Assembly: GCA_034440535.1 (NCBI GenBank)
Contig: JAWXCD010000125.1
Span: forward strand, 868 to 64,867
Source of the DNA: Verrucomicrobiota bacterium
GTDB taxonomy: Bacteria; Verrucomicrobiota; Verrucomicrobiia; JAWXBN01; JAWXCD01
Length of the DNA: 64,000 nucleotides
Direction of reading: 5' to 3'
Part shown: positions 1 to 64,000 of the stretch, piece by piece
How positions within the stretch are numbered: position 1 is the stretch's first letter
How the letters are laid out: every line of letters begins with the position of its first letter
Program-made: the position numbers and the translations under genes
Notes under the pieces: generated by a model
What the model was told of the DNA's origin: nothing
Database searches by the model: none
Seen by the model: the letters and a program-made list of their open reading frames with translations, nothing else

Positions 1-203
1 GGGCCAAAATATTTCCCTCTGTTTTGGAAGATGTATTGGATTGCTAACCATGCGGTTTTATGTGCCAAGAAATCTGAGGAGAAGCGGGAGTAACTCACTT
101 TAATGCTTCATTTCAATACTGCAAAACACCTCCCATCTTATTGATCGAAATCCGGTCATAGGGTCGATATGATCGATCAAATTCAAATAACAGAGAAAAA
201 GTC

Positions 204-555
204 CTAAGGGACAGACAAACTATTATTGACAAATCAAAGTCTTGATGCTTTTATCATACGCATATATGAGAGGTGCGCGTATTAAGGGTGGTGGTGACAG
301 TTATTATCACTGTATTTCAAGGGTTATTGACCGGAAATTTGCGCTAAAGCGACAGGAGAAGGACCGGCTGGTGGAGCTATTGGTCCAGGTTTCAACGTTC
401 TGTGGCGTCGAGGTGGTTACTTACGTTATAATCAAAATAACAAAAGTTCTAAGGGACAGACAAACTATTCTCCTCCAATTATAGCGACCATATGATCATT
501 CGAATACGAGAAGCGTAAAAATCGCTTTTAATGACCAATAATTTGTCCGTCCCTT
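204..555. repeat. REP-like repeats: direct copies at 204-224 and 449-469, inverted copy at 537-555
   Basis: ctaagggacagacaaactatt is identical at 204-224 and 449-469. The reverse complement of 537-555 is aagggacggacaaattatt (2 mismatches to the core). Confidence 0.75.
266..430 (+). pseudogene. N-terminal fragment of a Y1/REP-associated tyrosine transposase (RAYT, IS200/TnpA-like)
   Basis: MRGARIKGGGDSYYHCISRVIDRKF...FCGVEVVTYVI matches the RAYT/Y1_Tnp N-terminus (YHxxSR; 'ilaYci'). Similarity stops just before the expected MxNHxH (HUH) motif, where a repeat copy begins. Confidence 0.7.
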
Positions 556-654
556 CAAACCTCAAGCGACGCAAGAATCGGGGGAATTATTGTCCACTGG
601 GTACAGCCTTTTTAGAGTTGATTATTTCACCATCTGTAAGTTGAGTAACCGAAT

Positions 655-750
655 GCCTAACCCTGCGTTGCATCAAGCTTGACCTGTGGGGTGTGGTGGA
701 ACCGACGTGGTCCCGTGGAGGGATCGGTCAATGAGCTTCGGGCGTTAGGC
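655..750 (+). mobile_element. Solitary integron attC-like recombination site
   Basis: R'' GCCTAAC (655-661) and R' GTTAGGC (744-750) are perfectly complementary. L'' GTTGCAT pairs with L' ATGAGC with one extrahelical base. Inner arm TTGACC/GGTCAA. Length 96 bp; an ORF starts 12 nt downstream. Confidence 0.7.
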
Positions 751-762
751 TAATTACGTATC

Positions 763-1260
763 ATGAAAACCGTATCTCCCAAATTCCAATTCCGAGCGGT
801 CATGTTTTTTTTCATCTTTGGCCTTGTGATGAGCGGCGTGACAGCGTTCCCGCTTTTGCATGAACTTAGAATTTTGACGCAATGGCTCGGGGTAGAGGGC
901 GCTCAAACCCCGGAGGGATATACGGGACTCAAATACTGGATCATTACTGTGAGGATGGGGCTTGAACACACATACGCTCAGTATCCGTGGATGGCTTATG
1001 GCACTGATTGGTTGGCATTCGCTCACATCGTTATTGCACTGTTTTTCATTGGACCGCTCATCAATCCGCTTTCCGGCAGAGCCACGATCTACACAGGGAT
1101 CGTTGCGTGCGTTAGTGTTATTCCTCTTGCCTTGATATGCGGTTCGATACGAGGCATTCCTTTTTATTGGCGCCTTATTGATTGTTCATTTGGGGTCTTT
1201 GGCGTAATTCCGCTGATCTATTGCCTTCGACTCATTCGGCGAATCGAAACTGAAAGATAA
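763..1260 (+). CDS. Conserved hypothetical multi-pass membrane protein (gene-cassette-like position)
   Basis: 165 aa with about 4 hydrophobic segments and motifs YGTDWLAFAH and WRLIDCSFG. Starts immediately after the attC-like site. Confidence 0.75.
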   Translation: MKTVSPKFQFRAVMFFFIFGLVMSGVTAFPLLHELRILTQWLGVEGAQTPEGYTGLKYWIITVRMGLEHTYAQYPWMAYGTDWLAFAHIVIALFFIGPLINPLSGRATIYTGIVACVSVIPLALICGSIRGIPFYWRLIDCSFGVFGVIPLIYCLRLIRRIETER

Positions 1261-1263
1261 GGG

Positions 1264-1420
1264 CACGCGAAGGCTCGAAGTTGAGGAAGAGGGAGCCGCA
1301 GATTGGGACAGATTCACGCAGATTTGGGGAGAGCACGGAAGAAGGATGGGGAAAATAGCCGCGAAAAGGCGCAAAAGACACACGAGAGGACAAAGGAACC
1401 ACAGACTCACGCAGATTTTT
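1264..1420 (+). repeat. Cluster of short intergenic repeat units (cacgcgaaggcNcgaag; gcagatt...cacgcagatt; gccgcgaaaaggcgcaaaa)
   Basis: tcacgcagattt occurs twice within the cluster. Related units occur inverted at 43103-43135 and 63790-63806. Confidence 0.55.
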
Positions 1421-1564
1421 GGGAAAGCGCAGGGAGTGTTGGCTGGGGATCGTGCACGTTTTCGGGAATGAGGGTTGGATGTTTGGAGGACTGCAATAAT
1501 CCTGCTTGTTATTTGTCGCATTCTTTCATACACAAGTTGGACTTTATTCGAGCAAAGGAAATAT

Positions 1565-2341
1565 ATGAGCGATGGAATGTTAGCAGGAAAACGAGGGATA
1601 GTTTTTGGAGTGGCCAACAAGCGTAGTATAGCTTGGGCTATTGCCCAAGCGTGGGCCAGCGAAGGCGCAAAACTCGCGTTTACGTATCAAGGCGAGCGGC
1701 TGAAAGAAAACGTGGAAGAATTGATTGGAACCTTTGGATCGGATACTCCGCTTTATCCTTGCGACGTGACCAAGGACGAGGAAATTGCGTCGGTTTTTGC
1801 AAATGTAGAAAAAGATTTCGGCAAACTTGATCTTGTATTGCATTCAGTAGCCTTTGCCCCGAAGGAAGCTCTTGAAGGGGAGTTTGTAAATACAACCCGT
1901 GAAGCTTTCCTGACCGCTCATAATATCAGTGCTTACTCCTTGATAGGCGTGACCCGTGGTGCCTTGCCCTTGTTAAATCCAGGTGCGAGCATAGTCACAA
2001 TGACCTATTATGGATCAGTTAAAGTGATACCCCATTATAACGTCATGGGTGTAGCGAAAGCATCACTCGAAGCGACAGTACGGTATTTAGCTGCAGACCT
2101 TGGGCCAAGAGGGTTTCGCTGCAATGCCATAAGTGCCGGTCCCGTCAACACGCTTGCGGCTCGGGGTATATCGGGATTCTCAGCCATGCTTAAGCATTAT
2201 GACACGCACGCCCCTCTGCGTCGGAACGTCGAATTGAGTGAGATCGGGGCCACAGGCGTGTTCCTTGCGAGCAAAGGGTCCGGCGGTATTACTGGGCAAG
2301 TGATTTACGCTGATTGCGGATACGAAATCATTGGCATGTAG
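1565..2341 (+). CDS. fabI: Enoyl-ACP reductase (NADH)
   Basis: GVANKRSIAWAIA, YNVMGVAKASLE and NAISAGP motifs. Start reassigned to the ATG at 1565. Confidence 0.95.
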   Translation: MSDGMLAGKRGIVFGVANKRSIAWAIAQAWASEGAKLAFTYQGERLKENVEELIGTFGSDTPLYPCDVTKDEEIASVFANVEKDFGKLDLVLHSVAFAPKEALEGEFVNTTREAFLTAHNISAYSLIGVTRGALPLLNPGASIVTMTYYGSVKVIPHYNVMGVAKASLEATVRYLAADLGPRGFRCNAISAGPVNTLAARGISGFSAMLKHYDTHAPLRRNVELSEIGATGVFLASKGSGGITGQVIYADCGYEIIGM

Positions 2342-2392
2342 GTCCGATAAATATCCTCTTCGCGATAAACGACATTGGTAAAGTGTTAAGCA

Positions 2393-3085
2393 ATGATCAC
2401 ATCGAAAAAACTTTTGCTCTGGGACATTGACGGCACACTTGTGACGACCGGCGGCGCTGGGCTTGAAGCTCTCTCCTACGCCATGAAAAAAGAGTTTGGG
2501 GTCGAATACAAAGCCGTGGACGGCGATAAAGATGTTGCGGGCAGGACCGATCGTTACATAGGTGGAGCGTTGCTTAAGCGATACGGAATAGAACCCACGG
2601 ACGAGAACGTGCATCGGTTTCTTGAATCGTACCTTACCCAGTTACCCCAGGAGTTACAGGTACGAGAAGGCGGCGTGCACACAGGAATCAGGGAAATCCT
2701 TGAAATAGCGCATCAACGCGAAGATTTAGTGCAGGCCTTACTCACTGGAAATTTGCATAAAGGTGCAAAGATTAAACTGACACATTACGAAATCTTTCAT
2801 TTTTTTGAGTTTGGTGCCTACGCCGACGATGCCATATTGAGGGATGACCTCGGACCGTTTGCATTAGCCCGAGCCAAGGAAAAACACACTATCGATTTTC
2901 CACCTGAAAACGTATTTGTTATAGGAGACACACCCCATGACGTACAGTGCGGCAAAGCCATTGGGGCCAAAACGATAGCAGTCGCTACCGGGGCGTACCC
3001 CATTGAAACATTGGAGGCGTGTCAGCCCACAGCCGTGTTTGCCGATTTCCGGCACCCAGAAAAGTTTTTTGAACTCCTGAAGTAA
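2393..3085 (+). CDS. HAD-superfamily hydrolase (phosphoglycolate phosphatase-like)
   Basis: DIDGTL motif I, LTGN motif II, IGDTPHD motif IV. Confidence 0.9.
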   Translation: MITSKKLLLWDIDGTLVTTGGAGLEALSYAMKKEFGVEYKAVDGDKDVAGRTDRYIGGALLKRYGIEPTDENVHRFLESYLTQLPQELQVREGGVHTGIREILEIAHQREDLVQALLTGNLHKGAKIKLTHYEIFHFFEFGAYADDAILRDDLGPFALARAKEKHTIDFPPENVFVIGDTPHDVQCGKAIGAKTIAVATGAYPIETLEACQPTAVFADFRHPEKFFELLK

Positions 3086-3121
3086 AACCTGTTCCGCTTG
3101 CATAGAAAGCGGAAAGGGTTT
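3085..3121. terminator. Putative bidirectional intrinsic terminator
   Basis: Hairpin ttccgctt/aagcggaa flanked by A and T tracts, between convergent genes. Confidence 0.5.
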
Positions 3122-3136
3122 CCAGAAAAGTCGTCT

Positions 3137-4558
3137 TTACATTAATTCCGCGGCAAGATTTGCGAGCGGGCTTCTTTCACCCTTAGTGAGACTGACATGA
3201 GCCGTTACGCCATGACCTTTTAGTTTGTTCCGTGCGTAGACCAAACCATTTGAGTGAGCATCCACATAATGATTATCGATTTGGGCAGGGTCACCAAGCA
3301 TGACAAGTTTCGATCCCTTACTCATACGAGTCACAATTGTCTTTGCGGCCAAAGGCGTCAGTTGCTGAGCCTCATCAACAATGAAAAAGCTATTGGGGAT
3401 AGAACGCCCACGGATATGGGAAAGCGCCTCAATATCAAGGATACCCTGTTCCATTAAGCGTTCATAAGGTTTCAGAAATCCTTTACCACCTTGGTGACTT
3501 GGAGAAGGAGGAGCAAATTCACGCTTTTTTTTGCCTTTCTTCTTTGAATCGAAAGAAGGCGCGGGAGTCAATAAAAACTCCAGAGCATCATATATGGGCT
3601 GTAACCAAGGGTGCATTTTTTCGTTCAGGTCACCCGGCAAGAACCCCAAGCTTTCGCCCATAGGAACAATCGATCGGGTTACGATCAATTTGTGATAGTT
3701 CCCATTAATGACCTGAGCCAAGCCGGCTGCTACCGCAAGAAGGGTTTTACCCGTGCCCGCGTGGCCGTAGCCCGTAACAAAGGTGATATCTGGATCAAAC
3801 AAAGCATCAAAGAAGCATTGTTGACCGAGGTTCAGGGGTTTGAGGGAAATTCCATTTTGAATATGGACGACTGGCGGGAAATTTAATTTTTGGAAACGTG
3901 AACCACCCGAGCAGCGAGCGGGAATTGTTTTATCGTTGGCAGAGCGGAAAAGCACGTATTCATTTGCACCGACCCCGTGCATTCTGGAAGCATCGACTTC
4001 GAGGATCCCCGAACTTGCAAAGCGTTGCATCTCATGGATTGACACATCGATTTCGTCTGGAGCACCATCTTGGATATCGGGATCTACCACCTTATCGTTA
4101 AGGTAATCGTTGGTCTCTAACCCGGCCGAGCGGGCTTTGAGAGCCATATTAATATCTTTCGTGACAAGAATTGTACGAGGTTGGTTTGATTTTTGAACGT
4201 GGAGCGCTTCAAAAATGATTCTGTTATCAATTTTGTCTATATCGGGGAACTGCCTTTTGAACTGGTCCAATTCACCGTTTAAATTGGGGTTTTGGAAAGC
4301 GCGTGCGACGAAGATACGACCGCCACCAGCTGTTTTAACGCCATTCGCCATGTCTGAAGAGTTGATAAAAAGCCCGCTTAACGTGCGGATAAATTCACGG
4401 GCATGAGCACCGCGGTCAGTTTGTTCACTTTTAAACCCGTCCAGATCTTCAAGCGTGTCTACAGGGACCCACACATTATTATCTTCAAAATTGAAAATAC
4501 TGCGGGGGTCGTGAACAAGAACAGAAGTATCGAGGACGTAATTTTTAATCGAGCTCAT
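3137..4558 (-). CDS. PIN-domain + PhoH-family ATPase (YlaK/PhoH2-like)
   Basis: N-terminal VLDTSVLVHDP PIN motif and LVTKDINM; Walker A GHAGTGKT; GFLPGD, RGRS, IVDEAQ and LGDPAQID motifs. Confidence 0.92.
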   Translation of the reverse strand: MSSIKNYVLDTSVLVHDPRSIFNFEDNNVWVPVDTLEDLDGFKSEQTDRGAHAREFIRTLSGLFINSSDMANGVKTAGGGRIFVARAFQNPNLNGELDQFKRQFPDIDKIDNRIIFEALHVQKSNQPRTILVTKDINMALKARSAGLETNDYLNDKVVDPDIQDGAPDEIDVSIHEMQRFASSGILEVDASRMHGVGANEYVLFRSANDKTIPARCSGGSRFQKLNFPPVVHIQNGISLKPLNLGQQCFFDALFDPDITFVTGYGHAGTGKTLLAVAAGLAQVINGNYHKLIVTRSIVPMGESLGFLPGDLNEKMHPWLQPIYDALEFLLTPAPSFDSKKKGKKKREFAPPSPSHQGGKGFLKPYERLMEQGILDIEALSHIRGRSIPNSFFIVDEAQQLTPLAAKTIVTRMSKGSKLVMLGDPAQIDNHYVDAHSNGLVYARNKLKGHGVTAHVSLTKGERSPLANLAAELM

Positions 4559-4862
4559 AGTAAAACTTTAGTCGAATTGCCGCGGGTCTCAGTGGGTCAT
4601 AACAAATTGCAGAGGACAGTAAAAGTTAAATAAAGGACTATTCTTTTCGACTCCCTTGGACGACAGCCCCAAAGAAGGAGAAAAATCCCATAAAAATGAT
4701 GCCTCCCCATAGTGAAGATCCAAAACACATCAGGTGAAAAAAGTCCCATATTTGAGCCTTGAAATAATCGGGAGAAACCGGACGATAAGGGAGGCCTGCC
4801 TCTTTCGGGGAGGGAGCTTTGCACATGATCATTCAAAGCCCATATTTTTCCTCTACACCTTT

Positions 4863-5870
4863 ATGTTAACCCGAAGCCAATTGATAGGGTTGTTCGTCAG
4901 CTTGGCATGTGTAGTTCTCGTAGGATGGTGGATGGCATGGCCCCGGTCCGGATTGGTTGTGTATTGCGCGCACGATGCCGTTTACGCCGAAGTGATATTG
5001 AAAAAATTTACGGAAAAAACCGGGATAAAAACACGGGTCAAGTTCGATGCTGAATCGACCAAGTCTCTAGGGTTGGTGGAGTTGATTGAACGCGAAGCGC
5101 GGCATCCTCGGTGCGACGTTTTTTGGAATAATGAAGTGTTAGGGACGATGAACCTTCAGGAGAAGAATCTGCTTCAACCCTACAAAGGAGCGGGGTATCA
5201 ACGGATTCCAAATTCCTTTAAAGATGAAGCTGGGCACTGGACAGGATTTGCGGCCCGATTGCGCGTCATTATTTTTTATACGCCGAACAAGGAAAAAGCC
5301 GGAGAGATAGACCGTTTTTCCATCGCAAATCCTTTATACGGAACGACCCTCACACATTTTAGTATTCTGTGGCAACTGTGGGGTGCGGACAAAACCAAGG
5401 AATGGTATCATGATTTGCAGGAGAAAGGCGCCCAAGTCCAGCAGGGGAACGCGATGGTTAAAAATGCGGTAGCCAGTGGGGCCAGCGACTGGGGGTTCAC
5501 CGACAGCGATGATTATTTTGTAGCCGTTGACGAGAAAAAGCAGGTGTCCTACGCACCCGCGCGAGTACCTGGGGGCAGAGTGATCGTGATCCCAAACACG
5601 GTGGCGATCATCAAAGGCACGAAGCGCGAGGAACAGGCCCGGCAGCTCATGGATTACTTATTATCTGAAGAAGTTGAAATGGAACTAGCCCAGTCTGCAT
5701 CGCGTCAGATTCCGTTAGGGCCCGTGGATACCAAAAAACTTCGGCCTGAAGTGGCCGCGTTACAGGCGCTTGTATCCAATGCCTATTCACTTGACCAACG
5801 CTTACTCAAACCCCGAGCAGAAGCCATCCAATGGCTTAAATCCGGCGCCTCTCAAAAACCGAAAAAATGA
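4863..5870 (+). CDS. Fe(III)-type ABC transporter substrate-binding protein (FutA/AfuA-like)
   Basis: N-terminal TM anchor, LVVYCAHD, PRCDVFWNNE, WTGFAARLRV, GFTDSDD and IPNTVAII motifs. Start reassigned to 4863. Confidence 0.8.
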   Translation: MLTRSQLIGLFVSLACVVLVGWWMAWPRSGLVVYCAHDAVYAEVILKKFTEKTGIKTRVKFDAESTKSLGLVELIEREARHPRCDVFWNNEVLGTMNLQEKNLLQPYKGAGYQRIPNSFKDEAGHWTGFAARLRVIIFYTPNKEKAGEIDRFSIANPLYGTTLTHFSILWQLWGADKTKEWYHDLQEKGAQVQQGNAMVKNAVASGASDWGFTDSDDYFVAVDEKKQVSYAPARVPGGRVIVIPNTVAIIKGTKREEQARQLMDYLLSEEVEMELAQSASRQIPLGPVDTKKLRPEVAALQALVSNAYSLDQRLLKPRAEAIQWLKSGASQKPKK

Positions 5871-7231
5871 GATTCGTCATTGAGAGCGATTTAATGCGGG
5901 CCCTCGCTGTGGCGTTCCTTGCGACCGCAGCCGGGTATCCCGGTGCGTGCTTTTTACGGACAGTGGTTTCGCGCAAGCTCCGATTCATTTTTGTGGCGGT
6001 ACTCGCCGGAATACTCCTGACCCCGCTCCTTTTGACTGGGTACGCCTATTATACACACCTCCCTGCGCTCACTGCGCGAACCTTCTGGCTCGTTTCAGTG
6101 TACATGGGAATATTGGTCCTGAAATATCTGCCTGTGGGCACTTTTATTTTGTGTTTAAACCAATACTCAAACACCCGTGCGTCCGATTTTATATTCCACT
6201 CCATAAAACCTGGATGGAAAACGACGCTGACCTATTTGTTTAAGAACTGGCGCGCCTCCTTTCTGGCGTCCGCAGCCGTGATATTTCTCCTCGCGTTTAA
6301 CGAGTTCGAACTCGCAAGCCTCATGACCGTACCCACATGGACCGTTACTATATTCGAAATGCAAGCGGGGGGGTATCCATTGTTGGATTCGTTCCGAGGC
6401 CTCTTAAAACCATTTCTGATTCAACTCCTACCGCTGTGCGTACTCCTAGGCATTGCGTGGAAATGGGCAGCCGGACAAGCCGTGGTCGCAGAAGAAAGTC
6501 TGAAACCCTTGCAGCCGTGGCAATGGATCCCCACAATCGTTGCGTTTTTCGGGGTTACTTTTATACCGTTAGGGATGACCACCCTGAGTGCCGTGGGTGG
6601 GTTTCGGGAAGTTCTCCGCAATTTTGCGCTTGGATCCGATATACTCTTTAGCGTGGGCGTATCGGTTATGGTGAGCCTACTGACCCTTTGTTTATTAAGC
6701 CAAGTACGACGTCGAAACTATTTATGTGCGTTGGCAATCCCAGGGTTAACTGGGTCACTTTTTATTGCACTCGTTTTGGTGGCTTTGTTCCAAAATGACA
6801 TTTTGAACCGGATGTACGACACGCCCGTGCCGCTGACAATCGCCCTGACCCTCATTTTTCTTCCAATGACGATCGTCTGTTGGTTTATTGCGGACCGGTT
6901 TGGGAAATCAACTTCCGCATATCTCGCGCATTATTTGGCAGAACAGACCCATGGAAATAAAGCTCGGGCGTTGCATTGGAAAATAACGCATTCCCCGAAA
7001 CTTTTGGTGATGTTAATTGTTTTTTATTTTGCTTATCTTGAACTGACCGCCTCGGCACTACTTGCGCCCTCTGGATCAATGCCCGTAACCGTGCGCCTGT
7101 ATAAACTTATGCATTACGGAAAAACATCCGGATTTTCAGCAATGACAATACTCTCCATCCTCGTGCCTGTATTATTCACCATGATCGTGCTGGGATTAGA
7201 AAAAGGCGTCATCCGGAGAGCATGGCGATGA
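5867..7231 (+). CDS. ABC importer permease (FbpB-like, duplicated TM module)
   Basis: About 11-12 TM segments. Two related half-motifs, FLLAFNEFELASL and FYFAYLELTASALLAP. ATGA overlap with the SBP gene. Confidence 0.78.
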   Translation: MRFVIESDLMRALAVAFLATAAGYPGACFLRTVVSRKLRFIFVAVLAGILLTPLLLTGYAYYTHLPALTARTFWLVSVYMGILVLKYLPVGTFILCLNQYSNTRASDFIFHSIKPGWKTTLTYLFKNWRASFLASAAVIFLLAFNEFELASLMTVPTWTVTIFEMQAGGYPLLDSFRGLLKPFLIQLLPLCVLLGIAWKWAAGQAVVAEESLKPLQPWQWIPTIVAFFGVTFIPLGMTTLSAVGGFREVLRNFALGSDILFSVGVSVMVSLLTLCLLSQVRRRNYLCALAIPGLTGSLFIALVLVALFQNDILNRMYDTPVPLTIALTLIFLPMTIVCWFIADRFGKSTSAYLAHYLAEQTHGNKARALHWKITHSPKLLVMLIVFYFAYLELTASALLAPSGSMPVTVRLYKLMHYGKTSGFSAMTILSILVPVLFTMIVLGLEKGVIRRAWR

Positions 7232-7893
7232 GCGACGTTCTGTTTGAGCTATTGAACGTGACCCAACTCACCGGAGGCGTCGTGCGACTTCGGAACATAA
7301 CGACCAAGATACACCCCGGAGTGACCGCCGTCCTTGGACCCTCGGGAGCCGGGAAAACAACGCTCCTTAATTTATTAGTAGGGTACGAAAAACCGACCTC
7401 AGGAGAAGTACGACAAAATGTAAGTGCCACTCATAAACTCCCCTACTTTTGGGTGCCCTTTGACCTCGGTTTATGGAAGCAACATAAAGTGATCGAGCAC
7501 CTTACCGTTTTGGGCGTTAATGAGCAGAAAGCTGGCGAGTGGTTAAAGGAGTTTGACCTAGAAGAACAAGCCGCGCAGAAAGCATCAACGCTGTCCCAAG
7601 GACAAGCCAGTCGCCTTGCCGTAGCCCGGGCGTTGGCGAGTGAAGCGCCCCTCCTGATATTTGACGAACCCCTCGTACACGTGGGCCCAAAGCGCATGCC
7701 GCATTATTGGACCGTGATCACTCACTATTTAAAAGAGCGGAAGGCGTCCCTGATATTTTCTACCCATGACCCCATCATTGCCGCCAGTTTCGCTGATCAC
7801 GGATTGTTTCTGGATGAAGGAACGGTGCAAGGTTCTGGGGCGATGGACGACGTGTTGATGCAGGTTGAAGGAGGAGGGCAGAACGCCCCTTGA
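7222..7893 (+). CDS. ABC transporter ATP-binding protein
   Basis: GPSGAGKT Walker A, LSQGQ signature, LLIFDEP Walker B, STH H-loop. Confidence 0.9.
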   Translation: MAMSDVLFELLNVTQLTGGVVRLRNITTKIHPGVTAVLGPSGAGKTTLLNLLVGYEKPTSGEVRQNVSATHKLPYFWVPFDLGLWKQHKVIEHLTVLGVNEQKAGEWLKEFDLEEQAAQKASTLSQGQASRLAVARALASEAPLLIFDEPLVHVGPKRMPHYWTVITHYLKERKASLIFSTHDPIIAASFADHGLFLDEGTVQGSGAMDDVLMQVEGGGQNAP

Positions 7894-8807
7894 AATTGAG
7901 GTACTCCCCCCTACCTTGGATCCTCTGCCCCATTCTTTTGCTGCAAGGGTGCACACAAAAGAACAAGGCCGAACTCGTGGTTAAGGAACGGCGCAACATT
8001 GTTGTGCCTTCCGATGGACCTTCTTTACCTGCTCCTCGCACAGTGGCCATAGGGCGGGATGGCGCCATCCTTGTTCTGGATACAGCAGGGCGTTTCCTCG
8101 TGTACGAACCAGGAGGCGAGTTGCGACACGAATGGCGGATGCCTGACTCCAAAGTGGGGAAACCCGAGGGTGTGTGCGAGTTAAATGACGGTCGGTATGT
8201 CGTGGCCGATACGCATTATCATAGGTTGGTTTTTTTCGATCGGACCGGCCAAGCCGTCGCGTTCCTTGGGAGTTTGGGAAAAGAACCCGGACAATTTATA
8301 TATCCGATTAAAGTAACCACCGACCCAGCCGGTAATTTGTACGTGGCTGAATATGGAGGCAATGATCGGGTGCAAAAATTTTCCGCGGACCTAAAGTTTT
8401 TGGTGGCGATGGGGAAGAATGGCACTGAAAACGAAGGACTTCAACGAGCCTCCGGCGTAGTGTGGCACGATCATAAAATTTTTGTGAGCGACGCGGTGAA
8501 CAATGCCGTGAAAGTATTTTCGGATGATGGAAAGTTTTTAAAAGTGTTATCCACACCCGAATTGGGATTGAAACTCCCCTATGACTTGGCTTCCGGATCG
8601 ACGAATAGTCTCTACATCATCGAGTATGGAGCCGGGCGCGTGACGAGAGTTTCGTTTGACGGCACTCTTCAAGGGCGTTATGGGACACCCGGGACTGGGC
8701 CCGGACATTTTCGCACGCCTTGGGGGATTGGAGTGAATCCCAAGGGTGAAGTATTTGTTGCAGATACCGGGAACCGGCAAGTCATTAAACTTGTGTTTAC
8801 CAAGTGA
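7890..8807 (+). CDS. NHL-repeat six-bladed beta-propeller lipoprotein
   Basis: Lipobox-like LLLQGC; repeated GxGPGxFxxPxGIxVxxxGxxYVADTGNxxV units. Confidence 0.85.
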   Translation: MKLRYSPLPWILCPILLLQGCTQKNKAELVVKERRNIVVPSDGPSLPAPRTVAIGRDGAILVLDTAGRFLVYEPGGELRHEWRMPDSKVGKPEGVCELNDGRYVVADTHYHRLVFFDRTGQAVAFLGSLGKEPGQFIYPIKVTTDPAGNLYVAEYGGNDRVQKFSADLKFLVAMGKNGTENEGLQRASGVVWHDHKIFVSDAVNNAVKVFSDDGKFLKVLSTPELGLKLPYDLASGSTNSLYIIEYGAGRVTRVSFDGTLQGRYGTPGTGPGHFRTPWGIGVNPKGEVFVADTGNRQVIKLVFTK

Positions 8808-11800
8808 AGTTTAATTTCAATTACAAAAGATTTTTACGCTCATTCGTGCCGCCACCCCGGCAGGGATGGACGTGGAGACAAGTCACTCCACTCGTTGGCT
8901 TTTTAGTCGTGTACGCCATCTGCGTGACGACCTTAGTGCTTACCGATTTCGTTTATTTTACCCGGCCCGCTTACTTTGCACTGATGATTGTGAGTGTGTG
9001 GGTCTGGTGGATGCACCTCGCCGGGTTTAGCGGGTTGTCAAAAGGCCGTGCCTTGGCCGCCTTGTGGACCCGCCTGACGCTCATCGGGCTGTTTGTCATG
9101 ATGCTTGCAGATCCGATGTCCGTTAAAAAAAGCAACGACCTTGCCGTTGTGTACGCGCTAGACGTGTCAGATTCGATTGGCCAACAAGCCTCGGATCAAG
9201 CGGTGAGTTACATCACTAAAACAGTGACCCTAAAACCGGATCTCGATGAAGCCGGGCTGGTTGTTTTTGGGCGGGAAGCAGCCGTTGAGCTCCCGCCGCG
9301 GACCGCCTTTTTGTTTGAAGCCATCAACACTCGGTTGGCCAAGGACGGGTCAAATATTCAGAAAGCCTTGGCGCTTTCCGCCGCTATTTTGCCTGAAGAC
9401 AAAAAGGGGCGGATCGTGCTGATCAGCGACGGGACCGAAACAGACGGTGATTACGCTTCGGCATTAAAAGAACTTAAGGCGCGTGGGATCACGGTGGACG
9501 TGTTGCCAGTAGAATATGAATACAACAACGAAGTGTGGTTAGAAAAACTTGAGCTCCCTAAGTCAGTCAAAAAAGGGGAAACGTATGAGGCGCATGTTGT
9601 TTTGAACGCGTTGTCAGCCGGTGAAGGTGAAATGGTCTTGCTTGAAAACGGGAATGAAATTCATCGACAACCTGTTAATTATCAAACCGGGAAAAACAAG
9701 TTTTCCATGCCTATCTACCTACGGCAAGCGGGTTATTACGAATACACCGCGCAAATTCTGCCGAAAGAAGGGAAGGACACATGGGAAAATAATAACAAAG
9801 CCATTAACTTTGTTTACCTCCAAGGTGAAAGCAAAACGCTCCTCGTGACAAATCCCGGCGGGGATGGACGTGATTACCAAAAGCTTCAAGAGATATTGAT
9901 GAAAGCGGGGCGGTCGGTTGACACTGTGAATGGATACGAGTTTCCCCGTGATTCAATGTCGTTGATTCCGTACGACGCCATTGTTTTTGTTAACGTTCCC
10001 TCTGAAGTGTTTGACGTAGCACAGATGACCGCCGTGCGCGATTCGGTTTACAATTTGGGCACGGGGTTTCTGATGGTCGGGGGGCAGAACAGCTTTGGAG
10101 CAGGTGGATACAACAAGACGCCCGTCGAAGAGGCGCTGCCTGTGACCATGGACATCACGCAAAAGAAGGTTATGCCCAAAGGGGCGCTGGCCATCATTCT
10201 CCACACATGCGAATTCGCAGAGGGCAACACGTATGGAAAGGAAATTGCGAAGGAAGCTATTCGGGTTCTGAGTGCACGGGACGAAGTGGGGATATTGGTT
10301 TATGATTATCAAGGAGCCGAAAAGTGGTTATTTAATCTGACCCCAGCAGGGGATTATGAAAAGTTGGTGCCTTTAATAAATGGCGCGCAGATTGGGGACA
10401 TGCCAAGCTTTGCGTCCACCATGGAGATGGGGTATCAATCACTGTCGGCGAATGACGCAGCCGTTAAGCACATGATCGTCATATCTGACGGTGACCCCCA
10501 ACCGCCCACGCCACAGCTCATTCAAAAATTTGTGGACGCAAAGATTAGCATTTCGATGGTGGCTGTCTTTCCGCACGGAGGTGCAGACATCTCGATCATG
10601 CAATCCATATCCTCGGCCACTGGCGGACGGTATTACTTTCCGCAGGACCCTCAGCAACTCCCAGGCATTTTTATTAAAGAAGCGAAAACGCTCAAACGAA
10701 ACCTCATCCAAAATAAAACGTTTGTGCCTCAACAGAGTGATCCATCCGCCATCCTAAAAGGAATAGGAACTTTACCCCAACTCAAGGGATACGTCCTGAC
10801 CACGCCTAAACCTCGGTCGATGGTCGTATTAAAAGCGCCTGAGGAGGATCAAATCGATCCGATATTAGCCACTTGGAAATTTGGATTAGGGACATCCGCC
10901 GCGTTCACCAGTGATTTGTCGCCGAACTGGGCCGCGTCATGGATGGACTGGGACCAGAACGAGGCGTTCGTTAAGCAGATGATGATTGATATCTCGCGAG
11001 TGAATAAAGCCAGTGCGTTGGATATACAGGCTTATGCCGTCGGGAGCCAGGGTTTCATAAATGTGGAGGATCACAATACTGACGGAGCTTTTTTGGAAGT
11101 CCAAGCCACAGCCGCTGGGCCTTCCGAGCGATCTGAGAAAGTCATTCTCAAGCAAGTCGGACCTCGACGGTACCAAGGGACGTTCCCACTTTGGGGTCAA
11201 GGGCGGTATCAGGTGATCGTAGCAGGGTTAGGCGATAACCGGATTGAGAATGGGTTGTCAGGATTCGTACTCCCGTACTCGCCTGAATATCTACGTTTTA
11301 AAAGTAATCCCATTGCCCTAAAGCGCATTGCGATGGAAACGGGTGGTCGAATTTTGACTGGGAAAGAGACAGGGAAAGAAATTTTCGGGGGCGATCGCAA
11401 GATGACCCTCAGCCTAAAACCTGTGTTCGATTGGATGTTGGTTCTGCTGGCCATACTCGTGCCGATCGACGTGGGGATAAGGCGCATCCAGCTCGACTTT
11501 AACCGGGTGATGGACATATTTCGGAGGAAGAAGAAAGGTGATAACGAATCGACCGCCACGATGGGCGCGCTCCTCAAGACAAAGGAACGAGTGAAGACTG
11601 AGCGCGATGAAACGACTAAGCCCATTTCCCCGTTGCTCATGCGGAAGAAGAGCGGAGAGTCGAAATCTGGGCCACCTGAAAAATCGATAGTAACGAACAA
11701 ACTAACAGAAAAACCGACAGAACCGGCACCCGGTGATGAAGGTCCCGTCAACACCACTTCCCACCTTTTAAAACGTAAACGTAAACGTGATGATGAAAAC

Positions 11801-11812
11801 CCGGAAAAATAG
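8804..11812 (+). CDS. Membrane-anchored double-VWA protein with a glutamine-amidotransferase-like (DUF1355-type) segment
   Basis: N-terminal TMs; VWA MIDAS DVSDS and LISDG; GFLMVGGQNSFGAGGY..TPVEEALPV; second VWA-like unit (HMIVISDG, ATGGRYY); C-terminal TM. Confidence 0.85.
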   Translation: MKFNFNYKRFLRSFVPPPRQGWTWRQVTPLVGFLVVYAICVTTLVLTDFVYFTRPAYFALMIVSVWVWWMHLAGFSGLSKGRALAALWTRLTLIGLFVMMLADPMSVKKSNDLAVVYALDVSDSIGQQASDQAVSYITKTVTLKPDLDEAGLVVFGREAAVELPPRTAFLFEAINTRLAKDGSNIQKALALSAAILPEDKKGRIVLISDGTETDGDYASALKELKARGITVDVLPVEYEYNNEVWLEKLELPKSVKKGETYEAHVVLNALSAGEGEMVLLENGNEIHRQPVNYQTGKNKFSMPIYLRQAGYYEYTAQILPKEGKDTWENNNKAINFVYLQGESKTLLVTNPGGDGRDYQKLQEILMKAGRSVDTVNGYEFPRDSMSLIPYDAIVFVNVPSEVFDVAQMTAVRDSVYNLGTGFLMVGGQNSFGAGGYNKTPVEEALPVTMDITQKKVMPKGALAIILHTCEFAEGNTYGKEIAKEAIRVLSARDEVGILVYDYQGAEKWLFNLTPAGDYEKLVPLINGAQIGDMPSFASTMEMGYQSLSANDAAVKHMIVISDGDPQPPTPQLIQKFVDAKISISMVAVFPHGGADISIMQSISSATGGRYYFPQDPQQLPGIFIKEAKTLKRNLIQNKTFVPQQSDPSAILKGIGTLPQLKGYVLTTPKPRSMVVLKAPEEDQIDPILATWKFGLGTSAAFTSDLSPNWAASWMDWDQNEAFVKQMMIDISRVNKASALDIQAYAVGSQGFINVEDHNTDGAFLEVQATAAGPSERSEKVILKQVGPRRYQGTFPLWGQGRYQVIVAGLGDNRIENGLSGFVLPYSPEYLRFKSNPIALKRIAMETGGRILTGKETGKEIFGGDRKMTLSLKPVFDWMLVLLAILVPIDVGIRRIQLDFNRVMDIFRRKKKGDNESTATMGALLKTKERVKTERDETTKPISPLLMRKKSGESKSGPPEKSIVTNKLTEKPTEPAPGDEGPVNTTSHLLKRKRKRDDENPEK

Positions 11813-11842
11813 TTTAACCCACGAAAATGGAGTCCACCGACT

Positions 11843-12841
11843 ATGAGTAACCTCGAAGAACTGAAAGCTGAAGCAGAACAATTTTCCATTACCTACAGGA
11901 AATTGTGCGATGAAATATCAAAAGTCATCGTCGGGCAGAACCGCGTCATTGAATCAACCCTTACCGCGTTGATCTCAGGTGGCAACGTGTTGCTCGAAGG
12001 TGTGCCTGGCCTTGGTAAAACTGAATTAGTCAAAACCATTGCGCGCGTCTTGGACCTTGATTTTAAGCGGATCCAATTTACCCCTGACCTGATGCCAGCG
12101 GATATCGTAGGGACGAATATCATGTCGTCCGATGACAGTGGCCGGTACCGATTTGAGTTTAAAAAAGGGCCCATATTTACTCAGCTACTATTGGCCGACG
12201 AAATCAACCGTGCCACACCGAAAACACAATCGGCACTCCTTGAAACGATGCAGGAAGCCTCTGTGACTACCGGGGGAATTACTTATCCTTTGAAACAACC
12301 GTTCTTTGTGTTGGCGACTCAAAATCCGCTTGAACAAGAAGGAACGTACCCACTTCCCGAAGCGCAGTTGGACCGGTTTATGTTCAAAATGCTTGTTCCC
12401 TTTGTAAGCCGCCAAGAGCTCAATGAAATCTTGCGCCGGACCACTTTGAAACAATCGCAGGACGTGAATAAGGTTTTGGATTCCGAAGGATTACTTCAAC
12501 AACGAGTCGTTTTGGACAAAGTTGTCGTGGCGGATCCCATACGCGATTACGCCGTGCGCTTGGTGTTAGGCACGCATCCAGAAACTGAATTCGCCGTACC
12601 CTCTTTTAAACGGTACATCAATTGGGGCGCCAGTCCTCGTGCTGCACAAGCTTTGATTCGGGCGGGACGCGTGCGTGCGTTGTCGCAAGGGCGTGTGCAT
12701 GTGGCCTACGAGGACATTCGCTTTTTTGCCCAAGAAGTGCTCAACCATCGGGTGTTGCTGAACTACGATGGACAAGCCGAAAATGTGAAAGTAACCGACC
12801 TCGTCCAAGAACTGGTGGGCCATCTCCCCGAAACCGCTTAA
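11843..12841 (+). CDS. moxR: MoxR-family AAA+ ATPase
   Basis: LLEGVPGLGKT, RIQFTPDLMPAD, LLADEINRA and ATQNPLEQEGTYPLPEAQLDRF motifs. Confidence 0.95.
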   Translation: MSNLEELKAEAEQFSITYRKLCDEISKVIVGQNRVIESTLTALISGGNVLLEGVPGLGKTELVKTIARVLDLDFKRIQFTPDLMPADIVGTNIMSSDDSGRYRFEFKKGPIFTQLLLADEINRATPKTQSALLETMQEASVTTGGITYPLKQPFFVLATQNPLEQEGTYPLPEAQLDRFMFKMLVPFVSRQELNEILRRTTLKQSQDVNKVLDSEGLLQQRVVLDKVVVADPIRDYAVRLVLGTHPETEFAVPSFKRYINWGASPRAAQALIRAGRVRALSQGRVHVAYEDIRFFAQEVLNHRVLLNYDGQAENVKVTDLVQELVGHLPETA

Positions 12842-12851
12842 CAGTTGAACC

Positions 12852-13745
12852 ATGAGTCAATCTCAACAACTTACATCGCTCCTGAGTAATGCAACGCTTA
12901 ACCGGTTGCAGCACATGCGTCTGCGGCCGTTCCGACGGTTTACCAATAAGAGCCGGGGGCAGCACGAGCATGGGCGGGGAGGGTCGAGTAATGAGTTTGC
13001 GGACTTTCGTGATTACGTGGCCGGCGATGACATGCGCAATGTGGATTGGAACATATTTGCGCGACTTAACCGACCTTACGTTAAACTGTATCGTCAGGAA
13101 GAGGACATGCACGTTGTGTTGCTCGTTGACGCCTCGAAGAGCATGGATTTCGATGGAAAGTTTCTAAAAGCACAACAATTGGCCGCCGCGATTGCGATGA
13201 TGGGGATACAAGCCACAGAGCGGATCAGCATTCAGGCGTTTGCAGGACAACAACTCCAGCGATTGGACCCGTGTACCGGCCGGGCAAGTCTTCAAAAGAT
13301 ATTTAGTTTTGTAGAGCGGTTAGGAGTCGGAGGGCAGGTTCCCGTCGAGAAGGGGATTGAACAATTGCAGAGGTACCATAAAGGACGTGGCATGGTTGTG
13401 ATCCTCTCAGATTTCCTAACGATGAACGCCGATCTAAAATCCGCGTTTAATAGGTTGTTTAGCACCGGGTTGGAAATTTATGGAATTCAGATACTGGCGC
13501 CCGTGGAACGAAATCCCGAACTCACCGGAGACCTGCGGTTTGTGGATAGCGAAACAGAACAACTCCTCGACGTCACCGCCGTCGGGGGTTTGCTTGAGAT
13601 ATATCATGAGTACCGAAGTGGATTGGAAAACGATCTGACCGTGTTGTGCCAGCAGCGTTCGGGTCGGTTTATTTCGGTTGATTCTACAGAGACCGTCGAA
13701 GGAGTTTTATTTGATACCATGAAGCGCAAGGGATGGGTTAAATGA
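12852..13745 (+). CDS. DUF58 domain protein
   Basis: GSSNEFADFRDYVAGDDMRNVDWN, LVDASKSM and ILSDF motifs; adjacent to moxR. Confidence 0.92.
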   Translation: MSQSQQLTSLLSNATLNRLQHMRLRPFRRFTNKSRGQHEHGRGGSSNEFADFRDYVAGDDMRNVDWNIFARLNRPYVKLYRQEEDMHVVLLVDASKSMDFDGKFLKAQQLAAAIAMMGIQATERISIQAFAGQQLQRLDPCTGRASLQKIFSFVERLGVGGQVPVEKGIEQLQRYHKGRGMVVILSDFLTMNADLKSAFNRLFSTGLEIYGIQILAPVERNPELTGDLRFVDSETEQLLDVTAVGGLLEIYHEYRSGLENDLTVLCQQRSGRFISVDSTETVEGVLFDTMKRKGWVK

Positions 13746-15610
13746 ACTGGGGCGGTTTTCATACTCCAGCGTTCGCTTGGCTTTTCCTTCTGTTTATCCC
13801 ACTCGTTCTATTTTATTTCCTGAAGTTAAAGCGTCCCCGGCAGGTGATCCCGTCATTGGCGTTGTGGAGGCAGGTGTTACAGGACAGACGAGTGAATGCT
13901 CCGTTTCAAAAATTTAAGCGTAACATACTTCTCATCCTTCAACTTTTACTACTCCTTTTATTGGTGCTTGCAGCGCTCCAACCTTTTTGGCGTGGGAACC
14001 AAGGATCAGGAACCTCCCGACGCCCTATTATTATAGATTGCTCCGCGTCGATGGCCGCTAAGGATCACGAATCTGGCAAAACGCGACTTGAACATGTGAA
14101 AGAAAAAGTGGCCGCGATCATAAATGGTCTTGGGCCAGGTCAGGAACTGAGTTTGATTACTTTCACACAATACGCACGCAAGCGGACGGAATTTACCGGG
14201 AACAAAACAACATTGCACAAGGCACTTAAAGAAATAGAAGTTGAAGACGTCCCCGCAAATGTAGAAGACGCGCTCCGGTTGTGTCAGGCACTAGCGAAAA
14301 GATTCACGTTTAATACAGTACTCCTCTTTTCAGATGGAAATTTTGCGCACTCGGTTGATGTTGATTTGTCCTTTACCCTTGATTACCAGAGAATCCCTTT
14401 TGGCGGCGATAATATGGGCATTACTGCTTGTAACGCCGTGAGCAATTCCAAGGGAGAATGGAGCGTTTTTGTCCAGGTTGAAGGTTCATCAAAGGAATTA
14501 AAATCTGCTAAGATTGAGATTATCCAAGATGGAGTGAAGAAAGTTGAGGATTCGTTGCTCGTTGGGAAAGAACGAGCTGAACGAATTGCCCTTACAATAC
14601 CGGGGTCAAAAGCGTCCACGATAGAAGTGAAGCTTGTTCCCGAAGGTGAAGATGTCCTTGCGACGGATAACCAGGCTTGGCTTCAGCTTCCGTTAAACCG
14701 GCCCCTGCTTGTTTATGTGAATGAGGCTATGAGCGCCTATAAAATGGCACTCAAAGGCATACCTGGAATAGCAGTCGTGACAGATAAAGTGAAGTTCTCA
14801 GCCGCAGACTTAGTGATCACGGATGACCCGAACGATAAAGGGATACTGACACGTACCGCCCTTTGGGTGGGGACAATACCTGAGGCATTAAAAAAGCAGG
14901 TCACCGTAAAACAGGAGAACGCAGCCGTGGTTGACTGGATGCGTGAGGCCAAGCTCCTTCAGCATGTGGCGCTTGATGACGTGATCGTATTGGACAACCC
15001 TCAAGCCCCGGATGTGAGAGATGAAGTGTGGGAAAATGAAGGATACCGCGTACTCGTGAGCGGAGCCCAGGGGCCATTGTTACTGGAGAAAAATGTTCCT
15101 GGAAATCACGTGTATTATATGTTGTTTCATAGTGATCGCTCTACCTTGCCGTACAGAATTGCTTTTCCCATCTTGATAGCCAACCTCATTGAGGAAGCGA
15201 GGCATGATGCCGGTTTGTCCGAAACGTTACCTGGTCGCACGGGTGTGGTAGAGCCACAGTTAGGGACAGTCGGAGGAAAGTACACCTTTGAAGGGCCCGG
15301 AGTGCGATCAACGGACGTGACCGCCGATGAAGCCGGAATGATTTCGGGACTTACAGCCAGCAAGGTTGGTGTGTATAAAATCAAGGGAGCAACTGAGACG
15401 AAAGTTGTTACCGCAAGTTTACTGAGTTCTTCAGAGACACGATTGGATGCTGTGGAAAAGATTCAGTTTAAGGAAACATTATCCGTGGCAGCATCCGGGA
15501 AGTCTGAAAAGGCGGATGTCCCATTATGGACGATTATGGCTGGCTTAGCGTTTTTGATGGTGCTCATTGAGTGGTGGTACTATCAGCGGCGCCCAGAGGG
15601 AGTCGAATAG
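13742..15610 (+). CDS. BatA N-terminal double-TM + VWA domain protein
   Basis: PLVLFYFLKLKRPR..PSL.LW BatA-type N-terminus; MIDAS DCSAS and FSDG; C-terminal TM ending IEWW. Confidence 0.88.
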   Translation: MNWGGFHTPAFAWLFLLFIPLVLFYFLKLKRPRQVIPSLALWRQVLQDRRVNAPFQKFKRNILLILQLLLLLLLVLAALQPFWRGNQGSGTSRRPIIIDCSASMAAKDHESGKTRLEHVKEKVAAIINGLGPGQELSLITFTQYARKRTEFTGNKTTLHKALKEIEVEDVPANVEDALRLCQALAKRFTFNTVLLFSDGNFAHSVDVDLSFTLDYQRIPFGGDNMGITACNAVSNSKGEWSVFVQVEGSSKELKSAKIEIIQDGVKKVEDSLLVGKERAERIALTIPGSKASTIEVKLVPEGEDVLATDNQAWLQLPLNRPLLVYVNEAMSAYKMALKGIPGIAVVTDKVKFSAADLVITDDPNDKGILTRTALWVGTIPEALKKQVTVKQENAAVVDWMREAKLLQHVALDDVIVLDNPQAPDVRDEVWENEGYRVLVSGAQGPLLLEKNVPGNHVYYMLFHSDRSTLPYRIAFPILIANLIEEARHDAGLSETLPGRTGVVEPQLGTVGGKYTFEGPGVRSTDVTADEAGMISGLTASKVGVYKIKGATETKVVTASLLSSSETRLDAVEKIQFKETLSVAASGKSEKADVPLWTIMAGLAFLMVLIEWWYYQRRPEGVE

Positions 15611-15633
15611 AGAAGTCCTCGAAAGAAAACGAA

Positions 15634-17637
15634 ATGAACCTATTTCATAAAGTCACATTCATCATGATCCTCGTTTGCTGTGTTTGGCTCGATAAGGCCG
15701 GGGCGCAGGAGCAACCACTCAAAGTGCGCCTGAGTGCATTCCCACCTAAGATTCGTTCATCTGCACCTTTTCTAATGAATTTTCAAATCGACTATAGTGG
15801 TGACGCGTTGATTCAAGGCGATCTCATTTTAACGGTAAAAAACGGGAACGATGTTTTGTACACGTATAGCATTCCCGGAATAGCTGTCACAACAGGCCAA
15901 CAGAGTTATCAATTTTTAATGCCTCCACTGAATCAAGGGTACTCCGACCAGTTGGATGTGGGAGCCGTTATTGTTGGCAAAAAAGGCTCATATTCCCTTG
16001 GGTCCACATCGATAACGAAGGATCAGCCCGGCATGCGTGTTGTGGTCGTGGCTATGAGCAGTCGTTCCAGTCGTTTGAGCGAAGAAGAAAAAATGATTCA
16101 AGCGTTGCTTCGCCAAGAACGAATGATGCCTGATGAACCGCAGTTAACGAGGGCGTTGTCGACAGTGCCAGCGTTGATAAGGCCGGAGGAAATTCCGGTG
16201 AGCCCAATGAGTTTTTGCGCGTTTGACGGGCTGGTACTGTCGGGGGAAGGTTTCACCGATTTAAAACCCGCTCAAATGATGGCGATCAGGCAATGGGTGC
16301 TTGCGGGCGGAAAATTGGTGGTCTACCCAAAAGGGCCGGGGAAACAAGCGCAGGCTGATTTTTTAAATGACCTACTTAAAGGAGTGCCCAATGCCCCCGT
16401 TGTCACAGTGGATTCAACGGGTGTACTCTCCATGGCAGGCGTTGAAAATATCCTGCCTTTTTCTGTGTACCGGACAGGTTTAGGCCGACTTTTATGGGTC
16501 ACGTCCTTGCCTCAAACAGAACCGGAGATGACTTCGGAGATGGGCGAGAGCTTGCTGAAGTTCTGGAACATACGGAAATCACAATGGGAATCCACTAAGG
16601 CATCAGGCTTATGGAATCTAGATCTCCAAGTCATCCCGGACAAGCACAAGAATCAATTTGTATACCAACAGAATAACCCAAATGGCATCCTAGGGAAGGT
16701 GACTTCGTTTCTTCCAGGGCCCATATTAAATGGAAGTACAATCGTTAATACTTTAATGCCTGCCAAAGTGCAGGTCGTACCTTTCTGGATCATTGTTACA
16801 CTTTTGACGAGCTTTGTGATGGTGATAGGGCCCATTGATTATTACATTCTCGGATACTTTAAGATGAGGCGATATACGTGGGTTTTTTTCCCGGTCGTTT
16901 CGCTTATTTTTGCAATAGGGACTATTTTAATATCCAACCACTATTTAGGCCGGGACAACTCCCATCGCCGAATTATTGTACGCGACAGTTCCCCCTCTGG
17001 GGTGGTGGTCCGGGAGGTGACTATTGATAATTACTTCGCCGGTACGAGTATGATGCTGCAGCGCAAGGAGGAAGGTGTGATCGTGGCAGAGATCTCCCCG
17101 AATGCGCTTCGGATTGATTATAATTATAATATGCGTGGAAACAATCAGCCGGGTTTGTTGAGTTCACCAGGGACTTATTTAGGCAGGTTTCCTTCACGTT
17201 ACCAATACGAATTGGGATTGAAACAATGGTCTCCACAGGCACTGCGTACAATTAAGATTATAAAGGACCCCGTTCAATCGCCGTTCAAATGGCAGTCTTT
17301 GGATTTGGCTGCCCTTGAGGATCACACCTCTGAGCAACTTATTAAAAAGCTAGGGCTTCCCTCTGGTTTTTTAGGAACTGTTACTGTTATGCACAGTGGT
17401 AACTCCCTAGTTGTTTACCAGAACGACCAGCCCATAGACCAGACGATCGTTGAAAGTCTGACTACCCACCTACAAAGTGGATATTTTTCTATTATGTCAT
17501 CCATATCTCCCAATGGTTCAGCGCAGTTGGAGGATGTTCAAATACTTGATCAAACGGACCCTAATCAATGGGTGATCATTATTGCGGAGAAAAGCGGAGT
17601 GGATGTCGTGATGCATAGGTGTCTGTACGAATTTTAA
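15634..17637 (+). CDS. Large exported/membrane hypothetical protein of VWA/MoxR operons
   Basis: Signal peptide; 'IRQWVLAGGKLVV' GATase-like segment; two central TMs (VIGPIDYY..RRYTWVFFP). Start reassigned to 15634. Confidence 0.8.
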   Translation: MNLFHKVTFIMILVCCVWLDKAGAQEQPLKVRLSAFPPKIRSSAPFLMNFQIDYSGDALIQGDLILTVKNGNDVLYTYSIPGIAVTTGQQSYQFLMPPLNQGYSDQLDVGAVIVGKKGSYSLGSTSITKDQPGMRVVVVAMSSRSSRLSEEEKMIQALLRQERMMPDEPQLTRALSTVPALIRPEEIPVSPMSFCAFDGLVLSGEGFTDLKPAQMMAIRQWVLAGGKLVVYPKGPGKQAQADFLNDLLKGVPNAPVVTVDSTGVLSMAGVENILPFSVYRTGLGRLLWVTSLPQTEPEMTSEMGESLLKFWNIRKSQWESTKASGLWNLDLQVIPDKHKNQFVYQQNNPNGILGKVTSFLPGPILNGSTIVNTLMPAKVQVVPFWIIVTLLTSFVMVIGPIDYYILGYFKMRRYTWVFFPVVSLIFAIGTILISNHYLGRDNSHRRIIVRDSSPSGVVVREVTIDNYFAGTSMMLQRKEEGVIVAEISPNALRIDYNYNMRGNNQPGLLSSPGTYLGRFPSRYQYELGLKQWSPQALRTIKIIKDPVQSPFKWQSLDLAALEDHTSEQLIKKLGLPSGFLGTVTVMHSGNSLVVYQNDQPIDQTIVESLTTHLQSGYFSIMSSISPNGSAQLEDVQILDQTDPNQWVIIIAEKSGVDVVMHRCLYEF

Positions 17638-17652
17638 AACCAAAGAGGTGAT

Positions 17653-18585
17653 ATGGCGTTTGTTGAAATAAAAAATCTGGGTGTGAAGTACGGGAAGTTT
17701 GTCGCGGTTAAAGATCTCTCTTTTAATATCGAGAAGGGGAGTGTGTTTGGATTTATCGGACCTAACGGCGCGGGTAAATCTACGACCATCAAAGTTTTGG
17801 CAACTCTGATAAAACCTTCCAGTGGTACGGCCACGATTGACGGGATGGACGTAACAAAACACACACAGGACATTCGGCGGCGGATCGGATATGTACCCGA
17901 TTTCTTCGGCGTATACGAAGACCTGACTGTTAACGAGTACCTCCACTTTTTCGCGGCTGCTTATCGGATACCGCGTACAGATCGGGATTCCATCATTGAC
18001 GACGTGCTGGCTCTCACCGATTTAACGGTAAAGAAAGATGCCGGGGTTGATGGATTGTCGCGGGGCATGAAACAACGATTAGGACTCGCGCGCGTTTTGT
18101 TGCATGATCCCGACCTGCTCCTGCTTGATGAGCCTGCCAGTGGGTTGGACCCCAGAGCGCGCATCGACATGCGGGAATTGCTGAAAGAACTGACAAAACT
18201 TGGAAAAACGATCATTATTTCGAGTCACATTCTTTCTGAGCTCGCTGAGCTCGCCACCCAGATAGGAATTATTGAGGCCGGAGAGTTGATCGCCGAGGGG
18301 AATCTCAACGACATCTTTAAGCAGCTTTCGGTACGCCGGATTGTTCATGTCCAGTTATCCAACGTCAACGATGACCTCATTTCAAAAATTAAAGGGATCA
18401 GTGGGGCGTATCAGGTCGACGTTATGGCTGATCGGCTCGGAGTCCATATCAAGGAAGAAGAGCTCGCCATTGAAGATTTACTCCAACGCATTCAACAACT
18501 AGGCGGGCGTGTCCGCATGTTCCAACCCGACGCCATGGACATGGAGACAGTGTTCATCAAGTTAACCAAGGGTAAACTGGCGTAA
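17653..18585 (+). CDS. ABC-2-type (CcmA/DrrA-like) ATP-binding protein
   Basis: GPNGAGKST, LSRGMKQR, LLLDEPASGLDP and ISSH motifs. Confidence 0.93.
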   Translation: MAFVEIKNLGVKYGKFVAVKDLSFNIEKGSVFGFIGPNGAGKSTTIKVLATLIKPSSGTATIDGMDVTKHTQDIRRRIGYVPDFFGVYEDLTVNEYLHFFAAAYRIPRTDRDSIIDDVLALTDLTVKKDAGVDGLSRGMKQRLGLARVLLHDPDLLLLDEPASGLDPRARIDMRELLKELTKLGKTIIISSHILSELAELATQIGIIEAGELIAEGNLNDIFKQLSVRRIVHVQLSNVNDDLISKIKGISGAYQVDVMADRLGVHIKEEELAIEDLLQRIQQLGGRVRMFQPDAMDMETVFIKLTKGKLA

Positions 18586-18699
18586 GAAGCCTTTGTTCTT
18601 TGCTTTCTGACTGCGCGACACTAAATTTCGTGGGTGTTTGCGAAAGGCCACGGTTTGTGACCCTTTAGATGGAGCACCGCTGATAAATTCTAATCTGAT

Positions 18700-20949
18700 A
18701 TGAAACTTAATAGTCCAATACCTCCGTTTGCCGTGGTCCTTAATCATTTTAACGGAACAACTCCTAATGTCCGGCACGTTGTTGATATTTCGGGCGGAGG
18801 TCGTGGACAGTTCGTTGACGATAAAAACAATTCGTGGAACTGGACTCTTTCGGTCAAACCTACCCACTGTAATGGGCACGAAGGATCGGTGATCGAGGTC
18901 AGTCTTACTTTGGAGAAAGGTTCGGCCGACGCTGTGAATTTGTCAGTGGAGTTTACTGAAAATGCATGGAGCACAGAGAATTTCGTCCTTGTTCCCGGCG
19001 CGGTCTATAATGGGAACAGATATACTTCGCGCCGTATTATGTACCCGCCAATGCTGACTGAACCTTCAGAGATTGGACCGGATGTGCCGTGTATCATAAG
19101 CGATATACCGCGCCTTAATATTAATCCAGGACTTTCACGGTTTCATCTTATATCGGGGGATGCATCGATTCCTGCGCTCGGCTTTTTTTCTCCTGAACAG
19201 AAAAAGCAACAGTGGATCATGATCAATCAAGAAAGTGGTTTTGGAGATCATGGACTTTGGCTTGAAGAAAGTGATGACCGGAAGCGGGCGACTTTGGCGG
19301 TTGAAACTCCCGGAGTGCGGCGCGGGCAAAGCTTTAGCCTCATGTCGATGATGAGGGAATCAAGGGACGTCGCTGCGAAGGTTGAGCCTGGTCAGACGTT
19401 GTCGATAAAGGTTATGGTGTTTGGTGGAAAGGCAGATCATGTTCAAGATCTATTCGACACTTTGGTAGACTTGCGGAACGTCGCAACCCCGGAACCGAAG
19501 CTCAGGAAAGAACTGCCTTTTTCGAAGGCCTGGGAAATTCAGGAACGAAAATTCAACCTTCACAACTTTCAACTCGACAAAATTTTCGCTGGGACAGGTG
19601 ATCCCCATATGGCCGCTTGGCAGCCCGGATGGACAGGGCATGGGATGGTGACCCAGACCTTTCTGAGTGAAGGGACATCCTTATCCAAGGAGCGAGCGAA
19701 GACCACTTTGGACTTTTGTTTTATTGAGGCCCTTGCTCCGAGCGGGTATTTTTACGGATTCTATACCAAGAACCGAGGGTTCTTTGGAGACCATTTTGCG
19801 CATCAAGATTGGCCTTGGCACTTGCTTCGTAAAAGCGCGGATATGTTGTATTTTGGATTCCGCCAATTCGATGTGTTAAAGAAGCAGAATCCCGATTGGA
19901 AATGTCCGCTGGAGTGGGAGAAGGGAATCCGACGATTGGCCGATGCATTTGTTAAAACGTGGGATCGATATGGGCAGCTTGGGCAATTTGTAAACCACGA
20001 CACAGGCGAAATATTAGTCGGAGGGTCCACCTCAGGATCAACCGCCCCAGCAGGGTTAGCACTTGCGTCGATTTGGTTTAAAGAGGCGCGGTACTTGGAA
20101 GTGGCAGAGGCCATTGCGCGTAAGTATTGCCAGGAAGATTTGGCGAGTGGAGTGACCACTGGAGGACCAGGTGAGATTTTACAGGCTGCCGATAGCGAAT
20201 CGGTCGGGAATTTACTTGAGTCGTTGGTCGTGCTTTACGAGGTGACGGGTCGGGAAGAGTGGTTGAAGCAAGCGCAGATTGCCGGGGCGCAATTAAATTC
20301 TTGGTTTGTGTCGTACGACTACACATTTCCGCCGCAGTCGACCTATGGCAAACTTGATATGTTAACGACGGGTACGCTCTATGCCAGTACGCAAAACAAA
20401 TGTGCGGTGCCCGGGTTATGCACGCTCTCGGGGGACGCGCTGCTCAAGCTGTTCCGAGCCACGGGAGAGGAACATTGGCTGCGACTCCTTCGCGAATTGA
20501 CCCACGCGCTGCCCCAGTTCTTGTCACGCGAGGACAAAGTGATCGCCGGAATGCCCGAAGGTTTCATGAGCGAACGTGTACAGATGGGCGATGGAATTGA
20601 TCCTTGTGGCGAAATTTGCGCTTGCTCGTGCTGGAGCGAGGTGTGTCTGATCTTTGCATGGATGGAAGTTCCGGGAATTTATATTCAGACGGATACTGGC
20701 ATCCTGAGCGTGAATGATCATGTGAAGGCTGAAATTTTATCGCAGGACAAAGACGTAATGGTTGTGGCGATCACGAATCCCACATCCTTTGAAGCTACGG
20801 TCAAAATTTTGGCCGAGACCAAGAGCGAAAGCCGCGTATTGTTGGGTCAAAACTGGAGCACACGCATGGTTAAGGTCACCATTCCTGCAGGTGAATCCAA
20901 GTCGATCATGATTGTAGGTGGGCAGATTGAAAACCATTTAAGCAATTGA
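18700..20949 (+). CDS. Hypothetical cytoplasmic protein, probably with an (alpha/alpha)6-barrel glycosidase-like fold
   Basis: 749-aa ORF without a signal peptide. Helical repeats such as 'LYEVTGREEWLKQA' and 'LFRATGEEHWL' are typical of six-hairpin glycosidases. Confidence 0.65.
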   Translation: MKLNSPIPPFAVVLNHFNGTTPNVRHVVDISGGGRGQFVDDKNNSWNWTLSVKPTHCNGHEGSVIEVSLTLEKGSADAVNLSVEFTENAWSTENFVLVPGAVYNGNRYTSRRIMYPPMLTEPSEIGPDVPCIISDIPRLNINPGLSRFHLISGDASIPALGFFSPEQKKQQWIMINQESGFGDHGLWLEESDDRKRATLAVETPGVRRGQSFSLMSMMRESRDVAAKVEPGQTLSIKVMVFGGKADHVQDLFDTLVDLRNVATPEPKLRKELPFSKAWEIQERKFNLHNFQLDKIFAGTGDPHMAAWQPGWTGHGMVTQTFLSEGTSLSKERAKTTLDFCFIEALAPSGYFYGFYTKNRGFFGDHFAHQDWPWHLLRKSADMLYFGFRQFDVLKKQNPDWKCPLEWEKGIRRLADAFVKTWDRYGQLGQFVNHDTGEILVGGSTSGSTAPAGLALASIWFKEARYLEVAEAIARKYCQEDLASGVTTGGPGEILQAADSESVGNLLESLVVLYEVTGREEWLKQAQIAGAQLNSWFVSYDYTFPPQSTYGKLDMLTTGTLYASTQNKCAVPGLCTLSGDALLKLFRATGEEHWLRLLRELTHALPQFLSREDKVIAGMPEGFMSERVQMGDGIDPCGEICACSCWSEVCLIFAWMEVPGIYIQTDTGILSVNDHVKAEILSQDKDVMVVAITNPTSFEATVKILAETKSESRVLLGQNWSTRMVKVTIPAGESKSIMIVGGQIENHLSN

Positions 20950-20982
20950 GTTCGAGTGTAAAAGTTGTACTTTTGAGGCGTT

Positions 20983-23241
20983 ATGACTGAAGTAGTTTTA
21001 AAGGATTATAGTCTCGTTGGAAAAAATACTCAGATAGCCATTGAGAGTGGGTGGGCGGAAGCCGATTGGTACACGTCCCCCGTGCCCAAAGAAAAAATGC
21101 GCGAACTCCTGACGCGCAAAAACGGGCCAGCTATTCGTGATACGATCATCTGGTTCGGTTTATTGATAGGTGCCGGGTACGGTATTTACACGTTATGGCC
21201 CAGCTGGTGGGCGGTGGTTCCTTTTCTCATCTATAGTGTCATCTACGCATCGAGCTCAGATTCGCGCTGGCACGAATCACTTCACGGCACAGCGTTTAAG
21301 ACTGATTGGATGAATAACGCGCTGTACGAAGTTGCTTCTTTTATGGTGGTGCGTGAATCGACCGTCTGGCGTTGGAGTCATACAAGACATCATAGTGATA
21401 CTATTGTCGTTGGCCGCGATCCTGAGATCGCTGTACCGCGCCCCGCAAATTTGAAATCGATCATCTTTGCCTTTTTGAATTTCGGAGCATGGCCCGCTTA
21501 CATCCGCACGGTGTTGCTTCATTGCACGGGTAAGTTGACCCCCGCCGAGAAGACTTTTATTCCCGAGGAAGAGCATTACAAAGTCATCTATAAAGCATGG
21601 ATCTATTTGGTCATATACCTGAGTGTCATCGCTTGGGCGATCTATTCGCGCAGTTTTCTTCCCTTTTTATTTGTGGGGCTCCCCAGTTTTTTTGGATGTT
21701 GGCTGATGCCGATTTACGGGTTGACCCAGCATGCGGGGCTAGCCGAGGACGTGCTTGATCATCGGTTGAACTCTCGCACGGTCTACATGAACTTCATAAA
21801 TCGGTACCTCTACTGGAACATGAATTATCACGTTGAACATCACATGTTCCCACTCGTGCCTTATCATGCTCTCGCGAAACTGCATGAAATTGTGAAGCCA
21901 GATATGCCGACTCCCTACCGGAGTATTTGGCATGCGTACCAAGAAATTATTCCCGCCATTTTAAGGCAGAGAACAGACCCGGGTTATTATGTGAGGCGCG
22001 AACTCCCCGCACCAGCGCCCGAAATGACGTCGCATCATTCTTCCAAAGCTGTGACCACTTCCAAGCAAGCGGATGCAGAAGGGTGGATCGAAGTGTGCGC
22101 CTTTGATAGATTGGAGTCGGAAGACGTGATCCGGTTTGATCATCAGAAGCGGACGTATGCGCTTTATCGTACTGCGCAAGATGAGCTTTACGCGACCGAC
22201 GGTATTTGCACGCATGGCAATACGCATTTGGTCGATGGATTTGTAAAAGGAAAACTTATCGAGTGCCCCAAGCATAATGGGCGGTTTGATATAACCGATG
22301 GAACAGCGAAACGCAGCCCAGCGTGTGTTGCATTAAAAACATATCCCACGCGTGTGAGTCAGGGCCAAATTTATCTTAACATCGCCAAAGCAGAGTTGAA
22401 AGAGCCCGAAACAACGTATGCGTTTAAGGTTGTGAGCAACAATAACGTGGCCACGTACATTAAAGAACTCGTGCTTGAACCACTTGATGCCTCCATGCGT
22501 TATACACCAGGGGATTATTTGCAGCTCGATATTCCGGCCTATGGAGAAATAAAATTTCAGAACATGCAAGTCGCGGAGCCGTATTCCAGCGTGTGGAAGA
22601 CGCATCATGTGTACGACTTGGCCGCCGTAAACGACGTGCCTCTCCGCAGGAACTACTCGTTTGCGACTAACCCCAAAGTGGACAAACTACTCCGGTTTAA
22701 CGTGCGCATTTCGACCCCGCCCCGCGGTCAGGCGTGTAACGCTGGGTTAGGTTCTTCATACGTCTTTAATCTTAAGCCCGGTGATCAGGTGACCGGGGTG
22801 GGGCCTTTTGGGGATTTCCATATCAAGGACACTCAAAAAGAAATGGTGTACTTAGGCGGAGGAGCTGGAATGGCACCCCTGCGGTCCCATGTTTCTTATC
22901 TTTTCGACACTTTAAAAACCAATCGTAAAGTGAGTTTTTGGTACGGAGCACGTTCTCTTCAAGAAATGTTTTATCAGGACTATCTTGAAGCATTGGCCGC
23001 CCAGTTCCCGAATTTTACTTTTCATCTCGCGCTCTCTGAACCACAACCGGAAGACGGCTGGACATCGCACACTGGTTTTATCCACGAGGTGCTTCGCGAA
23101 AAGTATTTAAGCCAGCATGCAAACCTTGCTGAGGTGGAATTCTATCTGTGCGGCCCTCCTGTCATGATTAAAGCCGGAACAGAAATGTTAGCTGATCTTA
23201 GAGTTGGCGCTGCCCAAATTGCATACGACGAGTTTAATTAA
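20983..23241 (+). CDS. Fusion: MocD-like fatty-acid-desaturase-family oxygenase + Rieske [2Fe-2S] ferredoxin (MocE-like) + NqrF-like FAD/NAD(P)H reductase
   Basis: His boxes HESLH, HTRHH and YHVEHH; Rieske ligands CTH...CPKH; reductase motifs RNYS, GGGAGMAP, YLCGPP and C-terminal YDEF. Confidence 0.88.
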   Translation: MTEVVLKDYSLVGKNTQIAIESGWAEADWYTSPVPKEKMRELLTRKNGPAIRDTIIWFGLLIGAGYGIYTLWPSWWAVVPFLIYSVIYASSSDSRWHESLHGTAFKTDWMNNALYEVASFMVVRESTVWRWSHTRHHSDTIVVGRDPEIAVPRPANLKSIIFAFLNFGAWPAYIRTVLLHCTGKLTPAEKTFIPEEEHYKVIYKAWIYLVIYLSVIAWAIYSRSFLPFLFVGLPSFFGCWLMPIYGLTQHAGLAEDVLDHRLNSRTVYMNFINRYLYWNMNYHVEHHMFPLVPYHALAKLHEIVKPDMPTPYRSIWHAYQEIIPAILRQRTDPGYYVRRELPAPAPEMTSHHSSKAVTTSKQADAEGWIEVCAFDRLESEDVIRFDHQKRTYALYRTAQDELYATDGICTHGNTHLVDGFVKGKLIECPKHNGRFDITDGTAKRSPACVALKTYPTRVSQGQIYLNIAKAELKEPETTYAFKVVSNNNVATYIKELVLEPLDASMRYTPGDYLQLDIPAYGEIKFQNMQVAEPYSSVWKTHHVYDLAAVNDVPLRRNYSFATNPKVDKLLRFNVRISTPPRGQACNAGLGSSYVFNLKPGDQVTGVGPFGDFHIKDTQKEMVYLGGGAGMAPLRSHVSYLFDTLKTNRKVSFWYGARSLQEMFYQDYLEALAAQFPNFTFHLALSEPQPEDGWTSHTGFIHEVLREKYLSQHANLAEVEFYLCGPPVMIKAGTEMLADLRVGAAQIAYDEFN

Positions 23242-23254
23242 ACCTTAAACTCAT

Positions 23255-24310
23255 TCAGACTTGGGGCAGGGAGCTGAACTTATAAACAGTCTTTTGCCGA
23301 TACTTTTCCCCTGGGCGCAGAATGAAGGGGTCAATCTCCGGTCTGTTTACGCCGTCCGGGTATCCTTCACACTCAAGGCATAGACCTGCGTGCGCGCGGT
23401 ACGGCACGCCGGTTTTGCCCACCAGCGAACCGTCAAGCGAAACCCCCGTGTAAAATTGGATCCAGCTTTCCGTGGTAAGAACTTCCATGACCCGACCCAT
23501 GGCTGGAAGACTTAACTTTGCCGCCGGTTCAAGGGCATCGGGAGATTGACGCTTGATTTTATATGTGTCCCCGTGCTTTTTCCAAAGGTGCGGAATGGCA
23601 TCGCCCACTTTTGTTGGTGAAGTGAAATCGTTTCCTTGCCCAGTGACGGAAGCCAGTTTTCCCGATAAAGTCATCGCTTCGTCTGCGGGTACAAATTGAT
23701 CCGAAAAAATCTGAAGCACATGATCTTCGATTGTACCCTGACCTTCGCCAGCTAGGTTAAAATAGGAGTGGTGCGTAAGACTCAGGGGAGTTGATTCAGT
23801 CGTTGTGGCTTCCTGATTAACTACGAACTGATTATCTCCGGTGAGCGTGTAGGTGACCGCAACTTCGACCTGCCCTGGGTATCCTTCTTCACCCGCAAGA
23901 CTCGTGTACGTAAAGCGTACGGACGATGAGTCTGCGGTGTCTTCAACGATTTCAGCGTGCCACACTCTTTTGTCAAAACCAACAACCCCCCCGTGCAAAT
24001 GATTCGGAGGATCGTTCAGAGCTAATTGGTAAATTTTTCCATCCAATGTAAACGTGCCCGCTGTCAATCGCCCCGCGACTCGTCCCGTGATGGCCCCAAA
24101 AAACGGATGTCCAGCGAGGTAGTTTGCCAAGGAATTAAAACCTAAAACGATATCGACCGGAGGTTTGTTCTTTTCCCATGGCACGCGAAGTTCGGTGACG
24201 ATACCCCCAAACGTCATAGCTTTGAGCGTCATGCCGTTGCCATTGGACAGAGTGTAAAGTTCGATCAACCTACCATCAGGGAGAAATCCGAAAGGCTCAG
24301 AAGTAATCAT
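23255..24310 (-). CDS. galM: Aldose 1-epimerase (galactose mutarotase)
   Basis: GRVAGR, NHLHGG, GEEGYPG, THHSYFNL, QFYTG and GLCLE motifs. Confidence 0.92.
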   Translation of the reverse strand: MITSEPFGFLPDGRLIELYTLSNGNGMTLKAMTFGGIVTELRVPWEKNKPPVDIVLGFNSLANYLAGHPFFGAITGRVAGRLTAGTFTLDGKIYQLALNDPPNHLHGGVVGFDKRVWHAEIVEDTADSSSVRFTYTSLAGEEGYPGQVEVAVTYTLTGDNQFVVNQEATTTESTPLSLTHHSYFNLAGEGQGTIEDHVLQIFSDQFVPADEAMTLSGKLASVTGQGNDFTSPTKVGDAIPHLWKKHGDTYKIKRQSPDALEPAAKLSLPAMGRVMEVLTTESWIQFYTGVSLDGSLVGKTGVPYRAHAGLCLECEGYPDGVNRPEIDPFILRPGEKYRQKTVYKFSSLPQV

Positions 24311-24345
24311 GGAGTTGCCTTTTTACGAAAGGATCACGAGCAAGG

Positions 24346-25635
24346 TCAATCGTTTTCTATCTCAGGCGTTGGGATGGCCTGGTCCGGTAGGACAAAATGG
24401 AATCGCGAACCTTTGCCTGGTTCGCTCTCGACCCAGATACGTCCGCCGTGATTGAACACAATGTGTTTGCAGATGCTTAATCCGAGCCCGGTGCCTCCCA
24501 CATCGCGGGTTCTCCCTTTCTCGACACGATAAAATCTTTCAAAGATATGAGGCTGGTCAGCTAGAGGAATGCCCGGGCCAGTGTCAGCAACAGTGACTTG
24601 AGTTTCGGAATTTTTTTCGTTGAGCGTGATGACCACTTTACCCCCCTCGGGCGTGTATTTCACTGCGTTGTCGAGGAGGTTGTACATGACGCGTTCAATT
24701 AACTTCGGATCAATGTAAATGGATTCCGAGACACCGATGCCTTCGATGGAGAGAGAAAGATTTTTGCGCCCCGCCATTTCCTCAAATTCGCCCAGAGTGC
24801 GCTCGAGGAGGGATGGGAGATGAGTGGAAACTTTTGTTAATGGAAATCGGCCAGATTCAAGTTTGGTGAGTTCCATCAAGTCATCGATCAGTAATGTCAT
24901 CCGGATGGTGTGCCTATGGATGGCAGAGTGAAATTTTTGAACCTGAGTTGGATCGTCAATAGGTCCGTCCAGAAGAGTTTCGGAATACCCTCGAATGATG
25001 GCCAGCGGTGTTCTCAATTCGTGTGAGACATTGGCAACGAACTCTTTCCGCATGGCTTCCAGTCGTTTAATGGTCGTGACATCATGGAAAACAACGACTA
25101 CGCCTTGGGTCGATCCTTCGGAGGACACCAGACGCAGCGCGTTTGTCTTAAGGACCTTTTCATTTTCTAGTCCCGCGGTTATTTCATGATTCGTTACGCG
25201 CCCTTCTTGTAAGGCTTTGTTCAAGATCATTTGCAGGTCGTAGTTCCTCAAAACTTCCATGACTGTCATTCCGGTGGTTTCCCCTGATACAGAGAAGATC
25301 GTTCGAAAGGCATCGTTGCAAAGTCTGATGCGGTTATCGTGATCAATGATCATAACCCCTTCGATCATGCTTTGGAAAACACCGCGCAGATCAAATTCCT
25401 CCTCGGACACCTTTTTCTCTAACGCCAACAGACGGCTTCTAATTTCCCTGAGTAGAAGATAGTCGCCATCATGACCGCGGGAATGGTCTGGCCTTGTCAG
25501 TTCGGAATGGTAATCACCTCTTGCAATCTGGATTAAGGTGGCATTCAGGAGTTGCCAATTTTTACGATCACGTCTTCTTTGGACGAGGACATAAATTAAA
25601 GCCGCCGTGACGCTGATTAACAGAAAGCCGGTCAT
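24346..25635 (-). CDS. phoR: PAS-domain sensor histidine kinase, PhoR-like
   Basis: Single N-terminal TM, PAS domain, RKEFVANVSHELRTPL H-box, NLLDNAVKY, FERFYRV and GTGLGLSI motifs. Confidence 0.8.
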   Translation of the reverse strand: MTGFLLISVTAALIYVLVQRRRDRKNWQLLNATLIQIARGDYHSELTRPDHSRGHDGDYLLLREIRSRLLALEKKVSEEEFDLRGVFQSMIEGVMIIDHDNRIRLCNDAFRTIFSVSGETTGMTVMEVLRNYDLQMILNKALQEGRVTNHEITAGLENEKVLKTNALRLVSSEGSTQGVVVVFHDVTTIKRLEAMRKEFVANVSHELRTPLAIIRGYSETLLDGPIDDPTQVQKFHSAIHRHTIRMTLLIDDLMELTKLESGRFPLTKVSTHLPSLLERTLGEFEEMAGRKNLSLSIEGIGVSESIYIDPKLIERVMYNLLDNAVKYTPEGGKVVITLNEKNSETQVTVADTGPGIPLADQPHIFERFYRVEKGRTRDVGGTGLGLSICKHIVFNHGGRIWVESEPGKGSRFHFVLPDQAIPTPEIEND

Positions 25636-26321
25636 ACTGTCTTATCTAAAAAACGGTAACCAACACCTCTAATGGTTTCAATGTATGCGGCAGAATTGCC
25701 CATCTTTGAGCGTAACCGCCTAACGTGAGTGTCCACAGTACGGGTATCTACCGAAGCTGAATAATCCCAAACATCCTGAAGCAAACGATCTCTGGTTTGG
25801 ACTCGACCCCGGCGTTCGAGGAGTATGGTCAGGAGCTTGAACTCTGTCGCAGTCAGGTCCACACGTTTTCCGTCAATGGTGACTTCGTGACGACTCCGAT
25901 CCAAAGTAATACCAGAGCCAGATATAATATCGCCCACGGCTACTGGGGCTTTATTACGCCGGAGCACCGTTTTTATCCGGAGTACGACTTCACGAGGGCT
26001 AAATGGTTTTGTGATGTAATCTTCTGCACCAAGTTCTAACCCTAAAATTTTATCCACGACATCGTTCTTGGCGGTTAACATGATGATGGGAATTGTCGCC
26101 GTCACCGGGTCGCGCTTTAAAATTTTGCAAACTTCTACGCCATCGGTTCCTGGGAGCATCAAATCTAGTAGAATTAAGGCGGGCGGTTCCTGTCGTGCTT
26201 TTTCCACGGCCTCCGCTCCGGATGTTGCTGTGCGTGTAGTGAACCCCGCGTTTTCAATGTTGAATACGAGAAGTTCCTGCATATCCGGTTCGTCTTCAAC
26301 TATTAGAATGCGGTCTTTCAT
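25632..26321 (-). CDS. phoB: OmpR-family response regulator, PhoB-like
   Basis: ILIVEDE, LDLMLPG and KPFS receiver motifs; wHTH TRTVDTHVRRLR and ETIRGVGY. Coupled to the kinase gene. Confidence 0.8.
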   Translation of the reverse strand: MKDRILIVEDEPDMQELLVFNIENAGFTTRTATSGAEAVEKARQEPPALILLDLMLPGTDGVEVCKILKRDPVTATIPIIMLTAKNDVVDKILGLELGAEDYITKPFSPREVVLRIKTVLRRNKAPVAVGDIISGSGITLDRSRHEVTIDGKRVDLTATEFKLLTILLERRGRVQTRDRLLQDVWDYSASVDTRTVDTHVRRLRSKMGNSAAYIETIRGVGYRFLDKTV

Positions 26322-26483
26322 TAGATGTCCCACATACTGACTTAAAACGAAAAGAAAGAAAAAGGAACTTTTTGTTACAGTTCCGCGTCACGTGGAAAGC
26401 GCATTATCCCAGAAACTTCAATTTCTTCTTGAAATCCTACAGAATATTATGAATGAAACCTAGATAAGCCAGTCTACCTGTAT

Positions 26484-26768
26484 ATGAAAAAATCGATGTT
26501 GGTTGGACTGGCCCTATTTGGAATGGTGAGCGCGATTGCACCATCCAAAGCTAAAGCTGATGTTCAAGTTATATTTGATATTGGTCGCCCGCAGCCTGTG
26601 TATCGTCGGGTGATTTACGAGCCAGCTCCTGTGGTGGTTTATGAACGTTATCAGGAGCGTTATCATGATCACGATGACTGCCGTCCTCGTCCCCGGCACC
26701 ATAGGTATCATCGTGGGCATGCGCGTGAGCGTTACGTCTATGATGAATACGCTTATGCAAGGTATTAG
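26484..26768 (+). CDS. Small secreted Pro/Tyr/His/Arg-rich protein
   Basis: Signal peptide ending AKA, then PQPVY..PAPVVVY and a His-rich tail; followed by a terminator. Confidence 0.7.
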   Translation: MKKSMLVGLALFGMVSAIAPSKAKADVQVIFDIGRPQPVYRRVIYEPAPVVVYERYQERYHDHDDCRPRPRHHRYHRGHARERYVYDEYAYARY

Positions 26769-26800
26769 GCTGGAGTAAGTGTTTCCCTGCAAAGAGACTC

Positions 26801-26839
26801 AAACCGCTTTCGAATTGTCGAAAGCGGTTTTTTGTTTTT
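26801..26839 (+). terminator. Intrinsic terminator
   Basis: aaaccgctttcga-attg-tcgaaagcggttt followed by a T-run. Confidence 0.8.
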
Positions 26840-26879
26840 CAAGACGTTCAAGAGTAGAGTATGTAGGAGAGCGAAGGCC

Positions 26880-26913
26880 AAAAAAAACGCCAGCCCTTTG
26901 AATGGGATGGCGT
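26880..26913 (-). terminator. Intrinsic terminator of the Spy/CpxP-like gene
   Basis: A-run followed by the hairpin acgccagccc/gggatggcgt. Confidence 0.65.
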
Positions 26914-26935
26914 GAGGAGAGTTTAATGGGTGAAG

Positions 26936-27274
26936 CTATTCTTTTTTAGCGTCGCCTTTTTTGTGATCGTGCCAACGTCCTTTATGTTCCTGTTTCTTGG
27001 ATTCGAATTTGGCGTACTGCTCAGGAGTCAGAATTTGTTTGATCTGAGCATCGTATTTAGCGTGCATCGCTTGCATTTCAGATTTGCGGGATTCGCTGAG
27101 AGCTTTCATTTTAGTTTTTTGCTCCTCAGTGAGACCCATTTCATTGGCGAACTTTTCGCCTTTGCCATCCCCTTGTTTTGAGGTTTTTCCTTCTTCCCCG
27201 TGAACGAATGGGGATAACGCTACTACGGCAGTTAAACCCAAGGCCAACAGTAATTTTTCGTGTATGTTTTTCAT
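26936..27274 (-). CDS. Periplasmic LTXXQ-motif (Spy/CpxP-like) protein
   Basis: Signal peptide, LTEEQK and ILTPEQYAK motifs. Start reassigned to 27274 because the longer ORF overlaps the tRNA. Confidence 0.8.
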   Translation of the reverse strand: MKNIHEKLLLALGLTAVVALSPFVHGEEGKTSKQGDGKGEKFANEMGLTEEQKTKMKALSESRKSEMQAMHAKYDAQIKQILTPEQYAKFESKKQEHKGRWHDHKKGDAKKE

Positions 27275-27439
27275 AATGTGAATTTGTTTACATGGTTCAA
27301 GACGACAGAATAGGCAAGAGGTTACAGAATTAATAAAAAAACACGAGTCAAGACGGCAAGAATAACTTTTAATTTTCAGTATCCTGAAATTAGCGCTTGC
27401 CCCTGACTGGGGTTTTCTTATTGTAAGCCACCTTTTTAT

Positions 27440-27514
27440 GGCGGGGTAGCCAAGTGGTAAGGCCGGGCTCTGCAAAAGCCCCATGCGTCGGTTCGATTCC
27501 GACCCTCGCCTCCA
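27440..27514 (+). tRNA. tRNA-Cys (GCA)
   Basis: Acceptor stem GGCGGGG/CCTCGCC, anticodon arm gggct-ctGCAaa-agccc, T-loop GTTCGATTC, U discriminator and encoded CCA. Confidence 0.95.
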
Positions 27515-27732
27515 ATTTTAAAAAGTCCGCCGAGGTGAAGACCTTCACCGGCCTGCAGGCGGATGGGGGTTTCGTCATTTTCGGGTTGGTGAGAATTTTC
27601 TGGGCGACTGCCGACATCCGTATCCATTAGGCAAAAATCCAAGACAAACAGGTGCGTCCGGAGAATTCGCACGCTTTTAAAGGCGCGCATACCCATGCCT
27701 ATAGTAGAAAGTAAGTTGCATGGGTGCGGCTT

Positions 27733-29330
27733 TCATTTGGGCGCGAAGATGGTTTTCAATACCTCGGCCAGTTGTCCTTCGGTGAAGGGTTTGTGGAGAT
27801 ATGTAATAACGTTCAGGTTTTTGCGGTGCGCTTGCTCGTGTTCCTCCATGCGTCCACTGGCGACTACGATGGGGATGTCGGGCAGTAGTTCATCAACCAG
27901 GCGTTCCAATTTCAGCGGTACGCGCTCGCCCTCCGCGCCTTTGGCGAAGGTCAACAACTGCCGCACCATGTCCGCACCCTGCTGGGCGCTCGTTTCTAAT
28001 ATGTCTAGGATATGCGATTGACCTGAATTCTGCCCCCGCAACAGCTCCACGCCCATCATGATGGGCGCGAGCGCATTGTTCAAATCATGCGCGATGCCGC
28101 CCGCCAGCGTGCCGAGACTTTCCATGCGCTGGGCGCGGAGCTGCTGGCGTGCGATCACTTTCATTTGCGTGATGTTTTCATGCGCCACCACCACGCGCAC
28201 TGGGCCGATGCTGGTGAACTGCGTGACGCGGCACAAGAACCACTGCTTATCGGTAGGGGAATGACAGGGGTATTCCAGCTCAAATTCCTTCTGCTCACCG
28301 GCAATGACCGCGCGGATGCCCTGGACCATCTGCGCCAAAGGTTCTCCGGTGACGCGAATGCACACATCGAAATAATTCACTCCGATGCCGGCCAGCGCCG
28401 GATCCAGCCCGTTCTGTTTGGCAAACACCTGCCACCGCAATGTTGGTGGCGACGATAGCGCCTTGCTTGTCCAGGATTGCCACGTGCGATGTTAGCGAGT
28501 CGAGCGCGGCGCGGGCAAAGCGTTCGCTTTCAACTAGTGCTTTCTCCGCCTGCTTACGCTCGGTGATGTCCATGTTCGTTCCCACCATCCATCTCACGCA
28601 TTGTTCCGTGTCCATGCGTACGATTTCCGCCGACTGAATGATGCGCACCTCCCCGGTCACTGCGCCGCCGGATGCGGAATTCGCGCGTGCAGTGATCGAG
28701 TCGCTGGATGGTGTCCTGAAATATTGCCTCATGTTGCGGCAAGTCTTCTGGCACCAGAAGGGCGGCCCATTCGTCCAAGTTGATTAAGCCCTTTGGAGTC
28801 GGGGTGATTCCATAAATGTGAAACATCTGGTCATCCCATCGGAGGCTGTTGGTTTCGACGTTCCAATCCCAAATCCCAACCCCAGTTGCCTCCGTCGCCA
28901 GACGTACCCGATGCTCGCTCGCGCGCAACGACTCGGAGGCAAGAATGCGCTCCGTAATGTCCCGTATGACCATGGCGATGACCTTTGATTTCCCCGTCCC
29001 GGAGCAATCAATGCCAAAACAGCTCATTTCCACCTGAATCTTTTCGCCGGTTTTGAGGTGGCATAAATTAGTTTCTCCTAACCATGCCCTGCATTGCAGC
29101 ATGGCGGGATAGGCCTCTTTACGAAAATGCTTCGAATCCTCCGGGTAAAAAAACAAAAACCGTCCGCGCTTGCACGTCCGCGTCGTCCTTCAGCCCTACG
29201 AGCTTCTGCCCGGCGGTGTTGATAAACAGCATCTGGCCTTCAGGCGTGGCCATGCCGATAAAATCCCCGCTGTGCAGGACCAGTTCCGACAGATGTTCTG
29301 GCTCCTGCTCCGCCCCCAGCGTAGTTCAGC
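27733..29330 (-). pseudogene. Degraded multi-PAS hybrid histidine kinase
   Basis: PAS/PAC segments lie in three frames, with shifts near 28660 and 28440. H-box RMESLGTLAGGIAHDLNN is fused directly to a receiver C-terminus (PIVVASG..LHKPF), with no HATPase. No clear start; upstream boundary approximate. Confidence 0.8.
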
Positions 29331-29553
29331 GCCTCGACACCTCCCTCGACAAGATGTTCTTACCAGCCACGTTAAAAGATGAGTGCTACCATTGTCATGT
29401 GAAGGATTTTGGATAATGATGGATTCAAACGTAATGAGTCGAAGCGATGCTGGTCCCTTTAAATTGGGTTGAAATAAAAAGTTGAGTGATGGGCTGCGAT
29501 GGGTTTTAAATGGGTGCGTATCTTTAAAGCTTAATTATTTTTTAAATTGGTAG

Positions 29554-29581
29554 TTGCATTGTCTGAGTGTGAAGCTATAGT
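29554..29581 (+). promoter_or_regulatory. Putative sigma70 promoter for the RRM gene
   Basis: TTGCAT-16 nt-TATAGT preceded by an AT-rich tract. Confidence 0.45.
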
Positions 29582-29648
29582 GGCGGCTACCCTTTTAGAG
29601 GGCTTATAGCTTCCAAGGTCTGGTGAATCTTCAAGAATTAGAGTTCGA

Positions 29649-29703
29649 GATGGTTTGAAACCCGGTAGTCGGGAACAGTTGGCACTAAGCGAATCAAGCC
29701 ATC
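29649..29703 (+). ncRNA. Candidate structured cis-regulatory 5' leader of the RRM gene
   Basis: Stem gatggtttga/tcaagccatc encloses the hairpin cccg-gtagt-cggg and ends 27 nt before the ATG. Confidence 0.45.
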
Positions 29704-29730
29704 AGGGGCAAAAAAATAGGATAAATAAAC

Positions 29731-30099
29731 ATGTCTACGAAACTCTTTGTTGGAAATCTTTCCTTCAATACTACTGAAAATGATCTCCAAGACGCCTTCT
29801 CGGCTCATGGAACTGTTAGTGAAACAAATCTCATGATGGATCGCGCCACTGGCCGTTCACGTGGTTTTGCTTTTTTGACAATGGGCTCTGCTGAAGAAGC
29901 TCAAAAAGCCATTGACGCCATGAACGGTGCAAGCCTTGATGGACGTAACCTTACTGTTAACATTGCTCGTCCTCGTGAAGACCGTCCGGCCTTCTCCGGT
30001 GGTAGCGGCGGTGGAAACCGTGGCGGTAGCGGTGGCGGCGGCGGCGGAAGCCGTGAACGTCGTGACTTCGGTGGTGATCGTCGTCAACGTCGGTACTAA
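29731..30099 (+). CDS. RRM-domain RNA-binding protein with Gly/Arg-rich tail
   Basis: RNP2 LFVGNL and RNP1 RGFAFL; C-terminal GGSGGG/RRDF. Confidence 0.95.
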
Positions 30100-30112
30100 T
30101 CTTTAGTTTTTC

Positions 30113-30150
30113 AAAGCGCGGCTCCTTTCACGGTGCTGCGCTTTTTTTTT
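30113..30150 (+). terminator. Intrinsic terminator
   Basis: aaagcgcggc...gctgcgcttt followed by a T-run. Confidence 0.7.
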
Positions 30151-30214
30151 CACTGAGTCAGAAGGGTCCGTCACTCTTTTGTCTTTGATTAAACTCAGGA
30201 CGGGACAGAGGTGT

Positions 30215-30424
30215 ATGGAAAAGATTATAGAAATTGAAGGTACAGTCCTGATGGTTTTGGCTGGGACTATGTTCCGGGTTGAGCTTGATAACAAACATCA
30301 AGTGCTCGCGACGATCTCTGGAAAAATGCGTAAGCGTTTTATTCGTTTATGCGTGGGTGATAGAGTCAAAATGGAAATGACTCCTTACGACTTGAATAAA
30401 GCCCGTATTGTCTGGCGCGTTTGA
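30215..30424 (+). CDS. infA: Translation initiation factor IF-1
   Basis: [31 protein letters not shown]...GDRV..EMTPYDL.KARI. Start reassigned to 30215. Confidence 0.95.
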
Positions 30425-30466
30425 AGATTTAAAGGGTTTGGGTCAACCACCCCTCATTATTTTACT

Positions 30467-30498
30467 GCCTGTTTCTGAGAGGAAACAGGCTTTTTTTT
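30467..30498 (+). terminator. Intrinsic terminator
   Basis: gcctgtttc-tgagag-gaaacaggc followed by T8. Confidence 0.85.
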
Positions 30499-30566
30499 GC
30501 CAAAATGCGAAAAACATTTTGACAAAGATGAGCTTTGCCTTAGAAACTTAGCCAAGACTAAAAAAT

Positions 30567-31433
30567 ATGTGTATACCTAAATCGATCCTCCTCACTGTTT
30601 GTACCGCTGCGTCATTTCTCACTTTAGCCCAGGCCAACGAAACAGTTTCGCGACCTGATAAATGGAAATATAACCTCTTTAATTCCGTGCCTTCCGAATA
30701 CTTAAGGGATATGTCGACAGATCGCCCTGATCAAACAGAAAGCCCGTACACTGTCGACGCGGGGCGTTATCAAATCGAATTGAGCTTTTTCGATTATACT
30801 TACGATAAAGCGGGTTCGGTCCGTTTTGAACAGTGGAACGCTGTTCCGATAAACTTCAAAGTGGGGCTTCTTAACAACGTTGATCTGCAAGTCGTTCTGG
30901 ATAATTTTATTTCACAGAGAACAAAAGATTCTTCCGACGACTCAATCGTCTACAACGAAGGTTTTGGAGATGTAACCACTCGTTTGAAGATTAATCTTTG
31001 GGGTAACGACGAGGGGAAAACAGCTTTGGCTCTGATGCCTTTTATTAAGGCTCCCACAAATTCGGGTGGGGTGGGGAATAATAGTCCCGAAGGCGGAATC
31101 ATCATTCCTTTCGCAACAGAACTCCCTGGCGGCTGGTCGTTGGGAATCATGACCGAGTTTGATGTGATGCGGAACGGAAATGACAATGGGAATCATGCTG
31201 AGTTCGTAAACTCGATTACAGTGAGTCGGGATATCATTGGTAAATTGGGCGGGTACGCAGAATTTTTTACACGCGTTGTTGATGAAGATAATTCAGATTG
31301 GCAGGGCCAGATTGATTTCGGGTTGACCTATTCCATTACCGAAAACCTCAATCTTGATGCGGGCTGTAACTTTGGAGTTACCGAATCAGCCGATGATTTT
31401 AATCCGTTTGCGGGCCTATCCGTTCGCTTTTAG
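30567..31433 (+). CDS. Outer-membrane beta-barrel 'transporter' (Phenol_MetA_deg family)
   Basis: Signal peptide, TDRPDQTESPYTVDAG, GFGD..RLKINLWG, C-terminal SVRF. Confidence 0.82.
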   Translation: MCIPKSILLTVCTAASFLTLAQANETVSRPDKWKYNLFNSVPSEYLRDMSTDRPDQTESPYTVDAGRYQIELSFFDYTYDKAGSVRFEQWNAVPINFKVGLLNNVDLQVVLDNFISQRTKDSSDDSIVYNEGFGDVTTRLKINLWGNDEGKTALALMPFIKAPTNSGGVGNNSPEGGIIIPFATELPGGWSLGIMTEFDVMRNGNDNGNHAEFVNSITVSRDIIGKLGGYAEFFTRVVDEDNSDWQGQIDFGLTYSITENLNLDAGCNFGVTESADDFNPFAGLSVRF

Positions 31434-31498
31434 GGCATCAGAGGGGGCAATTCTAAAGACGCGATTGCATTATTGAAAACATGGGTTAAGAAGGTAGC

Positions 31499-31954
31499 AT
31501 GTTAGTAAAATCACTTATCGTCGGGTTAGTGTTAACGTGTGCGAGTGCCGTGAGCGTCAACGCCGAGGACAAAACCACCGCGAAACCAACAAAAGGAAAA
31601 GTTATGGAACCAGGACAGGAAGTTAAAACCGTTTCAGGCCTTAAATATACCGACACAGTCGTTGGAACTGGGACAGAAGCCAAAAAAGGGAGCCGTGTTT
31701 CCGTACATTACACCGGGACATTTTTGGACGGTAAGAAGTTTGATTCCTCCAAAGAGCGCGGCCCATTTGGATTCGTTGTAGGGGGCGGACAGGTTATTGC
31801 GGGATGGGAAGAAGGCGTCGTTGGAATGAAAGTCGGCGGCACCCGTAAACTGACTATTCCTTATCAACTCGCTTACGGCGAAGAAGGCTATCCAGGAGCG
31901 ATCCCTCCACGTTCGACTTTGCTTTTTGAGATCGAACTTTTGGACGTCAAATAG
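31499..31954 (+). CDS. FKBP-type peptidyl-prolyl isomerase (exported)
   Basis: VHYTG..DGKKFDSS, VIAGWEEG, LAYG and IPP.STL.FEIEL motifs. Confidence 0.95.
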   Translation: MLVKSLIVGLVLTCASAVSVNAEDKTTAKPTKGKVMEPGQEVKTVSGLKYTDTVVGTGTEAKKGSRVSVHYTGTFLDGKKFDSSKERGPFGFVVGGGQVIAGWEEGVVGMKVGGTRKLTIPYQLAYGEEGYPGAIPPRSTLLFEIELLDVK

Positions 31955-32098
31955 ACACATCAAAAGTCTCAATTTATATTTCCATTCAATGGCTTGCGTT
32001 CTCTTTATCGAACCAAGTCATTAAAATCTTTGGGGTGGTTGGAGCCCTCCGTAAATTCAGAAATGGGAAACCACACGACGCCGCGGAAACTTCAGGAA

Positions 32099-33922
32099 TT
32101 ATTTCGGTTCAGGACCTTTATAATGGAACACAATCAAAGTGATATCATCGCTTTGTTCGGTTTTGTCCGCGTAGACTTCGAGGGAGGTTGAGAGAGCTTT
32201 GCAAAAATCTTTGGCATTGGCTTTGCGTGTTTGATTCAGGACTTGCTCAAGGCGGTCCATGCCAAACAGTTCTCCCTTGGCGTTCATGGCTTCAGAGACA
32301 CCATCAGTGTAAATGAAAACAGTATGACCCGGAGAAAGGAGGACAGATTTAGATTGGTACATTAACCCAGGAATAGGCCCTAATATTGCGCCCTCTGGTA
32401 AATCTAACAGCGTGAAGTCGTTATTTGGTGCAGCAATAAAAGGGGGATTATGCCCTGCATTGGTGTAAACCATTTCGCCCGTTGAAATATCCACTACAGC
32501 ACAGAAGAGCGTCACGAACATACATGAGGTGTTATCCTCGCTGAGCATGTTATTTACTTTGAACAAAACATCGTGGAGAGGGGCTCCTTGTAGCGCAATC
32601 GTTTTGATAAGGGTCTTTGTGATGACCATATATAAAGCTGCAGGAACACCCTTTTCCGAAACATCGCCGATCACAATACAAAACCGGTTTTCGTCGAGGT
32701 AAAAGAAATCGTAGAAATCACCACCCACCTCGCGCGCAGGGTCCATTACGGCGAACATTTCGAATTCTTTTTTTAAAGGAAAAACCTGAGGGAGCATGTT
32801 GGCTTGAATTTCGCGCGCAATATTGAGCTCCTGTTCCATCCGCATTTTTTCAGCTTCGATCCGGGCTTTTTCAGATTTGAGAGTGCGCTCTCTTTCGAGG
32901 GTTTCAGTCAGTTGAACCAATGCGTCCTTTAACCTGTGTTTTTCCTGGAGAAGGTTTTCGTACATGCGCGCATTGTGGATGGCGATTGAAATGTAATTAC
33001 AAAATTGTTCGAGTAACGAAAGCTGCCTTTCTTCGAAAGCCCCACCATCTGCTCGGTTCAATAATTGAAGAACTCCGATGAGTTGTCCTCGAAGAATCAG
33101 AGGTGCAGAGAGAATTGATTTCGTGCGGAACCCGGTTTCCTTGTCGTAAGCAGGATTAAATCTCGGATCATCGTATGCATCCGCAATGAGCAGTGATTTC
33201 TGATTTTCCGCAACGAATCCAACAATACCCTGACCCATAGGGAGTTTGCGCCCAGTTAATCCGGAGTTTGAACCCACAGAAATATCGAAAATAAGGTGCT
33301 GCTTATCATCGCTAAGCAGGAAAAGAGACCCCACTTCCGCTTGGCACATTTCTTTACTGGCCTCGATCACTTTCCCGAGAAGTGTGTTGAGGTCCATTTG
33401 CTCGATGATCAACCTCGAAAGGGAATTCATCCGATCCATTTCCGCCATTTGACCATCGAAAGCCCTCCGCATTTCTTCAGCCTCAGATGGACTGATTAAT
33501 TGCGGGGCAGAATCACCACGATGACCTGCCTTGATGAGAGTAAGCTGATTTTCGTCTTGATCACGGTGATAATGGATTTGATCCATGATCTTACGAATAA
33601 AGTGAACACCCAGACCCCCTTCGCGGCGTGCCTCGAGTGGAGCAAGCGTGTCAGGCTCCGGATGTGCGAGCATATCAAAAGGGACACCTTTATCAGTGAT
33701 GGTGACAGAGACAGCTTGCTGAAAGTATTCGCAAACAACCTCTACGGATCCTTTAACTTCTGGATAACCGTAGCTGATGACGTTGACGAGGGCTTCTTCA
33801 GCAGCAAGCTCGAGGTGTTGCTGTTTATCGAGCGGAAGATTATGTTTGTCGCAATAAGACCTGATAAACTCCAAGAGTTCTTCGAGGTTTGCGAGGTCGG
33901 CGGTACGCGCTATTTTTTCCAT
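32099..33922 (-). CDS. RsbW-like anti-sigma kinase + GAF + SpoIIE/PP2C phosphatase fusion
   Basis: EEALVNVISYGY, DKGVPFD and GGLGVH (HATPase_c_2); GAF FNPAYDKETGFRTKSIL; PP2C VGGDFYD, DVSEKG, YTDGVSE and DDIT. Confidence 0.9.
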   Translation of the reverse strand: MEKIARTADLANLEELLEFIRSYCDKHNLPLDKQQHLELAAEEALVNVISYGYPEVKGSVEVVCEYFQQAVSVTITDKGVPFDMLAHPEPDTLAPLEARREGGLGVHFIRKIMDQIHYHRDQDENQLTLIKAGHRGDSAPQLISPSEAEEMRRAFDGQMAEMDRMNSLSRLIIEQMDLNTLLGKVIEASKEMCQAEVGSLFLLSDDKQHLIFDISVGSNSGLTGRKLPMGQGIVGFVAENQKSLLIADAYDDPRFNPAYDKETGFRTKSILSAPLILRGQLIGVLQLLNRADGGAFEERQLSLLEQFCNYISIAIHNARMYENLLQEKHRLKDALVQLTETLERERTLKSEKARIEAEKMRMEQELNIAREIQANMLPQVFPLKKEFEMFAVMDPAREVGGDFYDFFYLDENRFCIVIGDVSEKGVPAALYMVITKTLIKTIALQGAPLHDVLFKVNNMLSEDNTSCMFVTLFCAVVDISTGEMVYTNAGHNPPFIAAPNNDFTLLDLPEGAILGPIPGLMYQSKSVLLSPGHTVFIYTDGVSEAMNAKGELFGMDRLEQVLNQTRKANAKDFCKALSTSLEVYADKTEQSDDITLIVFHYKGPEPK

Positions 33923-34260
33923 GAATGAGCTAAGTCTTCCAAGGCCTTTTCCTGTTCCTCATAAATAGGGAAAATGGAATAGAAACCAGCGAGCTTGAAC
34001 ACTTCACGGACGAGATCATTTGGTTCAGCGAGGACGATTTTGCCTTCATTGGGGCGAACCTTAGCCAAGGCTGAAAGAAGCACGCGAAGACCTGCGCTTG
34101 AAATATATTCGAGGTTACTAAAACTCACGAGGACATACTTTTCTCCTGAGTCGATTAGTCCGTTCATTTTGTCGCGAAGGAGAGGGGACGAAACGGCATC
34201 TAAACGTCCGTGCAAATCCAAAATAACAACCTGGTCTTTTTTTGATTCTTTAATATTCAT
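33910..34260 (-). CDS. STAS-domain anti-sigma-factor antagonist (RsbV-like)
   Basis: GRLDA and YISSAGLRVLL phosphoacceptor motifs. Start reassigned to 34260. Confidence 0.9.
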   Translation of the reverse strand: MNIKESKKDQVVILDLHGRLDAVSSPLLRDKMNGLIDSGEKYVLVSFSNLEYISSAGLRVLLSALAKVRPNEGKIVLAEPNDLVREVFKLAGFYSIFPIYEEQEKALEDLAHSWKK

Positions 34261-34391
34261 AGCGTCCAAAGTTTTAATATGACGAAGAGTACTGTAACCG
34301 TACCCGTGTTCCTGACAATCCAAAAAGTCGTCTCGGGTTGTTGCCTGTTTCCCTGATAATTGATACAGTTAAAGGAATTGGGCGCAATTTT

Positions 34392-35069
34392 ATGAATTAT
34401 TTTATCTACGTTGGCTATGACTTGGAAGGGCCAATGACCATTGAGCAGATCAAGGCAATGCTTGCCACAGGTCAAGTACAGCCCGATGCCTCTGCGACCC
34501 CAGAGGATCAGGAACAATGGCGACCGATTGGTGATATTTTAAGGGAACTTGAGCCACCCGAACCCGCACCCGCGCCCATAGCCGCAACACCTGAGCTGCC
34601 CCCCGTTGACCCTGCTTTTGCGGCCACGATAATTGAACCTAGGCGTAAGGTAAAAGTGACAACAAACCCACCATCGGGCATTATGCCCAACCAAGGCACT
34701 CTGGCTTCTGCACCCGCTGCGACGGCTCCCGTTGGCAAACTTTCAACGGCAGCTTCTGAACAGGGAACCGCACCAGTTGAGGTTTCGAAAACGACTCCAG
34801 CTCCTGCGCAGGATCCTATAGCAGAAACACCAAGGACAGATCTTAAACCGCTTCCCGAACCAGCCATTAAAATTCCTCAAGCGGACCGTGCCGATCCCCG
34901 TTCTCCTTCTGGAACTTCGGTGAGTCCCTATGTGGTGACTGATATCGAAATTCCGTTTCCACGGCTTATTGCAGTCATGTTTAAAGTCTGTATGGCCGCC
35001 ATTCCTGGAATCATCGTGTTGGCGATGATGGCCGGAATTCTCGTATTTATTTTTAACGCCCTCAAATAA
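34392..35069 (+). CDS. GYF_2 (DUF4339) domain protein with Pro-rich linker and C-terminal TM
   Basis: YFIY....EGP.T.EQI..ML..G.........W.PI N-terminus; C-terminal 'VVTDIEIPF' followed by a TM. Confidence 0.75.
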   Translation: MNYFIYVGYDLEGPMTIEQIKAMLATGQVQPDASATPEDQEQWRPIGDILRELEPPEPAPAPIAATPELPPVDPAFAATIIEPRRKVKVTTNPPSGIMPNQGTLASAPAATAPVGKLSTAASEQGTAPVEVSKTTPAPAQDPIAETPRTDLKPLPEPAIKIPQADRADPRSPSGTSVSPYVVTDIEIPFPRLIAVMFKVCMAAIPGIIVLAMMAGILVFIFNALK

Positions 35070-35124
35070 CCATGTGCCCATCTAAATGATGGGCCTTGTG
35101 GAGAGCGTATTGATCCTCTGCAAC

Positions 35125-36756
35125 CTAAATGAGGGCCGCGAGCATATCTTCTTTTTTGGCGCGCCTGACATAGTGCATGAATGACTCGTCATTTTGTTTG
35201 TTGTCTTCGTAGTGCTTAAGGAGCTTGCCAATAGTGATGTGTACATCCTTGGCGAGTACTTTGCCTTTGAGCAATTCGTTAAACTTCCGTTCTTTTCCGG
35301 TCGATCCGCCAATAAACATATCGAACGCTTCGGTCATCACTCCGTTGACACGGGTTTGTGCGCCACGGAATCCAATGTCGGCGATTTGATGCTGTCCGCA
35401 GGAACTCGGGCAACCGCTGAAATGAACGCGGATTTTACCTTTATAAAATCCAGCTGTGTCTTCCAACTGAGTCACAAGTTCCATCATACGGTTTTTTGTT
35501 TCGGCAATGGCGAGATTACAGAATTCTGTGCCTGTGCAAGCGACACAACCCGTGCGGAAATTAGACGGGTTCCAAATCAGGTTGTTATCGTCGAGCTCTT
35601 TCTTTAAAGCCTCGATATTTTTCTGAGGAATATTAACGAGGATCAGATTTTGTTTGTTGGTATTGCGAATATAACCCACCCCGTCATTGCTGTACTTTCT
35701 GGCGAGTTCCGCGACTTTCCGCAATTGATTGGCCCGCACACGTCCGCCAGCAAAACAGATGCCGACGTAAAATAAGCCAGGCTGCTTTTGCTCGTATACA
35801 CCTAAGTGATCGGTTTCAGGGTCCTCAGGAAAGGCCCACTGATCATGACGATCTAGTTTGTACCCAAGATACTCCTCGACCTTTTCACGGAACTTGTCTG
35901 GGCCCCAATCTGCCATGAGAAATTTGAGGCGGGCTTTGCTCCGTTTGTCCCGAATACCGAAATCCCGGTAAATGACCGAAATATAATGTGCTACAGGCAG
36001 AACCTGATCGGCCCGGAGGAAAACCCCCAAGTTTTGAGCCATGTGCGGAGCGGAGGAAAGTCCGCCCCCAACCATAACCCCGTATCCACATTCTTCCTTG
36101 CCCTCTTTTGTGCGTTTTAAGCCGAAGAAAGAAAGACAGTTAATATCAGGTTGCGCGCAATGTATGCAGCATCCGGAGATTGAAATTTTGTATTTGCGAG
36201 GGAGGTTGGAAAATTCACGATTGTCCGTGAGGTGCTTGTTGACCTCCGCTATCTGTGGGTTTGCATCGATGATTTCGTTCTTATCGAAACCCGCAACTGG
36301 GCAGCTGACAATATTACGCGTGTCATCACCGCAAGCGCCCGAGGTGGTCATCCCCACTGCGGCAAGGCGTGAAAAAATTTCCGGAAACTGTTCAATTTTA
36401 AGCCAGTGATACTGAATAGTTTGCCGCGTAGTGATATCACCAAACCCATGGCCAAAATCTTCAGCAAGTCCCGTGAGCACATCAAGTTGAGCGGAAGTCA
36501 TCTGACCGCCCGGGATTTTGGTGCGGAGCATGAAGTAACCGCTATCTTTTGGACGTTGGCGATAGACGCCGTACCATTTCATCCGCGTGAAGTCGTCATC
36601 GGTAATCGTAGAAAATCCAGACTTTGCGTAGCGATAAATATCGTGAATAACGTCTAAACCGTCCTTCTCGACTTTTAATTTTTCCTCAGGAATTGGCCCT
36701 GGTGTGAAGGCGCGCGGAGTGGATAAAACGGGGGTTGTGTCTGTGGCTGTGCTCAT
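35125..36756 (-). CDS. Ferredoxin-dependent nitrite/sulfite reductase (siroheme-[4Fe-4S])
   Basis: FMLRTKIPGG, TTRQTIQ, LPRKYKI, ACTGTEFC and SGCPSSC motifs. Confidence 0.92.
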   Translation of the reverse strand: MSTATDTTPVLSTPRAFTPGPIPEEKLKVEKDGLDVIHDIYRYAKSGFSTITDDDFTRMKWYGVYRQRPKDSGYFMLRTKIPGGQMTSAQLDVLTGLAEDFGHGFGDITTRQTIQYHWLKIEQFPEIFSRLAAVGMTTSGACGDDTRNIVSCPVAGFDKNEIIDANPQIAEVNKHLTDNREFSNLPRKYKISISGCCIHCAQPDINCLSFFGLKRTKEGKEECGYGVMVGGGLSSAPHMAQNLGVFLRADQVLPVAHYISVIYRDFGIRDKRSKARLKFLMADWGPDKFREKVEEYLGYKLDRHDQWAFPEDPETDHLGVYEQKQPGLFYVGICFAGGRVRANQLRKVAELARKYSNDGVGYIRNTNKQNLILVNIPQKNIEALKKELDDNNLIWNPSNFRTGCVACTGTEFCNLAIAETKNRMMELVTQLEDTAGFYKGKIRVHFSGCPSSCGQHQIADIGFRGAQTRVNGVMTEAFDMFIGGSTGKERKFNELLKGKVLAKDVHITIGKLLKHYEDNKQNDESFMHYVRRAKKEDMLAALI

Positions 36757-36886
36757 GTAAGGGGGTAACCATAAGCAGCACGAGCCTTTGGTGCAAGAGT
36801 CTGATGCGGGATAGGCGAAGAAATCCTAGATATTCAATCGACATTAGGCGCAGGCGCGGGGAAACAGCACCTCGTCAGGGCAGATC

Positions 36887-38725
36887 TTAAAGGATTCCTT
36901 TCTTTTTTAAGGCCTCTTCCATCGCATGATCCATCAACACATTGGCAAGCTCTACTGTTCCTTCGTCGAGGGCGGCGTTGGCTTTTTTGAGGTCGGGTAT
37001 GGATTTTTTTTCTAAAGCGGATTCAACGCCGCTCATCAGGGTTTCGATTTGAAGTTTCATCTCAGCGGAAATCTGATGATGCAACTCGGCTAGGGCGTGT
37101 CGGGTGGCTCTGAGCATTTCGCCCGCCTTGATTTTAGCCTCGATCCATTGGCGTTCGGTCATGTCGTCCAGAGCGTTTTCCAACGATTCTTCGATCATTT
37201 TTTGGACTTCGGTATCGTCCACATCCACCGCCGATTTCATTTCAACAATTTTTTGTTTACCTGATTTCACATCGCGAGCGAGGACATGCAGAATACCGTT
37301 GGCATCAATTTCAAATTGCACCCCCACGCGTGCTGCGCCTGCTGGGCCGGGCTCAAATTCCAAGTCAAAGTTGCCAAGAGACCAATTATCTTTAGCAAGT
37401 TCGCGTTCCCCTTGAAGCACATGAATTTTCATAAGCTTCTGGTTAGACACAGCGTTGGTGAATAATTCGCCTGCTTTAACCGGGATAGTCGTGTTCCTTG
37501 GGATGATGGCGTTCATGAGTCCGCCGAAAGTCTCGATCCCTAAAGAAAGTGGGGTGATATCGAGCAGTAGAATATTGCTGACCGCCCCCGACAAAATGCC
37601 AGCCTGAATAGCGGCGCCTACAGCGACGGCTTCGTCAGGGTTGATAGAAACGTTAGGTGATTTCTGGAAAAAATCCGCTACGAAGGTGCGCACCAAGGGC
37701 ATCCGTGTTTGACCGCCCACAAGTATAATCTGAGTCAGATCTTCAAGTTTTATCTTGGCGTCGGAAATGGCTCGGATGCAGTGCTGGCGCGTTTTATCAA
37801 CGATGGGTTTGCCGATTGAATCCAAGGTTTCGCGGGTGAGTTTAAAGGAAAAGCTGAACGTCGATGTCACGAATGGAATAATGATTTCGACACTCTCCTC
37901 GGTAGAAAGTCGAATCTTGGCCTTTTCAGATTCCTCCCTTAAACGGGACATGAGCTCGCCATTTTTCTTCACTGATGGCTCAGTGATCTCCTGGGATTGG
38001 GCATCGGCCACAAGGCGGTTGATGAGGAGATCGATGATGACTTTATCGATATCATCCCCGCCGAGACGGGTGTTGCCGTTGGTCGATAGAACCTGGAAAG
38101 TTCCTTCATTCATTTCCAAGATAGAGATATCAAACGTGCCGCCGCCGAGGTCATAAACGGCAATTTTTGTTTTGTCTTTTAGCTTATCGAGACCATAAGC
38201 GAGGGCGGCTGCGGTAGGTTCGTTCACGATGCGCTCCACTTTAAAACCAGCGAGTTCGCCCGCTTTGATTGTCGCATTTCTTTGGGCATCATTGAAATAG
38301 GCGGGAACTGTTATAACGGCCTGATCCACCTTCTCTCCCAGATAGGACTCAGCATCAGCTTTTAGCTTTTTTAGAATGAATGATGAGACTTCTTCCGGCG
38401 AATAAGCACGCCCATGAATATTTATTTTGACAGGGCCGTTCCCATGGCCTTCGACGGGATAAGTCACAAACAAATCGTCTTGGGTCATTTCAGAACCGCG
38501 TCTGCCCATGAATCTTTTTACCGAATAAACGGTTTCACTTGATTTGAGAACACGCACCCGGTTAGCGGCATGTCCGATGGCCGGTTCGCCGGACTCCGGG
38601 AAGTGCACAACCGACGGTGTAAGTCTGGAGCCCTCATTGTCAGCTATAACAATAGGGATCCCTAAATCCATAACAGCCACAAGGGAGTTGGTTGTACCTA
38701 AATCGATCCCTACAATTTTGCCCAT
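36887..38725 (-). CDS. Hsp70-family chaperone paralog (DnaK2/HscA-like)
   Basis: GIDLGTTNS, TVPAYFNDAQR, NEPTAAA, DLGGGTFD and LLLDITPLSLG motifs; short HscA-like C-terminus. Confidence 0.9.
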   Translation of the reverse strand: MGKIVGIDLGTTNSLVAVMDLGIPIVIADNEGSRLTPSVVHFPESGEPAIGHAANRVRVLKSSETVYSVKRFMGRRGSEMTQDDLFVTYPVEGHGNGPVKINIHGRAYSPEEVSSFILKKLKADAESYLGEKVDQAVITVPAYFNDAQRNATIKAGELAGFKVERIVNEPTAAALAYGLDKLKDKTKIAVYDLGGGTFDISILEMNEGTFQVLSTNGNTRLGGDDIDKVIIDLLINRLVADAQSQEITEPSVKKNGELMSRLREESEKAKIRLSTEESVEIIIPFVTSTFSFSFKLTRETLDSIGKPIVDKTRQHCIRAISDAKIKLEDLTQIILVGGQTRMPLVRTFVADFFQKSPNVSINPDEAVAVGAAIQAGILSGAVSNILLLDITPLSLGIETFGGLMNAIIPRNTTIPVKAGELFTNAVSNQKLMKIHVLQGERELAKDNWSLGNFDLEFEPGPAGAARVGVQFEIDANGILHVLARDVKSGKQKIVEMKSAVDVDDTEVQKMIEESLENALDDMTERQWIEAKIKAGEMLRATRHALAELHHQISAEMKLQIETLMSGVESALEKKSIPDLKKANAALDEGTVELANVLMDHAMEEALKKKGIL

Positions 38726-38959
38726 AGAGGCGGGAAGGTACTCAATACGCAGAAAAGATAAAGGCGAGAATTTGTGGCGCGCTCGTGTGGGGAAGTCTTT
38801 TTGTGATGAGCACTTAAAAGCTGGTGATGGTACATGCGACGGTAAGCGCTGCAGCGATGATTAAAAAAGTGCTTCTCAAAGAAGGCGCGGGGAGTATCCT
38901 CCGAACCTCATTCAGGGATTTTCCTTGGTGGTTTTGCACAGACTGATATTTGGATTTAT

Positions 38960-41900
38960 ATGAATTGGCTGATACGGGCGATAGTAGGAACGAAAAACCA
39001 GCGACAGCTTAAAAAGCTTTGGCCGCGTGTGACCGCAATCAATGACTTTGAGAAACAATACCAATCGTTGAGTGACAGTCAGTTACAGGCGAAAACGGAA
39101 GAGTTTAGAGGGCGAATTGCAAAGGGAGAAACGCTGGACGCTCTTTTGCCTGAGGCCTTTGCTGTTGTAAAAAATGCAGCGCGGCGGTTCACAGACAGCA
39201 ATCGTATGGTCACGGTCCGCGGTTATGAGCGGCGCTGGGAAATGGTTCATTTTGATGTTCAGTTAATTGGCGGGATGGTTCTCCATTCAGGGCGCATTTC
39301 AGAAATGGCGACGGGGGAAGGTAAAACGCTCGTGGCCACGCTCCCTGCCTATCTTAACGCATTGACCGGTAAAGGTGTTCATATCGTCACTGTTAACGAT
39401 TATCTTGCTGCGCGTGACTCTGAGTGGATGGGCAAAATTTATCTTTTCTTAGGTTTAACCGTTGGATGCCTTCAGCATGACCAATCGCCAGAAGTGCGGC
39501 GCCAAGAGTACGGGTGTGATATCACGTACGGAACAAATAGTGAGTTCGGCTTTGATTATTTGCGCGATAACGGCATGGCGACAAGTCACGAAGCTCAGGT
39601 TCAGCGCGGTCACGTTTACGCGATTGTCGATGAAGTAGACAGCATTCTTATCGATGAGGCCAGAACGCCTCTCATCATTTCGGGTCCTGCAACGGTCTCC
39701 AAAGAGCACGAATACGGAAAATATAAAACATCGGTTGATCGTTTAGTTCGTGAGCAATTTCGTCTTTGCAATCGATTGATAAGCGATGCGGAAGAGGCCC
39801 TTAAGCAGAATCAAAAGGAACCTGCGGGCAAGTTGCTTTTTAAAGTGAAGGAAGGCGACCCTAAAAATCGGCGGTTCGCTAAAATGATGGAAGAGCCTTC
39901 ATTGCGAAAGCTCGTTGAAAAGGCAGAACTGAGTTTGTACCAGGACACGCGTAAAGAAGAGTTGTATGCGCTTAAGGAAGATCTCTATTTCTCCATCGAT
40001 GAAAAGGGACACGAGGTTAATTTATCCGAAAAAGGTCGGCGCTTTTTAAATCCGACTGACGAGAACGCGTTCACGCTCCCGGACATGATTAAGGAATACG
40101 CGGACCTTGATAACTCTACCCTAGGGGTTGATGAAAAAAATAAACTTAGGACGACGATCCAGAAGAATTACGATGATGTAAACGAGCGGATTCATGCAGT
40201 GACTCAATTACTGAAGGCTTATTGCATCTATGAAAAAGATGTGCAGTACGTAGTTCAGGAAAACAAGGTGATGATCGTGGACGAGTACACTGGTCGTATC
40301 ATGCCGGGTCGTCGCTGGAGCGATGGGTTGCATCAAGCGATCGAAGCGAAAGAAGAAGTTAGCGTTGAAAGCGAAACTCAAACGTACGCAACGATCACGA
40401 TTCAGAATTACTTTCGTCTGTATTCAAAGTTGGCCGGGATGACAGGAACGGCTGAAACAGATGCCGCTGAATTAAAAGAAATTTACAAAATGGATGTGGT
40501 GGTTATCCCAACGAACCGACCCATCTTGCGGAATGATCATAACGACGTCATTTATAAAACGAAACGCGATAAATATAATGCCATTATCACTGAGATCCGG
40601 TCGTGCCATGAGAAGGGTCAACCGATCTTAGTGGGGACTGTGTCAGTGGATGTGTCGGAACTACTTTCGCGCATGTTGAAACGCGAAAAAATTGCGCATA
40701 CTGTTCTAAACGCTAAGTTTCATCAGCAGGAAGCCGAAATTGTGGACCGCGCGGGTAGCCCTGGATGTGTCACCATCGCTACTAACATGGCGGGTCGCGG
40801 GACAGATATTAAACTCGGGAACGGTGTCGCGGCGGCGGGCGGGTTACATGTCATTGGAACAGAACGCCATGAATCCCGTCGAATTGATCGCCAGCTGCGC
40901 GGGCGTTGCGCTCGACAAGGAGACCCAGGGTCATCACGCTTTTATGTGGCATTTGAAGACGATTTGATGCGCCTTTTCGCGGCGAACGAAACGTTGACGC
41001 GGTTGATGGAAAGACTTGGGTTTAAAGACGGCGAAGATTTGCAAGCGCCCATGCTCAATCGAGCTGTCGAAAAGGCGCAAAAGAGAGTGGAAGCCTTAAA
41101 CTTTCAGCGGCGTAAACACACCCTTGAGTATGACGACGTAATGAACAAACAACGCGAGATTGTGTACGGATACCGCAATCAAGTTTTGCGTTCGGAAAAT
41201 CCGCGGGAATTTATTTTCGAGGCCATTGATGAAGTTGTGGTGGAAAAGGTACATGGATTTTATCCTGAAAAAGGCGTTATTGATGAGGAAGACATCAACG
41301 ATTTGATCAACTGGGTGAACACGACTTTTCCGTTGGGATTAACAAGAGAAAAGGTTCAGTTTGAAAAAATGAGCGAATTGGAAACGTCTCAGCACCTAAT
41401 AAAATTGGTCACGGAGACGTACGAGGTTAAGGAAAGACATGAAGATCCCGCCGGTCTCAAGTATTTGGAGAGGTACACTATTCTAAGTGCCATTGATCGT
41501 TTATGGCAGGGCCACCTTTATGAGATGGACGGGCTGAGAACCGGTATTGATCTGCGCCGGTATGCCCAGAAGGATCCTCTTATTGAATACAAAAACGAGG
41601 CTTTCCAAGTATTCAGCGATATGTGGGGGAACGTTAAAGTTGAAATTGTGGGAAATATTTTCCGCTCCGCTTCCAGTCTCATGGCATTTGAGAAGTTTCT
41701 TACAATGCTCCCACAAAAGTTGGTGCATCAACAACTTGAGGCATTTTCGCCCACGATTGGGCAGGATGAACAATCCGAACCTGCTCCAGCCCAACCCTCA
41801 AACCCGGAGGATGCCGTTTCGGATATCCTGAAGGCTATGCCCGTGCGCCGCGAGGGACGAAAAATTCAAAGAAACGATTCCTGTCCTCACGGAAAATGTA

Positions 41901-41974
41901 ACGCGGAAGGTAAAGTCCTTAAGTTTAAGAACTGCTGCGGCCGTGAAGGTGTTGACTATTGCAAGCTGGGTTAA
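38960..41974 (+). CDS. secA: Preprotein translocase ATPase SecA
   Basis: MATGEGKT, IVDEVDSILIDEARTPLIISG, ATNMAGRGTDI and RIDRQLRGR motifs; SEC-C-like C-terminus. Confidence 0.98.
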   Translation: MNWLIRAIVGTKNQRQLKKLWPRVTAINDFEKQYQSLSDSQLQAKTEEFRGRIAKGETLDALLPEAFAVVKNAARRFTDSNRMVTVRGYERRWEMVHFDVQLIGGMVLHSGRISEMATGEGKTLVATLPAYLNALTGKGVHIVTVNDYLAARDSEWMGKIYLFLGLTVGCLQHDQSPEVRRQEYGCDITYGTNSEFGFDYLRDNGMATSHEAQVQRGHVYAIVDEVDSILIDEARTPLIISGPATVSKEHEYGKYKTSVDRLVREQFRLCNRLISDAEEALKQNQKEPAGKLLFKVKEGDPKNRRFAKMMEEPSLRKLVEKAELSLYQDTRKEELYALKEDLYFSIDEKGHEVNLSEKGRRFLNPTDENAFTLPDMIKEYADLDNSTLGVDEKNKLRTTIQKNYDDVNERIHAVTQLLKAYCIYEKDVQYVVQENKVMIVDEYTGRIMPGRRWSDGLHQAIEAKEEVSVESETQTYATITIQNYFRLYSKLAGMTGTAETDAAELKEIYKMDVVVIPTNRPILRNDHNDVIYKTKRDKYNAIITEIRSCHEKGQPILVGTVSVDVSELLSRMLKREKIAHTVLNAKFHQQEAEIVDRAGSPGCVTIATNMAGRGTDIKLGNGVAAAGGLHVIGTERHESRRIDRQLRGRCARQGDPGSSRFYVAFEDDLMRLFAANETLTRLMERLGFKDGEDLQAPMLNRAVEKAQKRVEALNFQRRKHTLEYDDVMNKQREIVYGYRNQVLRSENPREFIFEAIDEVVVEKVHGFYPEKGVIDEEDINDLINWVNTTFPLGLTREKVQFEKMSELETSQHLIKLVTETYEVKERHEDPAGLKYLERYTILSAIDRLWQGHLYEMDGLRTGIDLRRYAQKDPLIEYKNEAFQVFSDMWGNVKVEIVGNIFRSASSLMAFEKFLTMLPQKLVHQQLEAFSPTIGQDEQSEPAPAQPSNPEDAVSDILKAMPVRREGRKIQRNDSCPHGKCNAEGKVLKFKNCCGREGVDYCKLG

Positions 41975-42067
41975 CACGCCTTCGTAACCCATCTTGAAGG
42001 TAATTAATGCCTGTAATTAAATAATATTGTGTAAAAAATAGGTTTTGATACCTTCTACCGCCTGATT

Positions 42068-42988
42068 ATGAAAAACATCTTTTTTGCCTTTGCTCTTTGT
42101 GTGACAGCCGGGTTGACCTTTCACGTCGCTGCCGGTGATAATCAATTGATTCCGATCCAGACCGAGGAATCTGTTGCCGAAACGAGAAAAGCATTGGCAG
42201 CTCAGGTTGATTATTCATACGTAGCTCCTGCTAACTTGTCCGTCGGGTCCAATCGGTTAGGTGATATTGACGAACACTTCACTTCAATTAACACGTCTGC
42301 CATTATCCCTATTTCGGATAAACTGTATTTTCGATTTGGACCGGAGTGGAGCCGTTTTTCTTTTGGAATGCCTTCGGCAGCGCCCATGCCCAACACGTTA
42401 CAAGAAGTCGCCATGTTGATCGGGGCCGATTACGTTATCAACGATGCGTGGCAGCTTCGGATGGAAATGCATCCCGGCTTGTATAGTGACTTCCAAGATA
42501 TTTCCTTCGACGACGTAAATATACCTGCAACTTTTGGGGCGTCCTACTCCATGAATGAAAGTTTAAAATTCCTAGTTGGAATTTCCGTAAACCCACGGCG
42601 GGAGTATCCTGTTCTTCCAGGCGCGGGAGTGTGGTGGAAGATCAACGATAAATGGACTTTAAACGCTGTTATGCCCAAACCTCGGATTGAGTATCATGTA
42701 AACGACACGGTGACTCTTCATGCCGGTGGGGAAGTCAAAGGCGGAACCTATATGGTGGCTGATGACTTTGGTCGCACACATGGAATCGCTAATCTGGATT
42801 CTGAACCCATCGATTATTGGGAAGTGCGCACGGGTGCAGGTTTGACTTGGAACGTCCGTGAACATGTTTCCGTAGGTCTTGAAGGTGGATACATGATCGA
42901 TCGTAATATTGAATATAATAACGCCAACACCCGCTTGGATACCGAAGGCGCTCCTTACGGTGCTATTTCGGTAAAAGCGAAGTTCTAA
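42068..42988 (+). CDS. Outer-membrane beta-barrel protein (DUF6268-like)
   Basis: Signal peptide, amphipathic strands, PVLPGAGVWW..N..W motif, terminal Phe. Confidence 0.72.
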   Translation: MKNIFFAFALCVTAGLTFHVAAGDNQLIPIQTEESVAETRKALAAQVDYSYVAPANLSVGSNRLGDIDEHFTSINTSAIIPISDKLYFRFGPEWSRFSFGMPSAAPMPNTLQEVAMLIGADYVINDAWQLRMEMHPGLYSDFQDISFDDVNIPATFGASYSMNESLKFLVGISVNPRREYPVLPGAGVWWKINDKWTLNAVMPKPRIEYHVNDTVTLHAGGEVKGGTYMVADDFGRTHGIANLDSEPIDYWEVRTGAGLTWNVREHVSVGLEGGYMIDRNIEYNNANTRLDTEGAPYGAISVKAKF

Positions 42989-43151
42989 GAGTAGCTCACC
43001 CCCATAAGTGGGGTTGTCAAAATCAAAGCATGAGTCGCTGGCACTACTGGCCCTTTGTCAGAGTTTTATAAATCCTGCAAACGCAACGTAACAAAGCTCC
43101 TAAAAATCTGTGTTAATCGGCGTAATCTGTGGTTATTCTATCGCGATTCTT

Positions 43152-43955
43152 ATGCCTGCCATTTATGCCGTCGCTAACCAGAAGGGTGGGGTGGGTAAAA
43201 CCACAACCGCTGTCAGTCTTGCTGCTTCTCTTGCTGAGAAGGGGCACCCGACATTGTTGATTGATCTTGATCCCCAAGCGAACGCGACAAGCGGAGTTGG
43301 CGTAGAAAAACAGGAGGGCGGGAGTATTTATCATTCTTTACTTGGTCAGGACTCCATTCTGAATAAAATTGTTAAAACCGCCTTCGAAGATTTATACATC
43401 GTGCCTTCTGAAATGGCATTATGCGGAGTCGAAATTGAATTGGCGCAATCCGAAAATTTTGCAGTCCGTTTAAAGGAAGCACTCGTTCCTTTACGTGAAC
43501 AGAACGAATTCAAGTTTGTATTTATAGATAGCCCTCCCTCATTGGGTGTTCTCACGACGAACGTTTTTGTGGGGGTGGACAAGCTGATCATTCCTATGCA
43601 GTGCGAATATTATTCATTGGAGGGGCTCACTCTGCTTTCCACGGTGCTTCAACAAATCAAGGAGACTGGATTAAATCCTGAGCTGGAAATCGAAGGAATC
43701 CTTATGACGATGTTCGATAGCCGGACCAACCACGCGTTGCAGGTGCTCAATGACGTGCGAAATCACTTTGGCGAAAAAGTCTATCATACCGTGATTCCCC
43801 GTTCTGTGAGGTTGAGCGAAGCACCTAGTTTTGGGAAACCCATCATTCATTATGATAGGAGCAGTTCTCCTGCGGTGGCGTATAGAGCTTTTGCTGATGA
43901 ATTTCTACATCGGCAAGAGGGTACGATGAAGTTTATGCATTCGAGAGAAAATTAA
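43152..43955 (+). CDS. parA: ParA/Soj-family ATPase
   Basis: ANQKGGVGKTTT, DLDPQANAT, DSPPSLG and IPRSVRLSEAPSFG motifs. Start reassigned to 43152. Confidence 0.9.
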   Translation: MPAIYAVANQKGGVGKTTTAVSLAASLAEKGHPTLLIDLDPQANATSGVGVEKQEGGSIYHSLLGQDSILNKIVKTAFEDLYIVPSEMALCGVEIELAQSENFAVRLKEALVPLREQNEFKFVFIDSPPSLGVLTTNVFVGVDKLIIPMQCEYYSLEGLTLLSTVLQQIKETGLNPELEIEGILMTMFDSRTNHALQVLNDVRNHFGEKVYHTVIPRSVRLSEAPSFGKPIIHYDRSSSPAVAYRAFADEFLHRQEGTMKFMHSREN

Positions 43956-43968
43956 GACTTCTTTTTGC

Positions 43969-45279
43969 ATGAGACTCAAACACGAACTTTCGAAAAAACT
44001 TTTTGCGGAATCACTGAAATACGTCCCTGGTGGAGTTCACTCGCCTGTCCGCGCATTTAAAGCTGTGGGTGGTGAACCTTTTTTTGCGAGGAAAGCGGCA
44101 GGTCCACGAGTGTGGGATGTGGACGATAATGAATACATTGATTACGTGTGCAGCTGGGGCGCTTCCATTCTAGGGCACACTCACCCCGCGATTCTTAATG
44201 CGCTCAAGCAAGTAATGAAAGAGGGCATTAGTTTTGGAATATCGAATCCGCACGAGATTCGTTTGGCGAAATTGATTTGCGCGAATGTACCATCCGTGGA
44301 GAAGGTGCGGTTTTGTAATAGTGGAACTGAGGCCACCATGTCCGCGATTCGGCTGGCTCGTGGGTTTACGGGACGTGATAAAATTGTTAAATTTGAAGGA
44401 TGTTACCATGGGCACGTGGATTCCTTGTTGGTTAAGGCGGGCTCAGGAGCGCTCACCTTTGGACAGCCAGACAGTGCCGGTGTTCCTGCGGCTTTGGCGG
44501 CGCTAACACTTACTTTGCCGTTTAATCGGCCCGAACTCATAAAAGATTTGATGCGACAACAAGGGAAAGAAGTGGCTGCCATTATTCTTGAACCTGTTCC
44601 AGCAAATGCGGGGTTGTACTTGCCCGAGCCTGGGTTTCTGGAGCTGTTACGACAACTGAGTAATGAATACGGGTGCGTGCTCATTTTTGATGAGGTCATG
44701 ACGGGTTTTCGGCTGGCGCGTGGAGGAGCACAGGAAGTTTATGGTGTGCGTCCAGATTTATCCTGCTTTGGAAAAGTGATCGGAGGCGGATTGCCCGTTG
44801 GAGCTTTTGGAGGCCGGGCTGATATCATGGATTACCTAGCGCCACTAGGGCCGGTGTACCAAGCCGGCACACTTTCCGGTAATCCTTTGGCTATGGTCGC
44901 AGGTTTGACGAACCTAGAACATATCTTTGGTCCTGAGAATGCGCCGGACAAAAGTCGGAACTACAGAATATTGGAAGAAATGACATCCGACTTAGCTTTG
45001 GGTTTGGCGGAAATTGCCAAGAAAAATAAGATTCCCTTCTGCGGCAAACAGATAGGCTCATTATTTTGTGGGTATTTTACTTCTGTGGATGTGAAAAATC
45101 TGGACGATGCACGAACAAGCGATACCGCAACATTCGCAAAGTTTTTTCATGGAATGCTGGATCGTGGTGTCTATTTTGCACCGTCCCAATTTGAGGCGGG
45201 TTTTGTCTCATTTGCTCATACAGATGCTGAAATTGGGCAAACGCTCAGAATAGCTGAAGATGTGATGGCGAAAATTTAA
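43969..45279 (+). CDS. hemL: Glutamate-1-semialdehyde 2,1-aminomutase
   Basis: PGGVHSPVRAF, NSGTEATM, FDEVMTGFR, GKVIGGGLP and YQAGTLSGNP motifs. Confidence 0.97.
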   Translation: MRLKHELSKKLFAESLKYVPGGVHSPVRAFKAVGGEPFFARKAAGPRVWDVDDNEYIDYVCSWGASILGHTHPAILNALKQVMKEGISFGISNPHEIRLAKLICANVPSVEKVRFCNSGTEATMSAIRLARGFTGRDKIVKFEGCYHGHVDSLLVKAGSGALTFGQPDSAGVPAALAALTLTLPFNRPELIKDLMRQQGKEVAAIILEPVPANAGLYLPEPGFLELLRQLSNEYGCVLIFDEVMTGFRLARGGAQEVYGVRPDLSCFGKVIGGGLPVGAFGGRADIMDYLAPLGPVYQAGTLSGNPLAMVAGLTNLEHIFGPENAPDKSRNYRILEEMTSDLALGLAEIAKKNKIPFCGKQIGSLFCGYFTSVDVKNLDDARTSDTATFAKFFHGMLDRGVYFAPSQFEAGFVSFAHTDAEIGQTLRIAEDVMAKI

Positions 45280-45406
45280 TCGCTTTACAGGAATGGCTCA
45301 CCAAGGGTCGCAATACATAGCGATTGTAAAGGGAAATGATAAGGTTTTAAACTCCGGTTTTTCTATTGCGTGAGTGGGTTGGATCAGTAGTCTTATAAAA
45401 GACAAT

Positions 45407-46603
45407 ATGACTGAAATGAAGGCTGCAGCCGCGTTGATCCAAGGGAAGTTCGACGAAAAATTACTCGCGGAACAATCTATCGCGCTCCGCCATAAGATTA
45501 AAGACGCCCCTGTCACTTTAGGTCTTATTTTCATGAGTCCAGAATACTTCGAGGTGGCGGAGGAAGTTTTGGAAATCTTCCGATTAAACGCACATGTTCC
45601 CCTAGTCGCCGGATGCTCAGGCCAAGGGCTTGTAGGGACAGGACTTGAAACGGAAGGCGCTCCGGGTATCAGTCTCCTTCTCTTGTCTTTGCCAGATACA
45701 AAAGTCACGGCTTTTAGGTTCACCCAAAATGATATTGATGGCATAAATGCCCCCGAAGACTGGACGGGAGCGACTCGTATTGGAAAGTCAGCAACCCAAT
45801 CGTGGCTCGCTTTTGCGGACCCCTTTACGGTCGATGCAACCCGCTGGCTTCAACAGTGGAACGACGCTTATCCACACATCCCCGTTTTGGGCGGATTAGC
45901 CAGCGGAAATTTTGATCAGCAACAAACACAAATTTACCTTGATGGTCACGTGTACACGGATGGAGGGCTGGCCCTTTCATTTGAAGGTGGAATTGAGGTG
46001 CACTCGGTTGTTTCTCAAGGTTGCCGACCCATTGGCGATCCGTGGGTTGTGACCAAAGCCGATAAAAATATCATTTTTCAACTGGGCTCAAGACCTGCCT
46101 ACGAAGTGCTTGCAGAAACTATTAACCTCCTTCCTGAACCCATAAAAAACCGGTTGGGCGGAAATTTATTTGTGGGTCTTGTGACCAACGAATACCAAGA
46201 AAAATTTCAACGAGGTGATTTCCTTGTCCGCCATCTGCTGGGTGCCGATCAAGATTCAGGCGCCCTTGCGATTGGCGCCCTTATCCATTCAGGTCAGACG
46301 ATTCAATTTCAGTTGAGGGATTCCGATGCGGCTGATGAAGATATTCAACATCTTTTAAAAAAGAAAAAAGCTGACTTAAAACAAAAAGCCATTGTGGGCG
46401 GGGTCCTGTGTTGTTGTAACGGTCGTGGAAAAAGTTTGTTCGGCTCTGAGAGCCATGACGCGGGTGCTATTGAAGCAGTACTCGGCGATTTTCCTTTGGG
46501 CGGATTTTTTTGTAATGGTGAAATCGGTCCCATCGGCAACACCAACTACATTCATGGATATACCGCATCCCTTACTTTATTTGTTAAAAATCAGCTTTCC
46601 TAA
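45407..46603 (+). CDS. FIST N/C domain protein
   Basis: VAGCS, LGGLAS, VSQGCRPIG, CCNGRG, GFFCNGEIGP and HGYT motifs. Confidence 0.9.
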   Translation: MTEMKAAAALIQGKFDEKLLAEQSIALRHKIKDAPVTLGLIFMSPEYFEVAEEVLEIFRLNAHVPLVAGCSGQGLVGTGLETEGAPGISLLLLSLPDTKVTAFRFTQNDIDGINAPEDWTGATRIGKSATQSWLAFADPFTVDATRWLQQWNDAYPHIPVLGGLASGNFDQQQTQIYLDGHVYTDGGLALSFEGGIEVHSVVSQGCRPIGDPWVVTKADKNIIFQLGSRPAYEVLAETINLLPEPIKNRLGGNLFVGLVTNEYQEKFQRGDFLVRHLLGADQDSGALAIGALIHSGQTIQFQLRDSDAADEDIQHLLKKKKADLKQKAIVGGVLCCCNGRGKSLFGSESHDAGAIEAVLGDFPLGGFFCNGEIGPIGNTNYIHGYTASLTLFVKNQLS

Positions 46604-46788
46604 GTCGAGTGACTTTCTGTTTCCTTGCTTAATCGATATTTCAGTGGCCCCGTACGCTCTGCAAAAATAAGGCCCTTACATTGTGGGCACAACATTTCCC
46701 GTGTTTCGCTCTCATCGAAATAACTCAAAAGATCAGGGATCCTGTAATGACAATGTGGGCATGTCTCATCCGTGGTTTGTTTTTCCAT
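46600..46788 (-). CDS. Small putative zinc-ribbon protein
   Basis: CPHC...CPQC pair in 62 aa. Confidence 0.5.
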   Translation of the reverse strand: MEKQTTDETCPHCHYRIPDLLSYFDESETREMLCPQCKGLIFAERTGPLKYRLSKETESHST

Positions 46789-46931
46789 GCGGGTTAAAGA
46801 GCGGAAAATGTACCAGAACAGGGCGAGTCCAGTTTAATAATGACTGAAAGTAAATTGTCGTTGTTCTATACAAGCAGCAAAGCGGGCCATAGGATGAGCC
46901 TAAGGCAATTGCTGCACTTCAATTGCGTAAT

Positions 46932-47741
46932 ATGGAACAGTTAACAAATCACCTCAGTCTCGTGGCCATGAGATCCACGCCCCTCGCGGCCGAGCGTGGT
47001 ATCGCAGTTTTGGTTCCTCCTTCGTATAGTCACCATGTGAACCGCCGTTACGGTGTTCTTTATATACACGATGGTAAACACGCCTTTGATCTCGATCCGC
47101 GGTTCCCTAACGATATTCCAAAAATTGGGGTAGATACTTGTCTAGACTCTCTTTTTCGGAATAAGGAATCCGAGGAGTTCATCGTTGTTGCCATAGATAG
47201 CATGGATGGACGCCATCAGGAATATTCCCCTGCGGTTTATGGCCAGAAGTATGCACGTTTTATCATCGATCAGTTGAAACCTTTTATAGATTCGGAATTT
47301 AGAACAAAGCCTACACCCGAACACACAGCATCGTTGGGGTGCTCACTGGGTGGACTCATTTCCGTTTATTTGGCCACAATGCCAAATGCCGTTTTTGGGC
47401 TGGCGGCTGGTTTATCAACCTGCTTCTGGGATGTGCACCCAGATGACTCCGACGGCCTCGAAAGTTATTATCAGTTCTTAAAATCTACCCAATGCAACTC
47501 GCGTATTTATCTTGATTACGGAACGAACGAATTCGACGAAGGAAACTTAGAAGAGGCAAAGCAGGCAAAAAAAGCCATCAAGCTTTCCCAAAAAGTGGCC
47601 ACTCATTTGGCGTCCTGTTCAAGTTTGCGCCGCAATCAAATCATTTTCGAAATCGTGCCCGGTGGAAAACACCACGAATCTTCATGGCGAGAACGTCTTC
47701 ATGTGCCCCTTAAATTTTTGTTTCCTAAGACGAATCCTTAA
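46932..47741 (+). CDS. Alpha/beta-hydrolase esterase (IroE/Fes-like)
   Basis: LVPPSY, VLYIHDG, LKPFID, nucleophile GCSLGG and catalytic HHE.SW motifs. Confidence 0.85.
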   Translation: MEQLTNHLSLVAMRSTPLAAERGIAVLVPPSYSHHVNRRYGVLYIHDGKHAFDLDPRFPNDIPKIGVDTCLDSLFRNKESEEFIVVAIDSMDGRHQEYSPAVYGQKYARFIIDQLKPFIDSEFRTKPTPEHTASLGCSLGGLISVYLATMPNAVFGLAAGLSTCFWDVHPDDSDGLESYYQFLKSTQCNSRIYLDYGTNEFDEGNLEEAKQAKKAIKLSQKVATHLASCSSLRRNQIIFEIVPGGKHHESSWRERLHVPLKFLFPKTNP

Positions 47742-47823
47742 CCGCCTGCAATCACAGGTTCATAGACCGGTGCGGTCAGATAAAATGAATGGTTTTCAGG
47801 ACTGGTTGTGATATTTTATATTT

Positions 47824-48057
47824 ATGTCTAAACATCGGGACGTTTCATGGGTTAAAGCACTCATCGCCGGACGAATTGTCATTCGGAAGCGCCTGAGTCT
47901 ACCATTGAGCGCACGTGATAAACGGCTGGCAAGCCATCTTTGTAATGATAGAGCTGTGACTCCACGATTACTGGGACAAGCCGTGGCCTCGCTCGCCGTG
48001 AAAAAAGGAGTTTATGAAAAAATCATGGTCGAAAGAGCGGTGGAATCCAACTTTTGA
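47824..48057 (+). CDS. Small hypothetical protein, possibly the partner of the downstream nucleotidyltransferase
   Basis: 77-aa ORF directly upstream of and co-oriented with the NTase pseudogene. Confidence 0.35.
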   Translation: MSKHRDVSWVKALIAGRIVIRKRLSLPLSARDKRLASHLCNDRAVTPRLLGQAVASLAVKKGVYEKIMVERAVESNF

Positions 48058-48061
48058 TTAA

Positions 48062-48665
48062 TCCTCTCCGGCCGGCCTTGTTCTTAAGGCTGCTCTTGGG
48101 TGCTTACCTTCCGATCGGCAGGTTCAATTGGTTGTTTTTGGTCTTGCCCCTTACAAATGGGGCTATTTTCTTCCTTTTTAAGTAACGACGTTGATGTGAT
48201 TACTGATCCGGAGTTCACATCACTTTTCGCGAAAGCACGCTTGTTGAAGGGTCAGAGATCTTATTACCTTGAGCCCTGCGATGCAGGAACCTTCACAGTC
48301 GCCCCAGACTGGACTGGGAGGGCCTATACTCATCAGGAATCTAATGTTACTGTTCTTTTTCCACATCCAATCGATATTCTCACATCGAAAATTAACGGAT
48401 GGAAGAAAAGGACTTTAGAGCTTTCGAATTAGTTCAGCAAACCACCGGTCACCCAACTGCGATTGAAATGATCGAGGCTTTGCAAAGAATTGTTGATGTT
48501 TATCGTCCGAGTTTCGATAAAGAACAAAGTTGTGATCCTTTTTATAATACAAAAGCGCTCTGGTCCCGTTTCTTTAAATCGGTGATTGATGTGCATGCAG
48601 AAATCATCATCCCAGCTCTCGCTCGCCGGTCCGCTCAATTTGGACATACTGAATTGAACTTATAG
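48062..48665 (+). pseudogene. Frameshifted Pol-beta-superfamily nucleotidyltransferase (DUF6036-like)
   Basis: Joining three frames gives SPAGLVL..LPSDRQVQLVVFG|PLQMG..SNDVDV...HPIDILTSKI|MEEKD. This has the G(S), DxD and SK..R..KD pattern, with shifts near 48145 and 48395. Confidence 0.55.
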
Positions 48666-49497
48666 CTTTATAACGACCTAAAGGAAATCGGCGACTCTTA
48701 AGGAAACCACTTCTATTTAATTTCGCCACCCGTTTATCTGCCGGAGTTGCGTTGGTCACGATAGTATTGTCCTCCGTCCCGGTCATATGAAAAAGAGGAA
48801 TACCGATTCCAGCATAGGCAGTTTTGACATCATTCTTTGCTTTTGGCGTACTCATGGCGATGGCCGCTTTAATGCGACCATCAGGCACTGAAACATCTTT
48901 CCCCTTTGGGGTGGTAAACACCTGACCGATCACGGCCATTGTTGTCCACGCGCCAAAGGAATGCCCCGCCATTCCAATTTTATCAGGATCAATTTTTCCT
49001 TTCAAGGGACCGTCACTTTTGTTCATTTTTAAAATCTGATCGATGGCAAATCGTATGTCGTGGGGCCTTTGAATGGCGACCTCAGCATTACGCGCTGCAG
49101 ACCGCATTGCTTTTAAGCGCTGATTACGAGGAACATCCTTCCAAACGGCATCATCGCTTCCTTGATGCTGAACATGGACAGAAACGTACCCGTTCTGAGC
49201 CCAGTACTGGCCCTGGCCGAGGTAAGCATAACCTTCACGATTCCCTCCAAGCCCATGGGAAAACACTATGACCGGGACTTGGCCAAGAGAGTTTTTAAGG
49301 TAATAAATCTTCACGGGCACTGTACGGTGCTCACGGCTGGCATCCACCCAATCGTAAAGGAGCACTCCTACGCTGGCTGGTTTCTTCTTAACATACGGTT
49401 GAACCTCCCCCGAATCAGACTGCTGAGCTTGCCCAAAACTCATTCCAAGAATTAAAGCCACAGCCCCAAAAAGAATCATATTTTGCGTTCTCATCAT
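48607..49497 (-). pseudogene. Secreted alpha/beta hydrolase (PAF-acetylhydrolase/dienelactone-like), probably C-terminally truncated
   Basis: FSHGLGG, GHSFG and TGTED motifs. Sequence becomes non-homologous after about ADKRV with no catalytic His, and it overlaps the opposite-strand pseudogene. Confidence 0.6.
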
Positions 49498-50145
49498 GTT
49501 TAATGACGTTTCACACTCGGAAAAGATTACAGGAAGTTATTTAATTCTGCTGGGAGTTTTCGAGACACAACCTGCATATAGAATGCGGCGATTCGTGATT
49601 CACGACTTTGTCTTCATTCTGTGGGGTTGTCCAACTATCAACGAAACCAAGCCCACACATGAGTATAACGATTGCCGAATCTTCTGGAGACGTGATAACA
49701 CACCAATTTAAAATACCGAGCCGCTGCGGGATCAAAGGACCTAAACCCTCCCGCAGGGATAAGCTTCTTCAAACACTAATGCCTCTGAACTCATCACATG
49801 TGATGCAGCGGGCGCTCGGACTAAAGTGGTTCTTTCTGGCTTGGAGAAAGCATCAGCAATCAAGTTTGATGCCAAGGGCAATATGCTTGTCTTCGACGCG
49901 GGCAAAGATTTGCAGTTTAAAATTTTCTCTCCTGAAAATAAACTGATACGTACGATTGGAACAACGGGAGGAGCTTAGAAAGGCTTCGATGAGGTCAAAC
50001 GTTTCATTGCGGGCAAAGTGGAAATCAAACCTTAAATCTATATGAGCGCGTTACAGGAGTGGGATTAAATTTCTTCGGTGACCTGCCTGATAAATATTCA
50101 TTCATAATTCTTGTGTATTACTATAAAGCCTGACAAGTTTTGATT

Positions 50146-50757
50146 ATGGCAGTGGTTAACATGGCGCGGAAGACAGTGCAGTTTAAGATCGTTTATTACG
50201 GACCAGCGTTGTGCGGGAAGACAACGAACCTTGAATATATTCACGCGAATGTGGAAACAGGCAAACGAGGGGATTTGGTTAGTCTTGGAACCAACAACGA
50301 CCGCACCTTGTTTTTTGATTTCTTGCCGCTCACAGCGGGGTCGGTAAATGGGTTCGAAACTAAATTCCAACTTTACACAGTTCCGGGGCAGGTCATTTAT
50401 GACGCAACACGTAAGTTGGTTCTCCGTGGTACGGACGGCGTGGTTTTTGTGGCAGATTCGCAACCCGAAAAACTAGAGGAGAACACGGTAGCGCTCCAGG
50501 AAATGTTCGACTACCTCGCAGGGTACGCAATTAATCCATACGAATGCCCGCTTGTTTTTCAATATAACAAACGAGACCTCCCCAGTGCTATGCCACGCGA
50601 AACGTTAGATTATTATCTTAACGGCCAAAACTATTTCGAGGTTTTTGAGGCATCCGCCGCTAGTGGTCAAATGGTTTTTGAAACACTTAACCGCATTTCT
50701 GAAAAGATCTTTTTATCCTTTGTCGAACGCCAGAAAGCCTCTGGCTTTTCTATCTGA
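50146..50757 (+). CDS. mglA: MglA-family small GTPase
   Basis: KIVYYGPALCGKTTNL, RTLFFD, LYTVPGQV.Y.ATRKLVL.G.DGVVFVADS and NKRD motifs. Confidence 0.88.
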   Translation: MAVVNMARKTVQFKIVYYGPALCGKTTNLEYIHANVETGKRGDLVSLGTNNDRTLFFDFLPLTAGSVNGFETKFQLYTVPGQVIYDATRKLVLRGTDGVVFVADSQPEKLEENTVALQEMFDYLAGYAINPYECPLVFQYNKRDLPSAMPRETLDYYLNGQNYFEVFEASAASGQMVFETLNRISEKIFLSFVERQKASGFSI

Positions 50758-50760
50758 GTT

Positions 50761-50976
50761 TCACGCTGCCTGAAATTTATATTCGTCCAAGGGAGAAAAT
50801 GAACCCACAAAAACGGTGTACCCACTACCCACCACTTCGAACACTGAAACCTTTTCCACTTGGGAATAGGAGATTATGTGTGCGTGGAGTTCATCTGGTG
50901 AATCTGCCCCAACGCTTTCACAACTGATTTCATCATTTGATTGATGAACTACTATTTTATATATATGTCGGCTCAC
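50761..50976 (-). CDS. Small hypothetical protein
   Basis: 71-aa ORF converging on mglA (3-nt gap), protein-like composition, GTG start. Confidence 0.45.
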   Translation of the reverse strand: MSRHIYKIVVHQSNDEISCESVGADSPDELHAHIISYSQVEKVSVFEVVGSGYTVFVGSFSPLDEYKFQAA

Positions 50977-51017
50977 GGGATGGATATAAGCAGCACTCAG
51001 GCCAACTTATCGTCCCA

Positions 51018-51113
51018 TTAACTGCACATCCGGAGAACGGGATGCTTTAAACTGGCAGTCATCAATTTCCCTTCTCGATCCCGAGTGCCAATGGGCATAA
51101 AATGAATAGCCAT
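51018..51113 (-). CDS. Candidate 31-aa small ORF (MAIHFMPIGTRDREGKLMTASLKHPVLRMCS)
   Basis: Strong SD (AGAGGAG) 4 nt before the ATG; below the ORF-track size cutoff. Confidence 0.3.
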   Translation of the reverse strand: MAIHFMPIGTRDREGKLMTASLKHPVLRMCS

Positions 51114-51250
51114 GGCTCTCCTCTGAAACTCAGTTACATTGGGCTGAGTGTAATGCAATGTTTGGCAATGATGAAACATGCACTGCCCTGCTTTGAGATC
51201 TACAACTACGGCCTTTGAATCATCCGCGATCCAACTCCCTGTCGTATGCG

Positions 51251-52507
51251 TTAACGAGATTTGATTTGCTGGTGAAGGTAAGGACGAAGTTGGTCACAAT
51301 CTTCTGAAAGACCGTCACCTCGTTCTGTAACTCTGATTTTGCGATTTTTGTGTTTGAGAACAAAAATAACCGTTGCCGTCGCATTATCGTAAAGTTTTCC
51401 GTAGGTTTTCGCTCCGCCAGTGGAATGGCGCACCACGGTATAGTCAAAGGAGCTCACAGTGTGATAGGGATGCCACCTTTTACGAAACAAGTTTTTTTCG
51501 TAGAACCCATACTGATGACAGGCATGACTTCGCGATGCTCGACCTAGAAGAATAATGGCAGGGGTAACCGAAAGACCGACGATAAGACTCGATGTCACCC
51601 ATTTCCAAATGGGATCCGCAATGTAGTTCCAACTCAATTCGGCTAATTCCGCACTTCCAGCGATGACAAGGACGAGGAGCATCAACGCTAGGCAAATGGA
51701 TAAGTGGGCGGGTTTAACCCTAAAAATAACACGTCCCATTTCACTGGCTGATGTGGGTTCCGAGAATTGATCAAGATTAAGCTTTGATAAATAAGCATGC
51801 AGCAAAACGGCGTTGTCATTGTTTCGTGGAATGGAAATGGATGGGTAAGTTTTCCCGATCAACCATACGGCGACTTTACTTTCAAAAATGTCACAGTGAG
51901 CGATCTCAGCACGGGGCATCGAGTTCTTTTTGTAAAAAAAAGATTTTTGATCCACTTTCCAATTTTTACCGGTAAACGAGGCACCGGCATTGACGCGCCT
52001 CTCAATTTCCTCAGCCATCTTACTCACGAATGCTCCTAACCATGGAAAAAAGGGGTCACCTCCTTCATAGGGAATCACGTGGCTTAGATCGAATTTTTTA
52101 TCATCTGCCTTTATCACAATTCGATGTAAGGCAGCAGTTTTTCTTATTCTGCCATGAGAAATATCGTATTTAAAAGAATCGATCTGGTTCAATAAAACGG
52201 GTTTGTCATTGATCTTAATCCCATGTTCAAAAAGGTGAATCCTCGCCCTGTTTCTCGAACGCTTGATCAGTAAAAAAATTCCGATGACCATAAATACAAC
52301 GGCAATGCAGGCAGACCACATGCCCAACAATGAATTCTTAAGAACCATGTATGCTGTAATAGATCCTCCACCTGCTAGTATGGCAAACGTGAGAAAAAGA
52401 ATAACTAATCCATGGAAGGAAAGGGGCAGAGGCTTAATAGCACACGAAAAATGTGTGGGCTCGCCTAACTCTGATGGTGGCTCACTTTTTTTAATCTCTT
52501 CTGCCAT
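51251..52507 (-). CDS. Hypothetical membrane protein (two TM-pair + soluble modules)
   Basis: 418-aa ORF with two TM hairpins, each followed by a bPH-like 'xxxEHGI / HQYGF' segment. Confidence 0.7.
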   Translation of the reverse strand: MAEEIKKSEPPSELGEPTHFSCAIKPLPLSFHGLVILFLTFAILAGGGSITAYMVLKNSLLGMWSACIAVVFMVIGIFLLIKRSRNRARIHLFEHGIKINDKPVLLNQIDSFKYDISHGRIRKTAALHRIVIKADDKKFDLSHVIPYEGGDPFFPWLGAFVSKMAEEIERRVNAGASFTGKNWKVDQKSFFYKKNSMPRAEIAHCDIFESKVAVWLIGKTYPSISIPRNNDNAVLLHAYLSKLNLDQFSEPTSASEMGRVIFRVKPAHLSICLALMLLVLVIAGSAELAELSWNYIADPIWKWVTSSLIVGLSVTPAIILLGRASRSHACHQYGFYEKNLFRKRWHPYHTVSSFDYTVVRHSTGGAKTYGKLYDNATATVIFVLKHKNRKIRVTERGDGLSEDCDQLRPYLHQQIKSR

Positions 52508-52575
52508 AATCTGCGCAAGTTAGTAAATTAAAAGCGATTATAAGGGCATTCGTAATGAGCGCTAGACTTATCCGG

Positions 52576-54045
52576 TCATAGTTGGAGTTTGTGTAATATT
52601 TTGTTAATTCGTTCTTTCACGGCGATATCCATTTCCAGCTTGGGCGGCCATGATCGATGATACCCTTCACCGGGCAATTTGCGTGTCGCGTCAAACCCCA
52701 ATTTAGTCCCGATATTCGCAATATTCGGGGCATGGTCGAGACTATCGGTAGGCCCTTTTGAAAAGATGACGTCACGGCCCGGGTCCACATTTCCACACAG
52801 CCACCACAACACCTCACTTGTGTTCCGAACATCAATGTCCTCGTCCACAACCACCATGAGTTTTGTAAACATCATCTGCCCCATCCCCCAAAGGCCGTGC
52901 ATGATTTTGTACGCATGATAGGGATACTGCTTCTTGATTGAGACAAAGACCAAATTATGGAAAACGCCTTCCGCAGGTAAATGGATATCAACGATTTCGG
53001 GGAAGAGCATTTTCATCATAGGGAACATGATTCGCACACTTGCTGTCCCTAAATAAAAATCTTCCATTGGAGGCCGTCCCACAATGGTGGCTGGGTACAC
53101 CGCATTTTTTCGGTGGGTGATTGCCGTGACGTGAAAAACAGGATATTCGTCTTCCATAGTATAGAAGCCAGTATGATCTCCAAAAGGGCCTTCGGTTCTG
53201 CGCTCGCCCGGTTCAACAAAACCTTCGATGACAAAATCGGATTCAGCAGGGACCATGAGGTCATGTGATTCGCATTTGACCAGTTCGACCGGTTTTTGGC
53301 GCAAATACCCCGCAAAAAGGAGTTCATCGATGCCATCGGGTAATGGGGCGGTGGCCGCAAATGTGAGCAAAGGGTCGCCACCTAGGCATACCGCCACCGG
53401 CATCCGTTTTCTCGCTTTTTCATAAGCTCTGGCGTGCCGCGCACCGACTTTGTGAAGTTGCCAATGCATACCCGTGGAAGCACCATCGAACACCTGCATG
53501 CGATACATGCCTATGTTTCGTTCTCCTGTGTCCGGATCTTGTGTGTACACATTTGGAAATGTAATAAAACGACCTCCATCCTTGGGCCAGCATTTGAGAA
53601 TGGGTAAGTTATTCAGCGAAAAATTGGATTGAGGGGAGACCTGATGGATGACCTCCTTACACGGACCGGATGACACAGACTTTCCTCGAGCATTGAGTAC
53701 TGACATTCCCTGACTCAACAACTGAAGTCCTTCTTTAAAACTAGTGGGTGGTTTTGTTTTTAAAAGGGCCCCAAGTTCATGGGCAATTTGGTCAATCGGT
53801 TTTCCTAAGCATATTTCCATCCTCCGAAAGGAACCGTATGCGTTGATGAGAAGGGGGAATTCGGATTGTTTTCCATCAATGATTGGCTTCTGAAAAAGAA
53901 GTGCTTTCCCTCCTCCTGGCTTCTTCATTTCGCGGTCGGCAATTTCAGTTATCTCCAAGTTTGTATCGATGGGCTCCACGATTTGAATCAACTCATCCGT
54001 GAGAATAAGTTTTTCGGCAAAATCTTTTGTTGATGAAAACGGCAT
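52576..54045 (-). CDS. ubiD: UbiD-family decarboxylase (menaquinone/futalosine-pathway type)
   Basis: WPKDGGRFIT, NIGMYRMQ, EGPFGDHTG, GRPPMED, VSIKKQYP and KLGFDATRK motifs. Start reassigned to 54045. Confidence 0.9.
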   Translation of the reverse strand: MPFSSTKDFAEKLILTDELIQIVEPIDTNLEITEIADREMKKPGGGKALLFQKPIIDGKQSEFPLLINAYGSFRRMEICLGKPIDQIAHELGALLKTKPPTSFKEGLQLLSQGMSVLNARGKSVSSGPCKEVIHQVSPQSNFSLNNLPILKCWPKDGGRFITFPNVYTQDPDTGERNIGMYRMQVFDGASTGMHWQLHKVGARHARAYEKARKRMPVAVCLGGDPLLTFAATAPLPDGIDELLFAGYLRQKPVELVKCESHDLMVPAESDFVIEGFVEPGERRTEGPFGDHTGFYTMEDEYPVFHVTAITHRKNAVYPATIVGRPPMEDFYLGTASVRIMFPMMKMLFPEIVDIHLPAEGVFHNLVFVSIKKQYPYHAYKIMHGLWGMGQMMFTKLMVVVDEDIDVRNTSEVLWWLCGNVDPGRDVIFSKGPTDSLDHAPNIANIGTKLGFDATRKLPGEGYHRSWPPKLEMDIAVKERINKILHKLQL

Positions 54046-54360
54046 TTCGTATGTTGGCAAAACATCCACCAAACGTGAATAAAAATCGACCTCGATGAGG
54101 GTTGCAAATTAATTGAGTGCAGCCTTGTTTGAAAGGATTGTCTCAGTTGAGAAAGGCAAAAGACTCACTTAAGTGTAAGGAATGCCCTTATATATGGCGA
54201 TGATAACGCACTAACAATAACGACTATAATTACCGTAATGAAATCTCTTAAATTCTGATATAAATATAGATATTTACAGTTTTTTATGCGAAAATCCATC
54301 TCGTAAACGCCTTCCTTGTTGCGGAGTTACTCTGCCATTGATGTCTATCCGTTAAAATGA

Positions 54361-57300
54361 ATGCTGGTCGAATTTCGAAACATAACGTTCAAGATATTTC
54401 TCTTTTTTGCTTTTATGAGCACAGCGGAACTTTGTCGTGCACAAACAGTGTGGACGAACGGAGCTGGGACTACTTGGGGTACAGCCGGCAATTGGAATAG
54501 CGGCATTCCCGGTGCAACATCCGCCGCTTATTTTACAAATTTCTTCACCAACACGACCATTACGATCGACGTTGGGGCAAACCGGACTTTTGATTCATTA
54601 ATCTTTAGTGGCACAAACGCTTATACTTTTAATAATAACCGATTCCGACTTCAAGCAACGACCAGTACGGGTATCGTTCAAAATTCTTCCGCAGACGTAA
54701 CCGTAAACTCCACAATTCGCTTTGATGCATCGAAAACATTTACTGGAAATGGTGCGGGTCTTCTTTCTTTAAACGGAATAGTTTCTCAAAATGGTGGCCC
54801 ATGGAGTTTTACAAAAGATGGGACGTTTAGTTTATATTTAGGAGCCGCAAATACATTTTCGGGCGGGTTTATCCACAATGGGGGTGCTGTTATTGCAGGG
54901 AATAACGCCGCGTTTGGTGCTAGTGCTGGCACTCTGACGATTAATGGAGGCGGCACCTCGGTCGTTAGTGCGAATGCGACTCGCACTGTGGCCAATAACT
55001 TGGCTGTTAATACAAATGTGATGTTTGTACTGACTAACGGAAATGACTTCACTTTTTCAAGCGGCACGGTTTCAGGAGCGGCAGGTTCTGTTGTTACAGT
55101 CACTAATACGGGCGCAACCCCTTCAACGTTGGGTTTTTCTGGAAATGGATTCACGTATAATGGAAATTTTCAGCTTCTAGCTAACACTGAGCTTGGTTTG
55201 CAAAATGGAGCTGGAACTCAAACTTTTGCAGGCTTGGTTTATGGGGCAGGTTCTACTCTTAAAAGTGGGGGTGGGACGAGCATTTTGTCAGTTTCTAATG
55301 CCTATACGGGCGGTACCATCATCCAAGCCGGGGAACTTATCGGGGCCAATGTGAATGCTCTCGGTGGTAGGGATGTCACTTTTAACACGGCTGCAGGTAT
55401 TTTGGGGGTGCGAGGCGGTAATTTGACGTTGAGCAATCTAACCGCAACATCAGCGGCGACTTTGCAAATCAATGAGGCTGCAGCTACTGCACTTAATAGA
55501 TCAATCGATATCTACGGAACAATTTCCGGCGCGGGTGGCGTCACGGTGGGCGACGGCGTGAATACAACGGGAGTATTAACGCTTAACCTTCTCAACACGA
55601 ACGCTACTCATACTGCGGCAATTAACCTAGACGGAGGAACGGCAGCACGTCCAGGGGTTCTGCAAATGAGCCATGCATCAGGGACGCAAACGTTGTCGGG
55701 AATCATTTCGGGAGCGGGCGGAACGGTTCTACAGTCAAACACGGGCACTACGATTTTAAGTGGGATCAATACTTATGGAGGAGGGACGATAATTAGTAAT
55801 GGTGTTCTGGTGGCTACTGGGAACAACTCGGCCATGGGCTCTGGAAACGTCACTTTAGCGGGTGGCACAAATCGTATACAAAGTTTAAATGCGGTAGCAA
55901 ATAATTTTAATTTTAATGGGGGTGTACTTCAGGCGGTGGCAGGTAGTTCACCCGTGGGTTTGTTCGGGGTTATTACGATGAACTCAAATGGAGTTATTAT
56001 TACTGATACAAATATAACTCTTGGAAATGCGGCGAATGAATTAACTGGGTCAGGAATGCTGATTAAAGAAGGCGCAGAAAAACTTATTTTGGGATTTGCC
56101 AACAACAATTCAGGTGGAATCCAAGTGAATGCGGGAACTTTGGAGGCTAATAACGCGGCGGCCATGGGTTCTGGAACATTAACCATGAATGGCGGTACGC
56201 TGACAGCTAACGGAAGTTACACCTATGCCAATGCGTTAAACGTCCTCACTAATAGTTATTTGGTAGCAACAAATGGTAATAGTTACACCTTTTCAAGTGG
56301 TAGTATTTCAGGTCAATTGGGGGCGACGTTTTATTTTACGAACACTGGTGCAGGCACATCCTCGCTCAACCTCACCGGAAATGGGTTCGATTATCAGGGC
56401 GGTCTCTTTTTGTCCGGTCCAAATAGCACAAAACTGTCCTTTCAAAATGCAGCGGGTAGTCAAACTTTCTCGGGTCATATTTACGGGTCCGGCTCTGTCG
56501 AACGTATCACGGCCGGTGGCACGACTGTGTTTGCTGGTGATAACACTTATACAGGCGGTACGTTAATCCAAGCGGGAACCCTTGAAACCCAAATTGGGGA
56601 TACACTTTGGTCGTCATTAGGTTCAGGTGTTGTTACATTAAACGGCGGCAATTGGAGGGCAACGACACGTCCTCAATATTACAGTAATTCAATTGTCGTT
56701 CAGAATCCTGCGGTGAGTTATCTGATTGCAGATACAAACTTAATTCTTGCGGGCCAGATCACGGGTACGGGAACATTGAACAAGAGCGGGTTAGGCTTGG
56801 TCACAATGAGTAATCTCGCAATGAGCGGGGGTACACTTAATATAGGTTACAGTACGACTTCGGGTGGGCCTGTGCTTTTAACAGGGCCTAATGCCGGTTT
56901 GGCGGCAGCGATTAATGTGGGGTCGGGAGTCGGAAATTCGGGAACGAGCACGTTGCGAATTGCAAATGCTTCTGCTCTTGGAGCTGGTGCGGTTACCATC
57001 AATGGAGATAATGCAAATGACCGCAGTATGCTTTATCTTGATAACAACATTCTTGTAAACAAAGCGATCACTATAAACACGCTTGCTCAGGGTAATCAAA
57101 GTGATGGTGTTGCTGGGCTCGGTTCATGGTCAGGAACGAATACTTACAATGGTACCATTACACTTAACGGTAATGCGGTCGCTTACAATGTTGTTAATTT
57201 TGATGTTCAAGCAAATAGTACATTGATTTTAGGAACAGCTGCCACAGCGGCCCGGTTTGCGTTGCCCGCCGATAGATATTTTCCCCTAGCAAAAATAGGT

Positions 57301-60300
57301 GCTGGTACCTTGATCATCAGTAATGTCAATTACACTTTTGCTAATGCTAATTCCTATAATTGGTGGCAATTCCGCGAAGGGACTTTGGAGACGGTTTCTC
57401 AGCAAAGTAATCTGACCAATGGCCTTGGTAATATTTACCCAGACTTTCTTGGAGGGACTTGGCGGATTTCAACAATCAACCAGACGTACGGCGTGAACAC
57501 GTGGGGCTCTGGATGGCATGATATTGCTGGTCAAAATTCAAAGATCGAAGTGATGACGAATATCTATCTTGGGTTGCAAGAACGTTTCCAATTGGAGGGG
57601 GCCACAACCAATGTTGGTGAAATTGTGAGTATCACGGGTGATGGATATTCTAAATATTGGAGGGCGACCGCTGCAGGGGGTTGGATGCCTACAGTGGGAG
57701 CGGCTGGTCGTATTGCTTTGGTAAGTGGAATTTTAGAAGGCAGCACAAACATGGGGTCCGGCACTGAAACGAATGGTGATGCCCTTGTTTCTGCACGTTT
57801 TCGTTTGCAGGGGGGAACAATCGCACTTGGGCAAGATTATTTTCCTGAGGACATCATTTTAGCAGTAGGCGGCGGGACAATTATGATGTCAGAGGACGCG
57901 AACACTAATGGCATTGCAAACCGAATTAACTATATCCGGGAAATTGGTTGGGACAACAATGCTGTGGGTCTTGCCGCCTCGGCGGTTTACGATGATTCTT
58001 ATGGAAGTGGTTCGGAAATCCATGGCGGGCCACTCACCTTTAATATAGCGGATGTTAATGACTCCCTCGTTTTGACAAATAATCCTTTAATAAATGGTGA
58101 TGGGAATGTCGCGGTCATTAGGGGATCCAATACAACGGTGACTGTGACAGGTAACGGGACCTTGGTCATGGCTGGGACGGGGACAAACACTTACATGGGG
58201 AATACCTACGTTAACGGCGGTACGTTAGCTTTGAATAAACCAACCGGAATTAATGCTTTCCGCACAAACCTTATTATCAGTAATGGCACAGCAATCTTGT
58301 GGAATGGGAATCAGATTGCTGATACGGCCTTAGTCGAAGTGCATAATCAGGGTACATTTAATTACAGCAATTTCACTGAAACTGTGGGTGGATTGAGGAT
58401 GAGCGGTGGAACAATCACGGGCGGCACGGGGGTACTAACGCTCAATGGAAATGTCGTGGGTCTTTCTTCAACTAACACCCCTTCTATTTACGGAAATCTT
58501 AACCTAGGTGGCACCAGTCGCACATTTACAATCGACGGAAATATGAACGTTGGTGCGGTGATCACTAACGGGGGTTTGATTAAAGAGGGCACTGGAGTTT
58601 TAAATTTCATTGGTTCAAACGCGAACACTTATACCGGCCAAACGGTCATCAACGCAGGCACCCTTGATCTCCGAAATCCATCTGGAGTCGTGGGAATCGC
58701 CGGGTCCGTTTTGATTAATTCCAATGGTACGCTCAGCGGCCTTTCGAGTAGGGTCGCAGGACTCGTTACAAACTATGGGACTCTTTCGCCCGGGGGTGCA
58801 TCGGGGGTTGGAACGATGACTTTTGATACGAACTTAGTTTTGATGAACTCCTCGACGTCTTTGTTTAATTTTCTTTCGACCACCTCCTTTGATAGTAATT
58901 ACGTAAGCGGGGTCCTCATTATCCAGCCGAATGCAGCACTGAATCTTGATTTCTCATACGATCCGACTCCTACAGATTCGTTCGCAATTTTCCAAGTGGG
59001 TTCAAGCAATATTTCTGGGTTATTCACCAACATAAATTTCCTCGGATCTGCTTTGAGCGGTCAGTTTGTAACCAATGCTAATGGGTCTGTAGTCATCAGT
59101 AATGTCATCGCAGCGAACTATGTTTGGGACAGCGGCGCCTCTGATAACAACTGGTCAAGTCGGACAAATTGGTTTGGTGATAACACTCCGGTAAACGATG
59201 GTCGCGCTAAACTCATCTTTGCAACGAACAGTATTCGTTCCACGCCTTTTGTTGATACCAACTGGTTTGTTCGGTCACTTTTATTCACGAACAACATCAA
59301 TTCATTTACAATGTCGGGCAGTAACATCCTGATTAAAGGCCAGCTAGGAACTGGTATTGTACAAAACGCGGCCAACGCACAGCGCATTAATAACAGCGTG
59401 ACTTTGGCGACAAACCAACTCTGGTTGGCTGGAGGGGGCGACTTAGTGCTCGGGGGAGTAGTGGATACGGCTGGATTCAATTTTACGCTCGCCGGCATTT
59501 CAAACTTTATTTTTACAAACGGGTCGTCACTTGTCCTTTCAAATAACAGCTTACATAACAGAGCGGGAAGTTTGGTTATCAATGGCACCGGCAGCAACGG
59601 GACAGGGGTTTTAAGAAGTTTGGGCGGTAATAGCGTGGTGACGGGGAATGTCTCGCTCTTAGGTTTGGCTGGAATCGGGGTCGATTCGGGAATGTTACTC
59701 ATGTCCAATACGATCAATGGCGCGGGTGACCTCGTAAAAGTTGGCGCAGGAACTTTGAATTTGTTGGGCGCAAATACTTATTCTGGGTCCACAACTGTCA
59801 GTAACGGAACACTCCTCGTCGGATCCGCTCAAGCTTTAGGTTCGGCTAATACAAACGCCGCTACTGGAACACGCGTCATTTCGGGCGGGACTCTAAGTCT
59901 TTCAAATAATATCACGATTACCGGTGAGCTTTTAACATTGGCCGGTAATGGCGTTGGGGGAACCAATGGGGCTTTAAACAATTTAAGCGGTAACAACCGT
60001 TTTAATTCGCCTCTGGTCCTTTCGGGGAATACGCTCATTGTTTCAACAACGAACACTTTAAGTTTAGGTACTAATGGTACGACGTTTGAAGTGAGCAACG
60101 CCGGGAATACCTTAACGTTAAATGGTGCGGGTGATATTCGATTCAATAGTAGTGTCTCCGGGACGGGTGGGTTAATTAAAAACGGGACTGGCACTTCAAC
60201 TTTAGCTGGTGCTTCAAATAGTTTTACTGGCGATACGTATGTTTATGGCGGGGTGCTTGTCTTAAACACATCCAATTCGCATCCCGGCAATGTAATTATC

Positions 60301-62436
60301 GGAGACGGTGTGAGCGCAGGCACTTCAACGCTGCGTTACGAAGCGCTCAATAATCAGCTCAACGATTCAGTGGGTGTTACGGTTAATAACAATGGTTTAT
60401 TTAATTTAAACGGAATGACCGATACCATCGGATCACTGACGTTGTCGGGTGGATCGGTCCAAACATTGGCTGGAAAGTTGACCATGAATGGTTCTATCAC
60501 GAGTTTAAACAACTCAACGACCGCGTCTATCAATGGAAATTTGGGTTTGGGTGCTTCGACGAGAACCATTTATGTCGAAGACGGGTCTAATCCGAGCGAT
60601 TTACTCATCAACGGTCCTATTGATGGAGCAGGAGGAGTTCTGAAGACAGGGAGTGGAACCCTTACTTACGGAGGAACCACAGCCAACACATACACGGGAA
60701 TTACGACGGTCAGCAACGGTGTACTCAATCTTGCGAAAACAGGTCTCGTAAATGCATTGGGTGGTAACGTAATTGTGCATGGGAGTGCTGAGATGGTTGG
60801 TTCTGGAGCTATTGCGGGCCTAGCCACTAACAACGGCAATTTTAATCCCGGGTCCGCCTTATCAGCTGGTACATTTACTTTTGGATCAAACCTGTTCTTA
60901 ACGGCTGCTTCTACTTCGAGCTTCCAATTTTTCGGATTACCCTCTGGAAGTTTTGACAGCAACTTTGTAGCCGGGACGATGACTCCCGGTGGCGTCTTAA
61001 ATCTTGATTTCCAATATGATCCAACTCCCACTGACATGTTTGTGATCTATCAAAATGCAACTCTTGGATCGGGCTCTTTCACGGCAACAAATTGGCTGGG
61101 GAATGTTTATTCAGGGTCTGTGCTGCAGGTGGGTCAAAATATTGTGTTAAGCAACTTGATCTTGGCCAACTATGTGTGGGATGGCGAGGCCAATAATAAT
61201 CTGTTTAGTTCACCCACAAATTGGGTTGGCGATATAGTTCCACCTAACGATGGACGGGCTAAACTAATTTTCGGGGCCAATAACCTCAGAACAAATGCAA
61301 TTGCTGATACCCCTTGGTACGTGCGCGGGTTGGTGTTTAGTAATAATGTTCAATCCTACCTTCTCACGGGAAGCAACGTGACGATTGAAACAACCTCAGG
61401 AAGCGCTTATGGAATTGTTCAGAATAATCAGAATCTGATGACCATCAGCAATAATATCATTCTTGAAACATCGCAGTCTTGGAGTGCGCGAAGGGGTGAT
61501 TTGTCGCTTGGCGGAACGACAAGGCTGGGTACGAACACCTTGATCCTTGAAGGCGGAAGTAACTTTATTTACAGGGCTGGGAGCCGACTTGAGCTCTCTA
61601 ATGGCACAGTCAATGTCAACGCAGGTCTCATCCTTAATGGATCTGGTCCTGATGGAAATGGGGTTTTACGTAGTTCGGGTGGAAATAGTGCAATCACGGG
61701 CGGAATAAGCTTTGCCTCGGCTTCAACCATAGGAGTGGACGCTGGAACTTTGACTCATACGGGGTCGATCAATGGGGGTGGAAATAATATTACGAAAGTT
61801 GGAGCGGGTACGCTTACTTTAACGGGTCCGGGAACAAACTCGAACATTCCTAACTTTTTTGCGAATGGGGGAACGGTTGAACTTAATAAGGCTCCGGGCG
61901 TGACTGCTATTCCTGGAAACCTCTCTATCAGTAACGCGACAGTAAGCCTTCTCACTTCGAATCAGATAGCGGATACGGCTGCTATTTCTTTCCAAAATGA
62001 CGCCATACTTAAACTCAATGGAAATAGTGAGACGGTCGGCAATGTAACAAATTTCGGCACTTCGGGCGTTGTTTTTGATTTTGGGAGCTCATCGTTTAAC
62101 ACACTTTTTAAAGCGGGTCTTCTTAACTTGGGTGCAGGCGGTACAAATCAATTTAGTGTGTATAACTGGAGTGGAACGGCTTTCACCCTTGGGGGTGCTG
62201 ACCAATTTATCCTCTCGAATAACTTGGGCGTGCTCACGAACATAATCTCCTTTTATAGTGATTCTGGCATCACCTTGTTGGGCGATGGACGTGTGGCGAC
62301 GTATGGAATTTCAGGTGGGTTATTCGAACTAATTCCGATTCCAGAACCGCAAACATACGTGTTGATGGTCATTGGATTGATAATCATCGTTGCGGGCTAT
62401 CGCCGCAGGAAATCACTACAAGACAAAAAGTCCTAA
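54361..62436 (+). CDS. Giant PEP-CTERM surface protein with autotransporter-associated beta-strand repeats
   Basis: Signal peptide; many LxKxGxGTLxLxxxNTYTGxTxVxxGxL repeats; C-terminal IPEP + TM + RRRK; no beta-barrel translocator. Confidence 0.92.
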   Translation: MLVEFRNITFKIFLFFAFMSTAELCRAQTVWTNGAGTTWGTAGNWNSGIPGATSAAYFTNFFTNTTITIDVGANRTFDSLIFSGTNAYTFNNNRFRLQATTSTGIVQNSSADVTVNSTIRFDASKTFTGNGAGLLSLNGIVSQNGGPWSFTKDGTFSLYLGAANTFSGGFIHNGGAVIAGNNAAFGASAGTLTINGGGTSVVSANATRTVANNLAVNTNVMFVLTNGNDFTFSSGTVSGAAGSVVTVTNTGATPSTLGFSGNGFTYNGNFQLLANTELGLQNGAGTQTFAGLVYGAGSTLKSGGGTSILSVSNAYTGGTIIQAGELIGANVNALGGRDVTFNTAAGILGVRGGNLTLSNLTATSAATLQINEAAATALNRSIDIYGTISGAGGVTVGDGVNTTGVLTLNLLNTNATHTAAINLDGGTAARPGVLQMSHASGTQTLSGIISGAGGTVLQSNTGTTILSGINTYGGGTIISNGVLVATGNNSAMGSGNVTLAGGTNRIQSLNAVANNFNFNGGVLQAVAGSSPVGLFGVITMNSNGVIITDTNITLGNAANELTGSGMLIKEGAEKLILGFANNNSGGIQVNAGTLEANNAAAMGSGTLTMNGGTLTANGSYTYANALNVLTNSYLVATNGNSYTFSSGSISGQLGATFYFTNTGAGTSSLNLTGNGFDYQGGLFLSGPNSTKLSFQNAAGSQTFSGHIYGSGSVERITAGGTTVFAGDNTYTGGTLIQAGTLETQIGDTLWSSLGSGVVTLNGGNWRATTRPQYYSNSIVVQNPAVSYLIADTNLILAGQITGTGTLNKSGLGLVTMSNLAMSGGTLNIGYSTTSGGPVLLTGPNAGLAAAINVGSGVGNSGTSTLRIANASALGAGAVTINGDNANDRSMLYLDNNILVNKAITINTLAQGNQSDGVAGLGSWSGTNTYNGTITLNGNAVAYNVVNFDVQANSTLILGTAATAARFALPADRYFPLAKIGAGTLIISNVNYTFANANSYNWWQFREGTLETVSQQSNLTNGLGNIYPDFLGGTWRISTINQTYGVNTWGSGWHDIAGQNSKIEVMTNIYLGLQERFQLEGATTNVGEIVSITGDGYSKYWRATAAGGWMPTVGAAGRIALVSGILEGSTNMGSGTETNGDALVSARFRLQGGTIALGQDYFPEDIILAVGGGTIMMSEDANTNGIANRINYIREIGWDNNAVGLAASAVYDDSYGSGSEIHGGPLTFNIADVNDSLVLTNNPLINGDGNVAVIRGSNTTVTVTGNGTLVMAGTGTNTYMGNTYVNGGTLALNKPTGINAFRTNLIISNGTAILWNGNQIADTALVEVHNQGTFNYSNFTETVGGLRMSGGTITGGTGVLTLNGNVVGLSSTNTPSIYGNLNLGGTSRTFTIDGNMNVGAVITNGGLIKEGTGVLNFIGSNANTYTGQTVINAGTLDLRNPSGVVGIAGSVLINSNGTLSGLSSRVAGLVTNYGTLSPGGASGVGTMTFDTNLVLMNSSTSLFNFLSTTSFDSNYVSGVLIIQPNAALNLDFSYDPTPTDSFAIFQVGSSNISGLFTNINFLGSALSGQFVTNANGSVVISNVIAANYVWDSGASDNNWSSRTNWFGDNTPVNDGRAKLIFATNSIRSTPFVDTNWFVRSLLFTNNINSFTMSGSNILIKGQLGTGIVQNAANAQRINNSVTLATNQLWLAGGGDLVLGGVVDTAGFNFTLAGISNFIFTNGSSLVLSNNSLHNRAGSLVINGTGSNGTGVLRSLGGNSVVTGNVSLLGLAGIGVDSGMLLMSNTINGAGDLVKVGAGTLNLLGANTYSGSTTVSNGTLLVGSAQALGSANTNAATGTRVISGGTLSLSNNITITGELLTLAGNGVGGTNGALNNLSGNNRFNSPLVLSGNTLIVSTTNTLSLGTNGTTFEVSNAGNTLTLNGAGDIRFNSSVSGTGGLIKNGTGTSTLAGASNSFTGDTYVYGGVLVLNTSNSHPGNVIIGDGVSAGTSTLRYEALNNQLNDSVGVTVNNNGLFNLNGMTDTIGSLTLSGGSVQTLAGKLTMNGSITSLNNSTTASINGNLGLGASTRTIYVEDGSNPSDLLINGPIDGAGGVLKTGSGTLTYGGTTANTYTGITTVSNGVLNLAKTGLVNALGGNVIVHGSAEMVGSGAIAGLATNNGNFNPGSALSAGTFTFGSNLFLTAASTSSFQFFGLPSGSFDSNFVAGTMTPGGVLNLDFQYDPTPTDMFVIYQNATLGSGSFTATNWLGNVYSGSVLQVGQNIVLSNLILANYVWDGEANNNLFSSPTNWVGDIVPPNDGRAKLIFGANNLRTNAIADTPWYVRGLVFSNNVQSYLLTGSNVTIETTSGSAYGIVQNNQNLMTISNNIILETSQSWSARRGDLSLGGTTRLGTNTLILEGGSNFIYRAGSRLELSNGTVNVNAGLILNGSGPDGNGVLRSSGGNSAITGGISFASASTIGVDAGTLTHTGSINGGGNNITKVGAGTLTLTGPGTNSNIPNFFANGGTVELNKAPGVTAIPGNLSISNATVSLLTSNQIADTAAISFQNDAILKLNGNSETVGNVTNFGTSGVVFDFGSSSFNTLFKAGLLNLGAGGTNQFSVYNWSGTAFTLGGADQFILSNNLGVLTNIISFYSDSGITLLGDGRVATYGISGGLFELIPIPEPQTYVLMVIGLIIIVAGYRRRKSLQDKKS

Positions 62437-62528
62437 TCATTAGCTGATTTTTGCACTCTCCGCCTTAATGCTCAACACACCGGGTTTTGAGCCCTATTAA
62501 GCGATGGTAGGAAATGAACTTTTAAAAG

Positions 62529-63638
62529 TTAATCAACCTGACCTTGGCGCATTCCAGCTGGAACGGCTTTAGGACGAGGACAAGTGGATTTAATTTCAAT
62601 ATGGCGACCTTGTTCAGAGGCTTCAAGGATCGATTGCATAACGTCTAATGCATGGAACCCGAGTTCGTTTGCCATGCGCGGAGTCCGTTTTAAATGAATA
62701 GCTGCTGCCATATCTGCCACTCCAAACCCCCTAAACCCGCAGTCAGCATGCAAATGCGGTACGGAATGCCATCCATCCGTTCCTGGACGTGAAAGTTTTA
62801 CAACTCCGCCCGTGCCATTTGGGTCGGGAATAGACATTGATCCTCCTGTGCCATACAACTCAATATTGGGTAGGGTGGATCCCCAAACATCAAATGTCAT
62901 TAGCATGCTGATCACACACCCATTATGAAAATCTAGAACGGCAGAGATATGAGTCGGAGTTTCCACTTTCACCACTTTTCCGTGTTTTGGCTGACTCGTA
63001 ATGGTTCGCTCCGCAAAGGACGTTTGTGCTGAGGATGTAACCCGTTTCACAGGCCCAAGGAGGTTAATCAACGCGTTAATATAATAGGGACCCATGTCGA
63101 AAAGTGGGCCGCCCCCAACTTCATAATAAAACTCGGGTGAAGGGTGCCACGATTCATGCCCATGACATATCATGTTGCAGACGCCACCGATGGGTTGACC
63201 GATAAACCCGTCGTCGAGAAGTTTCCGAGCGAGTTGTTGGCCTGGGCCCATGTAGGTATCCGGCGCGCATCCTACAAAAAGATTTTTCAGCTTAGCAAGG
63301 TCTAGAACTTTCTGGCCTTCGTCCTTGTTTGTAGCAAAAGGCTTTTCGCAGTAGGCATGTTTTCCTGCGTTAAGTATCTGCATGTTCACTGGCGCATGGG
63401 CCTTTGGAATAGTGAGGTTAATCACGATTTGGATTTCCTTATCGGCCAGAAGCTCCTCAACTGAGCACGCCTTAGCAATCCCGTATTTTTCCGCAACACT
63501 CTTTGCGCGGGCGGTGTCGAGATCGGCACATGCAGAAACTTCGATGTTGGAATACAATTTTAACCCATCAAAATAAGCCCCACTGATTGCTCCCGTGCCA
63601 ATGATGCCCACTTTTGTCTTTGGTAATGATGTCGCCAT
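62529..63638 (-). CDS. Gfo/Idh/MocA-family oxidoreductase
   Basis: GIIGTGAIS, GKHAYCEKP and GGGPLFDMGPYY motifs. Confidence 0.93.
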   Translation of the reverse strand: MATSLPKTKVGIIGTGAISGAYFDGLKLYSNIEVSACADLDTARAKSVAEKYGIAKACSVEELLADKEIQIVINLTIPKAHAPVNMQILNAGKHAYCEKPFATNKDEGQKVLDLAKLKNLFVGCAPDTYMGPGQQLARKLLDDGFIGQPIGGVCNMICHGHESWHPSPEFYYEVGGGPLFDMGPYYINALINLLGPVKRVTSSAQTSFAERTITSQPKHGKVVKVETPTHISAVLDFHNGCVISMLMTFDVWGSTLPNIELYGTGGSMSIPDPNGTGGVVKLSRPGTDGWHSVPHLHADCGFRGFGVADMAAAIHLKRTPRMANELGFHALDVMQSILEASEQGRHIEIKSTCPRPKAVPAGMRQGQVD

Positions 63639-63727
63639 AAAAGCCTGATTAATCGTTCCCCCAGCTATCGCAACACTATTTTTAGACGTATGGCCCCCAA
63701 CCGGAGTGCCCCAAAGCGTTGGAAAGC

Positions 63728-63775
63728 CAATCCTGGTTATGTTCTAAAAGACCACACACAATCCTGGTTATGTTC
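63728..63775. repeat. Perfect 17-bp direct repeat (caatcctggttatgttc) with a 31-bp period
   Basis: Copies at 63728-63744 and 63759-63775, upstream of the Gfo/Idh/MocA gene. Confidence 0.7.
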
Positions 63776-64000
63776 CCTTTTTCCCAAGTCTTCGCGCCTT
63801 CGCGTGAGCTTATGATATCCAAGATTATTTCTCGAGAAACTTGCTCATTCTCGCTGCTAAGTTCTTAACGCTGGACAAAACTAGGGACTGAGGTGCAACG
63901 CTTTTTTGGACCAGGTTATGGGTTATTTATCGATTGAATCTGAGCTTCGAATTGGTGCAGTGTTTTATATCTGATAGATGAGTGTTTGCGGTGAGTGTTG

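Follow-up and report, generated by a model that had tools for sequence, protein, structure and literature searches.

The window, i.e., the whole stretch of 64,000 nucleotides analyzed here (Verrucomicrobiota bacterium, assembly GCA_034440535.1, contig JAWXCD010000125.1, positions 868 to 64,867), contains a gene in which a membrane di-iron oxygenase domain, a Rieske domain and an FAD/NADH reductase module are encoded as a single polypeptide (Table 1). Such a frame of 752 residues had been described in the original prediction; it is uninterrupted on translation and contains all the motifs that had been named. The genes found upstream in the window (MoxR/DUF58/BatA-VWA genes, an ABC ATPase and a 749-aa ORF) are unrelated to the fusion, and the 749-aa ORF has no sequence match in the PDB. 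On the other side, a convergent galM gene is the sole sugar-type neighbor of the fusion in the window. A scan of positions 20600-23600 revealed neither a promoter-like site in the 33 bases that precede the start codon of the fusion nor a terminator-like site behind the gene; the counts of such sites in this interval are not usefully above those of shuffled sequences.

Table 1. Position of the fusion gene, of its domains and motifs, and of selected genes in the window.
Feature	Position	Strand	Remarks
749-aa ORF upstream	18700-20949		weak GH127 and GH76 hints, E 0.003-0.03
Three-domain fusion, complete ORF, 752 aa	20983..23241	+	ATG start, stop codon included, no internal stop
FA_desaturase-type membrane di-iron oxygenase domain	21199..21933	+	residues 73-317, Pfam E 1.7e-33
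His box 1, HESLH	21271..21285	+	residues 97-101; H97, H101 invariant in 40 and in 30 sequences
His box 2, HTRHH	21379..21393	+	residues 133-137; H133, H136, H137 invariant in 40 and in 30 sequences
His box 3, HVEHH	21829..21843	+	residues 283-287, Y282 just before; H283, H286, H287 invariant
Pro/His-rich linker, variable	22000..22083	+	about residues 340-367, LPAPAPEMTSHH...
MocE-family Rieske [2Fe-2S] domain	22084..22383	+	residues 368-467
Rieske ligands, CTH...CPKH	22207-22275		residues 409-431; C409, H411, C428, H431 invariant
NqrF-like FAD/NADH (FNR-type) reductase module	22417..23235	+	residues 479-751
Aldose 1-epimerase (GalM-like)	23255..24310	-	convergent, 13 bases from fusion stop; Aldose_epim E 1.1e-75
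Gfo/Idh/MocA gene	62532-63638		only one in the window, about 39 kb from the fusion

Domains of the fusion and their relatives

In a Pfam scan, the FA_desaturase (PF00487; 116.9 bits for a cut-off of 29.7, model positions 1-251 of 253), Rieske (residues 368-455, E 3.1e-16) and NAD_binding_1 (residues 624-731, E 9.1e-18) families are all matched, and FAD_binding_6 is matched weakly, below its cut-off (residues 541-613, 20.6 bits for 21.1). The eight histidine ligands of the three boxes follow the HX3-4H, HX2-3HH, HX2-3HH pattern and are invariant in both sets of sequences, as are five further histidines of the N-terminal domain (H180, H250, H260, H295, and H301). More broadly, none of the His ligands, the Rieske ligands and the reductase residues R556, S559, G625-P632, and F751 varies among 40 homologues drawn from at least five phyla. 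The C-terminal module has the hallmarks of the FNR type, namely the RxYS and GGxGxxP motifs, a terminal aromatic residue and a two-domain fold; its motifs are RNYS (556-559), GGGAGMAP (625-632), CGPP (723-726) and YDEF (from 748), with F751 at the C-terminus. Judged from the sequences, this combination of motifs and domains is far beyond chance. The linker is unconserved in the alignment, with pLDDT values below 50 at residues 346-354 of the predicted model.

The original prediction likened the N-terminal domain (about residues 1-345 as a whole) to MocD, and phylogeny agrees. In the tree, the N-domains of 44 fusions group as a single clade (SH-aLRT 91), which is sister to five proteobacterial MocD proteins (joint SH-aLRT 97), rhizobial ones included, and is not nested inside them. 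Identity to these MocD is 54-56%; one of the five, from a Phyllobacterium moc locus having MocR-, MocB-, and MocA-type genes, is 54.5% identical. Weak matches to the L-arginine hydroxylase GntB and to CrtR are also observed, and the former may be seen as a precedent, by analogy, for small soluble substrates in this family.

Structure prediction indicates that the N-domain folds like membrane di-iron enzymes. In a wide search with VIA-align, the modeled domain matches 8xks_K with a Z-score of 16.6 over 290 residues and FtAlkB (8sbb_A) with 8.8 over 263 residues; SCD1 (4ymk) scores 4.9 and unrelated entries reach at most 5.1. Foldseek returned nothing at E ≤0.001 with the same model, and a sequence profile built from 30 N-domains retrieved no related chain among solved structures, the sole match (E 0.71) being noise. 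Helical hairpins are modeled at residues 47-71/75-100 and 195-222/226-239; a strict hydropathy scan of the fusion flags only residues 201-247. The full-length model has a pTM of 0.58, at which the inter-domain geometry is uncertain.

Against the MocE family TIGR02377, the Rieske domain scores 137.0-141.7 bits, a narrow pass for a cut-off of 136.15, and its identity to split MocE proteins is 50-53%. The reductase module was proposed to resemble NqrF, and the predicted structure bears this out: it superimposes on the FAD domain of NqrF (7qu5) with a TM-score of 0.97, an rmsd of 1.2 Å and 47% identity. Overall, identity to NqrF is 42-54%, and 42-47% if only solved FAD domains are considered. MocF, in contrast, is of the Pyr_redox_2 type and has no detectable similarity to this module.

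Gene neighborhood of the fusion

Within the window, neither a transporter, an AraC regulator or a TIM barrel, nor MocR, MocA, MocB, or MocC genes adjoin the fusion. A sugar-type neighborhood is nevertheless conserved when other fused loci are considered. In other genomes, no family occupies the position directly upstream of the fusion as often as aldose 1-epimerase: the epimerase occurs in 18 of 77 fused loci, 15 of these with the gene directly upstream on the same strand. The other families recorded at the 77 loci comprise AraC regulators (14 + 5), MFS sugar transporters (12), RhaT (7), RhaM (6), Gfo/Idh/MocA proteins (4) and aldo-keto reductases (4). In total, a sugar-type gene lies within three genes of the fusion at 33 loci and none does at the remaining 44. 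Plant-wall glycosidases and esterases are also recurrent, and genes for methyl transfer are found near some fusions (URO-D/MtaA-like at seven loci, RACo at three, MtaB at three). Neighbors of the fusion recur across phyla. Neighbor types do not divide cleanly by clade of the fusion subfamily; thus, no substrate subclasses can be assigned.

A divergent TIM barrel is found in 25 of the 77 fused loci, and is homologous to the TIM-barrel gene located just after the split mocDEF genes of Acidiphilium (hhalign probability 99.7%, E 5e-27). In an alignment of this accessory protein, residues E131, H133, R134, D159, H162, H192, R194, and E250 do not vary. In the five plasmid loci with split mocDEF that were inspected, these genes are followed by a PanB-like hydroxymethyltransferase in four cases, PurU in two and FolD in one; the Acidiphilium split locus has no PanB-like, PurU, or FolD gene. 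The presence of these genes in split mocDEF operons would fit the release of a C1 unit. Among the recurrent neighbors of fused loci, no PanB, PurU, or FolD cluster and no lipid-synthesis genes were found. FolD is present in the genome to which the window belongs. In this genome, glutathione-dependent formaldehyde dehydrogenase (TIGR02818) and hexulose-phosphate synthase (TIGR03128) have no match above cut-off; hence, no dedicated formaldehyde route is found among these two models.

Proposed reaction and alternatives

It can be proposed that the fusion is a self-sufficient, membrane-anchored, NADH- and O2-dependent monooxygenase, likely one that removes an O-methyl group oxidatively from a sugar or cyclitol. 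We give this reading a probability of about 0.6. The direction in which electrons travel, the order of the carriers, the type of reaction and the class of substrate are inferred. NADH would reduce the FAD of the C-terminal FNR-type module. Electrons would then pass one by one from FAD to the [2Fe-2S] center of the middle Rieske domain, which would hand them on to the His-ligated di-iron site of the N-terminal MocD-type domain; this site would lie on the cytoplasmic side of the membrane. O2 activated there would serve to hydroxylate a small polar substrate at a C-H bond. The likeliest target would be an O-methyl group on a sugar or cyclitol that the cell imports from plant or algal material; the hydroxylated methyl group would form a hemiacetal and give the free sugar plus formaldehyde. 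The same reaction was proposed for rhizobial MocDEF acting on 3-O-methyl-scyllo-inosamine. Altogether, relatives and neighbors suggest, short of proof, an O2-dependent removal of methyl groups from sugars. The aldose mutarotase fits a sugar substrate and is silent on the methyl ether.

This raises the question of whether the oxidation involves demethylation at all. The enzyme may instead hydroxylate or oxidize a sugar, a cyclitol or another small polar metabolite, for instance at a ring C-H, or at the C6 methyl of rhamnose, fucose or another 6-deoxy sugar. The architecture and the sugar neighborhood would apply equally, the RhaT and RhaM genes point to deoxy-hexoses, and the family includes plain hydroxylases, as the weak GntB and CrtR matches recall. 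Moreover, obvious C1-handling genes are lacking at the fused loci, and the two formaldehyde models are unmatched above cut-off in the genome. However, the nearest kin of the oxygenase domain, at 54-56% identity, are MocD proteins encoded in operons with PanB-like, PurU, and FolD genes, which fits C1 release, and corrinoid methyl-transfer genes adjoin some fused loci. We therefore regard oxidation without demethylation as unlikely, although it is the most serious competitor of the O-demethylase.

Less probable still is a self-sufficient desaturase or hydroxylase acting on membrane lipids, acyl chains among them, in keeping with the name of the Pfam family. The FA_desaturase match with its three His boxes, the embedding of the domain in the membrane, weak DesB and DesA matches and the 44 loci devoid of a nearby sugar gene are compatible with such a role. 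Nevertheless, the NCBIfam DesB model gives 33.6 bits for a cut-off of 500, and the equivalog cut-offs are not reached, DesA not being reported for this domain. The N-domain groups with MocD rather than with the unfused desaturase-like paralogs of the same genome, which are only 29-30% identical and lie apart. Grouping with desaturase-like proteins other than MocD, which might have spoken against the original prediction, is not observed in this tree, and the recurrent neighbors are mutarotases, sugar transporters, and AraC regulators.

Databases offer a third name, subunit F of the Na+-translocating NADH:quinone reductase. The original prediction anticipated this mislabeling, and homologues are indeed called "NqrF" in their source records. 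The fusion scores 322.1 bits against the nqrF model TIGR01941, above the cut-off of 295, hence the automatic label, and the fold and identity to solved NqrF FAD domains described above go in the same direction. But the match covers only positions 130-403 of 405, therefore without the N-terminal membrane helix and the plant-type 2Fe-2S domain, whereas nine genuine NqrF proteins of the same phylum score 560-653 bits over positions 1-405. In addition, the reductase modules of the fusion form a clade of their own (SH-aLRT 96), apart from these nine proteins. The label also falls in a genome (97.29% complete) in which a search for NqrB (TIGR01937) found no match at E ≤0.001 and no second NqrF scores above cut-off. 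On the grounds of the partial match, the failure to find NqrB and the separate clade, an NqrF identity is rejected with near certainty.

Finally, the possibility that the fusion is an artefact, whether of mis-assembly or of read-through between separate genes, had to be considered for a source that appears metagenome-derived, with an assembly of 138 contigs, and is ruled out by bridging contigs of other runs and by recurrence across genomes. Neither a stop nor a frameshift is seen between the domains. Four sequencing runs other than those flagged as the possible source yielded contigs that extend across both domain junctions with no differing letter and no gap, and one of these contigs by itself covers positions 21380-22789. 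An intact fused ORF is present in 76 of the 80 loci kept, and among 301 genomes from the same phylum, 22 have the complete fusion, with no stop.

Of 599 pattern-matched stretches from species genomes, 597 encode relatives, and the fusion is carried by at least 597 species genomes. Among the matches listed, 120 homologues are all 751-809 aa long and all have the three core Pfam domains. Carriers belong to the Verrucomicrobiota, Acidobacteriota, Chloroflexota, Bacteroidota and others; cultured ones include Oleiharenicola lentus, Sunxiuqinia indica, and Rubellicoccus peritrichatus. The fusion family is real and widespread, and it is usually mislabeled as a sodium-pump subunit. Shorter relatives are listed as well: many combine Rieske and FNR domains in 360-410 aa, and others, of about 335 aa, have the FNR part only; a large number of these come from very short contigs. 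Three shorter forms were inspected: P0128 and P0216 are cut gene calls, because both begin inside the Rieske domain; P0154 has the whole Rieske domain. In the reductase tree, the shorter forms are scattered within the fused clade. Given the cut gene calls and this scatter, no two-gene intermediate is claimed. A protein of 487 aa (G218) corresponds to a real two-domain desaturase-Rieske gene, which is distant (34-37% identity).

Methyl ethers stand in the way of the usual breakdown of many sugars from plants and algae. In our literature search, a P450 system for 6-O-methyl-galactose was the only one found to remove methyl ethers from a free sugar. A full-text search found no paper describing a desaturase-Rieske-NqrF-type fusion, and no biochemistry was found for any MocD-type member, fused or split. 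If the O-demethylase reading is true, a widespread single-chain demethylase in soil and water bacteria that are abundant yet seldom cultured would close a gap in our picture of carbon-cycle biochemistry. More tentatively, with somewhat less than even odds, the family may represent a second, P450-independent class of carbohydrate O-demethylases having the whole NADH-to-O2 chain in each polypeptide, paired in some genomes with corrinoid methyl transfer (MtaB/MtaA-like/RACo) that would do the same job without oxygen. On this view, methyl-etherified plant and algal sugars would be freed by the enzyme in Verrucomicrobiota, Acidobacteriota, Chloroflexota, and Bacteroidota of soil, peat, freshwater, and mats. 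Since no separate partner proteins are needed, the fusion would offer the easiest route to test biochemically the chemistry of MocD-type oxygenases, a subject that goes back to the rhizopine model of 1998. Thousands of "NqrF" database entries are wrong, which may mislead on sodium-dependent respiration in these phyla.

Comparison with known systems

The closest system is rhizobial MocDEF; in S. meliloti, the split genes are SMb20818-20820. The original prediction took its function in rhizopine catabolism as established. According to the available text of PMC13434037, which cites Bahar 1998, demethylation of 3-O-methyl-scyllo-inosamine by MocDEF was indeed proposed, but as a genetic model and not as demonstrated biochemistry. 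The fusion resembles MocDEF by its oxygenase (a sister clade at 54-56% identity), by its MocE-family Rieske domain (50-53%), by the same kind of TIM-barrel accessory gene, which accompanies both fused and split forms, and by a carbohydrate or cyclitol setting. It differs in being one polypeptide instead of three proteins and in that MocF is replaced by a non-homologous FNR-type module. Moreover, the neighbors of the fusion point to aldoses (GalM, RhaM) rather than to an inosamine, and its carriers are not rhizobia. With NqrF, the fusion shares the FAD/NADH fold and the RxYS, GGGxGxAP, and C-terminal Phe motifs; however, a Rieske domain occupies the position of the plant-type 2Fe-2S domain of NqrF, and the membrane helix is absent.

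In marine bacteria, a CYP236A-type P450 with a ferredoxin and a ferredoxin reductase demethylates 6-O-methyl-D-galactose, as stated in the available parts of PMC6292453 and PMC9400963. The reaction, an NAD(P)H- and O2-dependent O-demethylation of a free methyl sugar giving the sugar and formaldehyde, is that proposed here for the fusion. As far as these sources describe it, the P450 system relies on a haem and on three soluble proteins, and its activity was demonstrated, whereas the fusion would use a membrane di-iron site within a single chain, with an activity deduced from its relatives.

As regards oxygenase fold class, the fusion is predicted to join the AlkB-rubredoxin fusions and XylM/XylA, in line with the FtAlkB match. 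PMC13434037, in its available text, treats XylMA as analogous to MocDEF. The AlkB-AlkG entry 8f6t provides a precedent for an iron-sulfur carrier fused to, or paired with, a membrane di-iron hydroxylase. In AlkB and XylM systems, however, the carrier is a rubredoxin or a plant-type ferredoxin instead of a Rieske domain, and the substrates are hydrocarbons. To our knowledge, a complete NADH-to-oxygenase chain in one polypeptide, as in the present fusion, is not the usual form among these systems.

An intact gene found across phyla

The 752-aa protein is encoded by a single uninterrupted reading frame, in which a di-iron oxygenase-type domain (N-domain) is followed by a Rieske domain and an FNR-type reductase module (see the table). 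Every motif on which the original prediction relied was found in the translation at the position expected. Forty full-length homologues all retain the eight histidines of the three boxes together with H180, H250, H260, H295 and H301; the four Rieske ligands (C409, H411, C428, H431); R556 and S559 of the FAD motif; residues G625-P632 of the nucleotide loop; and F751 at the C-terminus. The linker joining the oxygenase domain to the Rieske domain is rich in Pro and His, differs among homologues and has low confidence in the predicted model.

Contigs from four other public sequencing runs match positions 20700-23400 of the window with no differing letters and no gaps. They bridge both domain junctions (around nt 21934-22084 and 22383-22417), which argues against a frameshift or a mis-assembly; record 2 of one run (X4) by itself spans 21380-22789. 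A protein search gave 6,751 matches at E ≤ 0.001 among 8,000 scored candidates. Among the matches listed, 120 of 120 are 751-809 aa long, share 63-79% identity over 99-100% of the query and contain PF00487, PF00355 and PF00175. With one genome per species, relatives are encoded by at least 597 pattern-matched stretches, out of 599 listed. A script recovered the whole fused ORF at 76 of 80 retained loci (the exceptions being L011, L028, L072 and L080; the L080 match stops where its stretch does). Of 301 genomes sampled from the window's phylum, 22 have a complete stop-free fusion (four of them in two copies) and three more have partial or split copies. From the bridging contigs, the homologue counts and the invariant residues, it follows that the gene is real, under selection and widespread. 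The tree of the family is discordant with phyla, a Flavobacteriaceae copy being nested among those of Verrucomicrobiota, and a Verrucomicrobiota group taking in copies from Acidobacteriota and Pseudomonadota. This incongruence suggests that the fused gene was transferred horizontally between phyla.

Two side observations can be added. Phylum-discordant copies are found at loci L052, L007, L059 and L061. In one genome of the window's phylum (G080), the fusion occurs as two adjacent pieces, which may represent a frameshifted or broken copy.

Coordinates of the fused gene, its domains and related features (G000, genome of the window; C, contig; L, homologue locus)
Feature	Location	Remarks
Fused gene	window 20983-23241 (+)	ATG start, 752 codons, no internal stop
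FA_desaturase (Pfam)	residues 73-317	E 1.7e-33
Rieske (Pfam)	residues 368-455	E 3.1e-16
MocE family (NCBIfam)	residues 368-467	137.0 bits, cut-off 136.15
FAD_binding_6 (Pfam)	residues 541-613	slightly under cut-off
NAD_binding_1 (Pfam)	residues 624-731	E 9.1e-18
nqrF (NCBIfam TIGR01941)		322 bits, cut-off 295; covers model positions 130-403 of 405 only
Upstream gene run	window 11843-20949	MoxR AAA_3, DUF58, BatA/VWA, 688-aa protein, GldA-like ABC ATPase, 749-aa protein
ORF with PATR repeats	window 54361-62433 (+)	2,691 aa
TIM-barrel paralogs, two in tandem	G000 C69:7557-9245	
TIM-barrel paralog	G000 C8:2870-3700	adjoins Gfo/Idh/MocA gene
TIM-barrel paralog	G000 C133:633-1445	directly upstream of unfused 404-aa desaturase-like gene
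TIM-barrel paralog	G000 C62:18246-19061	
Second unfused FA_desaturase-family paralog	G000 C92:9095-10186 (-)	363 aa, ~30% identity to N-domain
FA_desaturase + Rieske protein	G218 C28:3757-5220 (L111:3257-4720)	487 aa, no reductase
Fusion in two pieces	G080 C29:19149-21463	query residues 8-611 and 603-751
Corrinoid methyl-transfer set	L008:14607-19661	likewise at L079, L019
Multi-pass membrane protein	L045:12223-13221 (-)	~332 aa

Kinship of the three modules

The N-domain shares 54-56% identity with five MocD-type proteins of Proteobacteria, and the Rieske domain 50-53% with four MocE proteins encoded by separate genes (for locus names of split mocDEF in S. meliloti, see PMC11387232). One of the five MocD proteins comes from a plasmid locus of Phyllobacterium that shows a complete moc signature: a GntR-aminotransferase regulator of MocR type, a sugar-binding protein and an oxidoreductase of Gfo/Idh/MocA type, then desaturase-like, MocE, FAD reductase, PanB-like and PurU genes. 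In a 54-row tree, the 44 fused N-domains group as one clade (SH-aLRT 91), and the MocD clade (98) is their sister; support for the two jointly is 97. The two unfused desaturase-like paralogs of G000 (29-30% identity) and a distant protein with desaturase and Rieske domains fall outside both clades. No solved structure related in sequence to the N-domain was found; its model (pLDDT 72.5) aligns with membrane di-iron enzymes at scores well over background (8xks_K, Z 16.6; FtAlkB, Z 8.8; SCD1, Z 4.9). As side observations, the 363-aa paralog of G000 is convergent with a FolD gene, and the 487-aa two-domain protein of another genome (G218) is 34-37% identical to the first two domains of the fusion.

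The C-terminal module superposes on the FAD/NADH domain of NqrF (7qu5; target TM-score 0.97, rmsd 1.2 Å, 47% identity). Both proteins place an electron carrier immediately before the flavin domain, a plant-type ferredoxin domain in NqrF and a Rieske domain in the fusion, an arrangement that would retain the geometry. Split MocF is a Pyr_redox_2/Reductase_C protein, in which similarity to the reductase of the fusion is not detectable. The kinship of each domain thus upholds the architecture initially proposed: MocD and MocE joined to a reductase that derives from NqrF and is not homologous to MocF.

That the fusion is itself an NqrF was rejected. It has neither the membrane helix nor the plant-type 2Fe-2S domain, and a tree built from 72 reductase modules unites the fused forms with the Rieske+FNR and shorter ones in a single 60-row clade (SH-aLRT 96), separate from genuine NqrF. 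Nine genuine NqrF of the window's phylum reach 560-653 bits across the entire nqrF model. Neither an NqrB match nor a second nqrF above cut-off was found in G000 (2.98 Mb, 138 contigs, 97.29% complete). The anticipated automatic mislabelling as nqrF is systematic in the family, and its cause is the TIGR01941 cut-off, which can be passed by the C-terminal two thirds alone; three shorter Rieske+FNR proteins reach 300-346 bits.

Genomic context of the fused genes

Up to six called ORFs per side were compared at 77 loci, the window included. An aldose 1-epimerase gene (galM) is present at 18 loci (at 15 of them immediately upstream and co-directional), AraC-family regulators at 14 and 5 (two clusters), MFS sugar transporters at 12, RhaT-type transporters at 7, RhaM mutarotase at 6, URO-D/MtaA-like proteins at 7, Gfo/Idh/MocA and aldo-keto reductases at 4 each, and RACo and MtaB corrinoid methyl-transfer genes at 3 each. 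Plant-wall glycosidases and esterases lie near some fused loci. A common order is AraC (reverse strand), GalM, fusion, a ~295-aa protein and MFS. Neighbour types are scattered over the family tree, and sugar-type genes are lacking within three genes of the fusion at 44 of the 77 loci. In the window, galM is the only sugar-type neighbour; it is convergent with the fusion and ends 13 bases past its stop codon, a PhoR/PhoB-like two-component pair lying beyond. The fusion starts 33 bases after an unrelated gene run, whose 749-aa product gives weak GH127/GH76 hints only.

The ~295-aa protein, which has no Pfam match, occurs at 22 of the 77 loci (at 17 of them immediately downstream and co-directional), with a related cluster at three more, and in every major clade of the family tree. 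Its profile, with invariant E, H, R, D, H, H, R and E positions, matches the xylose-isomerase-like TIM barrel AsbF (E 3e-6). It is homologous to a 'TIM barrel protein' right behind split mocDEF on an Acidiphilium plasmid (hhalign 99.7%, E 5e-27); TIM-barrel genes also accompany LacI-linked mocDEF clusters in Mesorhizobium and Rhizobium binae, and excerpts of two papers place 'xylA2' after mocDEF in P. syringae (PMC5132102, PMC13434037). G000 has five paralogs, all away from the fusion; the desaturase-like gene next to the C133 copy has no Rieske or reductase gene beside it.

Other observations concern individual loci. At some Acidobacteriaceae and Verrucomicrobiota loci (L008, L079, L019), the fusion operon adjoins a set comprising an MtaB-like methanol:cobalamin methyltransferase, a URO-D/MtaA-like protein and the reductive activator RACo, which may handle the same methyl groups without oxygen. 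At six Acidobacteriaceae loci (L014, L039, L041, L044, L045, L050), a membrane protein without Pfam family (weak DoxX hint, E 0.63) is convergent on the fusion. Smaller relatives of the PATR (passenger-associated transport) protein of the window are encoded on contig C133 of G000.

Putative reaction and related systems

From the domain order and the known behaviour of such modules, we infer that NADH would reduce the FAD of the FNR module, which would pass electrons to the Rieske [2Fe-2S] centre and from there to the di-iron site, where O2 would be activated and a substrate C-H hydroxylated. The full-length model has a pTM of 0.58, and the order of the chain rests on the architecture. The fusion is probably a self-sufficient oxygenase, with O-demethylation of a methylated sugar or cyclitol as its function (probability about 0.6). 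This reading derives from the kinship with MocD, for which a 1998 genetic model, as cited in the part of a review available (PMC13434037), proposes demethylation of 3-O-methyl-scyllo-inosamine, from the C1-handling genes of split operons (of five plasmid loci inspected, four have a PanB-like gene, two PurU and one FolD) and from the sugar-type neighbourhood of fused genes. The mutarotase, transporter and regulator neighbours fit a free sugar that is imported, then converted to a common aldose.

Two results count against O-demethylation: PanB, PurU, FolD or other C1-handling genes are absent from the recurrent neighbours at the 77 loci, and no dedicated formaldehyde route was detected in G000 with the TIGR02818 and TIGR03128 profiles. 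Hydroxylation of a sugar-like substrate without demethylation seems unlikely. A lipid substrate is more doubtful still, since the N-domain groups with MocD and falls far under every lipid-desaturase equivalog cut-off (DesB, 33.6 bits vs 500).

The enzyme class, ubiquity and systematic mislabelling of the fusion are solid; O-demethylation is a hypothesis, attractive and open to direct test. Neither a description of the fusion nor biochemistry of a fused or split family member was found in the literature searched. In the sections available of the papers searched, the sole carbohydrate O-demethylase is a P450 system for 6-O-methyl-galactose, unrelated to the fusion (PMC6292453, PMC9400963), and a 2026 review calls non-rhizopine mocDEF clusters unresolved in the part available (PMC13434037). 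The closest known system is MocDEF, of which the fusion is a single-gene form with a swapped reductase, in other phyla and in an aldose-type context.
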